Positions 1 through 64,000 of a stretch of 64,000 nt of DNA are shown piece by piece. The notes beneath the pieces are model-generated. The model did no database searches and was not told where the DNA came from. It saw nothing but the letters and a program-made list of their open reading frames with translations. The stretch comes from Acidobacteriota bacterium (GTDB lineage Bacteria > Acidobacteriota > Thermoanaerobaculia > Gp7-AA8): positions 209 through 64,208 of the forward strand of contig JAXDJV010000014.1 in NCBI GenBank assembly GCA_034667465.1, given 5' to 3'. Both the position numbers and the translations under genes were made by a program. Numbering within the stretch: the stretch's first letter is position 1; each line of letters opens with the position of its first letter.

Positions 1-1
1 G

Positions 2-1018
2 CTGACCAGCGGCGTGGCCGTGACCGGCCAGAGCGTCGCGCAGGGCGCCTGGAAGTACTACTACATCACCGTTCCCGCCGGCGCGACGAACCTCACGTTC
101 GCAACGACCGCGGCGACAGGCGACGTCGACATCTACACGCAGGTGAACGCGAAGCCGACGTCGAGCGCATACATCTGCCGTCCGTACACCGGCTCGGGTA
201 ATGAAACCTGCTCGGCCACGAATCCCGCTTCGGGTACGTGGTGGGTTGGTGTGAACGGCTACGCGGCCGGCAGCTTCACCGTCACCGGCACGGTGACGAC
301 AGCAGCAGCGACGTACTCGATCTCCGGCAGCGCCGGTACGCCGGGCGCCACGATTACGGCTGGCTCGCAGGGCGCGACCAGCGATGCCTCGAACAACTAC
401 ACGATCAGCGGACTTGCGAACGGCACGTACACCGTGACGCCGAGCAAGAGCGGCTGCACGTTCTCGCCGGCCTCCGCCTCCGTCACCATCACCTCCGCGA
501 ACGCCACCGCCAACTTCACGGCCACGTGCGGCGGCGGATCGACGCTCTTCTCGAACGGCTTCGACAGCAGCACCGGCTGGACGACGACGCAGGTCTCCGG
601 TACCGCCGGCGCCTGGACGTTCGTGACCTCCGGCACGTTGCCGACGGCTGCGCCGCACGGCGGCACCGGAATGGCGAAGTTCAATTCGTACGATGCTGCG
701 AGCGGATCGCAGACGCGTGTTTCTCAGACGACGGGCTTCGCAATTCCGAGCGGCAGCTCGGCGACGCTGAAGTTCTGGATGTACCACGACACCGGTTACT
801 CGACGTCCGCCGATAATGTGCAGGTGCAGGTCACGACCAGCACGACGTTCGTGAACGTCGGAACGGCAGTCAACCGCTACGACGGTTCGACCGGCTGGAA
901 GCAGCACACGATCGACCTGAGCGCGTACGCCGGACAGACCGTCAAGCTCGGCTTCCTCGGCATCAGCGCCTACGGCAACAACGTCTTCATCGACGACGCG
1001 ATCGTCACCACGCCGTAA
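2..1018 (+). CDS. 5'-truncated secreted protein; C-terminal part has a pre-peptidase C-terminal (PPC) beta-sandwich domain and a jelly-roll domain (choice-of-anchor-J-like)
   Basis: The ORF is open from the window edge. The motif GQSVAQGAWKYYYITVPAGATNLTF...DVDIYT is PPC-like and resembles the repeats in the 19299-21980 protein. The C-terminal GFDSSTGWTT...KFWMYHD...IDLSAYAGQTVKLGF block is a typical anchor-J-type beta-sandwich. Gly/Thr/Ser-rich composition. Confidence 0.55.
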   Translation: MTSGVAVTGQSVAQGAWKYYYITVPAGATNLTFATTAATGDVDIYTQVNAKPTSSAYICRPYTGSGNETCSATNPASGTWWVGVNGYAAGSFTVTGTVTTAAATYSISGSAGTPGATITAGSQGATSDASNNYTISGLANGTYTVTPSKSGCTFSPASASVTITSANATANFTATCGGGSTLFSNGFDSSTGWTTTQVSGTAGAWTFVTSGTLPTAAPHGGTGMAKFNSYDAASGSQTRVSQTTGFAIPSGSSATLKFWMYHDTGYSTSADNVQVQVTTSTTFVNVGTAVNRYDGSTGWKQHTIDLSAYAGQTVKLGFLGISAYGNNVFIDDAIVTTP

Positions 1019-1041
1019 ACGCGAAATCGCAGCAGTCAATG

Positions 1042-1082
1042 GAAGGGGGAAGGCTCAGGCCTTCCCCCTTTTTGTTTTTTTT
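1042..1082 (+). terminator. Rho-independent terminator: GC hairpin GAAGGGGGAAGG/CCTTCCCCCTT followed by a T-run
   Basis: The sequence ggaagggggaaggctcaggccttcccccttttt gtttttttt lies directly after the stop at 1018. Confidence 0.8.
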
Positions 1083-1104
1083 GATGGCGGCTTTGTCGCT
1101 TGCT

Positions 1105-1124
1105 CTACACATACGAGTGTGTAG
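1105..1124. promoter_or_regulatory. 7-bp inverted repeat CTACACA-N6-TGTGTAG, 13 nt upstream of vapB (candidate antitoxin operator)
   Basis: Perfect palindrome seen in the sequence. Type II antitoxins commonly autoregulate through such operators. Confidence 0.4.
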
Positions 1125-1136
1125 AATGAGTCTGTA

Positions 1137-1337
1137 ATGGCTACGAACCTTGCGATTGACGATCGCCTGCTCCTCGAGGCGCAGCGGATTGGCGGACATC
1201 GCACGAAGAAGGCGACTGTCACCGAAGCGCTGCAGGAATACATTCAGCACCGCAAGCAGGCGAGGATCGTTGAGCTGTTTGGGACGATCGACTTTGACGC
1301 CAGGTACGACTACAAGAAGCAACGGCGCAAGTCGTGA
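1137..1337 (+). CDS. vapB: Type II antitoxin, VapB family (ribbon-helix-helix)
   Basis: 66 aa. N-terminal region NLAIDDRLLLEAQRIGGHRTKKATVTEAL is RHH-like and the C-terminal ELFG motif is typical of VapB. It overlaps the downstream PIN gene by 4 nt. Confidence 0.75.
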   Translation: MATNLAIDDRLLLEAQRIGGHRTKKATVTEALQEYIQHRKQARIVELFGTIDFDARYDYKKQRRKS

Positions 1338-1744
1338 AGGTCCTGGTCGATACGGCGATCTGGTCGTTGGCGTTGCGCCGTCGGCATCACATCGTGGAGA
1401 GTGCCGAAGCGTCTCAGCTTGTCGAACTGGTGCTGGACAGCCGCGTCGCGATCATCGGCGCCATTCGGCAGGAGCTTCTCTCTGGTATGAAGGAGCACAC
1501 GCAGTTCGAACAGGTGCGAGAACGACTACGCGCCTTTTCGGACACGGAAGTCATTTCCACCGATTACGAAGAGGCGGCAGCCTTCTTTAGTCGCTGCCGC
1601 GGGAAGGGAATCCAGGGGTCAAACACCGATTTCCTGATCTGTGCGGTCGCGGTCCGCAGCGAGTTCTCAATATTTACGACGGACGAGGATTTCGTCCGAT
1701 TCGCTCGCGTTCTGCCAATCGTGCTTCATCAAACTCACGGTTAG
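1334..1744 (+). CDS. vapC: PIN-domain toxin VapC
   Basis: 136 aa. Acidic residues match the PIN pattern (MKVLVDTAI..., ...NTDFLICAVA..., TTDEDF). ATGA overlap with vapB. Confidence 0.8.
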   Translation: MKVLVDTAIWSLALRRRHHIVESAEASQLVELVLDSRVAIIGAIRQELLSGMKEHTQFEQVRERLRAFSDTEVISTDYEEAAAFFSRCRGKGIQGSNTDFLICAVAVRSEFSIFTTDEDFVRFARVLPIVLHQTHG

Positions 1745-1797
1745 CGCCCGGGGGACACATTTTCGCGCGCGTCGCAACGTGGCGCCATAATTGGCGC

Positions 1798-4254
1798 ATG
1801 CGAATCAATGTCCCGTCGACCGCCGTCGGCGTCTTCCTGACTGTTGTCCTCGCGGCCCAGCCACTCGCAGCGCAGCAGACGTATCAGCATCCGCCGCGTG
1901 AGATCGTCGACGTTCTCGACGCACCGCCACCGCCGACGCCGCTGGTCAGTCCCGCCGGAAACGCGCTGATTCTTGCGACGCCGGTGCGCTATCGGCCGAT
2001 TTCCGATCTTGCTGAGCCGATGTTGCGCGGCGCGGGCACGCGCATCAATCCTCGCAACAACGGATCGCACCTCTTCGCCTACAACGTTGCGCTCAAGCTT
2101 CAACAGATTCCGGATGGTCCCGAGGTTCCGATCGCGCTTCCGGCAGGCGCGCGCGTCACCGATCCGCGCTGGAATGCCAGCGGTTCGCTGTTCGCGTTCA
2201 CCAATGTCACGGCGACTTCAGTCGAGCTGTGGGCTGGCGACGCTGCAGGCGCGAAAGTACATCGCGTTGAAGGCATTCGATTGAATCCTGCGCTCGGTTA
2301 CGCACTTCAATGGATGCCCGATCAGAAGACGCTGCTCATCAAGACCGTCCCCGAGCAACGCGGAACGCCGCCGTCCGAAACGGGTGCGCCGACAGGACCG
2401 CGCGTGGAAGACAGCAGCGGCGTCAAATCGGCGAGCAGCACATACGAAGCGGTGGAATTGCTCAAGACGCCGTATGACCGGGAAGCATTCGAGTACTACA
2501 CCACCACGCAGTTGGCGATGGTCGATGTCCTTTCCGGCAACATCACAAAGATCGGCAGTCCGGCGGTCATCACGAAACTGGTGCGGTCGCCTGATGGCCA
2601 GTATCTGCTTGTCGAGCGGTTGCTGACGCCTTACTCGTCGCTCCGAATGTTCAATCGTTTCGCGACCGAAGTCGAGATTTGGGACATCAGCGGAAAAAAA
2701 CTCGAGACGCTCGCACGTCAGCCGTTGGCCGAACAGGTGCCGGTCGACGGTGTGCGCGTCGGGCCGCGTGACCACGGATGGCGCCCGACCGCGCCGGCGA
2801 CGGTGGTGTGGGAAGAAGCGCTGGACGATGGCGATACCTATAAGAAGGTTCCGTATCACGACCGCGTAATGCTCAAGCCGATGGGCGGCACCGCCTCGGA
2901 GCTCATAAGAACGGAGCAGCGATTCGACAACATCAATTGGATCGAACGTGGCGGTCTGGCTCTGGTAACGGAAGTCGACTACGACAAGCGCTGGTTCAGG
3001 ACGTATCTCGTCGATGCGGACAATCGATCCGCTGCTCCGAAAGTGGTCTGGAGCCAGAGCCTTGACGATGGCTATAAGAATCCCGGCGAACCGGTACTGC
3101 GCAGGCTGGCGAACGGTTTCAATGCCGTACGCGAATTCAAAGGAGCGATCTTCACCTCCGGCGAAGGCGCATCGCCGGCCGGCAATCGGCCGTTTCTCGA
3201 TCGCGTCGATCTCCGCACATTGAAGACGGAGCGTTTGTTCCGCTCTTCGCCTGACAGCCTGGAGTCGTTTGTCGACTGGATCAATCCAGCCACCATGACG
3301 TTTCTGACGCGGCGCGAATCGATCGTCGATCCTCCCAATGTTTACCTTCGTTCGCTCGGCGCCGCTCTTCCGGCGAATACTGTGGAAGGGGAGACGCACT
3401 TCCGATCGACGTCACGGCAAATCACCCATTTCGTCGATCAGGCCACGCAGCTTCGCCGGATCTCGAAACGCCTCGTGACCTATCAGCGGCCCGATGGCGT
3501 GAAGCTGTCATTCACTCTTTATCTCCCGCCGGGATATCAGGCCGGGACGCGATTGCCGACCATTATCTGGGCATATCCGCTCGACTACACCGATCCGAAT
3601 GCAGCGGGGCAGGTCGCGGGAACAGCGCAAAACTACACGTCGGTCTTCGGTGCGTCGCCGATCTTCCTCGCGCTGGAAGGTTATGCGGTACTCGACGAGA
3701 CGGCGATGCCGGTCGTCGGACCGACGGAAACCGCATACGACACATTCATCGATCAGATCGTCGCCAATGCGAAGGCAGCGATCGATAAGGCGGTGGAGCT
3801 CGGAGTGACCGATCGTGACCGAGTCGGCGTCATGGGTCACAGTCACGGCGCGCTGATGACCGTGAATCTGCTGGCGTGGTCGGACCTTTTCCGCGCCGGT
3901 GTTGCGCGCAGCGGTGCGTACAACCAGACGCTGCGTCCGTTCGGTTTTCAGAACGAGCGGCGGACGTTGTACAAGGCGCCGGATACATACCTGAAACTCT
4001 CGCCACTGGTCCACGCCGATCGAATCAAAACGCCGCTGCTCATCATTCATGGCGAGCGCGATAACAATCCGGGCACCGTGCCGCTGCAGTCGGAAAAACT
4101 GTTCGAAGCGGTTCGCGGAGTCGGCGGAACGGTTCGCCTGGTAATGCTGCCGCTGGAGGCACACGGATATTTCGCGCGCGAGTCGGTCGAGCACACGCTC
4201 TACGAAACGCTGACATGGTTTGATCGGTATGTGAAGAACGCTCCGCCGCGGTGA
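1798..4254 (+). CDS. Secreted S9-family serine peptidase (prolyl oligopeptidase / dipeptidyl aminopeptidase-like)
   Basis: Signal peptide, then an N-terminal beta-propeller-like region and a C-terminal alpha/beta hydrolase domain. Nucleophile elbow GHSHGA, then D and H (catalytic triad). Confidence 0.85.
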   Translation: MRINVPSTAVGVFLTVVLAAQPLAAQQTYQHPPREIVDVLDAPPPPTPLVSPAGNALILATPVRYRPISDLAEPMLRGAGTRINPRNNGSHLFAYNVALKLQQIPDGPEVPIALPAGARVTDPRWNASGSLFAFTNVTATSVELWAGDAAGAKVHRVEGIRLNPALGYALQWMPDQKTLLIKTVPEQRGTPPSETGAPTGPRVEDSSGVKSASSTYEAVELLKTPYDREAFEYYTTTQLAMVDVLSGNITKIGSPAVITKLVRSPDGQYLLVERLLTPYSSLRMFNRFATEVEIWDISGKKLETLARQPLAEQVPVDGVRVGPRDHGWRPTAPATVVWEEALDDGDTYKKVPYHDRVMLKPMGGTASELIRTEQRFDNINWIERGGLALVTEVDYDKRWFRTYLVDADNRSAAPKVVWSQSLDDGYKNPGEPVLRRLANGFNAVREFKGAIFTSGEGASPAGNRPFLDRVDLRTLKTERLFRSSPDSLESFVDWINPATMTFLTRRESIVDPPNVYLRSLGAALPANTVEGETHFRSTSRQITHFVDQATQLRRISKRLVTYQRPDGVKLSFTLYLPPGYQAGTRLPTIIWAYPLDYTDPNAAGQVAGTAQNYTSVFGASPIFLALEGYAVLDETAMPVVGPTETAYDTFIDQIVANAKAAIDKAVELGVTDRDRVGVMGHSHGALMTVNLLAWSDLFRAGVARSGAYNQTLRPFGFQNERRTLYKAPDTYLKLSPLVHADRIKTPLLIIHGERDNNPGTVPLQSEKLFEAVRGVGGTVRLVMLPLEAHGYFARESVEHTLYETLTWFDRYVKNAPPR

Positions 4255-4259
4255 GCCAG

Positions 4260-5936
4260 TTATTCGCGCAGTACCTGATGCACGAATGCGATGGCGATCG
4301 AGCCTTCGCCGACGGCTGAGGCCACGCGCTTGATGTTGCCGCCGCGAACGTCGCCGATTGCGAAGACGCCCGGGAGACTCGTCTCGAGCAGATGCGGCTG
4401 CCTCTTGAGCGGCCATTGCGCGGTGTTGAGGTCCTCCGGTGTGAGATCGGGCCCGGTTCTGATGAAACCGCGATCATCGAGCGCCACGCAGTCGTCGAGC
4501 CATTTCGTTGCCGGCACCGCTCCGGTCATTACGAATACATGCCGGATATTCTCAACAGTGTCAGTGCCGGTGGTTTTGTCGCGGCTATGAACGCGTTCCA
4601 GATGCGTCTCTCCCTCGAGACCAATGAGCTGGCAGTTCGTTCTGACGTCGATGGCCGGATTGTCTTCAACGCGCCGCACGAGGTAGCGCGACATGGTCTC
4701 CGATAGTCCGCCCGAACGCACCAGCATGATCACGCGGCGCGCGTGGCCGGCGAGAAATACGGCCGCCTGTCCTGCCGAGTTACCTCCGCCGACGATGAGC
4801 ACATCCTCGCCTTTACATATTTGCGCTTCCATCGGTGTGGCGAGGTAGTAAACGCCGAGGCCGTTGAAGCGGGAGAGACCCTCGATCGGCAATCCTCGAT
4901 ATTCGGCGCCGGTGGCGAGAATGACCGTGCGCGCCACGACGCGCGTTTCGTGGTCGATCTCGATGGCGTACGGTCGTCGCTCGCAATTCAGGCGCGTCGC
5001 GCCTTTCGCGACGATCATCTGCGCGCCGAATTTCTCGGCCTGGCTGAATGCGCGGGTCGCCAGCTCCTGGCCGGTGATGCCGGAGGGGAAGCCGAGGTAG
5101 TTTTCGATGCGCATGCTGGAACCGGCCTGACCGCCGGGAGCATTCGCTTCGATCATCAGCACATCGAGACCTTCCGATGCGCCATACACGGCGGCGCCGA
5201 GACCGGCCGGACCTGCTCCAACGATCACGACGTCGCGGATGTGACCTTCGTCGATGTCGATGCCCTCGTTGAAACCGAGGCAATCGGCGATCTGCGCGTT
5301 GGTCGGATTCCGGAGCACGAATTCACCGCGACAGATCACGACCGGGATTTCGTCCGCCGAGACGTTCCATCTTTCCAGCGACTCCTGGGAGACTTCGTCA
5401 TTGTCGAGGTCGAGGTAGGTATGCGGGTGTGCGTTGCGCGACAGAAATTCACGAACCTGCAGCGTCCGCGGCGAGTACTGCGAGCCCAGCACGACGACGT
5501 CTCCGAAGCCGCGATCGATGAGTATCACGCGACGGAGGATGTACGCGCGCATGAAGATCTCACTGAGCTCGGCGTCGGTCTGCAGCATCGCGAGAACGCT
5601 CTCGCGTTCGATCTCGATGACTTCACCCGGCTCCGTCACGCGGATGCTTGCGAGGCTCCGCCTGCCGCTGACCAGATTCAGCTCGCCGCTGAACTGGCCC
5701 GGTCGATGGGTCGTGGCAATCTCTTCGCCGCTGCACGAGTTTCGTACGGCCACCAGCTCTCCGCTGAGGACGACGAAGGCCGGGTATTGATGCGCACCGG
5801 CCTCCATGAGGATCTCGCCGCGCTCGACCGTTCGACGCGTTCCATGCGTCGCGATGCGTGCGAGCTGCGCGGGTGTCAGAACCGGGAATACCTGCTCCTG
5901 CTGCGGCGCGACCGAGAGGGGAGTCGTAGCGGTCAT
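4260..5936 (-). CDS. N-terminal cyclic nucleotide-binding domain fused to a thioredoxin-reductase-like FAD/NAD(P) disulfide oxidoreductase
   Basis: The N-terminus has a cNMP-binding fold (GEILMEAGAHQYPAFVVLSGELVAV...FSGEL). It is followed by DVVIVGAGPAGLGAAVY and a second Rossmann motif (VIVGGGNSAGQAAVFL), and a C-terminal GDVRGG. Confidence 0.8.
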   Translation of the reverse strand: MTATTPLSVAPQQEQVFPVLTPAQLARIATHGTRRTVERGEILMEAGAHQYPAFVVLSGELVAVRNSCSGEEIATTHRPGQFSGELNLVSGRRSLASIRVTEPGEVIEIERESVLAMLQTDAELSEIFMRAYILRRVILIDRGFGDVVVLGSQYSPRTLQVREFLSRNAHPHTYLDLDNDEVSQESLERWNVSADEIPVVICRGEFVLRNPTNAQIADCLGFNEGIDIDEGHIRDVVIVGAGPAGLGAAVYGASEGLDVLMIEANAPGGQAGSSMRIENYLGFPSGITGQELATRAFSQAEKFGAQMIVAKGATRLNCERRPYAIEIDHETRVVARTVILATGAEYRGLPIEGLSRFNGLGVYYLATPMEAQICKGEDVLIVGGGNSAGQAAVFLAGHARRVIMLVRSGGLSETMSRYLVRRVEDNPAIDVRTNCQLIGLEGETHLERVHSRDKTTGTDTVENIRHVFVMTGAVPATKWLDDCVALDDRGFIRTGPDLTPEDLNTAQWPLKRQPHLLETSLPGVFAIGDVRGGNIKRVASAVGEGSIAIAFVHQVLRE

Positions 5937-6093
5937 GACGCTATCGTAATGCCGTGAGCGGCGGCGACGCGACCGGAGCGCGGAGCATGTTCGACTGGAA
6001 GCGGCGCGGGTCTGCTACACTCGATGAAGTCCCCGCTCCATCAATTCCCCGCTCCTTTTCGCACACCAGAGAAGAAAGGCAGGAACGATAGAT

Positions 6094-6237
6094 ATGGCAG
6101 ATCCGAAAGACGAACTCATCCACAAGGTCCAGATCCAGGATATCGAGAAACCGGAGAACAACGAGCTTGATGACTCGCAGCTCGACAAGGTTTCCGGCGG
6201 CGGCAGCTACGGGTACGACCCGGGTAACGGAAGCTGA
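6094..6237 (+). CDS. 47-aa RiPP/bacteriocin-like precursor with double-glycine leader (not in ORF track)
   Basis: Hand translation gives MADPKDELIHKVQIQDIEKPENNELDDSQLDKVSGGGSYGYDPGNGS. ELDDSQLDKVSGG fits the L-x3-EL-x2-V-x-GG leader consensus. The short core GSYGYDPGNGS lacks Cys. AGGA lies 9 nt upstream of the ATG. The gene is convergent with the sulfotransferase gene. Confidence 0.55.
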   Translation: MADPKDELIHKVQIQDIEKPENNELDDSQLDKVSGGGSYGYDPGNGS

Positions 6238-6239
6238 CG

Positions 6240-7049
6240 TTACAACACGATGACCCGGCGCGCGTTCTGGCCGGGGACATCCCAGAAACTACGATCCTGC
6301 TGGCTGAACAGATCGGCCGGCAGGATCGTGTTCCTCTGGTTCGGCCGCACGCGCGACGCCACTCTGTGCAGGCCCGGCATCCCTAAACGTTCATCGAATT
6401 CCGGCTCGTCGTATTCGACCTGTTCGAAGTCATGCGCGAACGGCTCTTCTCCGAGAAACTCGTAGAGGCGCGTCATCACCTGGGCGGGCTGCTCCGTCAG
6501 TGACTCGTACCGAACGACGATCATGCGATCCGCCTGTTCGCCGCTCCATGCCTGCCGCAGCGCCTGCAGCGCCGGACCGACCGGACCACTCTTCATCATC
6601 GACTCGACGCGCGTATAGACATTGGCCGCGGCGTCAGCGGGAAACAGTTTTCCGCGGCGCAGCGGTGCAGCCTGCACGCGGCGCTCGAAACTGTCGAGGA
6701 TCCATGCCGGGCTTCGGACGCACGCGATGACTCTGGCGTCCGGCCACAGCTCGTGAATGGCCGGCAGTTGCGCACACCAGCCGCGGTTCGTGTCGAAGAT
6801 GACCTTCTCTCCCGCGACATCCTCATAGAACGTTTCGACGAGCGAGCGCGTAACTCCCGTGCGCTGCCGCTCGGTGAGAAACATCGCGTACTCGTTCGAC
6901 TCGCTCATCGCGCGCAGCAATGATTCGAACAAGCCAAGAAGCGGGCCCGACATCGCGGCGTGAAACCGCGGGTTCTGTCGAAGGATCGCCGCCAGCAGCG
7001 TCGATCCGGAGCGTGGCAAACCCGAAATGAAATGGATCTTCATCGTCAT
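6240..7049 (-). CDS. Sulfotransferase-family protein (PAPS-dependent, Sulfotransfer_3-like)
   Basis: Start taken at MTMKIHFISGLPRSGSTLLAAILRQNP, which is a 5'-PSB-like P-loop. About 270 aa. The start overlaps the stop of the upstream LanC-like gene by 1 nt. Confidence 0.75.
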   Translation of the reverse strand: MTMKIHFISGLPRSGSTLLAAILRQNPRFHAAMSGPLLGLFESLLRAMSESNEYAMFLTERQRTGVTRSLVETFYEDVAGEKVIFDTNRGWCAQLPAIHELWPDARVIACVRSPAWILDSFERRVQAAPLRRGKLFPADAAANVYTRVESMMKSGPVGPALQALRQAWSGEQADRMIVVRYESLTEQPAQVMTRLYEFLGEEPFAHDFEQVEYDEPEFDERLGMPGLHRVASRVRPNQRNTILPADLFSQQDRSFWDVPGQNARRVIVL

Positions 7050-7918
7050 CAAACCGCCATCATCCGAACATTCACGTTCATCAGCGCGAGAGCAACGCCT
7101 GCCTCGCCATCCATCAGACAATCTCCGCCGGGATCAGGCGTCCATTCGCCGCGCTCGACGATCGCCAGCGTTCGCTCGTACCAGAGATTCGCGCGCACCT
7201 CATCCAGCTGGCTGAACATCCGCGTCATCCCGGCCGCCCCGCGGCGCAGCGATGCATCGGTGATCGTCTCCGGCGAAACTGCACACGCTTCCTCGAGAAG
7301 ACGGGACGCTTCGTGGTGATCCTGATCGCGGCCTGTGATGCGCGCGCAACGCGACCAGGTGGCCGCTGAATCGGACGGCAGCGCATCGAGAACACGCTCG
7401 AGCATCGATGGCGATGCAACTTCGGCAAGCAGATACATCACCCCTCGCGCCGAGCGCGCGCGATCGAGTTGCGATTCGAGATGATCGACCACGAGTTTGA
7501 TACCCGCCGCATGGTTTCGTTCCAGAAAGTAGATGCCGATTCCGGCAAGACCGCTCGCCGCGTCGAACGATCCTCGCCAACGCCCGCGCTCCAGTTCGCG
7601 AAGCAGCGCGGCGTCGGTGTCTTCATTGAGATCATCGGATACGCCAAGCATGCGCGACACGATTTCCACGGTCCAGCCCAGTCCCGCGAGACCTCCGCAG
7701 AGTCCCCACTGTTTCGTCGAGCAGAGCTCGTCCGCGCGAGCGATGGCGACGTTGAGATGCCGGATCGCAGCCTGCTTCCAATGCCGTTCGCTCGTGGCGA
7801 GATGCACGTTCGCGAACAGCAGCGCCTTCGCCGCACTGCGCGCCGGCAACGGCTCCTCCGCGAGCAAAGACTCAGCGAGCCTTCCGAGCACCGGAGTTTT
7901 CGCGTCGTGATTACGCAT
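7049..7918 (-). CDS. LanC-like (lanthionine synthetase C-like) alpha-toroid protein; start uncertain
   Basis: Repeated GxAGxG motifs (WGLCGGLAGLGWTVEIV, ASGLAGIGIYFLE, DGEAGVALAL). The start is placed at MRNHDAK, just after the upstream ABC gene stop. The first 45 codons of the ORF-track version overlap that gene. Confidence 0.5.
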   Translation of the reverse strand: MRNHDAKTPVLGRLAESLLAEEPLPARSAAKALLFANVHLATSERHWKQAAIRHLNVAIARADELCSTKQWGLCGGLAGLGWTVEIVSRMLGVSDDLNEDTDAALLRELERGRWRGSFDAASGLAGIGIYFLERNHAAGIKLVVDHLESQLDRARSARGVMYLLAEVASPSMLERVLDALPSDSAATWSRCARITGRDQDHHEASRLLEEACAVSPETITDASLRRGAAGMTRMFSQLDEVRANLWYERTLAIVERGEWTPDPGGDCLMDGEAGVALALMNVNVRMMAV

Positions 7919-10748
7919 ACTGCCTGGCGATGAGTCGCGAGAACAGTCCGCCTGCTCCTGCGAGCTCATCGAACGCTCCTTCTTCCACGATCTTCCCGCG
8001 ATCCATGACAAAAATCCGATCTGCCTTCCGAATCGTCGACAGGCGATGCGCAATCACGATCCGTGTCGCGCTGCTCAGCTCCAGCGTGCGCGTCACCACT
8101 TCCTGCGTCCGATTATCGAGCGCGCTCGTCGCTTCATCGAAGAGGATGATGCGCGGCTTGCGCACGAGCGCGCGGGCGATCAGCAGGCGCTGACGCTGCC
8201 CGCCGGAAAACGTACTCGTGCCGCTCTCGGAGATCAGCGTGTGCATCTCCATCGGCATCGCTCGTATGTCATCCGCCAGGCCGGCCGCCTCCGCCGCCTC
8301 CCACGCATCATCGAGCGTCAGCGACGACGACGAGCCGACGATGTTCGTGAAGATGTCGCCGCCGAGAAGCCGGCTGCTTTGCAGCACGACTCCGAGCTGA
8401 TGGTTGCGAATGGCCGAGATGTCGAGCGATGCGAGATCCTGTCCGTCGTAGTAAACGGCGCCGGTCTCCGGCGATTCGAATCCGAGCAGCAGACGGAGGG
8501 TCGTCGACTTGCCGGAACCTGATGGACCGACGAACGCGACAAACTGGCCGGGTCCGGCGCGGAACGAGACGTCGTCGAGCACGACCGGTCCGTCGGCGTG
8601 ATAGCGAAACGTCAGATGCGCGCATTCGATGAGCCCATTGAGCGCACCCGGATCGTTCTTCGTCTCCGTGACTTCCGGCGCCGTCTCCAGAATCGGCGCC
8701 GACTTCTCCATCACAGCTGCCGCGGAGACGATGCCGGTCGCAGCGTTGCTCAGCGCCACCACGCTGGCGAACAGCGTTCCGAACGCCGCGCTGAAGGCGA
8801 CGAAGTCGCCGGTGCGGAACGACTCGCCTTTTCCGAACAGCAGCCAGCCGCCCATGGCGAAGAGGAGCGCGGTGCAGAGTACCGGCAACACATCGTTGAA
8901 GACGTTGATCGCCGCTTTGAACGATCCGGCGCGATGCGCCTCCGCGCGCTGTTTCGAAAACGCCGCGCTCCACACTGCGAAGGCGCGTCGCTCCGACGCG
9001 GAGACGCGCAGTTTGGCGATGCCGGCGATCATCTGAAAGACGAGGCCGGAAACGCGCGCGTGCGCTTCCTGCTGCAGGCGCTCGTGGCGCAGCGATTCGC
9101 GGATGAGGAGTCCGTTGATCGTCCCCGCAACCGCGATCAAAGCAACGGCCATCAGCGCCAGCCGCCAGTCGTAATAGAAAAGGATGATCACGTTCACCGC
9201 GGAAAACGCGCTGGTGAGGACGACGGTGAGCGTCGACGTGCCGATGACTTCCTGCACGGTCTGAATCGCCGCGGCGCGCTGGCTGAGATCGCCCACCGCG
9301 TAGCGGCGGAAGAAGGGAACCGGAAGAGAGAGCAATCTGTCGACGAGCGCCGTCTGCAGTGCGGCGCTGATCCGCCCTTCCGTTCGCGTCAGCGCGAATG
9401 CCCGCGTGATGTCGAAGAGTGCCGCGCCGACTGCCGTGGCGCTGAGCGCGACGAGCACCGTGACGAAGTCCACCGATCGCGCATTCGGGATGACGAGGTT
9501 GAAGATGTGCGCGGTGGCCAGCGGGATGGCCAGCGCGAGAAGGCCGCCGGCGAGCGCTGCGACCACGATTCCGGCAAGGTCCGACCTGACGAGCGGTGCG
9601 ATGAACGAAACGAGATCGTGCACTTCGCGCGCGCGATCGGGGAGCGGGCGATAGAAGGTGACGGCGAATGGCTGCAACTCGGCGGCGACCGCCGGCGTGA
9701 CCGGTCGTCTGCCTCCGCTTTTCGGATCGTGAAGTACATAAGACCCGCGGCCCGCCGGAAGGAGCGCGACGGGCGACGCATCTTCCTTCAGATATCCGAG
9801 CAGCGAGCCGGCATCGCTCCGCCACCAGAGATCGCGCAATGCCACGCGCCGGCTTCGCACGCGCGACGTTCTGCAAATCGCCGGAAGCAGATCGCTCGCG
9901 TGCCGCACCTCCCATCGCGGAGGATCGCGAAACTCGATGCCGGCGACGGAACCGATTGCGCGGCACGCCGCCATCATCGGATCGCGCATGACCGACGCAT
10001 CAACCGCCGTCGTTTCCGGTTCGAGAACCGACGCCAGGTTGCCGAGTGCGTGTTGCCACATCCGCTGATCGGACGCCGCTCTGGCCTGCAGCCGCTGCGT
10101 CGTCTGCTGGTCTTCGATGTCGATCGCACCGGAGAGACCTGCCTGCATCAGATCGATGAGTACGCCGAGGCCGGATGTGTCGCCGCCGTCGCGCAGGTGT
10201 TCCTCGGTGTCGCGCGTTTCGAAGCGCGCATCGTTTACAGCAGCGATCCAGAGACCGTGAAGCGGGACCCATCCATGTTCGGGACCGAGCTCGAGCCACG
10301 AGCGCGCGCCGATCCGCGTCGAACCTTCGATGTGCCGGATCCAGATGGTTCGCTCGCGAACGCTTGCATGCTTTCCACGCCGCAGAATGAATTGCTGTCC
10401 TGGTGCGAGCAGCTCATGCATGGCAACGTGATCGGGCGAAGCGAGGAGCGGTGCGAGACTGGCGACGAGACGATCGATCGCCGCTGCATGAACGACATCG
10501 GCCAGCGCGGAAACCGGCACGCTGCGAAGACGCGTGCTGCCATGACCCACCGCGGTCAGCACGAATCGCGCGTCCGGCGGAGGAGGCGCCGGCGGAATCA
10601 GATCGCCTGCCTCGGCGGACCAGAGATAGCGCCGCGCTCCATAGCCTTCCGCGAGGAGCGGCACGGCGAAGACATCGACACTTCCTTCGACGACGAGCCA
10701 GGCGCAGCCGGCGTCATCGAGAGGCAGCGGCGAACCGTCGCGCTCCAT
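7911..10748 (-). CDS. NHLM/NHLP-type bacteriocin-export ABC transporter (permease + ATPase) with an N-terminal cNMP-binding-like extension
   Basis: 945 aa. About 300 aa of N-terminal beta-roll/cNMP-like domain, then 6 TM helices, then Walker A GPSGSGKST, signature LSGGQRQRL and Walker B ILFDEATSALD. It matches the peptidase-less partner of a C39-peptidase ABC transporter in NHLM systems. Confidence 0.8.
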   Translation of the reverse strand: MERDGSPLPLDDAGCAWLVVEGSVDVFAVPLLAEGYGARRYLWSAEAGDLIPPAPPPPDARFVLTAVGHGSTRLRSVPVSALADVVHAAAIDRLVASLAPLLASPDHVAMHELLAPGQQFILRRGKHASVRERTIWIRHIEGSTRIGARSWLELGPEHGWVPLHGLWIAAVNDARFETRDTEEHLRDGGDTSGLGVLIDLMQAGLSGAIDIEDQQTTQRLQARAASDQRMWQHALGNLASVLEPETTAVDASVMRDPMMAACRAIGSVAGIEFRDPPRWEVRHASDLLPAICRTSRVRSRRVALRDLWWRSDAGSLLGYLKEDASPVALLPAGRGSYVLHDPKSGGRRPVTPAVAAELQPFAVTFYRPLPDRAREVHDLVSFIAPLVRSDLAGIVVAALAGGLLALAIPLATAHIFNLVIPNARSVDFVTVLVALSATAVGAALFDITRAFALTRTEGRISAALQTALVDRLLSLPVPFFRRYAVGDLSQRAAAIQTVQEVIGTSTLTVVLTSAFSAVNVIILFYYDWRLALMAVALIAVAGTINGLLIRESLRHERLQQEAHARVSGLVFQMIAGIAKLRVSASERRAFAVWSAAFSKQRAEAHRAGSFKAAINVFNDVLPVLCTALLFAMGGWLLFGKGESFRTGDFVAFSAAFGTLFASVVALSNAATGIVSAAAVMEKSAPILETAPEVTETKNDPGALNGLIECAHLTFRYHADGPVVLDDVSFRAGPGQFVAFVGPSGSGKSTTLRLLLGFESPETGAVYYDGQDLASLDISAIRNHQLGVVLQSSRLLGGDIFTNIVGSSSSLTLDDAWEAAEAAGLADDIRAMPMEMHTLISESGTSTFSGGQRQRLLIARALVRKPRIILFDEATSALDNRTQEVVTRTLELSSATRIVIAHRLSTIRKADRIFVMDRGKIVEEGAFDELAGAGGLFSRLIARQYA

Positions 10749-10750
10749 CG

Positions 10751-12913
10751 CTACGCCTCCCTCGCCAGCAGCGCGTAATCACCCTGCACATCTGCCACGA
10801 GCTCCGCGTGCCGTCCGCGCTGTACGACCTTCCCTTCGCTCAACACGAGAATTTCGTCCGCATCACGAATCGTCGACAAGCGGTGCGCAACCGTTACGCA
10901 CGAACATCCGCGACGCCGCACGTTCCTTTCAATCAGCGCCTCCGTCACCGCATCAATCGCGCTCGTCGCCTCATCGAGGACGAGCACCCGCGGACCGGCG
11001 ACCAGCGCGCGGGCGATCTCCAGCCGCTGCCGCTGTCCTCCGCTGAAGTTCGATCCTCCTTCTTCAATGCGCGCGTCGTAGCCGCCGCGCCGCGACATGA
11101 TCTCGTCGTGGATGCAGGCGTCTTTGCATGCCTGAATGAGCACGGCGTCGGGAACGGTGGCGTCCCACAGCGTGAGGTTCTCGCGCACGGTGCCTGCGAA
11201 AAGCGCGATGTCCTGATCGACGACGGCGACGGAGCTCGCGATCTGTGCGCGCGGCAACTCGCCGCGAGCGCGGCCATCGAACAGCACCTCTCCCTGCCAC
11301 GGCTGATACTGACCGGTGATGAGACGCACGACCGTCGACTTTCCGCAGCCCGACGGGCCGACGAGCGCCACGCGCGCGCCCGGCGTGAGACGAAAGCTGA
11401 CGTTACGAATCAGCGGCTCATCGAGTCGCGAATAGCCGAACGTCACGCCGCGGAACTCGAGGTCTCCCGCCAGCCGCTCGGTGACGACTTCGCTGCCGCC
11501 GTCGTCGCGCGCCACCTCCGGATCGAGCGGCGCGCCAAGCACGTCGTCGATGCGGTTCATGTTTCCCTCGATCATCTGCAGATCGGCGGCGAGGCCGACG
11601 AGGTTCGTCACCGGCAGAAAAAAGCTCGCCGCGAGCGTCTGAAACGCGACGAGCATGCCCATCGTCATCTCGCCCTGCGCAACGCGATAGCCGCCCGCGA
11701 CCAGCACCAGTACTTTGGCCATGGCGATCACGAAGGTCGGAACGGTGAGGAAGAGTTGCGTGATGCGATTCAGAGCCTGCTGCGCGTTGACCAGTTTCGC
11801 GTGGTGACCGGCCCATCGCGCGAAGAGATCGGATTCCGTTCCGGTGGCCTTGACTCCTTCAATCGTCGTAAGCCCGGCGCCGATCGTGCCGGCGAGCTTC
11901 GACTGCTCCTGCAGCATGCGCCGATAGCCATCAACGCGCATCCGATTCACCGCGGCCGTCACGGCGGCGACGACGACCACGGCGATCATCGCGATCATCG
12001 TCAGCGAGACGTCGTAGGAAAGCATCAGCAGCGGGAAGAAGACGACGAGCAGCGCGTCGATCAGCGTCGATGCAAGACGGGAGGAGAGAAACGCCGCGAC
12101 CTTGCTGTTGAGCGCGACTCGATTCGTGAGATCGCCGACAGATCGCCCGGTGAAAAACTCGATCGGAAGTTGCAGCACGTGCCAGAGAAATGTGCTCGCG
12201 CCGACCGCGGCGAGTTTCGTCTCCAGTCGCAGCAGCGCGTGCCGCTGCACCCAGGCGAGACCGCCTCGCAGCAATGCGGTCAGCAACAGTCCGATGACGA
12301 GCGGACGAAGCCATCCTTCCGCGTGCGCCACGAGAACCTTGTCGACGAAGAGACGCGCGAAGGCGGGGACGATCAGTCCCGGAACCACGAGGCAGAGGCC
12401 GGCGATCAGCGCAAACAGCACCGCGGTGTTCGAGCCACGCAACCGTTGACGCAGAGTGGAAATCAGACGAGGCCGCGAGCCTCCTTTCCGGAAGCCGGAG
12501 TCCGGACGAAACGTCAGCACCACGCCGGTGAACGAGTCGTCGAACTCCTGCTCGCTGACCACGCGCGGTCCCGAAGCGGGATCGTTCAGGTAGTAGCGGC
12601 CGTTGCCGTGTCCTTCGAGGACGAGGAAGTGATTGAAGTTCCAGAAGAGCACCGCGGGCAGCGGTACATCCGCGAGCTGGTTCAGCTCCTTCTTGAATCC
12701 TTTGGACTCGAGGCCGTAGTTGCGCGCGGCGCGAAGCACGTTCGATGCTTTCGATCCGTTGCGCGACACGCCGCACGCCGAGCGCAATTCCTCCAGCGAA
12801 ACGATGCGGCCGTAGTAGCCGAGGATGATGGCCAGGGAGGCGGCGCCACACTCGATCGTCTCCATCTGGAGAACCGTCGGAGTGCGGACTCGTCGGACAG
12901 GCTCAGAGCCCAA
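10751..12913 (-). CDS. Peptidase-containing ABC transporter (N-terminal C39 Cys peptidase + TMD + ABC ATPase)
   Basis: C39 motif VLQMETIECGAASLAIILGYYG...NHFLVL, then a TM domain, then GPSGCGKST, LSGGQRQRL and LVLDEATSAID. Confidence 0.85.
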   Translation of the reverse strand: MGSEPVRRVRTPTVLQMETIECGAASLAIILGYYGRIVSLEELRSACGVSRNGSKASNVLRAARNYGLESKGFKKELNQLADVPLPAVLFWNFNHFLVLEGHGNGRYYLNDPASGPRVVSEQEFDDSFTGVVLTFRPDSGFRKGGSRPRLISTLRQRLRGSNTAVLFALIAGLCLVVPGLIVPAFARLFVDKVLVAHAEGWLRPLVIGLLLTALLRGGLAWVQRHALLRLETKLAAVGASTFLWHVLQLPIEFFTGRSVGDLTNRVALNSKVAAFLSSRLASTLIDALLVVFFPLLMLSYDVSLTMIAMIAVVVVAAVTAAVNRMRVDGYRRMLQEQSKLAGTIGAGLTTIEGVKATGTESDLFARWAGHHAKLVNAQQALNRITQLFLTVPTFVIAMAKVLVLVAGGYRVAQGEMTMGMLVAFQTLAASFFLPVTNLVGLAADLQMIEGNMNRIDDVLGAPLDPEVARDDGGSEVVTERLAGDLEFRGVTFGYSRLDEPLIRNVSFRLTPGARVALVGPSGCGKSTVVRLITGQYQPWQGEVLFDGRARGELPRAQIASSVAVVDQDIALFAGTVRENLTLWDATVPDAVLIQACKDACIHDEIMSRRGGYDARIEEGGSNFSGGQRQRLEIARALVAGPRVLVLDEATSAIDAVTEALIERNVRRRGCSCVTVAHRLSTIRDADEILVLSEGKVVQRGRHAELVADVQGDYALLAREA

Positions 12914-14153
12914 GCCACTTCCTCAGACCCGGAATCACGAGTGCGATCGGCCGGCGCTGCTCGAGGGTGATCTTCGCCTGCAACAGCGTTCCGCTGCCGA
13001 ATGAGAGATCGGGACCCTGCCTGCTCGTCCAGTGGAAACCGCTCGGCGTCGTGCGATCGCGCTCCAGTTCCACGGAGACGACATACGCCGCGCCGCGCGC
13101 GGTGAAGTCGCGAACGAGCGTGTCGTTGCGCAGCAGCACATTCATGGCCGTCGGTGAGAGCGGGCTGTCCGAGACCGAGACGACGTGGCCGAGCATGTAG
13201 CCGTACTCTTCCCAGGGGACGCCGGCCGGCGACATCTGCACGCGCATACCGCGTCGCACCTGCTTCGCCGCGCTGCCGATGAACGTCAGTCCCACGAGCG
13301 GCGCGTCTGCGCGTTCGAGCGTGATCAACGGCTGTCCGCGCGTGACGAGGGCGCCGTCGCCGGTGAGCAGCTCGACGACTTTTCCCGCGCCGGGACTGCT
13401 GATCGTTCCCGACTCCGCCAGCTGACTTTCGAGCGTTTCGATCTGACGCCGCGATTCCGCCGCGGCCTCCTCGAGGGAGAAGACACTCTGACTGGCCTGT
13501 GTCTCCACCGATCCTTCACGCGCGGTCAGCGCTTTGAGCTGCGACTCTCCGGTGGCAAGCGTCTGCCTGGCATCATCGAGCTGCTGAACCGCATCCTGGA
13601 ACGTCTGCTGATTGATGAGGCCCGCGCGAAGCAGTTCCTGATTCGCGGCGATGCGCGTTTCGAGATAGCGGATTCGCGCGCGCGTCGACTCCTGCGTCTG
13701 CAACGTCTGCTGTCGCTGCTGGGCGATCGTGGCGCGCTCCAGATCGGCATCGCGGGCAATCTTTCCGCGCGTCACATCGCGATTGCGTTCGAGCTCAGCG
13801 AGGCGGGCGCGCGCCTGGCGAAGGTTGTCCTCGACGTCCGCCTGCACGAGCCGGCCGATCGGCTGGCCGGCCTTCACCGTGTCGCCGACATGCACGTGAA
13901 GATCGCGCACCACGCCCGCGGCACTCGATTCGACGTTGACGAGTCCCGACCACCGCAACATCAGCCCTTCTCCCTCGAGCGAGTCGGGGACCGCGCCGAA
14001 GACACCCCACGCGATTGCAGCGACAACGACTGCGCCGAGTCCGGCGAGTGCGAACCAGATGCGCGGCGTCGTCACCTCCAGTAGTGTGTCGAGCCGCTCG
14101 GGGCTGGAGAGCCGTTCGAGCGAAGCACGCCGGAAGATCGATTCGTCTTTCAT
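12903..14153 (-). CDS. HlyD-family membrane fusion / secretion protein
   Basis: N-terminal TM anchor, long coiled coil and C-terminal beta-domain. It is translationally coupled to the C39-peptidase ABC transporter gene (11-nt overlap). Confidence 0.8.
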   Translation of the reverse strand: MKDESIFRRASLERLSSPERLDTLLEVTTPRIWFALAGLGAVVVAAIAWGVFGAVPDSLEGEGLMLRWSGLVNVESSAAGVVRDLHVHVGDTVKAGQPIGRLVQADVEDNLRQARARLAELERNRDVTRGKIARDADLERATIAQQRQQTLQTQESTRARIRYLETRIAANQELLRAGLINQQTFQDAVQQLDDARQTLATGESQLKALTAREGSVETQASQSVFSLEEAAAESRRQIETLESQLAESGTISSPGAGKVVELLTGDGALVTRGQPLITLERADAPLVGLTFIGSAAKQVRRGMRVQMSPAGVPWEEYGYMLGHVVSVSDSPLSPTAMNVLLRNDTLVRDFTARGAAYVVSVELERDRTTPSGFHWTSRQGPDLSFGSGTLLQAKITLEQRRPIALVIPGLRKWLGL

Positions 14154-14683
14154 TGACCGGCGGAAAGGCGCCTCAGCATGCGGCTGAATCGATCGCCGGC
14201 CATCGATACCGAGTCGAGAAAGTTTGCATCGAGCTCATCTTCCTCGAGCATGCCCGCACTTCGCGTCGATCCCTTGCGCTCATTCGCGGTGCGCAGGCGA
14301 TCGGAGAGCATCATGGCCATCGCCTTGTAGAAGCGCGCCGCGAACGCGTCATCGCTCCTGAGCCGGCCGGTGAGCGTCTCGCGCGGCACCTGAAGGATCT
14401 CGCATCGCGTCGTTGCTTTGACGGTCGCCGATGGGAGCGCCGCGCTGATGAACGACATCTCTCCGACGATTTCCCCCGGACCAACGCGGCCGAGCTCGGC
14501 GCCTGCCGCTGCCTCCAGCGTCACCACGAGGTCGCCGTCGAGCACGATCGAGATTGCATCGGCGGCCTTCCCTTCGGCGATCAACGTCCCGCCGGAGGCA
14601 AGTGTGACCTTCTGCCCATTCGCCGCGAGCCAGTCGGCGTCGAGATCCGTGAGCTGTCCCAGAATGAACAGAACGTTCTTCAT
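14150..14683 (-). CDS. Stand-alone cyclic nucleotide-binding domain protein
   Basis: 177 aa. GEIVGEMSFI...A matches the cNMP phosphate-binding cassette. ATGA overlap with the HlyD gene start. Confidence 0.7.
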   Translation of the reverse strand: MKNVLFILGQLTDLDADWLAANGQKVTLASGGTLIAEGKAADAISIVLDGDLVVTLEAAAGAELGRVGPGEIVGEMSFISAALPSATVKATTRCEILQVPRETLTGRLRSDDAFAARFYKAMAMMLSDRLRTANERKGSTRSAGMLEEDELDANFLDSVSMAGDRFSRMLRRLSAGQ

Positions 14684-14792
14684 GCACTCCTCGGAATGAA
14701 TTCGTTTGGACGACGCGGCGATCTTACGACAGCGTCCGGCGAACTGAGCCGCAGAAAAGCACGCTCATTGCCGTATCCTTCAAGCCCTTTAC

Positions 14793-16727
14793 ATGATTCA
14801 GATTGGAATGAAGCTCGGCCCCTACGAGATCGTTGCGTCCGTAGGCGTCGGGGGGATGGGTGAGGTCTATCGCGCGGTCGATGAGCGTCTTGGCCGGACC
14901 GTCGCCATCAAGATTCTCCTCACGGAATCGTCAGGCAGCGCGGACCTGAAAGAGCGCTTCGACCGCGAGGCGCGCGCCATCTCCAGGCTCAATCACCCGA
15001 ACATCTGCGTGCTGTACGACATCGGCCATCAGGATGGAATCGACTACCTCGTGATGGAGTACCTCGATGGCGAAACGCTGGCCGACGCGCTCGCCCGCGG
15101 ACCGCTTCCGCTTCCACAGGTACTCCGCATCGGCGCGGAAATCGCCAATGCGCTCGATCGCGCCCATCGTGATGGAATCGTTCACCGCGATCTCAAGCCG
15201 GGCAACATCATGCTCACCCGATCCGGCGCGAAGGTGCTCGACTTCGGCCTGGCCAAAGAGACTCCGATGCTGCTCGGCGCGAACGACGCGACGGCGCGCA
15301 TGGCGTTGACGGCCGAGGGAACGATCGTCGGCACGCTGCAATACATGGCGCCCGAACAACTCGAAGCGCGTCCTGCCGACTCTCGCACCGACCTCTTCGC
15401 GCTCGGCGCGATTCTCTACGAGATGACCACCGGGCACCGCGCCTTCGATGGAGTCAGTCCCGCCAGCATCATCACGGCCATCATGAGCCGCGATCCGGAG
15501 CCGATGTCCGCATGCACACCGATGACGCCGCCGGCGCTCGATCAACTCGTGCGCCGTTGCCTGGCGAAGCGGCAGGACGATCGACTTCAGAGCGCGCACG
15601 ATCTCTCCATCGCGCTCCAGGACCTTCGCGACGAAACGGCGTCCCATCTCCGGTCAGGTTTCAGCTCGAGTCCGAATTCGAATCTCCTGGCAACGCCATC
15701 ACCGCGCCTGAACCGGCGCCGTACATTCTTCGTGGCTGGATCGATCGCGGCCGCACTCCTCCTCGCCGGCAGCGGATGGTGGATCGGTCAATCGCGAAAA
15801 AGCCCGGGCGCGGTGTCGACTGCAAGAACGGTCGCCGTGCTCCCATTCGCCACGCTCGGCGTCGACAACGCTCACACGTATCTCGGTGGCGCTCTTCCGG
15901 ACGAGATCACGACGATCCTCAGCAACAGCCACAACCTGTCGGTGCGCCCCTTCTCGGCCACACGACACCTCGGCGCGGATACCGATCCGCAGGAAGCGGC
16001 GCGAAAGCTCGATGTGGGCGGAATCATCAGCGGTCATCTTCTCGCCGAGGGCGAGCGCCTGTCGATCACACTGGAGGCGATCGACGTCAGCGAGAACAAG
16101 CTGCTCTGGCGTGACGTGTTCGACAGCCCGGCTTCAGATCTCCTGTCGATTCGTCGCGAGCTCTCGACGCGCATTCAGAACAATCTGCTGCCCGAAGCTG
16201 GCGGGCGGAACGGCCACTCCGGAACAGAGCCAGCCGACGAGCGGCGAGGCCTACGCGCTTTATCTCCGCGCCACGGTGGCATCGACCGATCCCGCGCCCA
16301 ACAAGGAGGCTGTGGCGATGCTGCAGCGGGCGGTCACGCTCGATCCGAAGTTCGCACTGGCCTGGGAAGCTCTGGCGCAGCGCGAGTACTTCGACTCCAG
16401 TTTCTCCAACGGAGGTCCGTCTGCACTGGCGCGCATGCAGGATGCGGCGAAGCGCGCGCTGGCCATCGATCCCGATCGTGTCAATCCGGCCCTGCGCCTC
16501 ATTTCCATGAATGCCGAAAACGGAAGAATCGCCGATGCGTACCACGATGCCGTGGCGCTCGTACGCCGCCGGCCCGACAGCGCCGACGCTCATTTCACGC
16601 TGTCGTACGTGATGCGCTACGGCGGTGCCCTCAAAGAAGCGGCGGACGAATGCAATCGCGCATGGGCCATCGATCACGGCAACCGCAGCGCGCGTTCCTG
16701 CGCCATCGTGTTCATGGGTCTCGGTGA
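14793..16727 (+). CDS. Ser/Thr protein kinase (Hanks-type kinase domain plus TM segment); the frame is credible only to about 16195, then a frameshift
   Basis: GxGxxG VGVGGMGEVYRA, VAIK, HRDLKPGNIML, DFGLAK and APE motifs. After about nt 16195 the translation becomes low-complexity. The real continuation is in another frame (see next feature). Confidence 0.7.
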   Translation: MIQIGMKLGPYEIVASVGVGGMGEVYRAVDERLGRTVAIKILLTESSGSADLKERFDREARAISRLNHPNICVLYDIGHQDGIDYLVMEYLDGETLADALARGPLPLPQVLRIGAEIANALDRAHRDGIVHRDLKPGNIMLTRSGAKVLDFGLAKETPMLLGANDATARMALTAEGTIVGTLQYMAPEQLEARPADSRTDLFALGAILYEMTTGHRAFDGVSPASIITAIMSRDPEPMSACTPMTPPALDQLVRRCLAKRQDDRLQSAHDLSIALQDLRDETASHLRSGFSSSPNSNLLATPSPRLNRRRTFFVAGSIAAALLLAGSGWWIGQSRKSPGAVSTARTVAVLPFATLGVDNAHTYLGGALPDEITTILSNSHNLSVRPFSATRHLGADTDPQEAARKLDVGGIISGHLLAEGERLSITLEAIDVSENKLLWRDVFDSPASDLLSIRRELSTRIQNNLLPEAGGRNGHSGTEPADERRGLRALSPRHGGIDRSRAQQGGCGDAAAGGHARSEVRTGLGSSGAARVLRLQFLQRRSVCTGAHAGCGEARAGHRSRSCQSGPAPHFHECRKRKNRRCVPRCRGARTPPARQRRRSFHAVVRDALRRCPQRSGGRMQSRMGHRSRQPQRAFLRHRVHGSR

Positions 16728-17169
16728 CTACGATCGCGCACTCGAGTTCACACGCGTGGATGGCGGAACGGAATGGGCGAACCGCATCACCGGCAACATC
16801 TATCTGCGGCAGGGGAAGTATCAGGAAGCAGCGGACCTGGTCAGCGGTCCGCGCCAGGCTCTGATTCGGGCAGCAGTGAATCACGATCGGAAGGAAGTCG
16901 ATCGCGTGGCCGACCGGCTTCTGGCCGCCAATCAATCGAGCAGTGACGGCGAGCCGCTGTACTTCATCGGCAACGTCGTCAGCCTGGGTGGCGATCCGCA
17001 GAAAGCGCTCGGCCTCCTCCGCGAGGCGGTGCGCAGGAACTACTGTTCGTATCCCGCCGTCGAGAGCGATCCACTCTGGGCTCCCGCTCGCGCGCTTCCC
17101 GAATACGCGGAGGTTCGTCGCAGCGCGCAAGCCTGCCACGAAGCGTTCATGAAGGAGATGGCGAAGTAG
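16195..17169 (+). CDS. C-terminal TPR-like region of the same Ser/Thr kinase, in a different frame (frameshift or sequencing error)
   Basis: The frame of ORF 15886-17169 reads ...LLPKLAGGTATPEQSQPTSGEAYALYLRA...AVAMLQRAVTLDPKFALAWEALAQ..., a typical kinase-associated TPR tail. It joins the kinase frame near 16195. Confidence 0.5.
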   Translation, partial: KLAGGTATPEQSQPTSGEAYALYLRATVASTDPAPNKEAVAMLQRAVTLDPKFALAWEALAQREYFDSSFSNGGPSALARMQDAAKRALAIDPDRVNPALRLISMNAENGRIADAYHDAVALVRRRPDSADAHFTLSYVMRYGGALKEAADECNRAWAIDHGNRSARSCAIVFMGLGDYDRALEFTRVDGGTEWANRITGNIYLRQGKYQEAADLVSGPRQALIRAAVNHDRKEVDRVADRLLAANQSSSDGEPLYFIGNVVSLGGDPQKALGLLREAVRRNYCSYPAVESDPLWAPARALPEYAEVRRSAQACHEAFMKEMAK

Positions 17170-17267
17170 GGAGGGGAATTCCGTTCGCTGTACGACGCCG
17201 ATGCACGTGGAACATGTTGGTATCCGGCAGTGCATCGATTAAGCGAACGAGCGTAATGATGTAGATT

Positions 17268-17852
17268 GTGGTGATGCGTGGCGCCATTCGCATTCTTGCC
17301 GCGGTCGCGTTCGCGCTTTCATCACTCGCATTCGCCGGCGCGTTCTACTGGGCGAGTGACTGGAACTGGGCGCCGCTTCAAGTTCCTCTTCCTGGTCCAG
17401 GCCTTGTCGTGGAGGAGACCTTCGAAATCACAACATCGGGTAAATTTGAGCTCGAGGCGTCTGTTCCGGTAACGCGTTCCACATCGGCCGTGAATGACCC
17501 GCAGGTCATACCCTGCCGGATCGAAGCCTCTGTGACGCACAATGGGGCGGTCTCTGCGAAAATCGTGCTCTCGGAATTTCGGGCGAGTGGGCGCGGCTCG
17601 ATGGACACATTCACTGGCGAGCCGGCCAGGATCGACCTCACGCCCGGCAGGTACTTCCTGAAGGTCCGTAATGCCGGGTCATCGCAACCATTCGGAGATC
17701 GGGGCGCACTTCTTCGTCTCACGCGCTTCGTTCACTCGACCGAATTCTACCTGCAGGGCGTTATCCTGCGTGCGCTTGGTTGGTGCGGCCTGGTTTTGGG
17801 ATTGACGATCACCGTAGTTTCGGAGATCAGAAATCACATCGCCGCGGCCTGA
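17268..17852 (+). CDS. Hypothetical exported/membrane protein
   Basis: Signal-peptide-like N-terminus and a C-terminal hydrophobic helix. No recognisable domain. Confidence 0.4.
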   Translation: MVMRGAIRILAAVAFALSSLAFAGAFYWASDWNWAPLQVPLPGPGLVVEETFEITTSGKFELEASVPVTRSTSAVNDPQVIPCRIEASVTHNGAVSAKIVLSEFRASGRGSMDTFTGEPARIDLTPGRYFLKVRNAGSSQPFGDRGALLRLTRFVHSTEFYLQGVILRALGWCGLVLGLTITVVSEIRNHIAAA

Positions 17853-17903
17853 CAACGCTAACAAAACGAACCATCAGTGGCTACCGACGTCCGCGTTCAA
17901 TCG

Positions 17904-18665
17904 TCATTGCGTGCTCGAATCGACCTGTGCCGCGAGGTATGTCGGATCGGTCGTGCTGTTGTCGATAATCGACGCATAGGCGGCAATCGGGACGTCGGAG
18001 CTGAAGCTCACCCATGCTTCGCTGAGGTCGGCGCCGCCCGAATCAAAAAAGAATCCCGCGGTGATACTCGTCGGTCCGATCACGGAATAGGCGGGCATCG
18101 TGATTGTCCGTTTCGAGACGAGGAGGTTGTTCCTGTCGTAGAGCGACCACGTGACATTTGCGGCGGCTTTCTGCGGGTTTGCCGCGCCGATGTTCGTGCG
18201 GAATGTCGCGTCGGAGCGGAGTTGCAGCAGGATGCCGCGGGTGATCACGTCGTGCACGTCAGTGCCGCCGAACCCTTGCCCGAGAGTGCCCGCTCCCGTC
18301 TGCGCGTAAATTCGGCTGGTGACGATGATGGGGTTGGGACTCGTCAGATAGATGGCGCCCAGCCCGGTCGCCGAAAAAATGGACGCGACGGCGTCGTTGT
18401 ACACCGCCGACTGTCGCTTTGGAATGGTCAGCACGACCGCGGTCGACTGCGTTTCGAACCGCGCGCTGTTGTCGATATTGCCCACCGGCAGGAAACGCGC
18501 GGTAACGGCCACGTCCTTGCTCGCTGACGGATTGAAGATCCGCACGTCCGTTCGAAAATTGCCGACGCTGCCGGCGATCGGCAGAAAGACATCGGACGCG
18601 GCCAGCGGCGCCGCGAGTAAAACGATCGCGGCGAGGAGTGGTGCGACGTTGAGTCGCCCCTTCAT
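17904..18665 (-). CDS. Hypothetical secreted protein
   Basis: Signal peptide MKGRLNVAPLLAAIVLLAAPLAAS. Its end overlaps the upstream gene, indicating an operon with 18662-19309 and 19299-21980. Confidence 0.5.
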   Translation of the reverse strand: MKGRLNVAPLLAAIVLLAAPLAASDVFLPIAGSVGNFRTDVRIFNPSASKDVAVTARFLPVGNIDNSARFETQSTAVVLTIPKRQSAVYNDAVASIFSATGLGAIYLTSPNPIIVTSRIYAQTGAGTLGQGFGGTDVHDVITRGILLQLRSDATFRTNIGAANPQKAAANVTWSLYDRNNLLVSKRTITMPAYSVIGPTSITAGFFFDSGGADLSEAWVSFSSDVPIAAYASIIDNSTTDPTYLAAQVDSSTQ

Positions 18666-19309
18666 TGCGCACTCCCGCTGGCGTTCGCGCGCGTTGCCCT
18701 GACGAAGGCGATCTGTTCCCGTGATGCAGCCGGCAGGCGTGCGAAAAGCGAATCGGTCTCGAGCGTTTCGTCTATGTGATCCTTTCCGTGCCGGAGCGCG
18801 ATGGCGTCGAGAAGTGCCGCGGCGTCTCGTTCCTGGCCGACATGAACGGCGATCCAGCCGGCCAGCTGCGCGTCGATCGACTCACTGCGGTGTCCGGCGA
18901 GAAGCGCCATCGAAAAGCCCGCACCGTGATCGAATGCATAGCCGAGACACTCGAGCAGAAACGGGGTGTAACGAGTCGAATCAGCGAGAGCAAGTTTCGT
19001 CAGTCCTTCCACCGCCTTGTCTTCACCGGCAAATGCCACGACGTGTGCGAGCCGGGAAATCTCCTCGGCGCTCATCGTTCCCTTGCGCCCCGCCTCGATG
19101 CGTGCGAGAAGCGCGGGAACGACGACCGCAGGGCGGTTTTGCGCGAGCCTCGTCAAATCCTCCCACTCCTCCGCGTCAGACGTTGCCAGCACCCGGTCGA
19201 TGTAGCCGAGAACCTGTACGTCGGAGAGCGACGTAACGTGATCGGCGGCGAGCAGCGGAACTGCCGTCAGCGCGAAGGCCACAAAGAGAGTTTTCACGTT
19301 ACATGACAT
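18662..19309 (-). CDS. Hypothetical secreted protein
   Basis: Signal peptide MSCNVKTLFVAFALTAVPLLAADH. Translationally coupled to flanking genes. Confidence 0.5.
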   Translation of the reverse strand: MSCNVKTLFVAFALTAVPLLAADHVTSLSDVQVLGYIDRVLATSDAEEWEDLTRLAQNRPAVVVPALLARIEAGRKGTMSAEEISRLAHVVAFAGEDKAVEGLTKLALADSTRYTPFLLECLGYAFDHGAGFSMALLAGHRSESIDAQLAGWIAVHVGQERDAAALLDAIALRHGKDHIDETLETDSLFARLPAASREQIAFVRATRANASGSAQ

Positions 19310-21980
19310 TGGTCATTACCTCCACCATGTGAATGAAGAGCGTCGACGTCGGAGGCGGGTCATAAAGAAAGATCACGCCGGTGGCGCTGCAATCGAAAAG
19401 GCTGAGGCTCGTGTGGACGTAACTGGAATTTGACCACCGTTCCGATGGCAGATGGTTCGCGCCGAAATAATAGAGCGCGCTATAAGAGCAAACGACGCCG
19501 TCATTTGAAGGACTGCCGGCCGGACAACCATTCGGCTGACTGTCATTGACGTCGTTCCAGTCGCACGCCGGAGCACGAAGTGCCTCATTGCAGAAGGTTC
19601 CGGCGGCGGCCAGCCAGTAGCCGGGCTGGCCGGCCAGCGACGCCGGATCGTTCCAGCCGGTATAGAGCGAGAAGAGTGCGGTAGAGAAGATCGGCGGGCT
19701 GAGCCGAAGCTGGCTGGCCATGTCGAGCTCGAGGCTCGGGCAGCGGAAGAGAGGATCGAGGCGATCGCAATAGGGGAAGCCGCCGTTCGGCGTGCCGAGC
19801 GTAATCAATCCGCGGACCCGTCGTCCCGAGAAGACGCCGCCGTAATTCCGGAGAATTGCTTCGCGCGCGATGAGGCCGCCCATGCTGTATCCGATCAGAA
19901 TGACGTCAGAGTTCGCGTTGCTGTGATCCGCGATGTAGGTCGCCAGTGCGCGTCCGCCGTTTTCCAGCGTGCAGCTGGAATTGCAACTCGCGCAATAGGT
20001 GAATCCGTCATTCACGACGAATCGGTTGGACGGCAGTGCCTCGGCAAGATGAACGCCGAGGTTGTGCATGTCGCTCGCTGTTTGCCCGATGCCGTGGAGG
20101 ACGAATACGCGGATGAGCGGTGTCGTCGTTGTCCCGACCGCGATCTGCAATCCAAACGAACCGGTCGCGGGAGTGTACGACGTTGCTTCGATCGTATAGG
20201 AGCCGGCGTTGAGCGACTGCGTGATACGCGAGTTGGTCCCGTCGGCGTCATCGTTCGACGTGATGGCGCTTCCGCTGCTGCCGCTTCCAGCCAGCAGGAA
20301 AAGGTACGTATCGAAGCTGTTCGAGGTCAGGTCGATCGTAACGCTGGTCGTCGAGGCCAGAGTGAACGTGAAGTACTTCGCGTAGCTGCCGCTTCGGTGT
20401 GTCGAAGCGCACGCGGAGTCGAGGCTGCCGCTCACACTCTGATTTGTTCCGACCGGCGTCGTGCAACCGCTGCTTCCTCCGCCGCTGCTGCTGCCCGCAA
20501 TTCGGATCGAGAAGGAACCTGTCGCCACGTCATAAGAGGTCGCTTCGATCGTATAGGTTCCCGCCGCGAGCGTCTGACCGACGTGTGAGTTCGTCCCGCT
20601 GTAATCGTCGTTCGAGGCAAGGACGGTTCCTCCGCTGCCGCTGCCGGAGAGGAGATAAAGGTATGTGTCGAATGACGACGACGTCATGTCGATCGTCACC
20701 GCTGTGCTCGAACTGAGAGTGAACGTGAGGTACTTCGCGTATCGGCCGCCGGAGTGAACGGAATTACAGGAGCTGTCGAGAGTCCCGGAGATGCTTTGAT
20801 TGAGCGCCGCGGCCGACTGGCAGCTGCCGCCGCTTCCTCCGCCGCTGCTGCCGCTGATCTGCAGCGCAAACGACCCGCTGCTGACGTCATAGGACGTCGC
20901 TTCGACCGTGTACGTGCCGGCGCTCAGGGTCTGGCTAATCCGCGAGTTTGTGCCGCTGTAATCGTCGTTCGACGTAATCGCGCTGCCGGCGCTGCCACTG
21001 CCGGAGAGCAGAAAGAGATAGGTGTCGAACGTCGTCGAGGTCATGTCGATCGTGATGACGGTCGATGAGCTGACAGTGAAAGTGAAGTAGCGCGCGTTGT
21101 GCCCGCTGCGATGGACCGAAGCACAGGCGGAGTCGAGCGTGCCGGAGATGCTCTGGTTCACTGCTACGGTCGACTGGCACGAGCCGCCGCCACTGCCGCC
21201 TCCCGACGCCGTTCCTGTTAATTGAAGCGTAAATGCACCGACGGAGGTGTCGTAAGAGGTCGCTTCAATCGTGTACGTGCCGGCGCCGAGCGTCTGGCTG
21301 ATGCGCGAGTTTGTCGCGCTGTAATCGTCGTTCGATGCGATGGCCGTCCCGCCGCTGCCGCTCCCCGAAAGCAGGAAAAGGTATGTGTCGAACGACGAGG
21401 CGTTCATCGAGATCGTGACGAGTGTTGATGCGGAGAGGGTGAACGTGAAGTACTTCGCGAACCGCCCTCCGCGGTGCACGGAGGTGCAGGAGGAATCGAG
21501 CGCACCGGAGATACTCTCGTTGAGCGCGACGGAGGTCTGGCAGCTGCCGCCTCCGCCTCCGCCGCCGGCGCTGCTGCCGCTGATCTGCAGCGCGAAAGAG
21601 CCGGTGGAAAGCGCGTATGACGTCGTTTCGACCGTGTATGTACCGGGACTCAGCGTCTGGCTCACCCGCGAGTCGGTGCCGCTGTAATCGTCGTTTGAGG
21701 CGACGACTGCTCCGCTCGTTCCGTTACCGGAGAGCAGATAGAGATAGGTGTCGAAGGCGCCTGAGGTCATCGAGACGGTGACGGACGTCGTGGAATTGAC
21801 GGTAAACGCGTAATAGCGGGCATAACGGCCGCTGCGGTGAACCGACGTACACGACGCGCTGAGGCTTCCGCTGATGCTCTGATTGATCGAGACGGTCGAA
21901 AGACATTGTGCTCGAAGCGGGACCGGCAGAAGCGCGGCCATTGCAGCGAGAAGAACGAACAATGCGGAACTGCGATTCAC
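19299..21980 (-). CDS. Secreted protein with five tandem pre-peptidase C-terminal (PPC) domains and a C-terminal alpha/beta-hydrolase lipase/esterase domain
   Basis: Five repeats of about 125 aa with the pattern CxxxVxxNQSISGxLxxSCTSVHRSGRYAxYFTFT...FDTYLYLLSG...SNDDYSGTNSR. They are followed by HGIGQTASDM...GYSMGGLIAREA (GxSxG nucleophile elbow). N-terminal signal peptide. Confidence 0.75.
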   Translation of the reverse strand: MNRSSALFVLLAAMAALLPVPLRAQCLSTVSINQSISGSLSASCTSVHRSGRYARYYAFTVNSTTSVTVSMTSGAFDTYLYLLSGNGTSGAVVASNDDYSGTDSRVSQTLSPGTYTVETTSYALSTGSFALQISGSSAGGGGGGGSCQTSVALNESISGALDSSCTSVHRGGRFAKYFTFTLSASTLVTISMNASSFDTYLFLLSGSGSGGTAIASNDDYSATNSRISQTLGAGTYTIEATSYDTSVGAFTLQLTGTASGGGSGGGSCQSTVAVNQSISGTLDSACASVHRSGHNARYFTFTVSSSTVITIDMTSTTFDTYLFLLSGSGSAGSAITSNDDYSGTNSRISQTLSAGTYTVEATSYDVSSGSFALQISGSSGGGSGGSCQSAAALNQSISGTLDSSCNSVHSGGRYAKYLTFTLSSSTAVTIDMTSSSFDTYLYLLSGSGSGGTVLASNDDYSGTNSHVGQTLAAGTYTIEATSYDVATGSFSIRIAGSSSGGGSSGCTTPVGTNQSVSGSLDSACASTHRSGSYAKYFTFTLASTTSVTIDLTSNSFDTYLFLLAGSGSSGSAITSNDDADGTNSRITQSLNAGSYTIEATSYTPATGSFGLQIAVGTTTTPLIRVFVLHGIGQTASDMHNLGVHLAEALPSNRFVVNDGFTYCASCNSSCTLENGGRALATYIADHSNANSDVILIGYSMGGLIAREAILRNYGGVFSGRRVRGLITLGTPNGGFPYCDRLDPLFRCPSLELDMASQLRLSPPIFSTALFSLYTGWNDPASLAGQPGYWLAAAGTFCNEALRAPACDWNDVNDSQPNGCPAGSPSNDGVVCSYSALYYFGANHLPSERWSNSSYVHTSLSLFDCSATGVIFLYDPPPTSTLFIHMVEVMTNVM
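20180..21910. repeat. Five in-frame tandem repeats of about 375 bp (PPC-domain modules) inside the 19299-21980 gene
   Basis: Near-identical nucleotide blocks are visible (e.g. recurring gtcgaaggt/gtcgaatga...gatcgtgac...gtgaacgtgaagtacttcgcg). Confidence 0.7.
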
Positions 21981-22053
21981 AGCTTTCCCTCATTTCCGCA
22001 CGTCGATTCCCTGTGGCGTAAGCGCGGCGGGTGCGGTCCGGGGCGCATCGGTG

Positions 22054-22830
22054 CTACATCTCTTTGAGGATCTCGGCGCGCTTGGCCGTGTACTCTTCCT
22101 TCGTAATCAGCCCTTTCTTCAGGAGGCCGTCCAGAGCGCGCAGCCGTTCTTCCGGGGTTTCTTTCGCTGCCGCCGGAGCCGATGTCGCAGCGTTCGCGCT
22201 CGTACCGCCGGTCCGGCGGCCCGACGTCCATGCCTGTTGCAGACCCGTATCTGCCATCACGTTGGAGAATGCTTCCTTGAGCGCATCGCTCAGTACTTCC
22301 GAGCAGTTGTCCGGACTGTGCGCATGTCCATAGCGATGTGCCGATCCGCTTCCTGAGCCTTCCGCGAGCGTCCTGCCACCGGCATCTTTGAGGATGAATG
22401 CGAGCTTCACCTCAGCGGTGTAAATGGAACCGAGCGCCTTGTTGGCCTCATCGAGATTGAAACGGGTGATCTGGATCATCAGCGTACGCGTCGCCGATGT
22501 CGCGAGTGAGACACCCCAATCCTTTGCGGTGGCGACGATCGCTTCCTCGACGAAGGGAGCGATCGGGTGGTCGGCATGAATGGGGAACTTCCTGTCGTCA
22601 CCGCCGGTGCCCTCACCGATCAGCAGCGGATCGTCGAGCTTGCGCGCGTCTTCCACTCGAATGACGACCGCCGTATGGAGTACCGACGGCTGAATGTCGG
22701 GACTCTCGGTATGGACTCCTTCCTGCGTCGCGAACTTCAGCGGCACGGTCAGCTCTTTGAGATTGCCGCGCGCGGAGGCGATGACGGGCGAGAGGAGGAG
22801 CAGCAGTACGAACGCAGCGCGATGGGACAT
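22054..22830 (-). CDS. Secreted protein with C-terminal SHOCT domain
   Basis: Signal peptide MSHRAAFVLLLLLSPVIASA. The C-terminal ERLRALDGLLKKGLITKEEYTAKRAEILKEM is SHOCT-like. Confidence 0.6.
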   Translation of the reverse strand: MSHRAAFVLLLLLSPVIASARGNLKELTVPLKFATQEGVHTESPDIQPSVLHTAVVIRVEDARKLDDPLLIGEGTGGDDRKFPIHADHPIAPFVEEAIVATAKDWGVSLATSATRTLMIQITRFNLDEANKALGSIYTAEVKLAFILKDAGGRTLAEGSGSGSAHRYGHAHSPDNCSEVLSDALKEAFSNVMADTGLQQAWTSGRRTGGTSANAATSAPAAAKETPEERLRALDGLLKKGLITKEEYTAKRAEILKEM

Positions 22831-23018
22831 TCGATCACCTGTTTTTTGGATGTGTTGCCCGTTGGAGGGACATGAACGGCGTTTTCGCCGCTCCGGAAGG
22901 GGAGAGTGCGCAAGCAGTCACTTCCCTGCCCGTGAAGATGAAGAAAGAAAGATCGCTCCTGCCCGTTACCTCCTTAACCGGCATGAATCCAACCTTCCGG
23001 CAATCCGTATACTCGTCA

Positions 23019-23776
23019 TGATGAACGGAAGGCAGGCGGTGCGTACGGTACGTCCCATCCGGACGGTGCTCGTCGATGACGAGCCGCTGGCGCTGGAGGG
23101 GCTGCGCGCGCTTCTCGCGCACGAGGAGGACATCGACGTCGTTGCCGAGTACGGGAGCGGCACGGCCTTCCTGCGCGATGCCGCGGCGATCGGCGCGGAC
23201 CTCGTTTTCCTCGATGTGGAAATGCCGGCTCTTTCGGGGCTGGAGGTGCTGGAACAACTCCACGCCGCGGGGGCGCAGCCGCACGTCGTTTTCGTGACCG
23301 GCTTCGACCAATACGCCGTGCGCGCGTTCGAGGAACAGGCGCTCGACTACGTCCTCAAGCCGTATCGCGCGGACCGCATGGCCAGAACGCTCTCGCGGTT
23401 GCGTCAGCAGATGGCCTGGGCGGCGGAATCGCCGGCAGCGGCCTTTCTCACCCGCGTGGCCGTCAGGAAGAACGCGCACATCCACCTCGTCAGGATCGAC
23501 GACGTCGACTGGCTCGAGACGGCGGGCAACTACGTGAGCCTGCACGTCGGTGCAGCGGAGTATCTCTACCGGACCACCATGGCGGCCATCGAGTCGCGGC
23601 TCGATCCCGCGCGCTTCGTGCGGATCCATCGCTCCACGATCGTCAACGTCGACCGCATCGTGGAGTTGCAATCCACCTTCGGTCGCGACCTCGTCGTCCT
23701 GCTGTGCGACGGCGCGCGCCTCCGCCTCGGCGCCCCCTACCGGGATGGTTTGCGCAAACTGATCGAAGGCCTCTGA
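23019..23776 (+). CDS. LytTR-family response regulator
   Basis: Receiver domain (VLVDDEPLALEGL...DLVFLDVEMP) plus a C-terminal LytTR DNA-binding domain (IHLVRIDDVDWLETAGNYVSLHV). The start is chosen at MMNGRQ, not at the ORF-track start, which overlaps the SHOCT gene. Confidence 0.85.
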
Positions 23777-23832
23777 ATTCACACTTTCGTATCGAAAGGT
23801 TGATGGCGTTCCGGCGGTCCTTACGCATATAA

Positions 23833-24933
23833 ATGGATATGCGCGATGGCCATGAATTCCGTCCGGCGCCGATGGCGCACCTCGGCCGCACGCTGGCGCT
23901 CTTCTGGCTCCTGTATTCAGTCTTCCATACCTCGTTCGACGTCGCCGTCCTGCGCTCGGCGGCGGCGCCAGTTCCGTATCCGCGGCTGACGCTCACCACG
24001 CTGCTGCACTCCGCGGTCTGGGCCGCCTTTTCATGGCTTCTCTTTCGCGCGTGCGACTTCGCCCTCTCGCGCCGGCGGCCTTTTGCCCGGCGCGCAGCGT
24101 TCCTCGGCGCAGTCGTGGCGACGTGGGCGCTCCGTCTCGTCTGTTATGCGCTCACCCTCGCCTTGCTCCGCACTCCGCCGCGGATCGACCGCGCGTCTTT
24201 CGTGCGTGCGCTGCAGTCCGGCGCCTCCGGCGTCGCCGTGTTCACGATCGTTCTCGCCGCGACGGCGGTCGGCATGCGCTGGTGGCAACGGCAGCTGCAG
24301 GCGGCGCGTCATCGCGCGGAAAGTGAAGAGACTCTCGTTCGTGCGGAGCTGCGCGTCGTGGCGGAACAACTGGAACCGCACTTTCTGCTGAACACGCTGA
24401 CGAGCATCCAGGCGCTCGCGACGAACGACGCGTCCGCCGCGCGCGACATGCTCACAGGACTGCGCGAGCTGTTGTCGTACTCCATCCGTCACGGCGCTGC
24501 AGCCACCGTTTCGCTCGAAGACGAAGTCCATTTCGTCCGCCAGTACCTCCGCCTTCAGTCGCTCCGTTTCGGCACGCGGCTCCGCACGCGGATCGCGATC
24601 CCGGCCGAGCTCCTCGACTGCCGGATCCCGCGTCTGATCCTGCAGCCTCTCGTCGAGAACGCGATCAAGTACGGAGTCGCGCGCCGCGAAGATGGAGGGG
24701 AGATCGCGCTCGACGCCGAGCGTGGCGTCGGGATGCTGACGATTCATATTCGGAACAGCAGCGCAGGCACGCCTGACTCGCCCGGCTTCGGGATCGGCAT
24801 GGCCGCGGTCCGCGCGCGGCTGTCGCTCCTCTTCGGAGCTGCGCAGCGGGTGACGCTGACGGACGACGGCGCCGGTATGACGGTCGTGACGGTCACGATG
24901 CCTCTCGTCGAAAAAAAGAGGATCGCCGCATGA
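23833..24933 (+). CDS. LytS-type sensor histidine kinase (His_kinase PF06580-like + HATPase)
   Basis: N-terminal TM helices, LEPHFLLNTLTSIQAL (phospho-His box of the LytS family) and a C-terminal ATPase with LVENAIKYG and GFGIG. Confidence 0.8.
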   Translation: MDMRDGHEFRPAPMAHLGRTLALFWLLYSVFHTSFDVAVLRSAAAPVPYPRLTLTTLLHSAVWAAFSWLLFRACDFALSRRRPFARRAAFLGAVVATWALRLVCYALTLALLRTPPRIDRASFVRALQSGASGVAVFTIVLAATAVGMRWWQRQLQAARHRAESEETLVRAELRVVAEQLEPHFLLNTLTSIQALATNDASAARDMLTGLRELLSYSIRHGAAATVSLEDEVHFVRQYLRLQSLRFGTRLRTRIAIPAELLDCRIPRLILQPLVENAIKYGVARREDGGEIALDAERGVGMLTIHIRNSSAGTPDSPGFGIGMAAVRARLSLLFGAAQRVTLTDDGAGMTVVTVTMPLVEKKRIAA

Positions 24934-25560
24934 CGAAGCTTCATCTGCTCGGTGTGGCGAAGGTGCGGCGCAGCCTGATGCTTCCGATCATCGTGTTCAC
25001 CGTGCTGAACGCGGCGACCCATGCGCGCGGGTTCGACGGAGAGTGGTGGTGGATGGTGCCGGCGTATGTGCTCTTCGACAGCCTGCTCTGGACCGGTGTC
25101 GCGTTTCTCATTTTCGCCGTGGTCGAGTGGAGGGAGAAACTGCGTCCGCAGCCGCGCTTCGCGGCGATGGTGGTGGCGACGGCCGGCATCGCCACGCTCG
25201 CCGCGGCGATCATCACCGTTCGGGCGCTCTTCGATTCGATCATCCATCAGCAGCCATTCGTGCGGCGGTGGCTCAGGTATCTGCCGGCCGGTTTCTACGG
25301 CGCCGCGTTCTACGTCGCGATCGTCACGGGAATCGCCTACGGGGTTTATTCGTGGGCGGTCGATGACCGGCGTCTCGCCGCGGCGGCGGAGCTCGATGCG
25401 GCGATCGCGAGGGCGGAGCTGAAGGCGGCGTCGGCACGTCTGCAGCCTGAATCACTCGACGCCGCACTGGCACGAATCTCCACGCTCATCGCGACGGACG
25501 TCGCCGGCGCGCAGCGCCTCATCTCGAACCTCGGAGCGCAGTTGCACGATTCACTCGCGG
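24930..25560 (+). pseudogene. 3'-truncated paralog of a LytS-type histidine kinase (TM region plus start of kinase core only)
   Basis: TM helices then ELKAASARLQPESLDAALARISTLI (the same motif as the intact kinase). There is no ATPase domain, and the reading frame runs into the 3' end of lanB on the other strand. Confidence 0.45.
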
Positions 25561-28500
25561 ACCCCCGCTCCTCGCCAGTTGCGAGCGGTACAACTGCACG
25601 AGATAGTCGTAGACGACCAGCTCGTGCTCCGGCCCGGCGGAGCGGCTGAGACGATTCACGAACATGTGGATGACGCTCTGAAGGATCGCCTGCAGTGGCA
25701 TCTGCAGACGGCCGCGGCGCTCGAGTGCGATCAACTCCGCGACGACGCCGGCGATCGCTTCCGATCTCCGCTGCAGCGCGCGAACGGACGTTGATTCATC
25801 GACCAGTCGCTGGAACGCGCCGCGCTCCCGGCGGAACCGCTCCGCGAGCAACTCGCGCACGGCTTCGTACTGGAACTGCTTCGCCAGCAGGTCGCGTGAC
25901 GTCTCCGCCAGTCGCAGCCGGCCCGCGGCGTCGCAGCCGAAATCGCGGAGCAGCGTGTCGATGCCGGCGGCGATGAACGGTGCGCGAGACGCGGAGCCGG
26001 CGTCGCCGCTGCAGGCCTCGAGCAACTCGATGACCGCGACGCTGTCGCGGAAGAAGATCTCTTCGACGAGATCGATCGCCTCCGCGCCGCCGTAGCGTTC
26101 CACTTCGCGCTCATACGTGTCGAACTGCACTTTCCACGCGAGACCTGCATCGAGCAGACGGCTTCCTGCCGCCTGCAGCGCCGGTTGCACGCTTTCGCGC
26201 AGCGTGCGCGGATCGCCGTGAAAGCGGATGCGCAGATGCCAGTGCGGATCGGAATAGCGGATGAAGAACCAGCGGTCCGCCGCACTGTTCGCAATCGCGT
26301 CAGCCGCAAGCGGCGCGATCTCCTCCGCCAGGACGCGATCGGCGGTCGCGGTGCCTGTATAGAACTTCGCGAAGAGCCACTCCGATCCGGGAGCAAACGT
26401 TCGTTGAATGAGTGGCGCGGGCGACTTCCTCACCGCCGGCGCCGGCGCCGCGACCGGCGCGCGTTTCGCGAAGGGGATCACGAGCTCGTGGAAGAAGCTC
26501 CCTTCCGGACCTTCTGCGCAGAGTTGATCGGGCGCGGGATAAAGCTCCGTGAAGACGAAGTCTTCGCGGTTGCGAACGAGCTCGACTACCGCGTCGAGCG
26601 CGAGGACGTTTTCGAAGTCGACGAGCAGCTCGTGATCGCCATCCGTCAGCACGACGTAGCGAGGCATGCGATGCTCCTCGCGAAGGCGCTGAACCGCGCG
26701 GTAGCGTGCGGCGCCGGAGCTCGCAGCGATCGTTTGGATCTGCGCGCTCATGATGCGCCAGCGCGCACGCGCCAGGACCAGCCGGCCGCTGACGATGCGC
26801 GGGAGGAACGGCAACGTCTCGAGCGGCCCCCAGTTCCATTGCATGCCGAGTCCTTGCGAAACCGCGGCGAGAAACCGATAGACGCCCAGGCTTTCAGAGG
26901 TCGTGTTGTGCGCGCTGGTCAGTCGCGGAATCACTTCGCGGTCGAGCCGTTTCGAGCGAAGACGGATGCGATCGCCCGAGACGCTGACGAGCAGATCGTC
27001 GAGCGGAATCTGCGCATCTTCCGGCGCGCCCGAGCGGCCGAGGAATGGAATCTCGTATTTGCGCAACACGGGGCGCGCGAGGATGTTGCCGATCCGTCCG
27101 GCGGGCAAATGCACGATCTCCGCGAACAGCGCGCCGGGACGAAGCGCTTCTTCCGCCGCCAGATGTTGCTCGACGCCTTCGCGGATTGCAGCATCGGCGT
27201 GGCAGAAGCGGCCGAGCATGCGCGCGCCCGAAGGTCCCGACGCGAAGTGGAGGTGCACGCGGTAGTCGCCGCGCTCCACCGCCTCGGGCGACGTCGCAGC
27301 GATCGTGGCCATGGCATGGAACGCGTCGGGCAGCGGCGGCCGATCGATGTTCTGCAGTCGCGCCAGATCCTCATCAATGAGCTCGATCTCCGTCCGCCCT
27401 TCGCCGAGTGCGCGAACGAGTAACTGCAGCAACACGGCGTCGCTCGGGCCCAGCGCGACGCGCTGTCTCTCGACTCGTGAGCGGAGCGGAAGACCGGCGA
27501 GTAGCGGCGACGCTTCGGCGGCCGCGCTGCCGGCGCGCTCGTAGCCGATGCCGTTTTCTTCGTCGAGCGCGACGAGGAGCGGAACTTCGCGATCGGACCC
27601 GTAGCGCTCCGAAAACGCGGAGCGAAATTCGTCGAACGCGGGCTCTCCCCGCTGCTGCGAAAAGAGGTGCAGGATCTCGACGCCGCGCAGGATTTCCGCG
27701 ACGACGTTTTCGCCGAGGACGACGTCCGATGGCGGCTTGATGAGATCGACCTGAAAGAGCCGCCTGAGCTCGACCGGAACGCCGAGCGGTTCGAGCTCGC
27801 GCGCGATCAGGCGATAGCGTTCCTCCGTCGAAGAGCTCGCGCAACGATCGATACTCGCGAGCGCGTGAGCTGCGCCGGCGAGTCGCGTACGTGCGTCGCC
27901 GGCGGCGGCGACGCCTTCGAGTTGCTGCAGCAGATCGGCGGTGCTCTCATCGCCCGTCACCGCAAGTGCGAGGTCGGGAAGGAGCAGCTGGTTGTCGACG
28001 ACGTCATCGACGAATGCCGCGGCATCCTCCATCGTGATCTCACCATCCGGATCGGAAGCGACGAGCGCCTCGGCCAGCTCACGCAAACGCGCGCCGCCGC
28101 GCGCGCGCTGCAGCGTGTCGCGCAATGCATCGAACGCGTCGAACGCCACGAGGTGATACGTGCGCTGGCGTCCCGCGACGCGCGACTCCGCGAAGCGCAG
28201 ACGTCCCGCCGTTTCGTAGAGCGTCGAGTTCGGACGGAACGTCAGATCGCTGCGGATCTCGGGAATCCGCGCGAGGTGCTCGCAGAGCGCGTGCAGGTAA
28301 TCCATGTCCAGGCGACTGTGCCGGCGATACGCGTTGCGTTCCGTCAACGCCAGCCGCGTCTGCTCGCCGATGCGGCCGGGCGTGCAGCCCGAGAAGAGCC
28401 CGAACGGCGTCGAGCGCGTGACCATGCGCAGGAAGTAGCGCACCAGTCCCTGCTCCGTGCGCCGCCCTTTCTTCGAGTCGGGCTCGCGCCGCCACGCTCC

Positions 28501-28743
28501 GATGCTCTCCATGATGTCGGGCGAGGCGAGGAAGATCGCATCGGCGACTTCCGGACGACTGAGCAACGCCTGCAACCGCTCGCGCAACAGCGTGCGATCT
28601 TGCGTCAACGCGTCCTCGAGGGTTGTGTCATCAGCTGACGCTGCGCGCAGTCCATCCGTCCACGCATCGAGCGTTTCGCGTGGAAGCAACGGCGTGCGCA
28701 TTACCACCAGACCGCTCGCGCCGAACTCTGTTGGGATGGTCAT
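25519..28743 (-). CDS. lanB: Class I lanthipeptide dehydratase LanB (full length, about 1074 aa)
   Basis: The true start is taken at MTIPTEFGASGLVVMRTPLLP, the hallmark LanB N-terminus. The length fits glutamylation plus elimination domains. The 354 codons upstream in the ORF track are Arg-rich read-through. Confidence 0.85.
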   Translation of the reverse strand: MTIPTEFGASGLVVMRTPLLPRETLDAWTDGLRAASADDTTLEDALTQDRTLLRERLQALLSRPEVADAIFLASPDIMESIGAWRREPDSKKGRRTEQGLVRYFLRMVTRSTPFGLFSGCTPGRIGEQTRLALTERNAYRRHSRLDMDYLHALCEHLARIPEIRSDLTFRPNSTLYETAGRLRFAESRVAGRQRTYHLVAFDAFDALRDTLQRARGGARLRELAEALVASDPDGEITMEDAAAFVDDVVDNQLLLPDLALAVTGDESTADLLQQLEGVAAAGDARTRLAGAAHALASIDRCASSSTEERYRLIARELEPLGVPVELRRLFQVDLIKPPSDVVLGENVVAEILRGVEILHLFSQQRGEPAFDEFRSAFSERYGSDREVPLLVALDEENGIGYERAGSAAAEASPLLAGLPLRSRVERQRVALGPSDAVLLQLLVRALGEGRTEIELIDEDLARLQNIDRPPLPDAFHAMATIAATSPEAVERGDYRVHLHFASGPSGARMLGRFCHADAAIREGVEQHLAAEEALRPGALFAEIVHLPAGRIGNILARPVLRKYEIPFLGRSGAPEDAQIPLDDLLVSVSGDRIRLRSKRLDREVIPRLTSAHNTTSESLGVYRFLAAVSQGLGMQWNWGPLETLPFLPRIVSGRLVLARARWRIMSAQIQTIAASSGAARYRAVQRLREEHRMPRYVVLTDGDHELLVDFENVLALDAVVELVRNREDFVFTELYPAPDQLCAEGPEGSFFHELVIPFAKRAPVAAPAPAVRKSPAPLIQRTFAPGSEWLFAKFYTGTATADRVLAEEIAPLAADAIANSAADRWFFIRYSDPHWHLRIRFHGDPRTLRESVQPALQAAGSRLLDAGLAWKVQFDTYEREVERYGGAEAIDLVEEIFFRDSVAVIELLEACSGDAGSASRAPFIAAGIDTLLRDFGCDAAGRLRLAETSRDLLAKQFQYEAVRELLAERFRRERGAFQRLVDESTSVRALQRRSEAIAGVVAELIALERRGRLQMPLQAILQSVIHMFVNRLSRSAGPEHELVVYDYLVQLYRSQLARSGGPRVNRATALRGSR

Positions 28744-29444
28744 GACGCGATCGCTCCACGTTGAGTTTCGATGCGTGGCGGAATGCTGACGACCATCAGC
28801 CGATCCCATGACGGCTCGACGTCGGTAGCCGCGGCGAGCAACGCGAGACCGATGCCGGCGATGCCGGAGAGGAATCCCGGCTCGCCTCTCCACGAACCTT
28901 CTGCGCTCGGAGTCGATTCGTACCAGCTGAGAAATCCTGCGAGGCCTTTGCCGGGCCGGCGCATGTCGAGCGCGATCCGATACCACCGCAGCGCGGCTTC
29001 GCGAAGCTCGTCGTCGCCGGTCGCCTGCCAGATGCGGTTGAAGAGGTGCGCAACGCCGGTTGCTCCGTGACACAGACCGGCGTCGGCGACCATCGTGTCT
29101 TCGACTGAGCGCCGCGCCGCGACGCGCGCGATGCTGATCGCTTCGTCGCGCCATTCGGAGCGGTCGAACGCATGCGCGGCGGAAAGCAGCACCGCGGCGA
29201 CGCCGAGGTCGCCGTAGCACCACGCCGTGCGCGTTGGCCGCGGCGCGGAATCGGGTGGAATGTGCGATGGGAACAGCGAGCCGGGCCAGATGCCTTTCTG
29301 CGCGAGCACCCATTGCACCGCGTCGTTCGCGAGTTGCGCGACGCGCCGATCGCGCACGCCGGCATGCTGCGCGGCGGCGAGAAAACCGATCACGCCCGGG
29401 ATGCCGTGCGCGACGCCGAGGTTGTAGTGGCCGCGCGGCATCAA
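28740..29444 (-). pseudogene. lanC: LanC cyclase, C-terminal half only (GxAHG, WCYG and CHG Zn-ligand motifs present; N-terminal about 200 aa missing)
   Basis: HYNLGVAHGIPGVIGFLA, TAWCYGDLG and AGLCHGATGVAHL. The same frame continues upstream only about 35 codons (...DENGAWFSIPDWLPDWQRELMPRGH) before a stop. ATGA overlap with lanB. Confidence 0.7.
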
Positions 29445-29504
29445 CTCGCGCTGCCAGTCCGGCAGCCAGTCGGGAATCGAGAACCACGCGCCGTTTTCGT
29501 CGCG

Positions 29505-29694
29505 CGAAGAGGCCAGCAGTCCCCGCGGCCGTGAGCAACCGTTGCGCGTCGAGGCCGTGCCGCGAGAGACCGGTCACGCCGCGCACGTCGTCGAGCGAGA
29601 CGTGTCTGCCGTGCAGTGCCAGCGTCATCGCCAGACATGCCGAGCCGCAGTCCGTTGCCGCGGTCTGCGCGACGAAGGGGATGCGTTTAGCCAT
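29505..29694 (-). pseudogene. Fragment of a C39 bacteriocin-processing peptidase domain (first about 65 aa, lacking the His/Asp half)
   Basis: MAKRIPFVAQTAATDCGSACLAMTLALHGRHVSLDDVRGVTGLSRHGLDAQRLLTAAGTAGL matches the Q...CG.A.LAM...G..SL..LR......G.S..G...AA...G pattern of C39 domains. It then runs out of frame into lanC. Confidence 0.45.
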
Positions 29695-30586
29695 GACCGA
29701 GTCCCACCGCGAAGACGAGTGCCAGCAGCAGCGCGGCGACGGTGGCCACCGCGAGCCACGGTGTGCCGCGCGTCCATGCGGCGTTGAGTCGCAGCGGTTC
29801 GGCACCGGCGAGCAGCGGCTGATCGATCTCGCGCAGCGCGTTGTGCCGAAACGGACTGCCCGGCGTTTCGATCAGCCACGTGACAAGGTAGGGACTGGCA
29901 TGCGCGGCAAGTGCTTCGAGCATCGCGACGTCCTTCGGCTCGAACGGCGGATCGTGTTCCGGCCGGAGCGCGATGAGCACCGCGACGATCGCGCCGCGCG
30001 GATCGCTGTCGAGCCGCGTCAGACAGACGGTCATCCCTGTCCGCACGATGAAACTGACGAGGCCGACCGCGGCGCTCGCTTCTTCGCTCGCGTCGCCCGG
30101 ACTCCAGAGCACCTGGTGCTCGCGCTCGAACAACACGCAGCGGCTGCGACGGGTCTCGATGACGCTGCCGATCGCGCGCTCGACCGCATCGGCGACGTCG
30201 GCGACATTCTCCGCCGTCGCCATCCTCCGCAAATCCTCGGCGGGCAGAAACAGCTCGTCCGAACCTTCACGCCCATCGATCGCGCGCGCGCCGTCGATCA
30301 GCGCGTCGAGCTGGCGTTCCGGAAGGTCACCGCATGAGAGATAGAAGAGCCGATCGGCGTCGATGAGCGGCTGAAAGTCCGCGAGCTGGTCACGCGCAGT
30401 GAGAACGATGCTCGTACAGCGCGTGCCCTTCCCGGCGAAGAGGTCGAGTACCGCGATCACATCGCATGCGACGGCCCCGGGACCAAAGACGAGGACAGCG
30501 CGCTCGTGTTCCCGAATCGCGTCGAGCTGCGCGCGATCGATCGACGATTTGATGCGGTAGAGCGGCTGCGCGCTGGCACTCATCAC
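29687..30586 (-). CDS. Hypothetical protein with GAF-like domain and C-terminal TM helix
   Basis: 299 aa. The central VGLVSFIVRTGMTVCLTRLDSDPRGAIVAVLIAL block is GAF-like. C-terminal hydrophobic helix TPWLAVATVAALLLALVFAVGLG. Confidence 0.4.
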   Translation of the reverse strand: MMSASAQPLYRIKSSIDRAQLDAIREHERAVLVFGPGAVACDVIAVLDLFAGKGTRCTSIVLTARDQLADFQPLIDADRLFYLSCGDLPERQLDALIDGARAIDGREGSDELFLPAEDLRRMATAENVADVADAVERAIGSVIETRRSRCVLFEREHQVLWSPGDASEEASAAVGLVSFIVRTGMTVCLTRLDSDPRGAIVAVLIALRPEHDPPFEPKDVAMLEALAAHASPYLVTWLIETPGSPFRHNALREIDQPLLAGAEPLRLNAAWTRGTPWLAVATVAALLLALVFAVGLGHG

Positions 30587-30674
30587 CGGCCGAGTTTGCT
30601 GCGCGTCGATCGCGCGCCGAAGACGAAAGGGACGGATGCAGCAGATTCAGGGATGGGTGGGGCGGGGGTGGGGA

Positions 30675-31370
30675 TTATGGAACCGCCCGTGAGAGGGCGG
30701 TGTCCTGGACCGCGTGTCCAAGCGCTTGCCGAGACTCGCTATCGATCGCCTGCGATGATCGGCGAATCGATGACACCATTTTCGGGGGAAGACGCTTCCA
30801 TTCCTTGCGCAGATCCATCGGGCGGTCCTCTGCGAGAACCTCAATAAGTTGTACGGCCTGTCGCCGGTCTTTGCGCGCCTTCTGCTGCTCGGACACCGGT
30901 CGTCTCTCCGCGACCCAGAGTTTGTGCAGTGCGAAGGCGGCCGGTGTTGGTATCTGCACGAGGATTCCGGCGCCGGCGAGGACGGCGGCTTCCGTACTTT
31001 CGGCAAGGAGATATCCGAGGCCGGGCAGCGGTTGAGCGGCAGCATTGAGCTGCGGAAGATGCACCGGCTTCGCACCGTCCCGATTGCCGGGTGTCAGGAG
31101 ATCTACGCGGAGGTCGGGGCCGCGAACTTTGAACGACGTGCCTGGGTGGTGCGGATCGAGCTCCGGTATGGCAAAGAAGCGCGGGTCGGAAACACGGAGC
31201 GTCTCCAGAATGTCGACACGGATCGCGGCGACGCCGACACTGATCGCCGGTTGCGCGACATCGTCGTCGTCGGTTCGACCCGTTTGCTGTTCGAATCGCA
31301 CTGCCAGCATGTTGGCGATGCAAATGAACGCCTGCGTGCCGATGCGAGCCTTGCAGCTCAAGCACCTGGC
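30675..31370 (-). CDS. Hypothetical protein (possible nucleotidyltransferase-fold); the 5' end abuts or overlaps a tRNA-derived repeat
   Basis: 237-aa ORF with no decisive motifs. The ...LHKLWVAERRPVSEQQKARKDRRQAVQLIEVL segment is reminiscent of nucleotidyltransferase/toxin-fold proteins. The start is uncertain. Confidence 0.3.
   Translation of the reverse strand, partial: ARCLSCKARIGTQAFICIANMLAVRFEQQTGRTDDDDVAQPAISVGVAAIRVDILETLRVSDPRFFAIPELDPHHPGTSFKVRGPDLRVDLLTPGNRDGAKPVHLPQLNAAAQPLPGLGYLLAESTEAAVLAGAGILVQIPTPAAFALHKLWVAERRPVSEQQKARKDRRQAVQLIEVLAEDRPMDLRKEWKRLPPKMVSSIRRSSQAIDSESRQALGHAVQDTALSRAVP
30681..30712 (-). repeat. Degenerate copy of the anticodon-arm plus D-arm segment of the tRNA-Glu gene (about 31 of 35 nt identical)
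   Basis: aaccgcccgtgagagggcggtgtcctggacc versus tRNA region accgccgtgagagggcggcgtcctggacc. Confidence 0.5.
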
Positions 31371-31423
31371 GGGTAGTTGGCAGCGCATACGGATTTGAAC
31401 CCGTGTTACCGCCGTGAGAGGGC
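31371..31423 (-). repeat. Direct repeat of the 3' half of tRNA-Glu plus 8 nt of 3' flank (attachment-site-like repeat, candidate attR)
   Basis: gggtagttggcagcgcatacggatttgaacccgtgttaccgccgtgagagggc matches 37362-37418 with 3 differences, in the same orientation. Confidence 0.7.
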
Positions 31424-31664
31424 TATAGCGGCGAATCTATATCTATCTGATTCCAAATGTTTAGCGCGACATCGCCATCTTGCGGGTCCGCCGAAATATG
31501 CCATTTCGGGCACCTCCAAGGCCAAGTATGCGATGGGTTTTGCGAAGGCAACTACCCCGGCCACAGTTGCGGAAACGATTGACCGAGGTCTGACCTCCAA
31601 CGCATTCCGCCTTCACTGTAACGAATTGCTCTCTTTCGTCACTACACAAGGTGAGGAGATCCAT

Positions 31665-34604
31665 ATGTCACACGTCACCGGGACGCTCCAGCCAGTCGCG
31701 CCGTCGAAGACCATCGGCCCCGGAACGGGGGATCCGCCCAGCTCACCAGGGGTGTGGAGTTTCAACTTCATTCCCACGGACGCGCCCGGCGGAACCAAGC
31801 TGGCGGTGCTGCATTTCAAGAACGTCAGCCTTCCCGGCACGAGTAAGCTCGAAGTGGATCTGGGCTATGCCACAGACGTCTTCACCTCCGCCGACGGCGC
31901 TGAGTTTTGGACGCGTCCCGCGAACATCTATCCCGCCGCCCTCGGCGGACTCGATGGCAAAGTCCCGATCCGCTACATTCAGGGCGGCGGCGCGGGAACC
32001 GTGGAGCTCGATGTCTGGGGTCGCGGCGAACAGCATGCCGGCGAGCCCGGTCATCCCAGCATCTCGAACTCCGACCCGTTTCAGAAGGAACTCAACTACG
32101 TCGAGCCGACGTATGACCCGTTCTGGTTTTGCGTCAATCCACCGAACTGGGAGAACGCGTCGAAGGTGGTCGATCCCGACGTCCGGGCGCATGTTGCGCG
32201 AAGCGTCGGCATGATCCTCACCGTCGAGAAAAGCACCTCCAGCCCCACCATTCAGCTCTCCACGTGCTCGGTGACACTGATCGATACCGACAAGATCATC
32301 ACCGCCGGGCACTGCCACACGCCCCAGGAAGCACTCAACAGTGCCGTCACGTTCGACTGGCGCCTGACCGCCGACGGCAAGAGGCCGAATCCGTACACCT
32401 GCCGCTTCTACAAGGTAAAGAGCGTCGTCAAGCATCATTACGCCGGCGGCTTCGACTACAGCATTCTCCGGCTCGCGGAAGCACCAGTGGGTATTCCGAT
32501 CGTGCAGATGCGACACGATCTCCCCGGCGTCGGCGAGCATGTGTTCGGAGTTCACCAACCGAACGGCGCGCCGAAGAAGTTGTCCGTTCCCCATCCTGGA
32601 TTCGACACTGTGGTGACCAGCGCGGCGATGTCGATCACCGTGCCGACGAACTTCCACGTGTCGGGCGGCAGCTCCGGATCGGGACTCTTCGACACGGCCG
32701 GCCGAATCGTCGGCGTGCTGTCGAACGGCGACCCCTGCGGCGGCGGCGCGCTGTCGTACTTCCCCACGGCCACGGTCATGACCGATCTGGTCCCCGTTCC
32801 CCCACCAGCAGTAACGCGCGATGTGATGGTGGTCTTCGACCGGTCCGGCAGCATGTCGCTCGACGACGGCACCGGGCGCAAGAAGATCGATGTCGCGCGC
32901 GACGCCGTCTCGCTATTCGTGCAACTGGTCAAATCGTCCGCCGGCAATCGCGCCGGTCTCGTGTCATTCAGCACCACGGCCAGCATGCCGGTCGACTTCG
33001 CGATCACCAGCGTCACCGATCCGCACAAGCTCGCGCTGATTGGGCCGGCGCCGTATTCGGGAGGCAAGGTCGGAGCGTTGATGCCTGGCGGGGCGACAAG
33101 CATCGGCGAAGGGCTCGATGCGGCACGTCTGCAGTTCCCTGCGCCCGGCGTGAATCCGCGCGCGATCCTGCTGCTCACCGACGGCCTGCAGAACACGCCG
33201 CGCATGATCGGCGACGTCGAAGGAGCTCTGGCGGGTATCGACTTGCACGCCATCGGATTCGGAACCGATGCCAGTCTCGACGGCGCGATCCTCAACAATC
33301 TCGCTGCGGCGCACAACGGCTTCTATACCCGCGCCGCCAACGGCCTGTCTCTCGAGAAGTTCTTCTCTCATGCGTTCGGAAATATCTTCGAAAACGGCGT
33401 TCTGTTTGATCCGGAGTTCGATCTTCCGGCCACCCAGAGAGAATCGAAACCGCTGTCGTTCAATATCTGCGGCGAGGAAACGGTGACCGCGATCATCGGA
33501 TGGAACGAAGTCAACGGTGCGCTTCGTATCAACGTCCGGACTCCCGGCGGCGCGCTCATCACCGGAGCATCACCCGGCGTCATCGAGAACTCCGGCCGGA
33601 CGTGGTCGTTCCTGCGCATGCCGCTGCCTCAAGGAGCGGAACGCGACGGCGTCTGGACGCTGACCGTGGTCCGTCCCGGCGGCGGCGAGTTTCCGCCTCC
33701 ATCACCAGATCTACGTTACTTTGTCAGCGTCGTCCCCACCGGCGGTCCGCGTCTGCGGCGGATGCCGGACAAGCGCCGCTACTACACCGGCCAGACGATC
33801 AATCCGCTGGTCGAGCTTCGCTACGACGACAACACGTGGCCCGAACGAGTGCACAAAGTCGAGATCACGATATCGATTCCGACGATCAATGCCGGAACTT
33901 TGCTCTCGCGTGGGGGACTCCGGCCGCCGATGACGATCGACGCCGATACAGTCCCCTCGAGGCAGACGACCCTGCTCGCTCTCGAACAACACGGCAAGCC
34001 GGTGATCGGATACCACGAGCAGACGTTCGAGCTCAGCGGCGAATCGGCGGATACGGATGGGCAATTCGAAGAAGCGGCGGTGTTCGGTAGGCGCTTTACG
34101 GATCTTCTCGCCGCGGAAGGCAACTACACGTTCCACTGCCGCGCAACGTACGGCGAAGGCTGCACTGCAACGCGTGAAATGCTTTGGAGCGTTCACGTCG
34201 ACATCGGCATCGATCCGTCGCATACCGTCACGACAAGCACGACGACAACGACGCATCCCGACGGCTCGACGACCGGAACGGTTACGTTTACACCGCGCGA
34301 CCGCTACGACAACAACCTCGGGCCCGGCCGCACCGACGGCATTTCCATCGCTGGCATCTCCGGCACGTCCGTGACCGGACCGCCGGTCGACAATGGCGAC
34401 GGTTCCTACACCGTGCCGGTCTTGGTCGCGGCCGGCGCCGATCCCGGCGTCGTCATCGTCCAACCCGGCCTCCCCCCCATCGTTGTCGCACCGTCCAAAC
34501 CCGCTCCGCTGGTGCCTCGCAAGGACTGCAAGACGTGGAAGTGGCTCTTCTGGATACTGCTATTCATCATTGTCGTGCTCCTGGTCCTATTGTTCTTGAA
34601 ATAG
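31665..34604 (+). CDS. Large exported protein with a trypsin-like serine peptidase domain, a von Willebrand factor A domain and a C-terminal TM anchor
   Basis: The start is chosen at MSHVTGT, which has GAGGAG 6 nt upstream. Trypsin-like motifs (ITAGHC ... GGSSGSGLF). vWA MIDAS motif (VVFDRSGSM ... LLLTDG). C-terminal WKWLFWILLFIIVVLLVLLFLK helix. Confidence 0.7.
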   Translation: MSHVTGTLQPVAPSKTIGPGTGDPPSSPGVWSFNFIPTDAPGGTKLAVLHFKNVSLPGTSKLEVDLGYATDVFTSADGAEFWTRPANIYPAALGGLDGKVPIRYIQGGGAGTVELDVWGRGEQHAGEPGHPSISNSDPFQKELNYVEPTYDPFWFCVNPPNWENASKVVDPDVRAHVARSVGMILTVEKSTSSPTIQLSTCSVTLIDTDKIITAGHCHTPQEALNSAVTFDWRLTADGKRPNPYTCRFYKVKSVVKHHYAGGFDYSILRLAEAPVGIPIVQMRHDLPGVGEHVFGVHQPNGAPKKLSVPHPGFDTVVTSAAMSITVPTNFHVSGGSSGSGLFDTAGRIVGVLSNGDPCGGGALSYFPTATVMTDLVPVPPPAVTRDVMVVFDRSGSMSLDDGTGRKKIDVARDAVSLFVQLVKSSAGNRAGLVSFSTTASMPVDFAITSVTDPHKLALIGPAPYSGGKVGALMPGGATSIGEGLDAARLQFPAPGVNPRAILLLTDGLQNTPRMIGDVEGALAGIDLHAIGFGTDASLDGAILNNLAAAHNGFYTRAANGLSLEKFFSHAFGNIFENGVLFDPEFDLPATQRESKPLSFNICGEETVTAIIGWNEVNGALRINVRTPGGALITGASPGVIENSGRTWSFLRMPLPQGAERDGVWTLTVVRPGGGEFPPPSPDLRYFVSVVPTGGPRLRRMPDKRRYYTGQTINPLVELRYDDNTWPERVHKVEITISIPTINAGTLLSRGGLRPPMTIDADTVPSRQTTLLALEQHGKPVIGYHEQTFELSGESADTDGQFEEAAVFGRRFTDLLAAEGNYTFHCRATYGEGCTATREMLWSVHVDIGIDPSHTVTTSTTTTTHPDGSTTGTVTFTPRDRYDNNLGPGRTDGISIAGISGTSVTGPPVDNGDGSYTVPVLVAAGADPGVVIVQPGLPPIVVAPSKPAPLVPRKDCKTWKWLFWILLFIIVVLLVLLFLK

Positions 34605-35645
34605 AACGTGACGTCCCGCCGCCTACGCGGTGGGGCGTTTGCGCTCTTGCACAGTGGGGACCGGCACTGCGAGTCTCGTCGGGTGACGAGGAGTGACATT
34701 AGGCGGCTGGATGGGGTCACACCTTTCTTCCTTGTTTCGCATCCCAAGCTGGGTCAGACCTTCGTTTCGACTCCGCCGCAAAACGAGGGTGTGACCCCAC
34801 TCTCGTGCGCCAAGGGTGATTATTAGCAGGCCAACCCGGGGAACGTTGCGTGGCCGTTAACCGGTGGGGCAACGCGCGCCGCGCACCCGTGTGGCAATGC
34901 CACGCGCCGGGCGTACATCGTGCGCGTCCCCTGCTGCAGTGTTGGTGTAGCGCTGGAACATATAAAGGCTGTGGCTGCGGCCACAGCACTCCAAGCGGTC
35001 TCGCGAGTGGGGTGTTTCCTGGACGAAGATTGGACCTGCCGATGAGGCACGATCAAGACGCAACCTGGCAGCTGCGCCGCGAACGGTACTCGTCCTGGAG
35101 TGCTGTAGCCGCGGCTACAGCCTTCGGTGACCAGCGACTGGAGTTCGATCAGCCCCTTCGGCGCTCGTGGACTTCGGGCCGGTCCATCCGGGGCAGCACT
35201 TCGCGCGGAAACTCGACGGCCACCGACTTTTCGAGAATGGAGACGGAGACGATCAGGCGCAAGGCGCCGCGCTCCTGCAGCACGACGCCGGTGTACCGCT
35301 GATGAGCCTTCCTTGATGTCCACCGGGCGCCGACGGTGATCTCGTCGATGGGGGTCAGGACGGCGCCGCTGGCCTGGAGCTGCCGGATCTGCAACAGTTC
35401 GGCGGTGAGCCTCGGCTGGCCGGGACCTCGAGCATGTTGGCACGGCGTTGGTGCGCCAGAGCGTCTCGCGGAGTCCCTGCACCCGCGGACGAAGATGTAG
35501 CCGGGAACAGCGGCAGGTGCGAGACGAACGTCCTCCCGGCGAGGTAAACCCAGTCGCGGAGATAGCTGCTGCGCGATGTATTACGGCGTTATAGCCAGCC
35601 TTCTGTTAATATCTCCGCTTCAGCTTCAGCACAGCGAGGATACTT

Positions 35646-37166
35646 ATGCGTCGAGCCGCCTGCATGCTCATGGTGTGGCTGGTCGCCGTCATTGCTCTTG
35701 GCGAGACGGGCAAGCCGCGCACCGATGTCAACCTGCGCACCGCGCCGAACACGCGGAGGAGCAGAGTCATCGCCGTGTTGAGCACGGCCGACACCTTCGA
35801 GATCCTCGAGACGCGGCGCACGTGGTGTCGCGTGCGCGTGGCGGGCAGCAGCGCCGAGGGCTGGCTGGCGAAAAAATACGTCGAAATGATTCCCGCCGCG
35901 CCGCCGGCGCCCGCTCCCGTTGCCACTGAGGGTGGCGGCACGCTGGCCACTCTGCTCGTTCTCCTCTTGATCGGAGCGTTGCTGGGCGGTGTCGGCTACT
36001 CCGCCGGGCAACAGCCCGATTCCGCGACGAGCAAACGCTGGGCCGTTTTCATCGCCAGTTTCGCTCTGGGTACGTTCTACATCGGCTTCACGCTGCCGAA
36101 GGGATTGGCGACGCTCGGCGCCGAGCGGCAATGGCTGGCGGTCCAGCGCCTCGGCGAATGGAGCCTCGCATTTAATCAGCGACTGGCCGGCGCCATTCCC
36201 GACTTCTCCACGTTGATGCGTTACGTCGCGTGGGCGGTCGTGATCTACCTCGTCTCGCTGCTGATCCTCGGCGTGCACCACGGACAGCTGAACCTGTTCG
36301 GATGGGGCGCGGCCACGCTCGCGTTTTCCGTGGCGATTCTGCACGTGCTGATCTGGGTGTCGTTCATCGTGGCGAAGATCGTAATGTTCGTCTTGTGGGT
36401 CTTCGGAGGGATCGCGCGGTTCTTCGGCGCCGTGCTCACGTGGATCCTCCAGGCCATCTTCGCGATTTTCGTGTGGATCTATGAGCTGCTCGCAAACTGG
36501 CTCGGCGCGTTCTGGTGGATCGTGCCCGTCGCAGGCGTCGTCGTGATGCTGGCGCTGATGCTGCGATCACGCACCAGCCCGAAAGACCTGCTCGCGCTCA
36601 TCGGCCGCGTTCTGCTCGCGGGCGCGGCGGCGAGCGGAGTGTTGTTCGCGCTGATCCGGGCCTGGCGGTGGATCGAGCCGATTCTGGTCGCGCTCGCGAC
36701 ATTCCTGCGAGCGGTCGTGCTGTTCATCGTCGCTCTGATCGCGAAGCTTTTGCTGGGTGCGTTGTTGATCGTGGCAGTGGCGACGGTCGGACAGTTGCTG
36801 CTCGATCAGATCAACGGCGCGCTCTCCGCGGGACGCCGTCGCTACGGCGTCATCATCGGAGCGGTCGCCATCGGCAGTTCCATCGCGGTCCTGCTCTTCA
36901 TCAGCAACCTTTATGGTGTGACCGGATGGCTGCCATCCCAGGTGACGGAGTTTGCGACGCACTACCTCCACCAGCCGGCGCCGCTGCTCGACGCGGTGAT
37001 CGCGCTTGCAGTCGTCGCCCTGAGCGTCGTCGGCGTGTGGCGCAACATGCCGGCGATGGGCCAGGAGCCGACCCTGGCGGAGTTCGGCAAGTCGATGGTC
37101 TACGTCATCGCAGGCATCTGCGTGACCGGCGCGCTCGGCGCGATCGCGGGACAGACGGAGAGTTGA
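35646..37166 (+). CDS. Polytopic membrane protein with N-terminal SH3b domain
   Basis: Signal peptide, SH3_3-like segment (VNLRTAPNTRRSRVIAVLSTADTFEILETRRTWCRVRVAGSSAEGWLAKKYVE), then at least 10 predicted TM helices. Confidence 0.6.
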   Translation: MRRAACMLMVWLVAVIALGETGKPRTDVNLRTAPNTRRSRVIAVLSTADTFEILETRRTWCRVRVAGSSAEGWLAKKYVEMIPAAPPAPAPVATEGGGTLATLLVLLLIGALLGGVGYSAGQQPDSATSKRWAVFIASFALGTFYIGFTLPKGLATLGAERQWLAVQRLGEWSLAFNQRLAGAIPDFSTLMRYVAWAVVIYLVSLLILGVHHGQLNLFGWGAATLAFSVAILHVLIWVSFIVAKIVMFVLWVFGGIARFFGAVLTWILQAIFAIFVWIYELLANWLGAFWWIVPVAGVVVMLALMLRSRTSPKDLLALIGRVLLAGAAASGVLFALIRAWRWIEPILVALATFLRAVVLFIVALIAKLLLGALLIVAVATVGQLLLDQINGALSAGRRRYGVIIGAVAIGSSIAVLLFISNLYGVTGWLPSQVTEFATHYLHQPAPLLDAVIALAVVALSVVGVWRNMPAMGQEPTLAEFGKSMVYVIAGICVTGALGAIAGQTES

Positions 37167-37369
37167 GGATCGTGAGAAACTCCGCGCGATGGTCCAGCAT
37201 CGTTTTCCTTCGCCAATCGCGCGCGAATGGCTTTGGGACGCAGGATGAGAATGGTCGAGAGCCTTTGCCTCGCCCTTGAATCGCTCAGCAGCCGGGTCAC
37301 GGTCTCGCGCGAGGTGCCGATCATCTGCGCGACTTCCGGCCTAAATTACTGGAGCGGCAAGGGATAGTT

Positions 37370-37445
37370 GGTAGCGCATACGGGATTTGAACCCGTGTTA
37401 CCGCCGTGAGAGGGCGGCGTCCTGGACCCCTAGACGAATGCGCCG
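37370..37445 (-). tRNA. tRNA-Glu: tRNA-Glu (anticodon CUC), CCA encoded
   Basis: The reverse complement folds as a cloverleaf: GGCGCAT/ATGCGCT acceptor, CCGCC-CTCTCAC-GGCGG anticodon arm and ACGGG-TTCAAAT-CCCGT T-arm. It is close to the E. coli tRNA-Glu sequence apart from the anticodon. Confidence 0.85.
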
Positions 37446-37631
37446 TGATGCGAGGGGAGGCGGAAGATACAACGGCGTCTCTTCCGCGGTCAAGGGCGGG
37501 TAACAGGGACGCGAGGGCGATATTCCGGGAAACGGGGTGGCGGGCGCGGCGTTAGTTATTGTCGACTTTTGGCGCGTGATCCTTTATCCTTCTCTGCGGT
37601 CCGGGTTTCTTAAATCCATCGGGAGTTCCTA

Positions 37632-39878
37632 TTGATGAGACGCGCTCGTCTGGTTGTCCTCTGTCTTTTCCTGGTGTCGTTGCCAGCGTTTGCTGACGAC
37701 CTCACGTCACTCACTCAGTTCCGTACCGGGGTCTTCACCGACTCCATCGGTACGGCGAATCTCGTCGTGCGCGACGTGACGCGCGATGGCATCCCTGACC
37801 TGGTTTCGTGCAGCGACGGCGCGGCCTTCGTGCTGACGCGCAGCGGCACGACGCTCACGCCGTCGTGGTTCAGCGAGCCGGTCGGCTGCTCCGCCGTGAC
37901 GGTTGGCGATGCCACCGGCGACGGCTACTACGACGTCATCGTCGGCGCTTCCAACATCGTCAACGGTTACGCAACGGGCGGCTCGGTTGTCGTTTACGAC
38001 CCTCTGACGCTCGGTCCTGCGAAAGCGCGCGTGGTCATCCCGGGCACGAACGCCATTACGGACATCGCGTATGGCGACGTCGACCGCGATGGGCGTCCGG
38101 AGATCATCGCCATCACCTCCGTCGACGCGTTCGTCTACGACGCCGCGACGCTGACGCTCGAATGGTCGGCCCTCGGCAAGGGCGGTTCGAAAGTCGCGCT
38201 CGGCGATCTCGAAGGCGACGGCGGCATTGAGATCGTCGTCAACGGAAGCTCCGGCCACGTCCTCGACGCGTACGCGCAGTACGAGAAATGGGGCTACGTC
38301 GGCGGGTTCGGCCGTTCGATGGCCGTCGGCGACGTCGATCAGGATGGGAAAGCGGAGATCGTCTTCATCCCGAACTCGCCGTCCGACACGGTGACGATCA
38401 TCGAAGGCGACACGTTTCAGGTCTCGAACCTTGCGGTTGCATCGATCGACAAGATCGCGATTGCAGACGCCAACGCTGACGGAGTGCCTGAGCTCATCGT
38501 CGGCGGCCAATATTCAACGATCCGCGGGATCAGACGTTCGAACGCCCAGGTGATCTGGGCGATCAGCAATCCGAATTACTACACAAACGCGGTGACTGCC
38601 GGCGACCTGGACGGCGATGGTGCTCCGGAGGTGATCTGGGGGTCGTCGAGCGTCCTCTACACCGGCAGCGCGACCACGCAGACCGTCAAATGGCACAGCG
38701 CCGATCTCGACAACGATTTCGGCGGCGTCGTTGCCGACGTGGATGGCGACGGCAAGCTCGAGCTGGTCACAAAAACGACGTCAACCGAGAGCGGAAACTC
38801 GGGCGGGATCGTGCAGATCTTCGACCTGCAAACGCGTGCGTTGAAGTTTTCGATCGCGCCGCCGACCGGCTATTCGTCGCGAAGAATTCAGCGGATCGCT
38901 GTCGCGCAGATGGATGCCGACCCGGCGCTCGAGATCGTCATGCTCGCGCTCAATTCGTATGATCCTTACCTCTACGTCTTCGACGGCGTAACCGGCGTGC
39001 TCGAATACCAGAGTCCTTACACTTCCTACTCGAGCGCGGGATTTTCGATGAACGCGCTGTGGGTCGGAAACGTCGACGGCGATGCGACGAATGAGATCGT
39101 CGTCGGCACGACAGACCAGAAGGTCGAAGTGTTGAATGGTGCCAGCTCGTTCATTCAGTGGAGCTCGGTGGCGCTCGATGGCTACATCTACGATCTCTCT
39201 GTCGCCGACGTCGATCACGACGGCACGCTGGAAGTCGTCGCGGCTACGTCCGGCGGTTTCTGGGTCTTCAATGCGTCGACCGGCGCGGTCCGCTCGCACA
39301 TTACGCTCTCGAACGTCAACCATGTTGCGGCGACGTCCGAGGGTGGCGGTTACTTCGCCGTCAGCACGTCGAATGGTGTGCTGCGTCTGTACTCGGGAAC
39401 GTCGACGCTGAAGTGGGAATGCTCATCCTCGTACAGCCTCGCGCCTACCGCACTGAACTTCTACAAACTCGGTGGCGAGCTGCAGCTGGCTACGGGCGAC
39501 AACAGCGGCAATCTGCGGTTCTATCCGCTGACCGGTTCCGCTTGTCCGACTCCGCTGCTGCGCAACGTCAGCCGCGCGCAGATCAACAGCATCGGCAGCT
39601 ACGAGACGACCGGCGACACGAATCCCGAGATGCTGCTGTCGTACTCCTACTCGATCGAGCTCGTCTCCTATTCGCTCTCCCGCTACGCGCGTGGTGATTT
39701 CGACGGCGACGGTCTCGTGACCGACGCCGACATCGACGCGCTGGCACTCTATCTGTACGGCGGCGGCCCGGGCTCCGGTCCGGCGGCTGACGTCAACTCC
39801 GACGGCGCGGTTGCGCCCGACGATCTCTTCTACCTCATCAACTACAAGCGTGGGACCGGTCCCGCGCCGCTGCCGTAA
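37632..39878 (+). CDS. Secreted FG-GAP/beta-propeller repeat protein with C-terminal dockerin-like module
   Basis: Signal peptide and repeated DxDGDGxxE / GDxxGDG motifs. C-terminal DFDGDGLVTDADIDALALYL...DVNSDGAVAPDDLFYLINY is a dockerin-type Ca-binding repeat pair. Confidence 0.7.
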   Translation: MMRRARLVVLCLFLVSLPAFADDLTSLTQFRTGVFTDSIGTANLVVRDVTRDGIPDLVSCSDGAAFVLTRSGTTLTPSWFSEPVGCSAVTVGDATGDGYYDVIVGASNIVNGYATGGSVVVYDPLTLGPAKARVVIPGTNAITDIAYGDVDRDGRPEIIAITSVDAFVYDAATLTLEWSALGKGGSKVALGDLEGDGGIEIVVNGSSGHVLDAYAQYEKWGYVGGFGRSMAVGDVDQDGKAEIVFIPNSPSDTVTIIEGDTFQVSNLAVASIDKIAIADANADGVPELIVGGQYSTIRGIRRSNAQVIWAISNPNYYTNAVTAGDLDGDGAPEVIWGSSSVLYTGSATTQTVKWHSADLDNDFGGVVADVDGDGKLELVTKTTSTESGNSGGIVQIFDLQTRALKFSIAPPTGYSSRRIQRIAVAQMDADPALEIVMLALNSYDPYLYVFDGVTGVLEYQSPYTSYSSAGFSMNALWVGNVDGDATNEIVVGTTDQKVEVLNGASSFIQWSSVALDGYIYDLSVADVDHDGTLEVVAATSGGFWVFNASTGAVRSHITLSNVNHVAATSEGGGYFAVSTSNGVLRLYSGTSTLKWECSSSYSLAPTALNFYKLGGELQLATGDNSGNLRFYPLTGSACPTPLLRNVSRAQINSIGSYETTGDTNPEMLLSYSYSIELVSYSLSRYARGDFDGDGLVTDADIDALALYLYGGGPGSGPAADVNSDGAVAPDDLFYLINYKRGTGPAPLP

Positions 39879-39895
39879 GCGACGGGAACGACACC

Positions 39896-41353
39896 ATGAA
39901 CAAATCCATCAAACTCTTTCGCAACGCGGTGATGTTCGCCGCCGCTTTCGTTGCTGTTCCGTCGTTTGCAGCGACAGACATCCTCTCGCTCGGCACGGTC
40001 AGCGCGATGCAGGGCACCACGGTCGTCGTCCCGGTCTACGTTCGCGACGCTTCCGGTACCACGCTCGGCGTCGATCAACCGGCCGCGTCACGCATTCAGG
40101 CTGTCGGTCTGCGCGTTTCATTTTCGCCATCGACGTCGGTGAAGAACGCGACCTTCCGGCGCGCAGGGATTGCGTCTGCGAAGACGCCGTTGTACGAACG
40201 CAGCATGCAGGCGCAGAACGGCGCGCCGACCGGATACGTCGCGTCGTTTGCGCAGTCGACGAATCCGCTCGCCTTCACGCTCAACGGCCCCTCCGGCGAT
40301 GTGATCGGGGAGCTCGAGGTGACGCTTGCTCCGAACGCTCCCGCCGGCTTGCTGCAGATTCCGATCGACGCTTCCTCGGCGACGCTCTCGAATCAGGGGG
40401 GCAGTCTGCTGGAGACGCCGGGCAACGGCAAGCTGACGATCTTTGCAGGCGGCATCAACGTGATGGTTCCGCACGTTCGCAGCGACTTCAACGCTGACGG
40501 CCACTCCGACATCCTGCTGCAGAACACGAACACGAGCGCGGTCGCGGTCTGGCTGATGAACGACAACGCCATTCTCGAAGGGAAGGTCATCGCGACGCCC
40601 GGCGCCGAATGGCAGATTGTCGCCAGCGGCGATCTCGACGGCGACGGCAAGGCCGACGTCATCGCGAAGAACAACAACACCGGCGCGCTGGCCTTCTGGA
40701 AAATGAACGGCTCTGCGCTCGCGTCGATCGCCACGATCGCGACGCCGAGCATCGCGTGGCGCGTCGTCGGAACGCGCGACTTCAACCACGACGGACGCGA
40801 CGACCTCGTGCTGCAGAACGGCTCGACCGGAGCGGTCGCGGTGTGGCAGATGAACGGCGCCGCCGTGCAGTCGGGAGTCGTGGTCACGACCGACACGGCC
40901 TCGCGCGCGGTTGCGCTCGGAAACTTCGGCGGCGACGCGATCGTCTTCGAATCGACGACCGATCAGTCGCTCTATCGCGCCGTTATCGTCAACAACGCGG
41001 TCACGTCAACGAGCCCGATTGCCAACAGCGCCGGGATGAGCGTGATGATGGCCGGAGACTTCGACGGCGACGGCGATGATGATCTCGCCCTGCAGACCAC
41101 CGCGACGCGGACGGTCACCGTGCAGCTCCTCGCCGCCGACGGATTCACGGTCACGAGCTCCGCGGCGATTGCGACGCCGGTCGCTGACTGGCGTGTGGTC
41201 GGCGGTGCCGATTACGACGGCAACGGCCGCGCCGATCTGCTGCTGCACAACGCGCCGACGAACGGCATCGCGCAGTGGCAGATGAACGGCGCGACGATCG
41301 CGAAGGGCTGGAACATCGGCACGATGCCGGGATGGAAACCGCTCGGCAATTAG
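39896..41353 (+). CDS. Secreted protein with N-terminal cohesin-like domain followed by FG-GAP/VCBS repeats
   Basis: Signal peptide. LSLGTVSAMQGTTVVVPVYVRDASG...LQIPIDASSATLSNQGG is a cohesin-like beta-sandwich. It is followed by repeats FNADGHSDILLQN / DLDGDGKADVIAKN / DFNHDGRDDLVLQN. Confidence 0.65.
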   Translation: MNKSIKLFRNAVMFAAAFVAVPSFAATDILSLGTVSAMQGTTVVVPVYVRDASGTTLGVDQPAASRIQAVGLRVSFSPSTSVKNATFRRAGIASAKTPLYERSMQAQNGAPTGYVASFAQSTNPLAFTLNGPSGDVIGELEVTLAPNAPAGLLQIPIDASSATLSNQGGSLLETPGNGKLTIFAGGINVMVPHVRSDFNADGHSDILLQNTNTSAVAVWLMNDNAILEGKVIATPGAEWQIVASGDLDGDGKADVIAKNNNTGALAFWKMNGSALASIATIATPSIAWRVVGTRDFNHDGRDDLVLQNGSTGAVAVWQMNGAAVQSGVVVTTDTASRAVALGNFGGDAIVFESTTDQSLYRAVIVNNAVTSTSPIANSAGMSVMMAGDFDGDGDDDLALQTTATRTVTVQLLAADGFTVTSSAAIATPVADWRVVGGADYDGNGRADLLLHNAPTNGIAQWQMNGATIAKGWNIGTMPGWKPLGN

Positions 41354-41374
41354 CCGGGCGGTTTCACCGCCAGA

Positions 41375-43461
41375 TCATTCGAGCCGGTGCACGAGATGTC
41401 GTGTGCCGAGCTCGGATGTGTTTCCTTCGGGATCGATCGCCAGCACGGAGAACGACGTATCGAGCGGATCGGAGCGGAGGATTTTTCTCGCGTCCATCTC
41501 GATGAGGTTGCCGCGGTCGCGCGTGTCTTTCCACTCGCGCTGCTCCGGACGGACGACCGGAACGGTGAACGAGAACTTTCCGTCGGCGCCGATCTTCATC
41601 GCGCCGGCAGGGCTGAACTCGCCGATCGACGGAAGGAGATTCTTCTGCGCGCCGGCGATCGTCTCGGTTCCATCGCTGGCGTCGCCCATGTGGATGCGCT
41701 CGACCTGGCTGGTGTTCTCGCGGATCTTCGTCGTCGCGTACGACTGATAGAGCTCGACCGCGGTGCCGGCGCAGCCGCGGCCACGAACGACGATCACTTC
41801 TTTGCCGGCGGCATCGTGTTCGACTTCGACGCTCTCGATCTTCGGCGGTGCGACGCCGCTGTTCGCGGCGGCGTTGTTGCGGACGCAGTCAGCGCTCGAC
41901 GCCATCAGCTTGCCGGCGGGGAGATTCGGATCGAGTGAGATCGGACGCCCGCCGTTTTCGTTGAAGTGCGAACCGGTGATGCGATTGCGCGCCGGAATCG
42001 CGGCGCCGGCGAAGGGGGCGGCGATGACGCCGCCGACGCGGTTCCACATCAGCTGATCGCGAATGATGACGTTGTCGGATGCGCCGGCGCCGAGGACGAT
42101 GCCGGCGAGGTTGCCGCTCAGCGTCGTCGATTCGATGACGTTGTATTTCGCCGGCTGGTTCGCGCCGGGGAGACCGATGACGATGCCGGCGCCGAGGTTG
42201 GATTCGATGGCGCTGTTGCGAATCACCGAAGCGTTCGAGACGAGCGCGATCGCGCTGCCCGACGTCGCGCCACCGCAGCCGGTGACGTGAATGCGATCGG
42301 CGTCGAGACGCGCGTCGGCTCCGACTGCGATGACGCCGGCGGTGCGTTGCCAGGCGACATAGACTTCGCGCAGCTTCGTCGTGCCGCGCTCGATCTGGAT
42401 GCCGGTCGCACCGAAGACGCTCGGAATGGCCGCGTCGGCGGTTGCGCCGACGATGGCGTGATCGATGAGCGAATCGCCGCGCGTGATGATCGAAGTCGTG
42501 GCGCCGTAAATCGCGACGTGGCGAATGGTGCAGCCGCCTTCGCACGTCAGCGTCGCTTCGGGCGCGGCGACGATCTCGAGCTCCGGCTTCAGCAGATCGG
42601 TGATGTCGGTGACGTTGCGAACGGCCGGGAGCTCGGTGCCGATCCGGCCGCGGCTGACGTTGAGCGGTGAGTTCGGCGCGACGAAGCTGTACGCGGTGCC
42701 GTCGATCGTCGTGCCGCTTTCAATCAGCGCCGGCAGCGGACGCTGCACGCGCAGTGTCCACGACAGCGTCGGAACGGAGAGACCGGACGGATCGGGAACC
42801 GACTTCGGTTGCGTCAGCGGAACGAAACGCATCACGTTCGCGCCGGCGATCGCATTCGCGTTCGCAAAGAACTGGCGCAGCGAGCCCTGGATCGGTTTCG
42901 CATCGGCCGCCGAGTCGTCGAGCGAGGTGACGGCGTTGAAGCTGAAGGCGAAGTCGGCGTTCGTGAGCGGATCACCGGCGACGACGCGCACGATGTGCTC
43001 GCTCGTCGCGGCCGAAACGGCGTCGTCGGATACGGAGCCGCGGCGTCCGCCGAAGCAGGCGCCGGCCTGGTTGCGCTCGACGGTCGTTCCATCGCGCAGA
43101 GTGCAAAGCCCGCCGACCGGTGCGTATGTCTGTTCGGGCCATGCGCCGCCGTGCGCGATGCTTTTCGAATCGACGGCGACGAAGTAGGTACCGCTCTGCG
43201 TCGGATGAAACGCGTATGCGCCATCCGAAGACGTGTGCGCGGATGAAACGAGCGTGTCGTCGGCGGTCGGGCGACCATCGCCGCCATCTCTGAAGAGCTT
43301 TACCGTCGCCCCGTTCACCGGAACGAACCGCTGCGGCAATGCCAGCGCCTCGGCGTCATCAAAGACGTGTCCGGCGATCGTGTATGGCGGCGTCGCGGCC
43401 ATCGCGACCGCGCAGGTGAGCAGGGCACAGGGAATCGTGAGCAGACTGCTGAGTCGTCGCA
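41375..43461 (-). CDS. Secreted right-handed parallel beta-helix repeat protein
   Basis: Start at MRRLSSLLTIPCALLTCAVAMA (signal peptide; GGAG RBS). Beta-helix repeats (NVIESTTLSGNLAGIVLGAGASDNVIIRDQLMWN, GATGIQIERGT...). The ORF-track N-terminal 140 codons are read-through. Confidence 0.65.
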
Positions 43462-43524
43462 TGCGGGCTCCTGGCTGGAAGGGTAGCAGGCGCGCCGCCG
43501 ATTTCGGCGCGCCTGCTGAGAGAC

Positions 43525-46500
43525 TTACCTGAGAGTCATCGATGGATCGCCGAAGAAGATCCACGATTTGCGAACGTCGGGATCGCTCGCAGCCGACTTC
43601 GCGCCGCGCACGGCGTCGCCGAGCGCGACGTGCGGCGCGGCGAAGAGACGGCGGAAGAGCTCGCGATTCATGAGCGCCTGCTGATCGGGCTGCGTCAGCG
43701 ACGACGACGCCCAGACCGCGATCGCGCCGCCATTCTGCGAACCGATCAGCGCTTCGGCGAGACTGCGCGTGTAGATGTCGTGGAAGTAACCGTTCAGGCA
43801 GCTCATCGAAACGACGAACGGCAGACGGGAACCGTTCTGCAGATTGTCGGCGGTGGCGCTGCCGAAAACTCCTTCGCTCCACATTTCAGCCGATGCGTGA
43901 CCGATGTAATCGACGATGAGCGAGCCGCGCATCATCGCGTTGACGAGATCGTCGTACGGCGTCGGCGTGCGCGCGAAGTCGATCGTGCTGCTCGTCATCG
44001 TTGGCGGCAGCAGCGCCGCGAGCGACGTCGTCACTTCAGCGAAGTCGTAGTCGGTCGGATGATCGGCGACGAGCACGGCGTCGTTGCTCCACGTTCCGCT
44101 CGGCGTTCCGCGGCCGGTCAGTTTCGCGAAGTAGCGCGCTGCATCGGCGGCGGTGCGGACCGGCACGCGCCCGACCGCCATCTCGGCGATGCCGTCGTCG
44201 TTGAAGTCGGCGAACCAGTCGTCGGATGCGGTCTTGATCAGCGTCGTCGCGATGAGCTTCGTCGGAACGAAGTCGTACGCGCCGCTGTGCAGGTAGTTGC
44301 GCGGGTCGATGCTGGCGTCACCGACGAGCATCACGTAACGCGGCGCGGTCTTCCACTTCGCCGCGGTCGCGAGGAACGTGCGGATTGCCTTCGGAGAACG
44401 GATGCCGAATCCGAATTCGTCGTAGACGTCTTCAACGTCGACGACGACGGTCGCGGTCCCTTCGCGCTCGCGCACCGGCTGCAGCGTCGAAGCGGCTGCC
44501 ATGAATGCGCTGTTGCTGATGATCACGAGGTCGGCGCCTTTCGCCGCGGAGAGCGTCGACGGGCGATTGGCCGCGAGCTCCGCCGGTGCGAGGACGCGCG
44601 ACGGCTGGAAGACGAGCACGACGCGCGCGCCGCTGCCGGCGGGAGTGAACGTCGCGGCATAACCGCTTCCCTGCGGTGCGACGACCGTTTCGAGCTCGAT
44701 CGGTGCAATGGAGTTGGTCACGTCGAGTGCGCGAACACCTGCGGCCGTGAAGCCGCCGACGGTGACCGCGCGTCCGCCCTGGAGCGTCGCTTCGAGCGCG
44801 CCGTCGTCAGCGCTGAGGAGATGTTGATACGTGAGCCGCGTCGAAGCGCCGACGCTGATGTCGGACCAGCCGCCGAGCGACTGCAGCGTGAGCGTGTTGG
44901 TGCCGGCGGCGAGCCACGATTGCGGGAAGTCGAACGTGAAGGTCTGCTGCTGCTGATCGGCGAACGTCGCCGTGCCGAGGTCGTGGCCGCCGAGCGAGAC
45001 CGCAACGTTGTGCACGGCGGGATGCGTCGTTCCCTGCAGCGTCAGTTCCAGTCGCGCATTGCCGCCGAACGTCGGATCGAGATTGCCGACCGTCAGCGGT
45101 TGCGTCGCCGGGATCGGCATCACGATCGGTCCGAAGAAGTTGTCGCCTTCGCCGTTGTTCGTGATCGCCGCGACGAAGACCGCGCGATCTTTTCGCTCGT
45201 ACGTGAACGCGATGCTGCCGGTCAGCGGATCGCCGCCTTTCGTTTTCGACGTGTCGATCCGTCCGCCGCCTTTGCTCTTCTCGAGTCGCAGCCAGTACGT
45301 GCGCACGCCGGTGGAGATGGCGTCGAGCGGCGTTGCATAGAACTCGATCGCGTCGGTCGCATCGAGCTTGCCGTCGCCACCATCGGAGACGATGAGCGGC
45401 TGTTCGATGCCGCTGGTGTAGAGCGCGAGTCCGCGTGCGTCACTGCCCGGATCGAATCCTGCGGCAGTCATGGTGGCGCGCGTCAGGCGATACCACCCTT
45501 CCTGCGTCGTGTAGATCTTCAATCCTGCATCGGCTGCGAGATCGCTCTGCGTTTTGAATTGTTTGTCGGTGACGTCTTCGGAGTACGTTCGAACGACGCC
45601 GTAACCGGCGGGGGAGGCGACGACGCTGCCGCCGGCTCCGAGGCCGGGAAGCGGCGTCGCGTTCTCCGGCTCATCGACGTAGCCGCTGATCGGCGAGACC
45701 GGACCGTGCATCGTTTTCACGCCGCTGAGGTCGACGTCTTCGAGCCAGTACTGCGCGAAGACGCCGCTGTCGAGTTTGTCCTTCAGGCGATATCCATGAT
45801 CGGACTGACCATCGTGTTTCGCTGCGAGCAGCGCGGTGCCGGCGATCAGCTGTTCGTTGACCTGCGTACGAACGCCGCCGGTTTCGCGATAGATGTTGAA
45901 GCCGAGGTTGTCGGCTTCGAAGCTCGTCTGCCACGAGATCATCACGTTCTTATTCGTTTGCTTCACGCTGAAGTCGCGGAGGCGAACGAGCGTGACGGAG
46001 AGCACGGTCGTCGTCGCGGTCGAGCTGTTGTTGGCGGCAACAGGATCGGTCTTCGTGCCGCTCACCGTCGCGGTATTCGTCAGCGTGCCGGCGACCTGCG
46101 TCTGGACGACGATCGAGATTGTCTCGGTCGCACGAATCGCCATCGTGCCGACGCTGCAGACAATCGTCGTCGTGCCCGCGCAGCTTCCGGCGCTCGGTGA
46201 TGCGCGGATGAAGAAGACGTTGGCCGGCAGCGTGTCGCTGACCGTGACGCCGGTTGCGACTTCCGGTCCGTTGTTCACGACGGTGATGAGATAGGTGACG
46301 AGCTGGCCGGCGCCGACCGGATCGGGCGAATCGGTCTTCGTGATACCGAGATCGGCTTCACCGTTTCCGCGCACGAGCGCGGTGTCGGTGGCGCTGTTGT
46401 TGGCCGCGATCGAATCGACGATGCCGCCGGTCGTGGCGATGTTGCACGTCTGCGAGATCGTCGTGCCGGGCGCGGTGCCGACGATGCTCTGGAAGACCGG

Positions 46501-49500
46501 CGAGAAGGTCGACGTCGTGCCGGTCGTCAGCAACGCGGTCGTGGTGCACGGGATCGCTGTGCCGGCGGCGGCGCCGACCGCGGGAAGCACGCAGGTCCAT
46601 CCTGCCGGAACCGTCATTGAGACGAAGGTCGTGTTCGCCGGAACCGTCTGCGTGAACGAAGCGTTGGTCGACGTGACGCCGTTGTTCGTCACCGTCTCGA
46701 CGAACGTGACGGTCTCGCCGGGGCCGACCGGATCGTTTAGCGCGGTGATGGTCGTGGCGAGATCGGCACTGCCGGCTGCAACGACGGTCGTCGATGCCGA
46801 GGATATGTTGTTGCTCGAGTTGGAATCGGGCGTTGTCGTCGAAACCGTCGCGGTCTCGGTGATGACCGTTGTCGCGACAGTGCCGGCATTCACCTTCACC
46901 ACCATCCCGATGCTCACCGACGCGCCGGCTGCAAGGTTCGCAGCGGAGCAGGTGATCGCACCGGTGCCGCCGGGAGCCGGCGTGATGCAGGTCCAGCCTG
47001 GCTGCGGGGCGATCGAGACGAATGTCGTATTCGGCGGCGTGTTCTCGGTGAACGTCGGATTCACCGCGGTTGCTCCGCCGTAGTTCGTGACTGTCTGCGT
47101 GTAGGCGATGTTGGTGTTTGCGACGACGCGCGCGGGCGCGCTGATGACGACGGCCATGTCCGCGTACGCGGAGGTGACGACGTTGGTCGTGGTCGTGGCG
47201 CTGTTGTTCGCGTAGTTCGAATCAGTGGTCCGACTCGTCGCGTTCGCGGTGTTGCTGATGATGTAGCCGGCTGGTGTGCCTGGATGCGCCTGCATGACCG
47301 CGCTGAAGGTCGCGGTGGCAAGTGATGCGAGCGTTGACGCCGTGCAGGTGATGATTCCCGTTCCGCCCGGAGCGGGCGTGATGCATGTCCAGCCGGCCGG
47401 CGGCGTCATCGAGACGAACGTGGCACTCGCCGGTACCGAGGTCGTGAAGACCGGCTGATCGGCGGCGCTGGGACCGTTGTTCGTCAGCACCTGTGTGTAG
47501 GTGATGTTGGAGCCGGGCGTGACCGGATCGGGCGCGTCGGCGTTCGTCACCGCCAGGTCGGCGACCGCGCAGGAGTATCCGCCTTCGGCGCCCGCTACGA
47601 CGGCGAGCGGCGTCGAGACGATGCCGGCGAGTCCGGGGCCGGAACCGAAGTTGTCCAGATCGGTCGTCGTCAAACCGTTCGTACCGCCGGTGACGTCGGT
47701 GCTCGCGGCGCTGCTGGAAAGATAGATCGCGCCGCCGCCGCCACCGCCGCCCGGGCCGTGACGCTCGCCGGGGAAGTCGCGCGCATTCGGCGGACAGGTG
47801 GGATTCGAGCATGGGCTGGCCTGCGCAAGCCATGCGTTTCCGCCGTTGCCGCCGCGAGCCGTGATCGTGAGCGTGGTCAGCGAGCCGAAACGCGTATCGA
47901 TGACGACCGTGCCGCCGGCGCCGCCGCCGCCGCCCGCGTCGTTGCTGACGTCGAGCGCGTGCGAGCCGTTCGCCGCGATGGTGCCGGTGCCGAGAAGCTC
48001 GTTCGCGCGGATGAGCACGATGCCGCCGCCGGCCTGACCGCTGCTGTTGATGGCGTTGGTGCCGAGGATGACGCTGCCCGCCGCGGTGCCGTTGTTGCTC
48101 GTGCCGGCGCCGCCGCCGCCACCCATCACGAGACGGGTGGTCGTCGGCGCTTCAAAGGTTCCGCCGTAGCCGCCGGTCGCCGACGAGCTGTTCCAGGCGT
48201 TGCCGCCCCCGCCGCCGTCGCCGGCGTTGCCGCCACCGCCGCCGCCGGTGTTCTCATCGTTCGCGACCGGATTGCCGTCCGTGCCGCCGCCGCCCGCGTT
48301 GCCCGGCGCGCCGCGTCCGCTGCTGCCATTCGGATAGCCGTCGATCGTCGTATCGAGCACCGTCGCGGTGTTGTTGAAGAGATAGCGCGGCGTGCCGGCG
48401 ATTCCTTCGCCTTTCGACGCATTCGTTGCCGTCGCGGCGGTCGTTCGATAGTCGGTGTTCGCGCCGGCGCCGCCGGCGAGCTGGCGTCCCGCACCGCCGC
48501 GGAATCCGACGCCGGTGACGCTGAGCTGCGGAACCGTGTAAGCGCGGTTGGTTCCCGTGGTCGTGGCGTTCGTGGTGAGCGTCAGCTGCGTATTGTTGTT
48601 GATGTAGAGAACGGTGCGCGTTCCTTCGCCGGTGATCGTGATCGTGTCGCCGCTGTGCACGACGTTCGTGAACGTCGTGCCGGTGCCGGTGACAGTGGCC
48701 GAACCGTTCGTCGTCGCGACGGTGCCGGCGCCTGCGCCGCTGCCCATCGTCACGGTGCCGGAGACGTCCATCGCGAAGACGCCGCCGATCGAGCCGGTCC
48801 ACGGCAATGCGCGCGTTCCCGCGGCAATCGTTGCACTTGTGTATTGCGGTACGCGAATCACCTGGTAACGGCGCGCGCCCTGCGTGCCCGACGCGGCCGC
48901 GTTCGTGTAGGCGTAGATCAAACCGCCGCCGAGGCCGGCGCCGGTGATGTTGATGGCGCCGGCCCCAGCGACCGCGAGCGCGCTGCGCGACACGACGTAC
49001 TCGTATCGGCCGGCGCTGTTCAGTAGCGACGATCCATTGCCGGCGGTGCCGAGGCTGCCATTGCCGGCCCCGTCGCCATACCGATCGTCGTTGTTCGCGT
49101 CGATCAACGAGTCCTGCATCTGCATGATGAGCAGCAGGTCGCCGACTGCGATCGCGGTCGGTCCTGTTCCCGCGGCCACCGTGACTGAGGTCGCGGCGGC
49201 TGCCGCGTTCGCGCTGCCGGGCCAGTACGTATTCACCGAACCGGTGATCGTGCCGCCGATGCCGTCTTTGCCCGGATTCGAGCAGAGATGCGACTGCGTC
49301 CGGACGACGACCGTGGCGGTGTTGTTTCCCGCGATCGCGTCCGTGGTGCCGACGGTGATCGATGCGGGAACGTTGTAGACGGTAGCCAGTCCGCCGCTCG
49401 CCGCCGTTGCGACGATCGTGACGGTTGCCGAATCGCCGGCGTTCATGAGCGAGCCGATGGCGCACGTCGTCGTTGCCGCCGGCGTACAGGTTCCGAGCGT

Positions 49501-50409
49501 CGTCGTCGCGGAGACGATCGTCAGTCCGGCCGGGAGCGGATTCGAAAAGTTGACGTTGTTGGCGCCGGCGCTTTGCGCCTGGATTTTCCAGGTGAACGTG
49601 ACTTGCGTCGGGGAACCGTCGACGAGATCGGGCGAGGCGTAACCGGTGATCTCGACGTCGGTGCGCGCGCCGCGCAGACTGCCGCCCGCTTTCGCCCAGA
49701 CGCGGTTCGCATTCAGCGTGTACGACATCGTCACGTTCGCGCCGGTCGAAACCTCGGTGCTGGCGACGGCGAGCACGTCGGCGGTGGTGAGCGGCGCCGG
49801 CGACGTCGTGTTGTACATCGAGGTCTGGCCCGCGCCGACCGCCGCGGTCAGCGTGCCGTTGTGACGTGCGGAGGTGTAGTCGACGACGAGATCACCGGCC
49901 GCCGTTCCCGCCAGCGTCGAGGTCGGAGTGTTGTTGTTTCCACCGGCCGTGTAGCCGAGTGATCCGGTGAGCGCCTGATCGACGTCGACGAACGTCGTGA
50001 CGCCGACCAGCGACGGTACGGTTTGTCCTGCGGCGACGTTCTGCGCCGTGACGACGACGTTGTTCGTGCCGGTCGACGGCGCGAGGAGATACCACAGCTC
50101 GATACGAACGTCGTTGGCGCCCTCGGTGAGCGCCTCTGCGAGAAACATCGCCGCGCCGTTGTATGTGACCGACGCGATCGTGGTCGCCGTGCTCGTGGTC
50201 ACGTTCATATGAACGGCGACGATCATCAGCCGGTTCGCGCGCACAGGTGTCGTGTGCGCGACGGTCATCGTCAGCGCCGCGGGAGCGAAGGTGCCCTGAG
50301 AAGTCGTCGTGCCGTTCAGCGCCAGCTGCGCATCGGCGCGATGCGGCTGCAGAAACAGCAGCCCCAGGAAGAACGTTGCGATTGCGACGACACGATTTCG
50401 ATTGCTCAT
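43525..50409 (-). CDS. Giant (2294 aa) secreted surface protein with DUF11-type repeats and a C-terminal peptidase C25 (gingipain-like) domain
   Basis: Signal peptide. Multiple repeats of about 100 aa (...VTNNGPSAADQPVFT..., VTNYGGATA..., VTNNGVTST...). The C-terminus has GHASAEMW (His) and VVSMSCLNGYF (Cys), as in the C25 catalytic dyad. Confidence 0.7.
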   Translation of the reverse strand: MSNRNRVVAIATFFLGLLFLQPHRADAQLALNGTTTSQGTFAPAALTMTVAHTTPVRANRLMIVAVHMNVTTSTATTIASVTYNGAAMFLAEALTEGANDVRIELWYLLAPSTGTNNVVVTAQNVAAGQTVPSLVGVTTFVDVDQALTGSLGYTAGGNNNTPTSTLAGTAAGDLVVDYTSARHNGTLTAAVGAGQTSMYNTTSPAPLTTADVLAVASTEVSTGANVTMSYTLNANRVWAKAGGSLRGARTDVEITGYASPDLVDGSPTQVTFTWKIQAQSAGANNVNFSNPLPAGLTIVSATTTLGTCTPAATTTCAIGSLMNAGDSATVTIVATAASGGLATVYNVPASITVGTTDAIAGNNTATVVVRTQSHLCSNPGKDGIGGTITGSVNTYWPGSANAAAAATSVTVAAGTGPTAIAVGDLLLIMQMQDSLIDANNDDRYGDGAGNGSLGTAGNGSSLLNSAGRYEYVVSRSALAVAGAGAINITGAGLGGGLIYAYTNAAASGTQGARRYQVIRVPQYTSATIAAGTRALPWTGSIGGVFAMDVSGTVTMGSGAGAGTVATTNGSATVTGTGTTFTNVVHSGDTITITGEGTRTVLYINNNTQLTLTTNATTTGTNRAYTVPQLSVTGVGFRGGAGRQLAGGAGANTDYRTTAATATNASKGEGIAGTPRYLFNNTATVLDTTIDGYPNGSSGRGAPGNAGGGGTDGNPVANDENTGGGGGGNAGDGGGGGNAWNSSSATGGYGGTFEAPTTTRLVMGGGGGAGTSNNGTAAGSVILGTNAINSSGQAGGGIVLIRANELLGTGTIAANGSHALDVSNDAGGGGGAGGTVVIDTRFGSLTTLTITARGGNGGNAWLAQASPCSNPTCPPNARDFPGERHGPGGGGGGGAIYLSSSAASTDVTGGTNGLTTTDLDNFGSGPGLAGIVSTPLAVVAGAEGGYSCAVADLAVTNADAPDPVTPGSNITYTQVLTNNGPSAADQPVFTTSVPASATFVSMTPPAGWTCITPAPGGTGIITCTASTLASLATATFSAVMQAHPGTPAGYIISNTANATSRTTDSNYANNSATTTTNVVTSAYADMAVVISAPARVVANTNIAYTQTVTNYGGATAVNPTFTENTPPNTTFVSIAPQPGWTCITPAPGGTGAITCSAANLAAGASVSIGMVVKVNAGTVATTVITETATVSTTTPDSNSSNNISSASTTVVAAGSADLATTITALNDPVGPGETVTFVETVTNNGVTSTNASFTQTVPANTTFVSMTVPAGWTCVLPAVGAAAGTAIPCTTTALLTTGTTSTFSPVFQSIVGTAPGTTISQTCNIATTGGIVDSIAANNSATDTALVRGNGEADLGITKTDSPDPVGAGQLVTYLITVVNNGPEVATGVTVSDTLPANVFFIRASPSAGSCAGTTTIVCSVGTMAIRATETISIVVQTQVAGTLTNTATVSGTKTDPVAANNSSTATTTVLSVTLVRLRDFSVKQTNKNVMISWQTSFEADNLGFNIYRETGGVRTQVNEQLIAGTALLAAKHDGQSDHGYRLKDKLDSGVFAQYWLEDVDLSGVKTMHGPVSPISGYVDEPENATPLPGLGAGGSVVASPAGYGVVRTYSEDVTDKQFKTQSDLAADAGLKIYTTQEGWYRLTRATMTAAGFDPGSDARGLALYTSGIEQPLIVSDGGDGKLDATDAIEFYATPLDAISTGVRTYWLRLEKSKGGGRIDTSKTKGGDPLTGSIAFTYERKDRAVFVAAITNNGEGDNFFGPIVMPIPATQPLTVGNLDPTFGGNARLELTLQGTTHPAVHNVAVSLGGHDLGTATFADQQQQTFTFDFPQSWLAAGTNTLTLQSLGGWSDISVGASTRLTYQHLLSADDGALEATLQGGRAVTVGGFTAAGVRALDVTNSIAPIELETVVAPQGSGYAATFTPAGSGARVVLVFQPSRVLAPAELAANRPSTLSAAKGADLVIISNSAFMAAASTLQPVREREGTATVVVDVEDVYDEFGFGIRSPKAIRTFLATAAKWKTAPRYVMLVGDASIDPRNYLHSGAYDFVPTKLIATTLIKTASDDWFADFNDDGIAEMAVGRVPVRTAADAARYFAKLTGRGTPSGTWSNDAVLVADHPTDYDFAEVTTSLAALLPPTMTSSTIDFARTPTPYDDLVNAMMRGSLIVDYIGHASAEMWSEGVFGSATADNLQNGSRLPFVVSMSCLNGYFHDIYTRSLAEALIGSQNGGAIAVWASSSLTQPDQQALMNRELFRRLFAAPHVALGDAVRGAKSAASDPDVRKSWIFFGDPSMTLR

Positions 50410-50427
50410 GATTGCCCCGTAGTCATT

Positions 50428-50901
50428 TCAGACGGAAAGCGCGCGAACCTGCGCGGTCTCCGGAATTCCATTCGATGTGGCACGGCCGAAACGCCGCTGA
50501 AGCGAGTGACGTACACGCCGCAACACGGCGAGGGCCTGCTGTGTGAGAGCGCCGCGCGAATCGACGGCGGCGCAACGGCCGTCGCGCTCGACGCCGGAGA
50601 TCCGGCCGAGAACGGCGCTGCCGGCGACGATGGCGTCGGCGGTAAGTGAGTTGTCGCCGCGCGTGCGAACGCGCAGCTCGCCGCGCGTCGCGTCGAGCTC
50701 GATGATTCGATGCGCGGTCAGGCCGCGCGGCGCGGCGGTGAGCACGACGTCGCCGACGCGCAGCGATTCTTCATCGCAGCGCGTGACGTGCACGAATTCG
50801 CCGCTGCGAATCGTCGGAATCATGCTGTGTCCCGACGCGCAGAACCGCGCGTCGTAGCCCGCGGCCAGCACGTCCTGCAGCGTGTTGACGAACATCGTCA
50901 T
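50428..50901 (-). CDS. S24/S26-family (LexA/signal-peptidase-like) Ser peptidase, candidate leader peptidase
   Basis: ASGHSMIPTIRSGEFVHV...GDVVL resembles the GxSMxPT nucleophile motif. 157 aa. Translationally coupled (ATGA) to the HprK-like gene. Confidence 0.55.
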   Translation of the reverse strand: MTMFVNTLQDVLAAGYDARFCASGHSMIPTIRSGEFVHVTRCDEESLRVGDVVLTAAPRGLTAHRIIELDATRGELRVRTRGDNSLTADAIVAGSAVLGRISGVERDGRCAAVDSRGALTQQALAVLRRVRHSLQRRFGRATSNGIPETAQVRALSV

Positions 50902-51805
50902 CCGTTCCTCCGCACCACCTCGACGACGCTGTCGTCGGGTGTGAAGCGCAGCAGCCTGACCGGCACGCGCGCGCAGATGTCCGCCAGAAACTCGATCGTG
51001 AATGCGAGTGCGGCGGGGTCATAGAAAGGGGGAAAGGTGCAGCCGAACAACATTGCCGACGCGGTTGCCGGCGCGAGCGACTCGAGCTCGGTGAGGGGTG
51101 CCTGGCGCAGGATGTAAACGCCGGCCAGCGGCGCGGTCGACGCCGACGATAGCTCCGCTTCGCCGTGCCATGGCGTGCCGAACATCCGCAGCACGCCGTC
51201 CACGTCGCGCACAATCACGCGATCGTCGCTGACGATGTCGATGCCTGCTTCGCGCAGCCACACTTTGCCGGTGGTGGTCTTGCCGGCGCCCGACTGGCCG
51301 ACGAACAGATGGCCGCGGCCGTCGCGATCGATGACGCCGCATCCGTGCAGCTCGACGCCGCGTCCGCGGCCGAGGAGATTCGCGACGAGCACTTCATCGA
51401 GCGGATAGTCGAGCGGATGCATCGTCGGAAGATCGGCATCGGCGCTCAGCAGAATGCGTCCCGACGTGAAGCTCGAATTCAGCAGCGCCACTTTGTACGG
51501 CGCGTCGCCGAACATCGCCGAATGACACTCGATCCGATAGCCGTCGCCGTCCGCGTAAAGACGCCAGACGCCGCCCGATTCGAAGAGCAGCTCACCGCGC
51601 GGATGGAGGTCGCGTTCGTCGAGGCGATCGACCGTCAGCGTCAAATCGGCGTCAGCGAGCGGTGAAACTTCGAAGCGGCCGGTGGTCGCGGAAAGTCCGC
51701 GGCCGAGCGACTGATCGGCGTAGTGCAACGCGATGCCGAGCCCTCCGATCGTGAGAAAGGAGGAGCTGATCACAACCGCGTGCTCGCCGGAGACGCTCAT
51801 GACCC
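50898..51805 (-). CDS. HPr kinase-related (HprK C-terminal-domain-like) peptide kinase
   Basis: Real start at MSVSGEHAVV. P-loop region LHGCGVIDRDGRGHLFVGQSGAGKTTTG is characteristic of HprK-related kinases in RiPP clusters. The ATG overlaps the stop of the precursor gene. Confidence 0.8.
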
Positions 51806-51975
51806 GGCGGTCTGACAGGGGCCGGTCACGAAGCAGTTGCCGCCGCTGGCGCCCGCCGCCGATGCCGACTTGCAGAAGCCGAGCACCGCTTCTTCGGGAC
51901 GCAGCGGAAAGCGCCGCACTTCGGGCTTCTCGTACGGTTTCTTCTCTTCGGTATGACCTTCGTTCTGCATGCTGA
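51802..51975 (-). CDS. 57-aa RiPP precursor peptide (not in ORF track): MQNEGHTEEKKPYEKPEVRRFPLRPEEAVLGFCKSASAAGASGGNCFVTGPCQTAGS
   Basis: Strong RBS (AAGAGGA 6 nt upstream). It lies between the rSAM/SPASM gene (7 nt upstream) and the HprK-like gene (ATGA overlap). Charged leader, then a Gly/Ala/Ser-rich core with 3 Cys and a C-terminal Ser. Confidence 0.6.
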
Positions 51976-51981
51976 TCCTCT

Positions 51982-53244
51982 TTATCGGCCGGCCCCGGCC
52001 GAGCAGTTGTCACAGCCTCCCGAACCGCAGGAGGAGACGAGTGGACGTGGTTGCGCCGCGGCGATGGCGGCGATTCGTTCGGCGCCGCCGTTCCGCAGCG
52101 CGGCGGCGGTGCCCCGCAGTCGCGAAACGTCGTCGCACATCGTGCAGTGGCCGTGCGGCCGCACCGGAATGTCGAACGTGATGGCGCGCAGATGCGCGAC
52201 TTCACAAAGGAAATCGACCGGCGTTTCGGGATCGCCGTTCTCCAGCTCTCCGTTGGCGGGACACATTCCGCACATCGACTTCAGCGAGCACGTCGTGCAT
52301 TTGCCGGGACGCGATTGCGGCCGCTGGCGCACGCCGCGGAGGAAGTGATTCCAGCCATCGCTCACCGAGCCGTCGCGGACGTTGTAGCGATCGACGTGCG
52401 AGAGCACGCAGATCGACATGTCGCCGTATGGATCGATGGCGAACGAGTTCACGCCGCCGCCGCAGTCATAGAGCTGCGGCGTCTGACCTTCCGGCACCGG
52501 CATCGGCTGGAACTTCGCGACCAGCTCCTGCCACGCGACGATTCGCTCCGGATCGTCGAGATCGAGCGACACGATTTCTTCCGGCGTCAGCCGGACCGCG
52601 AGCGGACTCGAAGAGCAGTCGATGCGCGGATTGATCATCGCGTCGAACTTGAATTCGACACCGAGGTTCTCCGCCATCGCGGCCATCGCGCCGATCTCGT
52701 GTTTGTTGATCGAGACCGCGACCGTTTTGAGTTTCAGCGGCAGTCCGCGCTCCAGCAGCAGCGCGATGCCGCGCATGCAGAGGTCGTACGATCCCGCGAT
52801 TCCGGTCAGTCCTTCGTACGTCTCGCGTGTCGCGCCGTAGAGCGTGATCTCGATCGAGAACGGCGGCCACTTCACCAGCTCATCGGCAATCGCCTCGGTG
52901 ACCATCGTGCCGTTCGTGAACAGCGTGACGAGCAGACCGCGGCGGATGGCGTGGCGATAGATGTCGAGGAAGTCGCGGCGCGCGAAGATCTCGCCGCCGG
53001 TGTAGAGGAGCCAGAGACAACCGAGATCGGCCAGCTCGTCGATGATGCGGTGATGCTCGGCGGTGGTCAGCTCGCGTGCGCGAGCAACGCCGTCGTGCAT
53101 CGGCAGGTTGTTGTAGCAATGCGCACAATCGAGCGGGCAACGGTTGGTGATCTCGACGGTGCCGTTGACCGGTACACGCGTCGCGTTCACCTCGCGGTGA
53201 ATGAACGCACTAAACTCGGCGTAGCTCCCGCTCTCGATACTCAT
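51982..53244 (-). CDS. Radical SAM enzyme with SPASM domain (peptide-modifying maturase)
   Basis: CPLDCAHCYN (CX3CX2C), SPASM cysteines (YDCGGG...SICVLSH..., CTTCSLKSMCGMC) and a Cys-rich tail (SSCGSGGCDNCS). Confidence 0.85.
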   Translation of the reverse strand: MSIESGSYAEFSAFIHREVNATRVPVNGTVEITNRCPLDCAHCYNNLPMHDGVARARELTTAEHHRIIDELADLGCLWLLYTGGEIFARRDFLDIYRHAIRRGLLVTLFTNGTMVTEAIADELVKWPPFSIEITLYGATRETYEGLTGIAGSYDLCMRGIALLLERGLPLKLKTVAVSINKHEIGAMAAMAENLGVEFKFDAMINPRIDCSSSPLAVRLTPEEIVSLDLDDPERIVAWQELVAKFQPMPVPEGQTPQLYDCGGGVNSFAIDPYGDMSICVLSHVDRYNVRDGSVSDGWNHFLRGVRQRPQSRPGKCTTCSLKSMCGMCPANGELENGDPETPVDFLCEVAHLRAITFDIPVRPHGHCTMCDDVSRLRGTAAALRNGGAERIAAIAAAQPRPLVSSCGSGGCDNCSAGAGR

Positions 53245-53302
53245 AAATTGTCGATGGACCCTTTTGGACCAAAGGGTGTCGGGAAAAGATTATTGCACCG
53301 TA

Positions 53303-53619
53303 TGATGAAACGAACGATGACAACCCATCAGGAAAGCGTGATTTACGCGAAATCGGACAATCTCGTGATGCGGTCGGTCGGGGGCGAAACCATCCTCGTC
53401 CCGGTGCGCAGCAACGTCGGCGATCTCGATTCGGTCTTCACCCTGAACGCAGTCGCGGCTCGAATCTGGACGCTGCTCGACGGAAAGCGCAGCGTCGATG
53501 AGGTGATCGACGAGCTCTCCAGCGAGTACGACGCGGCGCCGGACGTCATCCGCGCCGATGCCGTCGAACTGCTGGCCGCGCTCGAAGAGGGAAAGCTCGT
53601 CAGCCGCGTACGCGCGTGA
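53303..53619 (+). CDS. PqqD-family RiPP recognition element (peptide chaperone)
   Basis: About 105 aa. VMRSVGGETILVPVRSNVGDLDSVFTLNAVAARIWTLLDGKRSVDEVIDELSSEYDA is the PqqD/RRE signature. Only the last third of the 52051-53619 ORF is real. Confidence 0.75.
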
Positions 53620-54681
53620 AGAGCTTTGCGACCGCACCGAGCGCGCGACGGAGGTAGAGGAACGGCAGCGCGACGTTGCTCGCTCCCGGAAATCGAGCGC
53701 GCATCTGTTCGGCTGACGGAAACGCGAGCAGCCGCAGGAATCGCAAGCGTTTGCCTTTCGCGGCGCGCAACTCTGCGATCAGTTCGCTGATGTGAAGCCG
53801 TTGCGGATCGAGGAAGCTCTCCGATTGCTCGCGATGCGATGTCCGTTCGAACGCCGGCGCTTCATCGGACGCGAACCATTCGAACGCGCGCGAAAGACCG
53901 TCGGCGCAGATGGCGACGATCTCTCCTTCGACCGCTCGCTGACGGAAGAGCCGTCGTTCGTCGGGAGTGAGCGCGCGCCAAAGCAGCACGAGGTCGTAAA
54001 GCCAGATCAGCCGATCGTCGCCGTGATGATGTGCGACGCGATGGACGCACGCGATGAGCAGCGAGTCGACAGTGGCCGGGATGCGCAGGCCGGACGCGGT
54101 CGTCGTTCCGTTCGCGCGGAGCGCGTCGACGTCGAAGAGCCGCGCCAGTTCGCGCGCGTTGCTGATCGCCCAGTGCAGATCGAGGACGTCGCCGGCGTGC
54201 GAGCCGCGAAGCATCACCTGCGCCGACGGCGCATTGCGCGGCGACATCTCGGCGACGTACCCGAGCGCGCGCAGCGCGTCGACGGCACGCTCCGCTTCGG
54301 ACGGCGCGACGATCAGGTCGACGTCGGCACGCGGCCGCAGTCCGCGCGATGGATAGATCGACTCGGCGAGCGCCGTCCCTTTGATGAAGAGCGGCGTGAT
54401 CTCGTGTGCACGCAGCGCTTCGACGACCTCGGTCATCCGCACGATGCCGCGCTCAGCAAGCATCGCGTTTCCGAACGCGTCGCGGCGCAGCGCGTCGACG
54501 AGCTCGCGCGGCCAGTCGCCGTGCACCAGCGTGAAGAGGAGCGGCTGCAGTCCGTGCTCGCGCGTGGCGCGCAGGAGAGGCGCGAGATCGGCCGGCGGCG
54601 CGGCGTCGCGTCCGGCGAAGAGGTCGCGCAGCCAGCGCCGCTCATCTGCCGTGACCTCAATCAGCGAAGCGTCTTCACGCA
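53600..54681 (-). CDS. Uncharacterised nucleotidyltransferase-family protein (PF14907-like), start uncertain (possible TTG)
   Basis: About 357 aa of credible sequence (...LQPLLFTLVHGDW...PLFIKGTALAESIYPSRGLRPRADVDLIV...). The family co-occurs with HprK-like kinases in RiPP clusters. The upstream 400 codons of the ORF-track version are antisense to the TonB-dependent receptor gene. Confidence 0.55.
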
Positions 54682-54712
54682 AGTTCGCACCTGACCGTCT
54701 AACATTCTGATC

Positions 54713-57706
54713 ATGCTCGCACGCGTCGCGCTCGTCTTCGCTCTTCTCATCATCATCGCCTCGTCCGCCGTCGCGCAAACGACCGCGGCGCTGACCGGCG
54801 TCGTGACCGGTCGCAAGGGGCCGCGCGCCGGCGTGACGGTGACGATCACTTCGCCGTCGCTGCAGGGAACGCGCAGCACCATGACTGGCGAGAACGGCGC
54901 CTACAGCTTCGCCGCGCTGCCGCCGGGCGAGTACGTCGTGACGTTCGAGCAGCCCGGCGTGACGACCGCGACGCGCAACGTCACGCTGCGTCTCTCGCAA
55001 CTCGCGCGTGCAGACGCATCGCTGCTCGAGCCGTACATCTTCGACGGCGACCTGATCGTGACCGCGCCGCGGCCTTCGGTGCTCGAGACGCCGACCGTCT
55101 CGACGAACCTGACGCTCGCGCAGATCGAGCGTCTGCCGATTCAGCGCAATCAGCTCGCCACCGCGCAGTTCGCGCCGGGCGTCACCGCGAACGTGCTGTC
55201 GAACGGCCAGCTGCAGATTTCCGGCGGCCCCGGTTACGACAACCTCGTGCTCGTGAACGGCGTCACCGTCACCGAGAACACGCGCGGGCAGATGCGGCCG
55301 CTGTACGTCGAAGACGGGATTCAGGAGACGACGCTGCTGACCGGCGCGATCTCCGCCGAGTACGGACGTTTCAGCGGCGGCGTCGTAAGCACGATCACGA
55401 AATCGGGCGGCAACGAGCTGACCGCATCGCTGCGCGACTCGCTGTCGAATCCGAGCTGGTCGGCGCAGACGCCGGCGCTCGAAGCGCGCGAATCGTCGCT
55501 GAGTCACGTATGGGAAGCGACGCTCGGCGGGCGGCTGCTTCGCGACCGGCTCTGGTTCTTCACCGCCGGACGCTGGGCGAAAAATGACACCGCGCGGCAA
55601 ACGGTGGCGGTGCCGCCGTTCGCGAATCCGGCGTCCGCGGCCGGCACGCCGATCAGCTACACGGAAGGGAACGATCAGAAGCGCTACGAAGTGAAGCTGA
55701 CCGGACAGCTCGCCGCGAATCACAGCCTCGCCGCCTCGTATTTCGGGATCAACACGAAAGGGACGAATGTCCGCTTCAACGCGAACCTTTACGACACGGC
55801 GAGTCTGACGACGCGCGAGGATCCGGAATCGCTCGTAGCCGTTCATTACGAGGGGTTGCTGCGGACGAATTTTCTGGCAGAGGGACACTACTCGTCGCGA
55901 AAGTTCGCCGATCGCACCGGCTCATTTGCAACCGACATCGTCGGCGGGACGCTGCTGCTCGATCGCTCCAACAACAACACGCGCTTCAATGCGCCAACGC
56001 TTTGCGGCGTTTGCGACGTCGAACGCCGCGATAACGACGACATCCTGCTGAAGGCGCATCAGTTCCTGGAAGCGGGACGTTTCGGGACGCACGATATCGT
56101 CGGCGGCGTCGATCGTTTCACCGAGCAGCGTTACGCGAACAATCATCAGTCGGGGAGCGACTTCTCACTGTTCGTGAGCCGCCTGCAAACGAAAAATGGC
56201 GTGCTTTATCCGGTTGTCACACCGACGACCGCAACGGGCGGCGGCTCATTCATCCGCTGGACTCCGGTACTGACCGCCGCGCGCGAGGACGAGCTGCGCA
56301 CCGACTCCGCGTTCGTGAACGACGTCTGGTCGATCGGCGGGCGGTGGCAGGTTTCGCTCGGCGCGCGTCTCGATCGCAATCACGCCGCCGATGCGGACGG
56401 TGTCGTCAGTTCCGACGATCGCCGGCTGGCGCCGCGCGTCGCAGTGCAGTTCGACATCTCCGGTAACGGACGCAATCGGATCAATGCGTCGTTTGCCGAA
56501 TATTCGTCGCGCATTGCCGACAGTATTGCAGCGTCGAATCAGGCGGCCGGTAATGCCGCATCAATCGATTTCATTTATCGCGGTCCCGCGTTCAACGACA
56601 AGGATCTCAACACGCCGCTGGCCGATGTGATCCGCAGCGTCTTCGCATATTTCAATACGACGCAGGGCGGTACCGATAATCGCGCCGCGAACAATTTGCG
56701 CGCGAACGGTACGCGCACTGTACCGGGTTACTCGACGTATTTCGACGGCACGCTGGCGTCGCCGTATGTGCGCGAGCTGACGCTCGGTTACGGGATGCAA
56801 CTCGGCCGCGATGCGTATGTTCGCGCCGATCTGATCAGCCGCGACTGGCGCGATTTCTACGTCGCCAGCGTTACGCAGTCGACGCAGCGGCTCAATACGC
56901 CGCTCGGAATTCCGATCGATCTGACGCTCATTCGCAATAGCAATAATGTCGAGCGCACATACCGCGGCGTACAAATGCAGGCGCGCTGGACGCCGTCGCC
57001 TTTCGACGCCGGCATCCATTACACGTGGTCGAAATTGCGCGGCAACGACGAAGGGGAAACAGCGACGAACGGTGCGGCGACGAATATCGATCGGACGCTG
57101 TACTATCCTGAGTTCTTCGCTTACGAACGCGCTACGCCGATCGGTTACCTGCCGGGCGATCAGCGTCATCGTCTCCGCGCGTGGGCCGGCTACACGTTGC
57201 GCAGCGTCTCATTGTCGCTATTGCACAGTTTCGATTCGGGCCTGCCGTACTCGATTTCCGGCCCGATCAATTTGACGCGTTATACAGGCGCGCCGGTAAA
57301 TCCCGGCTACAACTCGATTCCGAACGGCATCTATTACTTCAGCGATCGCGGCGCCTTGCGCACCGACAATATTCATTCGACCGATCTCGCGTTGCGTTAC
57401 AGCTTCCGCGTCGGCGCGGCGGAGCTTTTCGCACAGGGCGATCTGCTCAACATCTTCAACAATGACGGCATCGCCGATCCGCAGCGCCTTGGGCTCACCG
57501 TCAGCACCGCTGCGACGTCGGCGACCTTTGCGCCGTTCGACCCGCGCACGCAAACGCCCATCGAATGCCCGCGCGGAGTTGCCGCCGCTGCGTGCACTGC
57601 GATGGGCGCGAATTACCAGCTCGCCGCGAATTTCGGTCAGCCGCTCAATGACCTCGCGTATCAAAGGCCGCGGACATACCGATTCTCGTTCGGAGCGCGT
57701 TTCTGA
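54713..57706 (+). CDS. TonB-dependent outer-membrane receptor with N-terminal carboxypeptidase-regulatory-like domain
   Basis: Signal peptide, CarbopepD_reg-like segment (LTGVVTGRKGPRAGVTVTITS...TGENGAYSFAALPPGEYVV), plug and beta-barrel. It ends in ...FSFGARF (C-terminal Phe). Confidence 0.75.
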   Translation: MLARVALVFALLIIIASSAVAQTTAALTGVVTGRKGPRAGVTVTITSPSLQGTRSTMTGENGAYSFAALPPGEYVVTFEQPGVTTATRNVTLRLSQLARADASLLEPYIFDGDLIVTAPRPSVLETPTVSTNLTLAQIERLPIQRNQLATAQFAPGVTANVLSNGQLQISGGPGYDNLVLVNGVTVTENTRGQMRPLYVEDGIQETTLLTGAISAEYGRFSGGVVSTITKSGGNELTASLRDSLSNPSWSAQTPALEARESSLSHVWEATLGGRLLRDRLWFFTAGRWAKNDTARQTVAVPPFANPASAAGTPISYTEGNDQKRYEVKLTGQLAANHSLAASYFGINTKGTNVRFNANLYDTASLTTREDPESLVAVHYEGLLRTNFLAEGHYSSRKFADRTGSFATDIVGGTLLLDRSNNNTRFNAPTLCGVCDVERRDNDDILLKAHQFLEAGRFGTHDIVGGVDRFTEQRYANNHQSGSDFSLFVSRLQTKNGVLYPVVTPTTATGGGSFIRWTPVLTAAREDELRTDSAFVNDVWSIGGRWQVSLGARLDRNHAADADGVVSSDDRRLAPRVAVQFDISGNGRNRINASFAEYSSRIADSIAASNQAAGNAASIDFIYRGPAFNDKDLNTPLADVIRSVFAYFNTTQGGTDNRAANNLRANGTRTVPGYSTYFDGTLASPYVRELTLGYGMQLGRDAYVRADLISRDWRDFYVASVTQSTQRLNTPLGIPIDLTLIRNSNNVERTYRGVQMQARWTPSPFDAGIHYTWSKLRGNDEGETATNGAATNIDRTLYYPEFFAYERATPIGYLPGDQRHRLRAWAGYTLRSVSLSLLHSFDSGLPYSISGPINLTRYTGAPVNPGYNSIPNGIYYFSDRGALRTDNIHSTDLALRYSFRVGAAELFAQGDLLNIFNNDGIADPQRLGLTVSTAATSATFAPFDPRTQTPIECPRGVAAAACTAMGANYQLAANFGQPLNDLAYQRPRTYRFSFGARF

Positions 57707-57714
57707 TGCGCGAT

Positions 57715-58235
57715 TTACTCCTGCGGTGCGACGCCGAGGTATGAGCCGGCGGCGCTGACCGTCGCCCACATCTCCGCCTCGAGCTTGAACGAGCGATCGA
57801 ACAACTCCTCGGCGCCGGCGCGGTCGCCATTCAGCATGTAATACGAGCCGACTTCGGCGAGACCTTTGTCGTCCTTCGGATTGTCTTTCACGTACTGATC
57901 GAAGAGCGCTTTCGCTTTCGGCCATTCGCCCGCTTCGCGATAGACGCGTGCGACGCGGAAAATATCGCTCGATTCCGGCTTGCGGCTGAGCACTTCATCA
58001 AAGATCGCCTGTCCCTCGGATTTCATCCCGCCGAGGTAATAAACGCGGCCGACGGCGATCCGCTCCCAGCTTCCCTTGCCCGCCTGCTGCCGCGCCTGCT
58101 CGAGCAGCGCGCGCGCCGCTTCCTGCTTCGATTTCGACCTGTAGCTGCTCGCATCAACCTTGCGAGAGCCCGCATACCCGATTGCGACTCCCAGCACGAA
58201 CAACAGCGTTGCGATAACGACATGACGTACCTTCA
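57715..58235 (-). CDS. Membrane-anchored tetratricopeptide repeat protein
   Basis: Start at MKVRHVVIATLLFVLGVAIGYAG (GGAG RBS). TPR-like helices (GRVYYLGGMKSEGQAIFDEVL..., ARVYREAGEWPKAKALFDQY...). Confidence 0.6.
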
Positions 58236-58267
58236 TCTGACTCTCCTTACGAAGTGTTACCCGAAAG

Positions 58268-58370
58268 TCTAAAGTCAAAATCGGGGGTCACATCTGGAAA
58301 TTTGACTTTAGCCAATCCGTCGCTGCTCTAAAGTCAAATTTCCAGATGTGACCCCCGATTTTGACTTTAG
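58268..58370. repeat. Perfect 44-bp inverted repeat (15-nt spacer) built from four copies of an 11-bp element CTAAAGTCAAA/TTTGACTTTAG
   Basis: tctaaagtcaaaatcgggggtcacatctggaaatttgactttag ... ctaaagtcaaatttccagatgtgacccccgattttgactttaga. Confidence 0.85.
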
Positions 58371-58999
58371 AGAATCGAGCAGGCCTCGGCGAAGTCCAGC
58401 CGCGGCAGGCGAGGGAACAGTTTCGACGAATCGCCGTAGCCGAGGTTGCAGAGAAAGTTCGAGCGGACGTGGCCTTCGGGAAAGAACTCCTGCTCGCAGC
58501 CGGTGCACTCGTTCCCGGCGCCGAAAAACTCCTCGTCGAGTTTCGCGTTGTCGAAGCCGGACAGCGGTCCGCAGTCGATTCCGAGCGAGCGTGCGGCGAG
58601 GATGAAGTACGCCCCCTGCAGCGACGAATTACGTCGCGCCGTGGCTTCGACCAGCTGCGGATTCGTCGCGTAGAGATTGCGCATCGACGGACTGTGCGGA
58701 AACAGCTTCGGCAACTTCTCGTGGAAGAGCAGGTCGTACGCGACGATCACGGTGACCGGCGCCGTCATGGTCTTCTCGACATTCGCCGGCGCCAGGGTCG
58801 GACGCAGCCGCTCCTTCGCTTCCTTCGAGCGGAGGAAAACGAACCGCGCCGGATTCGAGTTCGCGCTCGTCGGCGCCCACTTCATCAAGTCGTAGATCTC
58901 GTGAAGCGTTTCGTCCGTGACCGGTTTGTCGAGCCACGCGTTGTGTGTGCGCGCGGTGCGGAAGAGCTGGTCCAGTGCGGCGTCGTCGAGTCGGCTCAT
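58367..58999 (-). CDS. Nitroreductase-family NAD(P)H oxidoreductase (RutE/YdjA-like)
   Basis: ...[13 protein letters not shown]...[16 protein letters not shown]... nitroreductase fold signature. 210 aa. Confidence 0.8.
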
Positions 59000-59019
59000 G
59001 GACGAGAGCCTTGCACCGA

Positions 59020-59511
59020 TCAGGCCCGCGGAACGGCGATGTCGACGAACTCGGCGCCCGGCAACTTCGTCAGCTCGCGCGGCGCGACTTTGATCTTGCT
59101 GGAGCGATTGCCGCCGCCGAGGATCGCGTAGTCGAGGGTGAGGACGCGATTGTCGATGTAGAGCGGGATCCCGGCCGGAAGTGCCGGCAGTGTCACACCG
59201 CCGATCAGCATGCCGGTCAGTTCCGCGGTCTCATCGGACGACGCGAACGACAGCCGCTTGATGCCGACCAGAGCGCTGACGCGATGGTTGACGTCGAGCT
59301 TCGTGTCGGCGGCGACCAGGCAGGCGAAGTACTGCTTCGGCGCCGTCTTCGCGACGACGAGGATCGTGTTGCAGGCGTTCGCCGGCGGGATTCCGTAGTG
59401 CGCGCAGAACTCCGCCGTGTCGGCCAGCTCCGGCGCACATTCGATGACTTCGTACGCGATGTCGGCGGCGTCGAGAGCGGCCCGGACGCGCGGGTCGAGT
59501 ATTTCGTTCAC
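59020..59511 (-). CDS. YbaK/ProX-type aminoacyl-tRNA editing domain protein (Cys-tRNA(Pro) deacylase-like), GTG start
   Basis: [25 protein letters not shown]...[28 protein letters not shown]...[10 protein letters not shown]. The ORF-track version (388 aa) is read-through upstream. Confidence 0.7.
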
Positions 59512-59577
59512 GCGCGCATTATCGACGGGTTTTGGTACGCCGCGCGCATTACACCTGGTGGAAAAAGGAGAGCAACG

Positions 59578-60156
59578 ATGCCGAATGCAATCACGATGTT
59601 GAAAGCCGACCATGTGAAGGTGAAACGCCTTCTGAACGAGCTGAACCAGGTGACCGCGCCGAAGCAGCGCGAGTCGCTCGTCGCAGAGATCGAGCGGGAG
59701 CTGAAGACGCACACGCAGATCGAGGAAGAGGTCTTTTATCCGGCGTTCAAAGCGGCCGCCGGGAAGACCGACGCCGTCGACATGTTCTACGAAGCGGCCG
59801 AAGAACATCACCTCGTCGACATGGTGCTGCCGGCGCTGAAATCGGCGAACCCGAAGTCGCACGAGTTCGAAGCGAAGGCGAAAGTCATCAAAGAACTGGT
59901 CGAGCATCATGTGAAGGAAGAAGAGAACGAGATGTTCCCGAAGATGCGGCAGCTGGTCGGCGACGAACAGCTCCGCGAGATCGGCGACCTGATGCAGGCC
60001 CGCCGCGAACAGATCGAAGCGATGTGGGATCACCCGATTCTGCGTCAGGTGAAAAAAGCGCAGAGCGCCGCCGGAAAGCTGATGCCGACGAAAGTGAAGA
60101 CTGCGAAAGCGGCCGTTCTCTCGAAGGTGATCGGCGACAGATCCGAAGCACGCTGA
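59578..60156 (+). CDS. Hemerythrin-like (HHE cation-binding) domain protein
   Basis: RBS AAAGGAG. H/E motifs LKADHVKVKRLL, HTQIEEEVFYP, EEHHLVD and VEHHVKEEENEMFP. Confidence 0.8.
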   Translation: MPNAITMLKADHVKVKRLLNELNQVTAPKQRESLVAEIERELKTHTQIEEEVFYPAFKAAAGKTDAVDMFYEAAEEHHLVDMVLPALKSANPKSHEFEAKAKVIKELVEHHVKEEENEMFPKMRQLVGDEQLREIGDLMQARREQIEAMWDHPILRQVKKAQSAAGKLMPTKVKTAKAAVLSKVIGDRSEAR

Positions 60157-60218
60157 CGTCGTCGCGGAACCTCCCGTCGTTCGCACGCGTCACAAGGGCG
60201 AACGACGGAGGTTCCAAT

Positions 60219-60734
60219 ATGCGCAGGACTGTTGTTGCCATTGCTGTCGCTGTCCTCTCGACCACCGCTGCCTTTGCCGGCGAGCTTCGCGCCGGCAGCA
60301 CCAGCATTTCCGTTTATCTCAGTGACGTCGGCTTCGTTCACAGCTCGACGACCGGCTCGTCATGGAGCGGCGGTGGCGGATTCGCTCTCGACCACGCGTG
60401 GACCGACCGCGTTTCCACCGTCCTGTCGGTCGGCGCGGAACGTCGCAGCGGCTCCACATTTCCTGTCGATCTGATCGCCCGCTATCACTTCACCAACTCG
60501 TCGATCTGGACGCCGTACTTCGGCGCCGGTGCTCGCTATGTCAAAGGGCCGGGCGGTGGTGAAGCGACGACGGTCATCCGCGACCGCAGCAGCGCCGAAG
60601 TGAATGGCGGCGTGCTGCTGCGCGTCACGCCGCGCGTCAATCTGCAGTTCGACGTCAAACACCTTCTTCGCAGCGACAGCGTGACCTTCGATCCGAACAC
60701 GAAAGCTTCGATCGGCGTGAGCTGGCGTTTCTGA
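60219..60734 (+). CDS. Small outer-membrane beta-barrel protein (OmpW/OmpA-like barrel)
   Basis: Signal peptide MRRTVVAIAVAVLSTTAAFA, alternating amphipathic strands and C-terminal ...IGVSWRF. Confidence 0.6.
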   Translation: MRRTVVAIAVAVLSTTAAFAGELRAGSTSISVYLSDVGFVHSSTTGSSWSGGGGFALDHAWTDRVSTVLSVGAERRSGSTFPVDLIARYHFTNSSIWTPYFGAGARYVKGPGGGEATTVIRDRSSAEVNGGVLLRVTPRVNLQFDVKHLLRSDSVTFDPNTKASIGVSWRF

Positions 60735-60782
60735 CTCCACGTGATACTTTCGTGACACTCACCAACTAGTTTCGCGGGTGTC

Positions 60783-61487
60783 ATGAACCGGAAGATCCTC
60801 GTCGTCGAAGATGACCGCGACATCGCGGCGCTCGTCGAATTGCACCTGCGCGATCTCGGCGCGGACGTCACGCTCGTACACGACGGCCGCGCCGCACTCG
60901 ACCTCGCCATGGCGCGCAGCTTCGATCTCATCGTGCTCGATCTGATGCTGCCGAGCGTCGACGGACTGGAGATCTGCCGCCGCCTGCGCGCACAGAATCG
61001 CTACACGCCGATCCTGATGCTGACCGCGCGCTCGACAGACGTCGATCGCATCGTCGGACTCGAGATCGGCGCCGACGATTACCTGACCAAGCCGTTCAAC
61101 GTTCGCGAGCTCGTCGCGCGCGTGAAAGCGCTGCTGCGCCGCGTCGATGCGCTGTCAAAGAACGAACCGGAAGAAATCTCGCGAATGGAGTTCGGCGAGC
61201 TGACCATCGACGTCATCAAACGTCGCGTGACGCTGCGCGGCGCCGAGGTCGAGCTGACTGCTCGAGAGTTCGAGCTGCTGCTCCATTTCGCGCGGCATCC
61301 CGGACGCGTTTACACGCGCGCGCAACTGCTCGATCAGGTCTGGGGCTACGGCCACGAAGGCTACGAGCACACCGTCAACTCGCACATCAACCGGCTCCGA
61401 TCGAAGATCGAGCACGACCAGTCGCAGCCCGGCTACATCCTTACCGTCTGGGGCGTCGGCTACAAGTTCCGCGACGCGCATGTTTAA
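60783..61487 (+). CDS. OmpR/PhoB-family response regulator
   Basis: Receiver domain (ILVVEDDRDIAALV...DLIVLDLMLP...LMLTA) and winged-helix domain (LTAREFELLLHFARHPGRVYTRAQLLDQVWG). Confidence 0.9.
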   Translation: MNRKILVVEDDRDIAALVELHLRDLGADVTLVHDGRAALDLAMARSFDLIVLDLMLPSVDGLEICRRLRAQNRYTPILMLTARSTDVDRIVGLEIGADDYLTKPFNVRELVARVKALLRRVDALSKNEPEEISRMEFGELTIDVIKRRVTLRGAEVELTAREFELLLHFARHPGRVYTRAQLLDQVWGYGHEGYEHTVNSHINRLRSKIEHDQSQPGYILTVWGVGYKFRDAHV

Positions 61488-62946
61488 GAGTCTCTACACG
61501 AAACTCGCGCTCGTGCTCCTCGCGCTTTTCTGCGCGGTGACCGGCGTCTGGTTCTGGCTCACGGTCCGGATGACGCGTCTCTATCTCGACGAAGCGACGC
61601 AGAAGTTGAATCGCGGACTCGCCCGAACGATCGCGCTCGAAAAGCCGCCGATGCGCGACTGGCATGTCGATCGCGCCATGCTCGACAAAGTCTTCGAGGC
61701 GCTGATGGCCGTCAATCCGAACATCGAGATCTATCTGCTCGATCGCGACGGCCGCATGCTCGCGTTCTCCGCGCCGCCCGGGAAAGTGAAACGCGATTCG
61801 GTTTCGCTCGCGCCGGTTCGACGTTTCCTCGCCGGCGCGCCGCTGCCGATTCGCGGCGACGATCCGCGCGACGTCGCCGGACAGAAAATCTTCTCCGTGA
61901 CCCCGCTGCCGGCCGTCCGCATCGGCGAGCCGCAACCTCAGACCCAGGGCTACCTCTACGTCATCCTCGGCGGCGAGGAGTACGACTCCGCGGTGCAACG
62001 GTTGCGCGGCAGTTTCATCATGCGGCAAAGCGCCGAAGCCGCCGCGGCCGCGGTGCTCTTCGTCCTCGCAACCGGACTGCTGCTCTTCGCATTGATGACG
62101 CGACGCCTTCGCAATCTCTCCGCGGCGATGGAAGCGTTCAAGCGGAGCGACTTCACCGATACGGTGCGCGTCGGCGGACGCGAAGACGGTGATGAAGTCG
62201 ATCGACTCGCGGCGACGTTCGATGAGATGTCATCGCGCATCGCGCTGCAGGTTGCGAAGCTGAAGGAGGTCGATCTCCTTCGTCGCGAGCTGGTCGCGAA
62301 CGTGTCGCACGATCTCCGGACGCCGCTCGCGTCGCTGCGCGGTTACCTCGACACGCTGCTGTTGAAGGAAGGCTCGCTGACCGCCGAGGAGCAGCGAAGG
62401 TTTCTCGAGATCGCCAGCAAGCATTCCATTCGACTGGGACGACTCGTCGACGAGCTGTTCGAGCTCGCGAAACTCGACGCGCAGGTCGCACCGATCCGCC
62501 GCGAGCCATTCTCGATGCCCGAGCTCGTGCAGGACGTCGTGCAGAAGTTCCAGCTGCGCGCGGAGCAGGGAGGGGTGCGCGTCGATGCGGAGCTGAGCGC
62601 CGAGCTGCCGCTCGTTTCCGGCGATCTCGCGCTGATGGAGCGCGTGCTCGAGAACCTCATCGAAAATGCCATCCGTTACACGCCCGCGGGCGGGCAGGTG
62701 ACGGTGACGCTCGTGCCGGAGAACGGACGTCTGACCGTGCGCGTGTCAGACACCGGATGCGGAATCGCCGAGGAAAGCCTGCCGTACATCTTCGACCGCT
62801 TCTATCGCGGCGACGATGCCGCGTCACGCGCCGACGGTGCCGGATTGGGACTCGCCATCGCGAAGCGCATCGTCGAATTGCACGGGAGCTCGCTGACGGC
62901 GCGGAGCCAGGTGAACGCGGGAACGACGTTTACGTTTGCGGTTTAG
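61480..62946 (+). CDS. Sensor histidine kinase (TM-HAMP-HisKA-HATPase), partner of the preceding response regulator
   Basis: Two TM helices, a HAMP domain, the H-box LVANVSHDLRTPLASL, N-box LENLIENAIRYTP, G1 DTGCGI and G2 GLGLAIAK. The start overlaps the regulator gene stop. Confidence 0.9.
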   Translation: MFKSLYTKLALVLLALFCAVTGVWFWLTVRMTRLYLDEATQKLNRGLARTIALEKPPMRDWHVDRAMLDKVFEALMAVNPNIEIYLLDRDGRMLAFSAPPGKVKRDSVSLAPVRRFLAGAPLPIRGDDPRDVAGQKIFSVTPLPAVRIGEPQPQTQGYLYVILGGEEYDSAVQRLRGSFIMRQSAEAAAAAVLFVLATGLLLFALMTRRLRNLSAAMEAFKRSDFTDTVRVGGREDGDEVDRLAATFDEMSSRIALQVAKLKEVDLLRRELVANVSHDLRTPLASLRGYLDTLLLKEGSLTAEEQRRFLEIASKHSIRLGRLVDELFELAKLDAQVAPIRREPFSMPELVQDVVQKFQLRAEQGGVRVDAELSAELPLVSGDLALMERVLENLIENAIRYTPAGGQVTVTLVPENGRLTVRVSDTGCGIAEESLPYIFDRFYRGDDAASRADGAGLGLAIAKRIVELHGSSLTARSQVNAGTTFTFAV

Positions 62947-63031
62947 CCGGCGCGGGATGGTTTTGTGATCTTTTGACGAATCCGGCGTGACAACTCGGCC
63001 GTAGCTTGAGGTCATAGGAGGGTTCAACCCA

Positions 63032-63415
63032 ATGAATACTCGTGATCTCGCTCGTTACCTCGTCCTCGGTGGAGTTCTTTCCGGTATGACCGCCGGCACC
63101 ACGCTTCTCGCTGCAAACGCTCCGAGCACCACCGACAACGGCCAGTCTTCCATCATCGAAATGTCGAAGAAGAAGACCGCCGAAGTCGACAAACACGCCT
63201 GCAAAGGCCTCAACGCCTGTAAAGGCCACGGAAACTGTAAGAGCGGCGACAACGGTTGCTCCGGCAAGAACTCCTGCAAGGGCAAAGGCGGTTGCGCGTC
63301 CAAGTCCGTGCGGCACGGCTGCGCCGGCAAGAACGCCTGCAAAGGCCAGGGCGCCGGCGGCAAGAACGACTGCAAGAGCAAAGGCTCCTGCGCCGTTCCG
63401 CCGAAGGCTTCGTAA
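63032..63415 (+). CDS. Bufferin-like (DUF2282-type) Cys-rich secreted RiPP precursor
   Basis: Sec signal peptide, then 12 Cys in repeated CKG/CxGKN motifs ([66 protein letters not shown]). Immediately upstream of a DUF692 gene. Confidence 0.7.
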
Positions 63416-63430
63416 GACTGCGATCGCTCG

Positions 63431-63458
63431 CCCCTCACGCGTTTGCGCGCGTGAGGGG
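63431..63458 (+). terminator. Intergenic hairpin (CCCCTCACGCG-TTTG-CGCGTGAGGGG) between the precursor gene and the MNIO gene; attenuator or terminator
   Basis: Perfect 11-bp stem. No T-run, so it is more likely a partial terminator or RNA-stability element. Confidence 0.5.
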
Positions 63459-63480
63459 CACAATACGCGTACACACAAAC

Positions 63481-64000
63481 ATGAATCGATTCGGCTATCC
63501 CGACCTCGGCATCGGACTCGGTCTCCGCACGACGCACTATTCGCACATTCTCGGCAATAGTCCGCCGGCCGGCTGGTTCGAAGCGCTGAGCGAAAACTAT
63601 CTCGATACCGGCGGACGACCGGCGTTCGTGCTCGACAAAATCGCCGAACGCTATCCGGTCGTACTGCACGGCGTCTCGATGTCGATCGGCGGAACCGATC
63701 CGCTCGATTTCGATTACCTGCGCAAATTGAAAGCGCTCGCGAAGCGCGTCAATGCGCGCTGGATTTCCGATCATCTCTGCTGGACCGGAGTCGCCGGACG
63801 CAACGCGCACGATCTGCTGCCGCTGCCGTACGACGAACAGACGCTGCGACATTGCGTGGAGCGTGTCCGCATCGTTTCCGATTTTCTGGAACGGCCGCTC
63901 GTCATTGAAAACCCGTCGTCATATGTGGAGTTCGCGCAGACGACGATGAGCGAGTGGGAGTTCATCGCGCGCCTCGCCACGGAGGCCGACTGCGGACTGC
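63481..64000 (+). CDS. DUF692 / multinuclear non-heme iron oxidase (MbnB/BufB-like MNIO), 3'-truncated by window end
   Basis: [24 protein letters not shown]...[16 protein letters not shown]...[15 protein letters not shown]...WISDHLCW... is the canonical DUF692 TIM-barrel signature. Confidence 0.8.

Follow-up and report, generated by a model that had tools for sequence, protein, structure and literature searches.

The window analysed here, a 64,000-nucleotide stretch of DNA from an Acidobacteriota bacterium, carries a gene cluster of soil Acidobacteriota that is real, widely conserved and uncharacterised. We read its anatomy directly from the genes and its chemistry by prediction: the cluster encodes, in our opinion rather probably, a RiPP-type pathway for a radical-crosslinked, C-terminally phosphorylated and leader-trimmed peptide. 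The product is most likely a small modified peptide, and the cluster is in many cases linked to a giant surface protease.

Layout and conservation of the locus

The features of the locus are the following:

51982-53244, minus strand: rSAM/SPASM maturase, 420 aa (Pfam Radical_SAM and ORF list)
51797-51970, minus strand: precursor peptide ORF, 57 aa, between the rSAM and kinase genes
50898-51800, minus strand: ScmC-type HprK-like P-loop kinase, 300 aa
50428-50901, minus strand: soluble Sec11/SipW-type (S26B) serine peptidase, 157 aa
53305-53619, plus strand: PqqD-family protein (RiPP recognition element), 104 aa (Pfam PqqD)
53600-54682, minus strand: PF14907 nucleotidyltransferase-fold protein, 360 aa (Pfam NTP_transf_5)
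43525-50409, minus strand: giant DUF11/C25 protein, 2294 aa (Pfam Peptidase_C25 and DUF11)
53592-53627: palindrome of 18+18 nt, perfectly abutting, at the overlap of the convergent PqqD and PF14907 gene ends (repeat search)

Sequence reading and the ORF list bore out the operon of the initial annotation with its stop/start overlaps: on the minus strand, the rSAM/SPASM gene is followed by the 57-aa ORF, the HprK-like P-loop protein and the small peptidase. The 57-aa ORF starts 11 nt downstream of the rSAM gene, after a AAAGAGGA Shine-Dalgarno sequence, and ATGA overlaps (upstream TGA over downstream ATG) join it to the kinase gene and the kinase gene to that of the peptidase. The PqqD and rSAM genes are divergent and about 55 nt apart, and the PF14907 gene, whose start codon is probably TTG, converges on the PqqD gene with an overlap of 20 nt; the arms of the palindrome at this place are 83% complementary, with no spacer. 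The giant gene downstream had gone unmentioned in the initial annotation; its ATG lies 18 nt past the peptidase stop codon and it is the probable last gene of the operon.

In 80 genome loci, whose kinase identities range from 93 down to 40%, the order of the five genes (small ORF included) is unchanged, an arrangement far outside what chance would give. In a second family, which is divergent, the identical enzyme set stands in another gene order and the kinase is 31% identical to that of the first family; domain fusions occur in other genomes (kinase::peptidase, peptidase::PF14907 and peptidase::giant protein). The divergent PqqD-like protein described earlier was recovered: Pfam PqqD matches at 1e-17 and the inversion, a genuine feature of this clade, is repeated in two independent metagenome contigs (loci L086 and L088), the gene being co-directional in the other 80 loci and, in 56/58 loci, both co-directional with the rSAM gene and directly upstream of it. 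Within Thermoanaerobaculia the distribution looks vertical and near-syntenic, a pattern no less compatible with a physiological role than with an antibiotic, and the genes conserved with the operon include no exporter or transporter. The claim that the system was uncharacterised holds: our literature search found no paper on the cluster proteins, and among curated families only Pfam ScmC, for the kinase, claims any of them.

The precursor peptide

The precursor is predicted to consist of a leader, MQNEGHTEEKKPYEKPEVRRFPLRPEEAVLG, and a Gly/Ser-rich core of 26 aa, FCKSASAAGASGGNCFVTGPCQTAGS. The leader presents the motifs YxKPxV and LRPEEAVLG (in wider form KKxYxKPxV...LRPEEAVLG), and the core an xCK motif, three Cys and a C-terminal Gly-Ser. 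The small ORF is placed between the rSAM and kinase genes in 76/78 related genome loci, and its LRPEEAVLG block is identical in 44 DNA versions whose every difference is synonymous; this purely synonymous codon variation indicates that the conserved ORF codes for protein and is subject to purifying selection. It had been announced as a newly found precursor: the gene is real and conserved but was already in databases, where 189 clusters contain it as 'hypothetical protein', and profile searches gave it no Pfam or NCBIfam family.

Its conservation follows the pattern of RiPP precursors, with a near-invariant leader and a variable core in which Cys, Lys and the terminal Ser are fixed. A three-Cys, Ser-ended peptide beside these enzymes, as suggested earlier, is conserved: of 180 distinct cores, all but two contain exactly three Cys (178), and the last residue is Ser in 177 and Thr in 3. 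The third Cys lies 5 residues from the C-terminus in 178/178 cores, Gly-Ser at the very end is near-invariant, and the cores also keep an invariant Lys and a GP; the median number of Ser+Thr per core is 7. The peptides of family 2 end in Ser in 52/52, and the distance between their last Cys and the C-terminus varies. Taking the two divergent families together, Ser/Thr is terminal in 232/232 distinct peptides and this C-terminal residue is the only conserved hydroxyl residue.

Probable maturation enzymes and competing readings

In the pathway that we propose, the leader of the 57-aa substrate would be bound by the PqqD protein, which has weak NCBIfam matches to PQQ, ScmD, GeoRSP and lasso PqqD chaperones, and presented to the rSAM/SPASM enzyme. 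The latter (Pfam Radical_SAM 5e-18; SPASM weak) contains the CX3CX2C motif, the full seven-Cys SPASM and, additionally, a conserved tail, HxHCxxC ... Cx4Cx2C; across 68 sequences, C36/40/43, C261/279/316/319/325/328/347 and, in the tail, C367/C370 are 100% conserved, and C406/411/414 88-96%. This enzyme, with two auxiliary Fe-S clusters, would crosslink the three invariant core cysteines, most likely through thioethers between Cys and carbon, as in sactipeptides or ranthipeptides. These cysteines might alternatively serve in metal binding or disulfides. The reaction is not readable from sequence, the best NCBIfam profiles (AhbD, MftC, NirJ2 and PqqE) all staying below 45% of their own cut-offs; the closest PDB relatives are PqqE (5e-16) and SkfB (7e-8). 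As to whether the enzyme groups with cofactor enzymes, a doubt raised at the outset, no NCBIfam cofactor equivalog matched at threshold and the enzyme adjoins PqqD and a precursor, but of the checks this one is the least clear-cut, since MftC and PqqE themselves modify peptides.

We consider it unlikely that the peptide gives rise to a small molecule or cofactor like PQQ or mycofactocin. The rSAM and PqqD proteins would then modify the C-terminal Cys-x3-Gly-Ser and the peptidase would free a small fragment, to be phosphorylated and PF14907-decorated into a nucleotide- or sugar-linked metabolite. Among NCBIfam profiles, MftC alone gives a full-length alignment to the rSAM enzyme (108.7 bits, residues 24-328), and the best PDB relative of that enzyme is PqqE; the fixed third Cys and near-invariant Gly-Ser end resemble the GVY of MftA, and the vertical-looking distribution, with a single copy per locus and no conserved exporter, points the same way. 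However, every rSAM match is far under its family cut-off, partner oxidoreductases are not conserved nearby, and conservation reaches beyond the C-terminus to three Cys over 20 residues, the Lys and the GP. The variable spacing in family 2 also argues against this reading, which leaves the giant surface-protein link without explanation.

The peptidase had been called S24/S26: it is an S26B enzyme of Sec11/SipW type, and a LexA-type S24 identity was rejected, its profile finding human SEC11C/A in the PDB at 1e-9, with the Ser/His/Asp motifs aligned, and LexA only at 1e-3. Pfam Peptidase_S24 (2.7e-4) fell below its cut-off, and TIGR02228 (archaeal-type signal peptidase I) gave 49.5 bits for a cut-off of 51.85. 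Ser26, His64-Arg65 and Gly82-Asp83 are invariant, and a sequence scan found no hydrophobic segment, so no membrane anchor. We predict that this soluble Ser/His/Asp enzyme is the leader peptidase and would act in the cytoplasm, probably cutting after AVLG, a site guessed from the -3/-1 rule (Val at -3, Gly at -1).

The giant protein is secreted and comprises a signal peptide, five DUF11 repeats and a C-terminal C25 (gingipain-type) peptidase (Pfam Peptidase_C25 2e-71, DUF11 8e-66). A homologue lies directly downstream in 34/59 loci, distant lineages included, and the peptide product may be functionally tied to this surface protein. That the whole module serves the giant protein, with the peptidase as its dedicated processing enzyme, like SipW for TasA, and the modified peptide as protease inhibitor, chaperone or attached group, seems to us very unlikely. 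Such a role would agree with this recurrent neighbourhood and the 18-nt gap, with the in-frame fusion of the peptidase domain to the giant protein's signal anchor in six loci, with one kinase::peptidase::surface-protein fusion, and with S26B peptidases being otherwise signal peptidases. It conflicts with the missing membrane segment and with the fusions, in which the peptidase lies on the cytoplasmic side of the anchor and so has no means of cleaving a signal peptide on the outer face; moreover, 25/59 family-1 and nearly all family-2 loci keep the peptidase without the giant protein, and other fusions join the peptidase to the kinase or to PF14907.

Alignment of the HprK-like protein, whose P-loop had to be verified, revealed a GQSGAGK[T/S]T P-loop and a SDDRV motif invariant across 81 homologues. 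The AF2 model shows a PEPCK/HprK fold and, taken as a whole, is nearer to PEPCK than to HprK alone; the protein is assigned to Pfam PF27840 'ScmC', has no HprK_rel_A match among NCBIfam profiles and is 45% identical to a lasso-cluster kinase over 62 residues only. In lasso precursors, the C-terminal Ser is phosphorylated by homologues of HPr kinase, to which the remainder of the peptide matters little, and the nucleotidyltransferase-like PsmN next puts a hexose on the lasso-peptide phosphate (PMC8498205; PMC6993621). Like these distant relatives, the present kinase is predicted, from last-residue conservation and distant homology, to phosphorylate the side chain of the invariant C-terminal Ser; the uniform Ser/Thr end strengthens this link, already drawn in the initial annotation, while the phosphate chemistry is something we still infer.

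It appears highly improbable that the P-loop protein is not a last-Ser kinase and would instead activate Ser/Thr for elimination, along a lanthipeptide-like route to dehydroalanine and then Cys addition, or be an ATP-dependent scaffold for the rSAM enzyme. Class III/IV lanthipeptide synthetases phosphorylate and then eliminate, which sets a precedent; the core is Ser/Thr-rich with 3 Cys, the fold leans to PEPCK, and ScmC-family proteins are without assayed function. Against these ideas, the operon conserves no lyase or cyclase, the only hydroxyl kept in both families is the C-terminal one, and the nearest relatives with a characterised function phosphorylate a C-terminal Ser.

The PF14907 protein (Pfam NTP_transf_5 3e-32; KG ... 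DxD motif conserved) does belong to the nucleotidyltransferase family named earlier, but it is an accessory tailoring enzyme and not a core gene. Its gene lies within 10 kb in 25/46 family-1 loci, follows the rSAM gene in at least 9 family-2 loci and is fused to the peptidase in locus L084. Where present, as here, the enzyme would, by analogy with the hexose of pseudomycoidin, decorate the phosphate by glycosylation and not nucleotidylylate the peptide.

Comparison with known systems

Phospho-lasso systems (paeninodin PadeK, pseudomycoidin PsmK/PsmN, Bradymonas BsfK) share with the present one an HprK-like kinase, a PqqD-family RRE, a Ser-ended precursor and an optional PF14907-type enzyme, fusable to the leader peptidase in both. 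The lasso RRE-binding motif YxxPxL (PMC10368454) is matched here by Y-x-x-P-x-V in the leader, and locus L030 includes a lasso precursor whose leader is similar. In contrast, the present system has an rSAM/SPASM maturase, a Sec11-type leader peptidase and a kinase of the ScmC branch rather than HprK-related kinase A; as stated earlier, the window ORFs scanned include neither a lasso cyclase nor a B2 (transglutaminase-like) protease.

The bioinformatically defined SynChlorMet cassette (ScmC HprK-like, ScmD PqqD-like, ScmE/ScmF rSAM/SPASM; TIGR04248-04251), a relative absent from the initial annotation, shares the enzyme combination. The present proteins score far under its equivalog cut-offs (ScmC 27.8 for 125, ScmD 32 for 100, ScmE 78 for 400), with one rSAM enzyme here and two there. 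To our knowledge, no precursor has been identified for that cassette, unlike the present system with its defined precursor, Sec11-type peptidase, PF14907 and giant C25 protein.

Sactipeptide and ranthipeptide systems (AlbA, SkfB, SCIFF/CteB, PapB) likewise combine an rSAM/SPASM enzyme with two auxiliary clusters, a Cys core and an RRE-dependent leader; here, the RRE is a separate PqqD protein, the kinase and S26B peptidase are foreign to those classes, and matches to AlbA, StsB, PapB and SkfB are weak (44-80 bits, cut-offs 340-850). The PQQ and mycofactocin pathways (PqqA/D/E; MftA/B/C/E/F) also start from a small precursor whose C-terminus is conserved and use an rSAM/SPASM enzyme, a chaperone of PqqD type and a peptidase, with a transferase for decoration at a later step, whereas the present cluster scores well under their cut-offs, has no PqqB/C or MftD homologues and differs by its Cys-based core and its kinase. 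Lastly, the SM-P, HR and GD(N) motifs of SipW, Sec11 and archaeal type I signal peptidases (S26B) align between SEC11A/C and the present peptidase, whose position beside a large secreted protein recalls tapA-sipW-tasA; unlike them, it has no transmembrane anchor, is predicted to be cytoplasmic and is encoded inside a peptide-modification operon.

Layout and conservation of the operon

The minus strand from 50380 to 54760 was read together with the ORF list, which bore out the gene layout of the initial annotation and added a 2294-aa gene that this annotation had not described.

Genes of the operon and its flanks (window position, strand, description)
43525-50409, minus: giant-protein gene, 2294 aa; starts 18 nt past the peptidase stop
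50428-50901, minus: peptidase gene, 157 aa; its ATG is overlapped by the TGA of the kinase gene
50898-51800, minus: kinase-like gene, 300 aa; its ATG is overlapped by the TGA of the small ORF
51797-51970, minus: small ORF, 57 codons; starts 11 nt past the rSAM stop, behind a AAAGAGGA ribosome-binding site
51982-53244, minus: rSAM gene, 420 aa
53305-53619, plus: PqqD gene; divergent from the rSAM gene, with about 55 nt between them
53600-54682, minus: PF14907 gene; TTG start probable; convergent on the PqqD gene, with a 20-nt overlap

In these genes Pfam recognized Radical_SAM (5e-18), SPASM (weakly), PqqD (1e-17), NTP_transf_5 (3e-32) and, below threshold, Peptidase_S24; the 57-aa peptide had no Pfam match. 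The 20-nt overlap of the convergent PqqD and PF14907 genes falls exactly in an 18+18-nt palindrome without spacer (53592-53627), which may be a bidirectional terminator or the scar of an inversion of the PqqD gene. A scan for promoters and terminators gave nothing above the shuffled expectation, and the Rfam scan of the window found no riboswitch, its sole match being a tRNA gene distant from the operon (37372-37444, minus strand). Elsewhere in the window, a LytTR response regulator and a histidine kinase occupy 22694-24933.

A scan of one genome per species with the kinase alignment found a relative in at least 595 genomes, and a kinase profile retrieved 1310 clusters (50% identity) at E <= 1e-30. 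We kept 80 loci of the operon type of the window (family 1), with kinase identities going from 93% down to 40%. The gene order PqqD, rSAM, peptide, kinase, peptidase hardly changes among them: 56 of the 58 loci having enough upstream sequence contain rSAM and PqqD genes, 76 of the 78 in which the junction is covered contain the peptide, and 67 of 73 the peptidase. Of the two loci devoid of peptide, L024 is degenerate and L021 has an orphan kinase, which lies at 9818-10870 of its contig after an ECF sigma/anti-sigma pair, with no rSAM, peptide or peptidase gene nearby. These five genes are the core of the system. The AI-2E transporter, SDR and glutaredoxin/pterin-4a genes found as neighbors in Thermoanaerobaculia were considered as further parts and rejected, since neither the window nor distant loci contain them.

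Only in the clade of the window does the PqqD gene run opposite to the rSAM operon; in all 80 other loci it is co-directional. This inversion is not a misassembly, because it is reproduced in two independent metagenome contigs (L086, 3606-3920; L088, 185-502). No flanking inverted repeats that would account for it were found.

No exporter is conserved with the operon in the related loci. The window contains a second RiPP locus, of lanthipeptide type, at 6240-14153 and 25519-29805 (both minus strand).

Genes of the lanthipeptide-type locus (window position, strand, description)
6240-7121, minus: sulfotransferase
7049-8053, minus: LanC-like protein
7911-10748, minus: ABC transporter
10751-12913, minus: C39-peptidase ABC exporter
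12903-14153, minus: HlyD-type fusion protein
LanB-type dehydratase, 1428 aa, with an N-terminal C39 fragment

Its C39 exporter was rejected as a candidate exporter for the operon: it belongs to this separate locus some 37 kb off, the AVLG site of the peptide does not have the small residue customary at -2, and the exporter is not among the conserved neighbor clusters of the related loci.

A paralogous cluster (family 2) has another gene order, namely peptide, S26B peptidase, ScmC-like kinase, PqqD and rSAM/SPASM, as in the related locus L057 (17109-20169), whose kinase is 31% identical to that of the window. A metagenome scan gave 238 family-2 relatives, and this order is conserved in the 80 loci kept (L089-L168). 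Their 52 distinct peptides follow the pattern KKPYEKPxFRYEQVFVTSALSCGK...C...S, with the CGK motif, a terminal Ser in all 52 and two Cys in 51. A PF14907 gene comes after the rSAM gene in at least nine family-2 loci, and in others a family-1 glycosyltransferase or an M48 peptidase takes its place. Upstream there is often a conserved ORF, about 750 aa long, that weakly matches a beta-propeller.

The predicted precursor peptide

The small ORF, proposed in the initial annotation as a new precursor gene, is a real gene. Besides its recurrence at the covered junctions, a protein search returned 189 database clusters of the peptide, all labeled 'hypothetical', the named ones coming from Acidobacteriota or Thermoanaerobaculia MAGs. 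The LRPEEAVLG block is encoded by 44 distinct DNA versions specifying an identical protein; third positions vary in all nine codons and second positions in none, and the three variable first positions are all synonymous Leu/Arg changes.

The family consensus is [KR][KR]xYxKPx4[FV]xL[RK]PEEAVLG-xCK[ST]...GP...C...C-x3-G-S. Taking as core the sequence following EAVLG, we compared 180 distinct cores: 178 have exactly three Cys, the third always exactly five residues from the C-terminus, Lys at position 3 is invariant, and 177 cores end in Ser, the other 3 in Thr. Gly and Ser make up 39% of the core, Asp 0.4%, and Glu does not occur. The expectation that a three-Cys peptide ending in Ser would be kept beside these enzymes held across the family. 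Conserved leader, variable core and fixed modification sites are the usual signature of a RiPP precursor, and, as is generic for RiPPs, the short precursor gene adjoins its putative modifying enzymes. A RiPP-type pathway acting on this peptide is, in our judgment, very probable.

The leader residues Y13-x-x-P16-x-V18 are conserved and match YxxPxL, the leader motif of lasso peptides (PMC10368454), so that the operon shares with lasso systems the pairing of a PqqD-type RRE with this motif; its PqqD scores only 30 bits against the lasso_PqqD_Bac cut-off of 80. The leader also resembles that of a lasso-type precursor in L030, a locus from a Thermoanaerobaculia MAG (KPYEKPEVRRF in the window vs KPYRRPTLTRY), whose neighbors are a lasso cyclase fragment, an HprK-related-A-like kinase and a lasso PqqD. 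This fragment of a kinase-containing lasso cluster (L030, 1-1850: cyclase C-terminus, 49-aa precursor, kinase, PqqD) lies 2-3 kb from an rSAM operon in the same MAG.

The enzymes and the proposed pathway

In the rSAM enzyme, the CX3CX2C motif and the seven SPASM Cys for two auxiliary clusters, ten Cys altogether, are 100% conserved among 68 sequences. Beyond SPASM, an HxHCxxC motif is also 100% conserved and a Cx4Cx2C tail 88-96%; this C-terminal extension (residues 364-414, window 51982-52150) may hold an additional metal or Fe-S site. No named maturase family (AlbA, SkfB, PapB, MftC, PqqE, ScmE/F, GeoRSP and others) claims the enzyme, all 52 NCBIfam hits being far below their cut-offs, including those for AhbD, MftC, NirJ2, PqqE, StsB, ScmE, AlbA and PapB, and its reaction is therefore not assignable from sequence. 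Of the rSAM/SPASM maturase described initially, the enzyme class stood, and membership of a named peptide-maturase family did not reach threshold. The best PDB relatives are PqqE and SkfB, the former of which is in keeping with a rival explanation in which a small molecule akin to PQQ or mycofactocin is made from the C-terminal segment of the peptide; the shortfall from the PqqE and MftC cut-offs speaks against it.

The kinase is predicted to have the HprK/PEPCK fold. Aligned to the HprK structures 1jb1 and 1ko7, its Walker A P-loop, on which the initial assignment depended, is present and invariant across 81 sequences, together with a downstream (A/S)DD motif. Of the 120 kinase homologues listed, 119 have precomputed matches to PF27840 (ScmC). 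The last residue is Ser or Thr in all 232 distinct peptides of the two families, and this C-terminal position is the only hydroxyl residue always conserved in both. HPr-kinase homologues phosphorylate the terminal Ser of lasso precursors, the rest of the peptide mattering little (PMC8498205), and by analogy the kinase of the operon would act in this way on the last Ser of its own precursor. As a rival explanation, the kinase would drive an elimination or act as a scaffold, against which speaks that no hydroxyl other than the terminal one is kept in both families.

For the peptidase, described initially as S24/S26-like, the S26 half was retained, as S26B, and the S24 half was not. Ser26, His64-Arg65 and Gly82-Asp83 are invariant (32-73 sequences) and no Lys is conserved; the catalytic Ser, His and Asp stand in the SM-P, HR and GD(N) motifs of S26B enzymes. 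Against the PDB, the family profile matched human SEC11C (1e-9) and SEC11A (1e-8) with the SM-P, HR and GDN motifs aligned, and LexA and bacterial signal peptidases only at about 1e-3. The peptidase scored 49.5 bits with TIGR02228 (archaeal-type signal peptidase I), below the cut-off of 51.85, and no membrane anchor was found (maximum 19-residue hydropathy 1.31). Because of this motif alignment, the TIGR02228 score and the lack of a hydrophobic segment, the peptidase is best classified as a soluble Sec11/SipW-type (S26B) Ser/His/Asp enzyme and not as a LexA-type S24 one. The invariant A-V-L-G before the first Cys would fit the -3/-1 rule of S26B peptidases. Kinase::peptidase fusions exist, one of them extended by an Invasin domain.

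The PF14907 protein matches its Pfam family (3e-32) with a DxD metal-binding motif, and K101-G102 and D120-x-D122 are conserved in 29 sequences. PsmN itself we take to be a PF14907 protein. Its activity requires D134/D136 (PMC6993621), to which the aspartates of the KG...DxD motif correspond. The gene lies within 10 kb in 25 of the 46 family-1 loci with enough flank. In one Blastocatellia MAG (L084) it is fused to the peptidase, and a fusion to the leader protease is also known for the corresponding enzyme of some lasso clusters (PMC8498205).

In the mechanism that we propose, PqqD would bind the YxKPxV leader, the rSAM/SPASM enzyme would form cross-links at the three Cys, thioethers being the likeliest, the kinase would phosphorylate the C-terminal Ser like the characterized homologues acting on lasso precursors, PF14907 would decorate the phosphate as PsmN adds a hexose (PMC6993621), and the cytoplasmic Sec11-like peptidase would cut the leader off after AVLG. 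Direct analysis extends to the genes present and how they are conserved, the catalytic motifs, which are intact, the kinase fold, the gene fusions and the way in which the peptide varies or is kept, and from these we infer all of the chemistry; as a whole, from leader binding to cleavage, we hold this mechanism to be somewhat favored.

The giant surface protein and comparison with known systems

The giant protein has a signal peptide, five DUF11 repeats and a C-terminal C25 gingipain-type peptidase. In 34 of 59 loci, some of them from distant lineages (Bryobacterales, Pyrinomonadaceae, Blastocatellia and betaproteobacterial MAGs), its gene directly follows the operon, and the tie between the two is real. 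In loci without it, large plus-strand ORFs downstream were set aside, most having no Pfam match and probably being shadow ORFs. Six related loci encode an in-frame fusion of the peptidase domain to the giant protein, joined at its N-terminal signal anchor, so that the peptidase comes to lie on the cytoplasmic side.

Peptidase::giant-protein fusions (locus, position)
L057, 10819-14610
L064, 10822-16068
L071, 3125-7126
L079, 10674-16007
L082, 10518-18566
L083, 10272-17774

These fusions and the frequent adjacency are what a rival explanation draws on, in which the operon is a module in service of the C25 surface protein; the other 25 of the 59 loci lack the giant gene directly downstream. In a further reading, which we consider improbable, the operon would not be a stand-alone antibiotic cluster but the cytoplasmic half of a two-part system, whose cross-linked phospho(glyco)sylated peptide is handed or attached to the giant DUF11/C25 (gingipain/PorU-type) protein, or controls it. 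Were this true, the fusion of peptidase and signal anchor would mark a membrane-proximal maturation and hand-off with no known RiPP precedent. The link to the giant protein suggests that the operon may serve the cell envelope or surface proteolysis more than antibiosis.

Few soil bacteria are as abundant as the Acidobacteriota, the majority of which are uncultured. Although at least 595 species-level genomes carry the operon, its proteins fall in no curated functional family, and no NCBIfam model was found for any of them. Literature searches on SynChlorMet, ScmC, HprK/radical SAM RiPPs, Acidobacteria RiPPs and S26 peptidase RiPPs returned nothing on this system in the library searched, and the RRE-Finder paper does not mention it. 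The operon, supposed from the start to be uncharacterized, is an uncharacterized and very widespread RiPP-type family. If the chemistry is as proposed, it would be a new RiPP family and would give the ScmC protein family its first function.

The nearest described entity is the SynChlorMet cassette (ScmC/D/E/F, TIGR04248-04251), which was defined bioinformatically and differs in gene content: it has two rSAM/SPASM enzymes, whereas the operon has only one rSAM gene, and scores stayed below the equivalog cut-offs for ScmC, ScmD, ScmE and ScmF (in this order, 27.8 vs 125, 32.1 vs 100, 77.9 vs 400 and 63.8 vs 400). Unlike lasso clusters, the operon lacks both defining enzymes. As the initial annotation had it, a Pfam scan of 36 window ORFs showed neither an Asn-synthetase-like lasso cyclase nor a B2 transglutaminase-like leader protease, the peptidase present being of S26B type; the cyclase is also absent from the conserved core of the 80 loci, and the cyclase fragment of L030 was recognized as a positive control. 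Because neither the named maturase families nor the two lasso-defining enzymes were found, the operon is a member of neither the sacti-/ranthipeptide nor the lasso class. It works like a sacti-/ranthipeptide pathway combined with the tailoring steps that phosphorylated lasso peptides undergo, and is conceptually not without precedent. Its unusual features are the soluble Sec11-like leader peptidase, a C-terminal tailoring of lasso type added to an rSAM scaffold and the tie to a C25 surface protein. The operon combines radical SAM/SPASM cross-linking with the tailoring of a C-terminal Ser by a kinase and PF14907 as in lasso systems, toolkits hitherto known apart, and adds a soluble Sec11-like enzyme as the probable leader peptidase.

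Follow-up and report, generated by a model that had tools for sequence, protein, structure and literature searches.

A probable bufferin operon with a 6+4 cysteine precursor, adjoining an OmpR-type two-component system, in an Acidobacteriota bacterium

Introduction

Bufferins, also called captophorins, are peptide metallophores of the periplasm; the class is very widespread and has been recognised only recently. Near the end of a 64,000-nucleotide stretch of DNA from an Acidobacteriota bacterium (the whole stretch is called the window hereafter), a gene for a short cysteine-rich protein is followed by the first part of a gene for an MNIO (DUF692) enzyme, so it is interesting to know whether the two genes are the beginning of a bufferin locus, to which branch the precursor belongs, which of its cysteines might be modified and what might control its expression. 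A first-pass annotation had proposed a bufferin-type RiPP locus of precursor and MNIO, and had placed the DUF2063 partner and any DoxX-type gene past the window end. The parent metagenome contig of the window (838 kb) was read downstream of the window end, and both genes were found there. It is about 85% probable, in our estimate, that the window holds the 5' half of a bufABCD operon of the bufferin/captophorin class of RiPPs. The uncultured host probably belongs to the Thermoanaerobaculia.

Gene content and order

Precursor, MNIO, DUF2063 partner and DoxX genes lie on one strand, and the window is identical to the corresponding locus of the parent contig (L001) across 10,969 shared bases. The genes are as follows, with L001 coordinates in brackets.

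63032..63415, + strand (10001-10384): bufA, 127-aa BufA2-type bufferin precursor with 10 Cys, assigned from an NCBIfam BufA2 match, homologues and the MNIO gene next door
63481..64000, on to window-equivalent 64323, + strand (10450-11292): bufB, MNIO (DUF692) maturase, first 173 of 280 codons, assigned from profile and structure matches
window-equivalent 64337-65095, + strand (11306-12064): bufC, DUF2063 partner, on the parent contig
window-equivalent 65096-65566, + strand (12065-12535): bufD, DoxX gene, on the parent contig

The intergenic gaps are 65 nt between bufA and bufB and 13 nt between bufB and bufC, and bufD begins directly after bufC. The MNIO gene had been described as following a hairpin and as cut by the window end; its start is at 63481, and the window ends after 173 of its 280 codons. 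Among the 78 family loci with enough sequence, 71 have the MNIO gene directly 3' of the precursor gene, and 71 keep the same order of MNIO and then BufC directly downstream. Hemerythrin and enoyl-CoA hydratase genes in the neighbourhood are also syntenic in related loci.

Two minus-strand open reading frames (62930-63478 and 63055-63852) that overlap bufA and bufB were read as artefacts of high GC content, given how strongly homology supports the plus-strand genes. A look through the window's large ORFs revealed no copper-homeostasis (cop/cus) gene, and a database look-up for the ORF at 31377-34604 returned no record.

The precursor and its cysteine units

The following features were placed in and just upstream of bufA.

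63016..63021, + strand: ribosome-binding site AGGAGG, 10 nt upstream of the bufA ATG, read from the sequence
63032..63112, + strand: predicted Sec signal peptide, residues 1 to about 27, from hydrophobicity and an Ala-rich c-region, with a putative cleavage site
63194..63295, + strand: unit 1, complete 6-Cys BufA2 unit, Cys57-Cys88, H-x-C-x5-C-x5-C-x6-C-x5-C-x5-C
63314..63391, + strand: unit 2, reduced 4-Cys unit (Cys97, 103, 114, 120), from alignment A1 against 12-Cys relatives

The ORF at 63032-63415 does code for a 127-aa Cys-rich protein, as first annotated, of low-complexity composition rich in Gly, Lys and Cys. It has 1273 homologues at E <= 1e-3 and is therefore no chance ORF; all of these homologues are annotated as 'hypothetical protein'. 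The N-terminus is signal-peptide-like, which agrees with the Sec signal peptide predicted earlier: two Arg are followed by a 19-residue hydrophobic stretch (Kyte-Doolittle mean 1.59), n-, h- and c-regions are visible, and candidate Ala-rich cleavage sites lie after residue 27 or 28. Within this region M1, G13, G18 and G22 are invariant and L6 is nearly invariant across the family, and a signal peptide of such unusual conservation may also serve for recognition or as a leader.

The 12 Cys first counted in the precursor are in fact 10, at residues 57, 63, 69, 76, 82, 88, 97, 103, 114 and 120, while the CKG and CxGKN-type repeats described with them were found (CKG four times, CKS twice, CSGKN and CAGKN). 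Lys follows six of the ten Cys, two NACKG motifs among them, and neither an EGKCG repeat nor a Lys-Cys dipeptide is present. The DUF2282 pattern that had been ascribed to the protein was not upheld: BufA does not match the DUF2282/BufA1 Pfam model PF10048 at E <= 0.01, none of 37 precursor family members matches that model even at E <= 1, and a Pfam search with BufA gave no match to any model. The sole NCBIfam model matched is BufA2 (NF050166; E = 1.5e-10, 41.1 bits over residues 40-89), under its cutoff of 60, a cutoff that the relatives P0104 (80.3 bits) and P0113 (89.6 bits) exceed. AlphaFold2, run on a 37-sequence alignment, gave no confident fold (pLDDT 43, pTM 0.13), and a PDB sequence search with the precursor profile found nothing. 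Judged from its sequence, the precursor belongs to the BufA2 or BUF_6/12Cys ('Cys-Lys') branch as a 10-Cys (6+4) derivative.

The Cys spacing of unit 1 (6,6,7,6,6) is the same as in 6-Cys and 12-Cys family members. In the alignment with 12-Cys relatives unit 2 has a colinear 8-column gap, and on this alignment it is a second 6-Cys unit minus Cys III and IV, by way of an 8-residue deletion. Of the best 120 protein clusters, which come from uncultured Acidobacteriota, the listed ones with 10 Cys share its spacing of 6,11,6, and the 6+4 form is the commonest architecture in these 120. The 6+4 architecture documented here is abundant in soil Acidobacteriota, and since this form scores under the curated BufA2 cutoff, it is missed by automated annotation.

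The predicted maturation enzymes and DoxX

BufB (280 aa) matches NCBIfam MNIO_BufB (NF050167) with 365.4 bits (cutoff 310) and Pfam PF05114 with 363.9 bits (E = 5.6e-109), and it stays under the cutoffs of the HvfB model (255.6 bits, cutoff 360) and the MbnB model TIGR04159 (41.5 bits, cutoff 325). It is alignable to the solved MNIOs 3BWW (E = 3e-47), the closest of them, and TglH 8HCI. When the three are aligned, the HG, DH, EN, DxNN, HxxGH, DxH and ExD motifs are all found in BufB (H63, D97-H98, E143, D176/N179, H207/H211, D220/H222, E249/D251), and their His, Asp and Glu residues would be iron ligands according to published MNIO structures. In addition, the position equivalent to FonB-Phe250 is Ala252-Asp253 in BufB and is never Phe in 73 family MNIOs (0/73; D in 31, A in 23, E in 14), which fits the published 'Cys-Lys' class (PMC13097082).

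The next gene is indeed DUF2063-like (Pfam DUF2063, 70.6 bits, cutoff 27.2), and the outcome that had been named as speaking against a bufferin, an unrelated gene at this place together with a metallothionein-like Cys protein, was not what was found. BufC aligns with the full-length HvfC model (E = 1.9e-14) at 54.1 bits, under the cutoff of 142, and a PDB sequence search with BufC gave no match. The DoxX-type gene follows as foreseen, with 69.9 bits on the Pfam model and 77.3 bits on HvfX (cutoff 80). In close relatives DoxX is fused to the methionine sulfoxide reductase MsrA.

The stem-loop between bufA and bufB

63430..63459, + strand: perfect 13-bp GC-rich stem-loop with loop UUGC, between bufA and bufB, no U-tract

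A hairpin between the precursor and MNIO genes had been noticed at first reading, and the 13-bp stem-loop at 63430-63459 substantiates it: the folding energy is -32.1 kcal/mol (z = -3.8), and 0 of 200 shuffles fold as well. Hairpins of unrelated sequence lie at the equivalent position in L006, L007 and L008, and when the family intergenic regions were surveyed with mononucleotide shuffles as control, 49 of 68 folded with z < -2; a position-conserved stem-loop between precursor and enzyme genes is documented in this way across the family. A terminator scan did not call the hairpin, which is no canonical terminator, because it has no T-tract. A search of Rfam (E <= 1) returned two chance-level matches only, and therefore the hairpin belongs to no known RNA family. 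It is probably an attenuator or a 3'-end stabiliser that sets the precursor:enzyme ratio.

The two-component system and the promoters

Upstream of bufA a response regulator and a sensor kinase are encoded in the same direction.

60741..60772, + strand: regulator promoter with candidate autoregulatory operator, a CGTGAT-ACTTT-CGTGACA direct repeat in 11-bp phase, then 9 bp and a -10-like TAGTTT
60783..61487, + strand: OmpR/PhoB-family response regulator, 234 aa, Pfam Response_reg and Trans_reg_C
61480..62946, + strand: sensor histidine kinase, 488 aa, TM helices at about 9-29 and 187-207, then HAMP, HisKA and HATPase
62965..63006, + strand: candidate bufA promoter/operator, GTGA (62965-62968), degenerate ACGA (62976-62979) and GTGA (62987-62990)

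The regulator reaches no NCBIfam equivalog cutoff (heavy-metal TIGR01387, 181.6 bits versus 279.2), and the only full-length NCBIfam alignment of the kinase is with the heavy-metal sensor subfamily TIGR01386 (170.2 bits, cutoff 292.55). The periplasmic domain of the kinase, about 155 aa, lies between the two TM helices, and no His or Cys in it is invariant among 12 orthologues. Membership among CusRS/CopRS/CzcRS-type heavy-metal systems was rejected, both proteins being under the TIGR01386/TIGR01387 cutoffs and no His or Cys of the sensor being invariant; therefore the inducing signal may not be copper. The matches of the kinase in the PDB are through the catalytic core only and are therefore uninformative on the sensor domain.

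The order of regulator, kinase and bufA is kept in at least 12 related loci. The orthologous two-component system was also considered as a general feature of the family and was discarded as such, for it is confined to one sub-clade, and the sister 6+4 loci outside this sub-clade have a different, divergent neighbourhood. Published surveys have not reported linked sigma/anti-sigma genes in Buf2 clusters.

At the bufA promoter the repeats are phased at 11 bp and are followed by 9 bp and a -10-like TAGCTT (63001-63006). The pattern CGTGA-N11-TAGNTT, which was defined post hoc from the two sites, occurs in the 64 kb only at the bufA promoter and at 60751-60772, with 0.00 expected from shuffles. 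An alignment of 12 loci linked to the two-component system (A2) has invariant GTGA, TCC and CGTA columns amid variable flanks, and the motif is still present in L130-L133 and L143, where more than 1 kb separates bufA from the kinase gene. Furthermore, GTGAT(A/G)CTTTCGTGA is found 38-42 nt upstream of the regulator start in most related loci in which that start is present, L007 and L010 being loci where it is absent. Because neither GTGA-N7-GTGA alone (2 found, 2.15 expected) nor the ECF-like core GARTCC-N16-CGTAG alone is enriched in the window, reliance is placed on conservation across loci. A sigma-70 promoter scan of 60500-64000 gave no site. The phased CGTGA repeats common to the regulator and precursor promoters suggest direct control by the co-directional regulator and kinase, and this link of a two-component system to a Buf2-type operon is concrete and testable.

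Proposed mechanism

Published work on Buf2 reports that Cys I and VI are unmodified and that each of the four central Cys is changed by -4.03 Da, that both buf operons are copper-induced and protective, and that 5-thiooxazoles were assigned by NMR in Buf1 (PMC11626156). The shift of -4 Da per modified Cys given in the first-pass annotation is consistent with the value published for Buf1 and Buf2 (PMC11626156). From this homology we infer 5-thiooxazole chemistry and a copper function for the present locus. BufA, with its predicted Sec-type signal peptide and a core of one complete 6-Cys unit and a 4-Cys remnant, would be acted on in the cytoplasm by BufB, a multinuclear non-haem iron oxidase, together with the DUF2063 partner BufC and its presumed C-terminal RRE-like domain, and the internal Cys of each unit would be converted to 5-thiooxazoles by four-electron oxidation. 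Homology with Buf2 and Buf1 points to Cys63, 69, 76 and 82 (unit 1) and to Cys103 and 114 (unit 2) as candidate sites. Disulfides would link the outer Cys of each unit, 57 to 88 and 97 to 120, once the peptide is exported. The total predicted mass shift of BufA is about -28.2 Da, and 5-thiooxazoles would be expected to absorb near 305 nm. The product would leave by Sec export and, in the periplasm, sequester surplus copper or a soft metal related to it. The stem-loop 3' of bufA would probably keep precursor mRNA in excess of enzyme mRNA. The OmpR-type regulator and kinase next to the operon probably drive the transcription of bufA, the regulator presumably binding the 11-bp-phased CGTGA repeats at its own promoter and at that of bufA.

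Alternative explanations

The Cys-rich protein might instead escape modification and be a secreted protein of metallothionein-like kind, metal-binding or rich in disulfides, to which the MNIO is adjacent incidentally; it has no Pfam match, no AlphaFold2 fold and a low-complexity Gly/Lys/Cys composition, published surveys describe some Buf precursor genes that have no MNIO gene beside them (PMC12452194), and 7 of the 78 family loci have no MNIO downstream. This is highly improbable, considering that MNIO and BufC follow directly in the same order in the other 71, that the gaps are operon-like, and that the one family the precursor matches is a metallophore model, BufA2, while the MNIO is a BufB equivalog. 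It is likewise improbable, if less so, that the products of the MNIO are oxazolone/thioamide pairs, like those of methanobactin, rather than 5-thiooxazoles. Such pairs are isobaric with the 5-thiooxazole product and were the original assignment for HvfA (PMC11252979), and BufB does score 255.6 bits on the HvfB model. However, NMR gave 5-thiooxazoles in Buf1, which is another peptide than the BufA described here (PMC11626156), the structure first given for oxazolin has since been changed to 5-thiooxazole (PMC13097082), and the results of selective labelling favour 5-thiooxazole in bufferins (bioRxiv 10.64898/2025.12.15.693703).

More weight is due to the explanations that concern function and control. 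A role other than copper detoxification, in the response to another soft metal or to redox or envelope stress, with a two-component system that senses a non-metal signal, is unlikely but worth keeping in mind: no His or Cys of the sensor is invariant, no score reaches the CusS/CopS level, none of the window's large ORFs was recognised as a cop/cus gene, the DoxX-MsrA fusions of close relatives hint at oxidative stress, and in some lineages MerC-bufferin fusions point to other metals (PMC12452194). On the side of copper are the full-length alignment of the kinase, which is with a heavy-metal sensor subfamily only, and the copper link of all bufferins characterised so far, namely Buf1, Buf2, fontiphorin and oxazolin (PMC11626156, PMC13097082). 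It is somewhat more possible, though still doubtful, that the regulator and kinase are syntenic neighbours that do not control the operon, for the system is absent from most family loci, sister 6+4 loci differ in their surroundings, synteny also extends to the hemerythrin and enoyl-CoA hydratase genes, and GTGA-N7-GTGA alone is at chance level. Against mere synteny, the phased CGTGA repeats, the N9 spacing and the TAnnnT hexamer are found at both promoters and are kept across loci whose flanks have diverged, and the motif is retained in L130-L133 and L143 in spite of the distance of more than 1 kb between kinase gene and bufA.

A further proposal, which is tentative and rather unlikely, is that the 6+4 precursor represents a distinct, separately regulated bufferin subclass in which a Buf2-type site (four thiooxazoles) and a Buf1-like site (two thiooxazoles and a disulfide) are combined in one exported peptide under a dedicated two-component system whose sensor is free of metal-ligand residues. 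If it were true, a signal other than free copper and a metal stoichiometry or selectivity different from those of known bufferins would be possible. The locus itself brings neither new chemistry nor new logic, and its use lies more in annotation and in the choice of expression strategy than in any new question.

Comparison with known systems

The nearest known system is bufferin 2 of Caulobacter vibrioides (BufA2B2C2, CCNA_02999-03001; BUF_6/12Cys, 'Cys-Lys' captophorins), with which the locus shares a precursor with a Sec signal (here predicted), NACKG-like Cys-Lys motifs and a 6-Cys unit (PMC11626156, PMC13097082), the order of precursor, MNIO and DUF2063 partner, and a BufB-type MNIO. Unlike bufferin 2, the present precursor has 10 Cys as 6+4 instead of 6 or 12 and is under the curated BufA2 cutoff, and its outer Cys span 31 residues against Cys24-Cys50 in Buf2. 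Moreover, C. vibrioides buf2 has no DoxX gene and is controlled by unlinked SigF/NrsF, whereas here a DoxX gene is present, an OmpR-type two-component system adjoins the operon and the host belongs to the Acidobacteriota. Bufferin 1 (BufA1, DUF2282/PF10048; buf1ABCD) likewise has a four-gene operon that includes DoxX, and the reduced unit 2 may mimic its 4-Cys logic of an outer disulfide and two inner thiooxazoles, but the present precursor does not match PF10048 and would be of a different fold family, and no sigma/anti-sigma genes lie near the locus.

The 'Lys-Cys' captophorins (oxazolin/HvfA, fontiphorin and gonophorin; Buf_EGKCG) also use an MNIO and a DUF2063 partner, often with DoxX. In contrast to them, the precursor has no EGKCG and no Lys before any Cys, and the MNIO is under the HvfB cutoff (255.6 versus 360 bits) and has Ala-Asp, not Phe, after the catalytic Asp. 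Methanobactin (MbnA/MbnB/MbnC) is comparable in that an enzyme of the MNIO family turns Cys residues of a ribosomally made peptide into a copper ligand, as BufB would here. The present locus differs from it in the low MbnB score (41.5 versus 325 bits), in having a DUF2063 partner and no MbnC, in a far longer precursor and in predicted Sec export as against a dedicated exporter, and while methanobactin serves copper acquisition, the locus described here would serve detoxification.

Operon organization and enzyme partners

The locus at the end of the window belongs to the BufA2 branch and is a canonical bufferin/captophorin operon, set apart by a tandem precursor that is truncated and by a two-component regulator specific to its clade. 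The exact precursor is encoded on L001, an 838-kb JGI metagenome contig that is identical to the window over 10,969 shared bases. The MNIO gene starts at 63481 and its reading frame leaves the window after 173 codons. The first-pass annotation had predicted DUF2063 and DoxX-type partners past this point, and both are present on L001, on the same strand after the MNIO gene; a convergent enoyl-CoA hydratase gene bounds the operon there. The genes are as follows, in window-equivalent positions.

63032-63415, + strand: bufA, precursor gene, 127-aa product
63481-64323, + strand: bufB, MNIO, 280 aa (NCBIfam MNIO_BufB 365.4 bits, cutoff 310; Pfam PF05114 E = 5.6e-109)
64337-65095, + strand: bufC, DUF2063, 252 aa (Pfam 70.6 bits, cutoff 27.2; HvfC E = 1.9e-14, below cutoff)
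65096-65566, + strand: bufD, DoxX, 156 aa (Pfam 69.9 bits; HvfX 77.3 bits, cutoff 80)

The MNIO aligns to the solved MNIOs 3BWW (E = 3e-47) and TglH and retains the full His/Asp/Glu motif set. Downstream sequence reaches 1.5 kb or more in 78 family loci, and in 71 of these an MNIO gene lies directly 3' of the precursor gene; 71 of all 84 surveyed loci have BufC next in order, and 29 have DoxX. An unmodified metallothionein-like protein is strongly argued against by this linkage.

On the window's contig DoxX is unfused; in the close relatives L006 (8086-9147) and L007 (7956-8999) one protein combines DoxX with a methionine sulfoxide reductase (PMSR/MsrA) domain. A hemerythrin-domain gene (window 59578-60156) recurs next to the module of two-component system and bufferin genes in L001 and L006; the enoyl-CoA hydratase gene (L001 12525-13265) does so in L001, L006 and L007. 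Both are probably lineage synteny. On another Acidobacteriota contig, L009, two MNIO clusters are adjacent (2511-4532 and 6001-8202). The first consists of MNIO-DUF2063 and then a weak BufA1-like gene; the second has a 12-Cys BufA2-type gene and an MNIO that appears frameshifted or split, its 608-nt "spacer" still coding for MNIO sequence.

The precursor and its family

The bufA gene has AGGAGG 10 nt 5' of its ATG. The N-terminus of the product, with two Arg, a 19-residue stretch and an Ala-rich c-region, looks like a Sec signal peptide that could be cleaved after residue 27 or 28, and the other 100 residues are rich in Gly, Lys and Cys (17 Gly, 18 Lys + Arg). The locus had been described as a signal-peptide-like Cys-rich ORF, a hairpin and an MNIO gene at the window end, which holds in every part except the number of Cys: 12 were claimed, and there are 10 (residues 57, 63, 69, 76, 82, 88, 97, 103, 114 and 120). 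AlphaFold2 gave no confident model of the precursor.

The DUF2282 pattern also ascribed to the protein was not recovered: the precursor has no Pfam match, the BufA1/DUF2282 model included, and for 37 aligned relatives, too, that model gives no hit at a threshold as loose as E ≤ 1. The sole curated match is NCBIfam BufA2 (E = 1.5e-10, residues 40-89), at 41.1 bits versus a cutoff of 60, which is passed by the relatives with complete repeats P0104 (80.3 bits) and P0113 (89.6 bits). A database search gave 1273 homologues, every named one a "hypothetical protein", and the closest are from Thermoanaerobaculia/Acidobacteriota MAGs (up to 84% identity). A 58%-identical match without a downstream MNIO gene (L042, 5001-5231) lies in a record named "MAG: Klebsiella pneumoniae", probably a mis-binned or mislabelled contig.

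When the best 120 homologue clusters are sorted by Cys spacing, the architectures are modular.

Cysteine architectures among the best 120 homologue clusters
Two complete units, C-x5-C-x5-C-x6-C-x5-C-x5-C: 12 Cys, 13 clusters
6+4, the window's own form: 10 Cys, 64 clusters
4+4: 8 Cys, 30 clusters
Three units: 18 Cys, 2 clusters

In the precursor alignment, an 8-residue deletion removing Cys III and IV turns a 6-Cys unit into a 4-Cys unit. The 6+4 form is abundant in metagenome clusters, unlike in one-genome-per-species references, where the 12-Cys (38 loci) and 6-Cys (32 loci) forms dominate and 6+4 is found in 3 loci only; it is therefore a clade-specific derivative.

Because Lys directly follows 6 of the 10 Cys, including two NACKG motifs, the precursor falls in the "Cys-Lys" captophorin group (PMC13097082). 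At the position of FonB-Phe250, Phe is absent from all 73 family MNIOs (D 31, A 23, E 14), and the window's MNIO has Ala252-Asp253 there; these residues are consistent with the group placement.

Predicted modification

In Buf2, Cys I and VI are unmodified, probably as a disulfide, and the four central Cys lose 4.03 Da each, while in Buf1 the two central Cys become 5-thiooxazoles; copper induces both operons, each of which is protective, and Cys modification does not require DoxX (PMC11626156). By homology, six thiooxazoles and two disulfides would be expected in the 6+4 peptide, a combined mass shift of about -28.2 Da. Few parts of the precursor are as well conserved as the signal-peptide region (63032-63112), in which M1, G13, G18 and G22 are invariant. 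A plain Sec signal would not usually be so conserved, and the pattern is compatible with a second role as leader, so these 27 residues may also help BufC to recognise the precursor.

The bufA-bufB hairpin

A perfect 13-bp stem-loop (63430-63459) lies 3' of the bufA stop codon (-32.1 kcal/mol, z = -3.8; 0 of 200 shuffles as good). It is not called by a terminator scan because no T-run follows. Strong GC-rich stem-loops of unrelated sequence occupy the same position in L006, L007 and L008, and 68 family spacers, their folding scored against mononucleotide shuffles, have a median z of -3.1, with 72% below -2. In some lineages (e.g., L015 and L018) a T-run is added, giving a canonical terminator. 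The hairpin likely acts by partial termination or 3'-end stabilisation, keeping precursor mRNA in excess.

Upstream two-component system

Directly upstream of bufA lies a co-directional regulator-kinase pair.

60741-60772, + strand: regulator-promoter copy of the CGTGA element
60783-61487, + strand: OmpR-family regulator
61480-62946, + strand: sensor kinase
62965 GTGA, 62976 ACGA, 62987 GTGA, 63001 TAGCTT, + strand: bufA promoter elements

At least 12 related loci have orthologues of the pair (regulator at least 74%, kinase at least 64% identical) 5' of bufA; the wider family lacks them. The bufA upstream regions of the linked loci share invariant CGTGA repeats in 11-bp phase, with a TAnnnT hexamer 9 bp further on. 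In addition, CGTGAT(A/G)CTTTCGTGA + N9 + TAnnnT is found 38-42 nt 5' of the regulator start codon in most related loci examined. CGTGA-N11-TAGNTT has two sites in the 64-kb window, at the regulator and bufA promoters, versus 0.00 expected; since the choice of pattern was post hoc, the cross-locus conservation is the stronger evidence. Phased repeats with a hexamer are typical of OmpR/PhoB-type activators, and the layout suggests that the regulator controls its own gene and also acts directly on bufA.

The kinase has a periplasmic domain of about 155 aa between two TM helices, with no invariant His or Cys in this sensor domain. Both proteins are below the heavy-metal subfamily cutoffs, and that subfamily gives the kinase's sole full-length alignment. 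Sister 6+4 and 4+4 loci (L008 3265-5904; upstream regions of L097-L126) lack the co-directional system. What they have in common is a divergent secreted protein of 275 aa that contains HELVH, an HExxH motif; in many of them a DUF4118/KdpD-like kinase and a regulator come next. The sequence conserved upstream in these sister loci is different, with TGCA-N6-TGCA and GCATCC-N16-CGTA.

Other RiPP-like clusters in the window

A lanthipeptide-type cluster occupies 7049-14153 and 22694-29805.

7049-8053, - strand: LanC-like protein
7911-10748, - strand: second ABC transporter
10751-12913, - strand: C39-ABC exporter
12903-14153, - strand: HlyD-type protein
22694-24933, + strand: LytTR regulator and its kinase
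25519-29805, - strand: LanB dehydratase, 1427 aa, N-terminal C39 peptidase-like segment

A third RiPP cluster is probable at 50898-54682, adjoined by a 2294-aa Peptidase_C25/CLIPPER protein.

50898-51800, - strand: weakly ScmC-like protein
51797-51970, - strand: 57-aa ORF, C-terminal end CKSASAAGASGGNCFVTGPCQTAGS
51982-53244, - strand: radical SAM enzyme
53302-53619, + strand: PqqD
53600-54682, - strand: NTP_transf_5 nucleotidyltransferase
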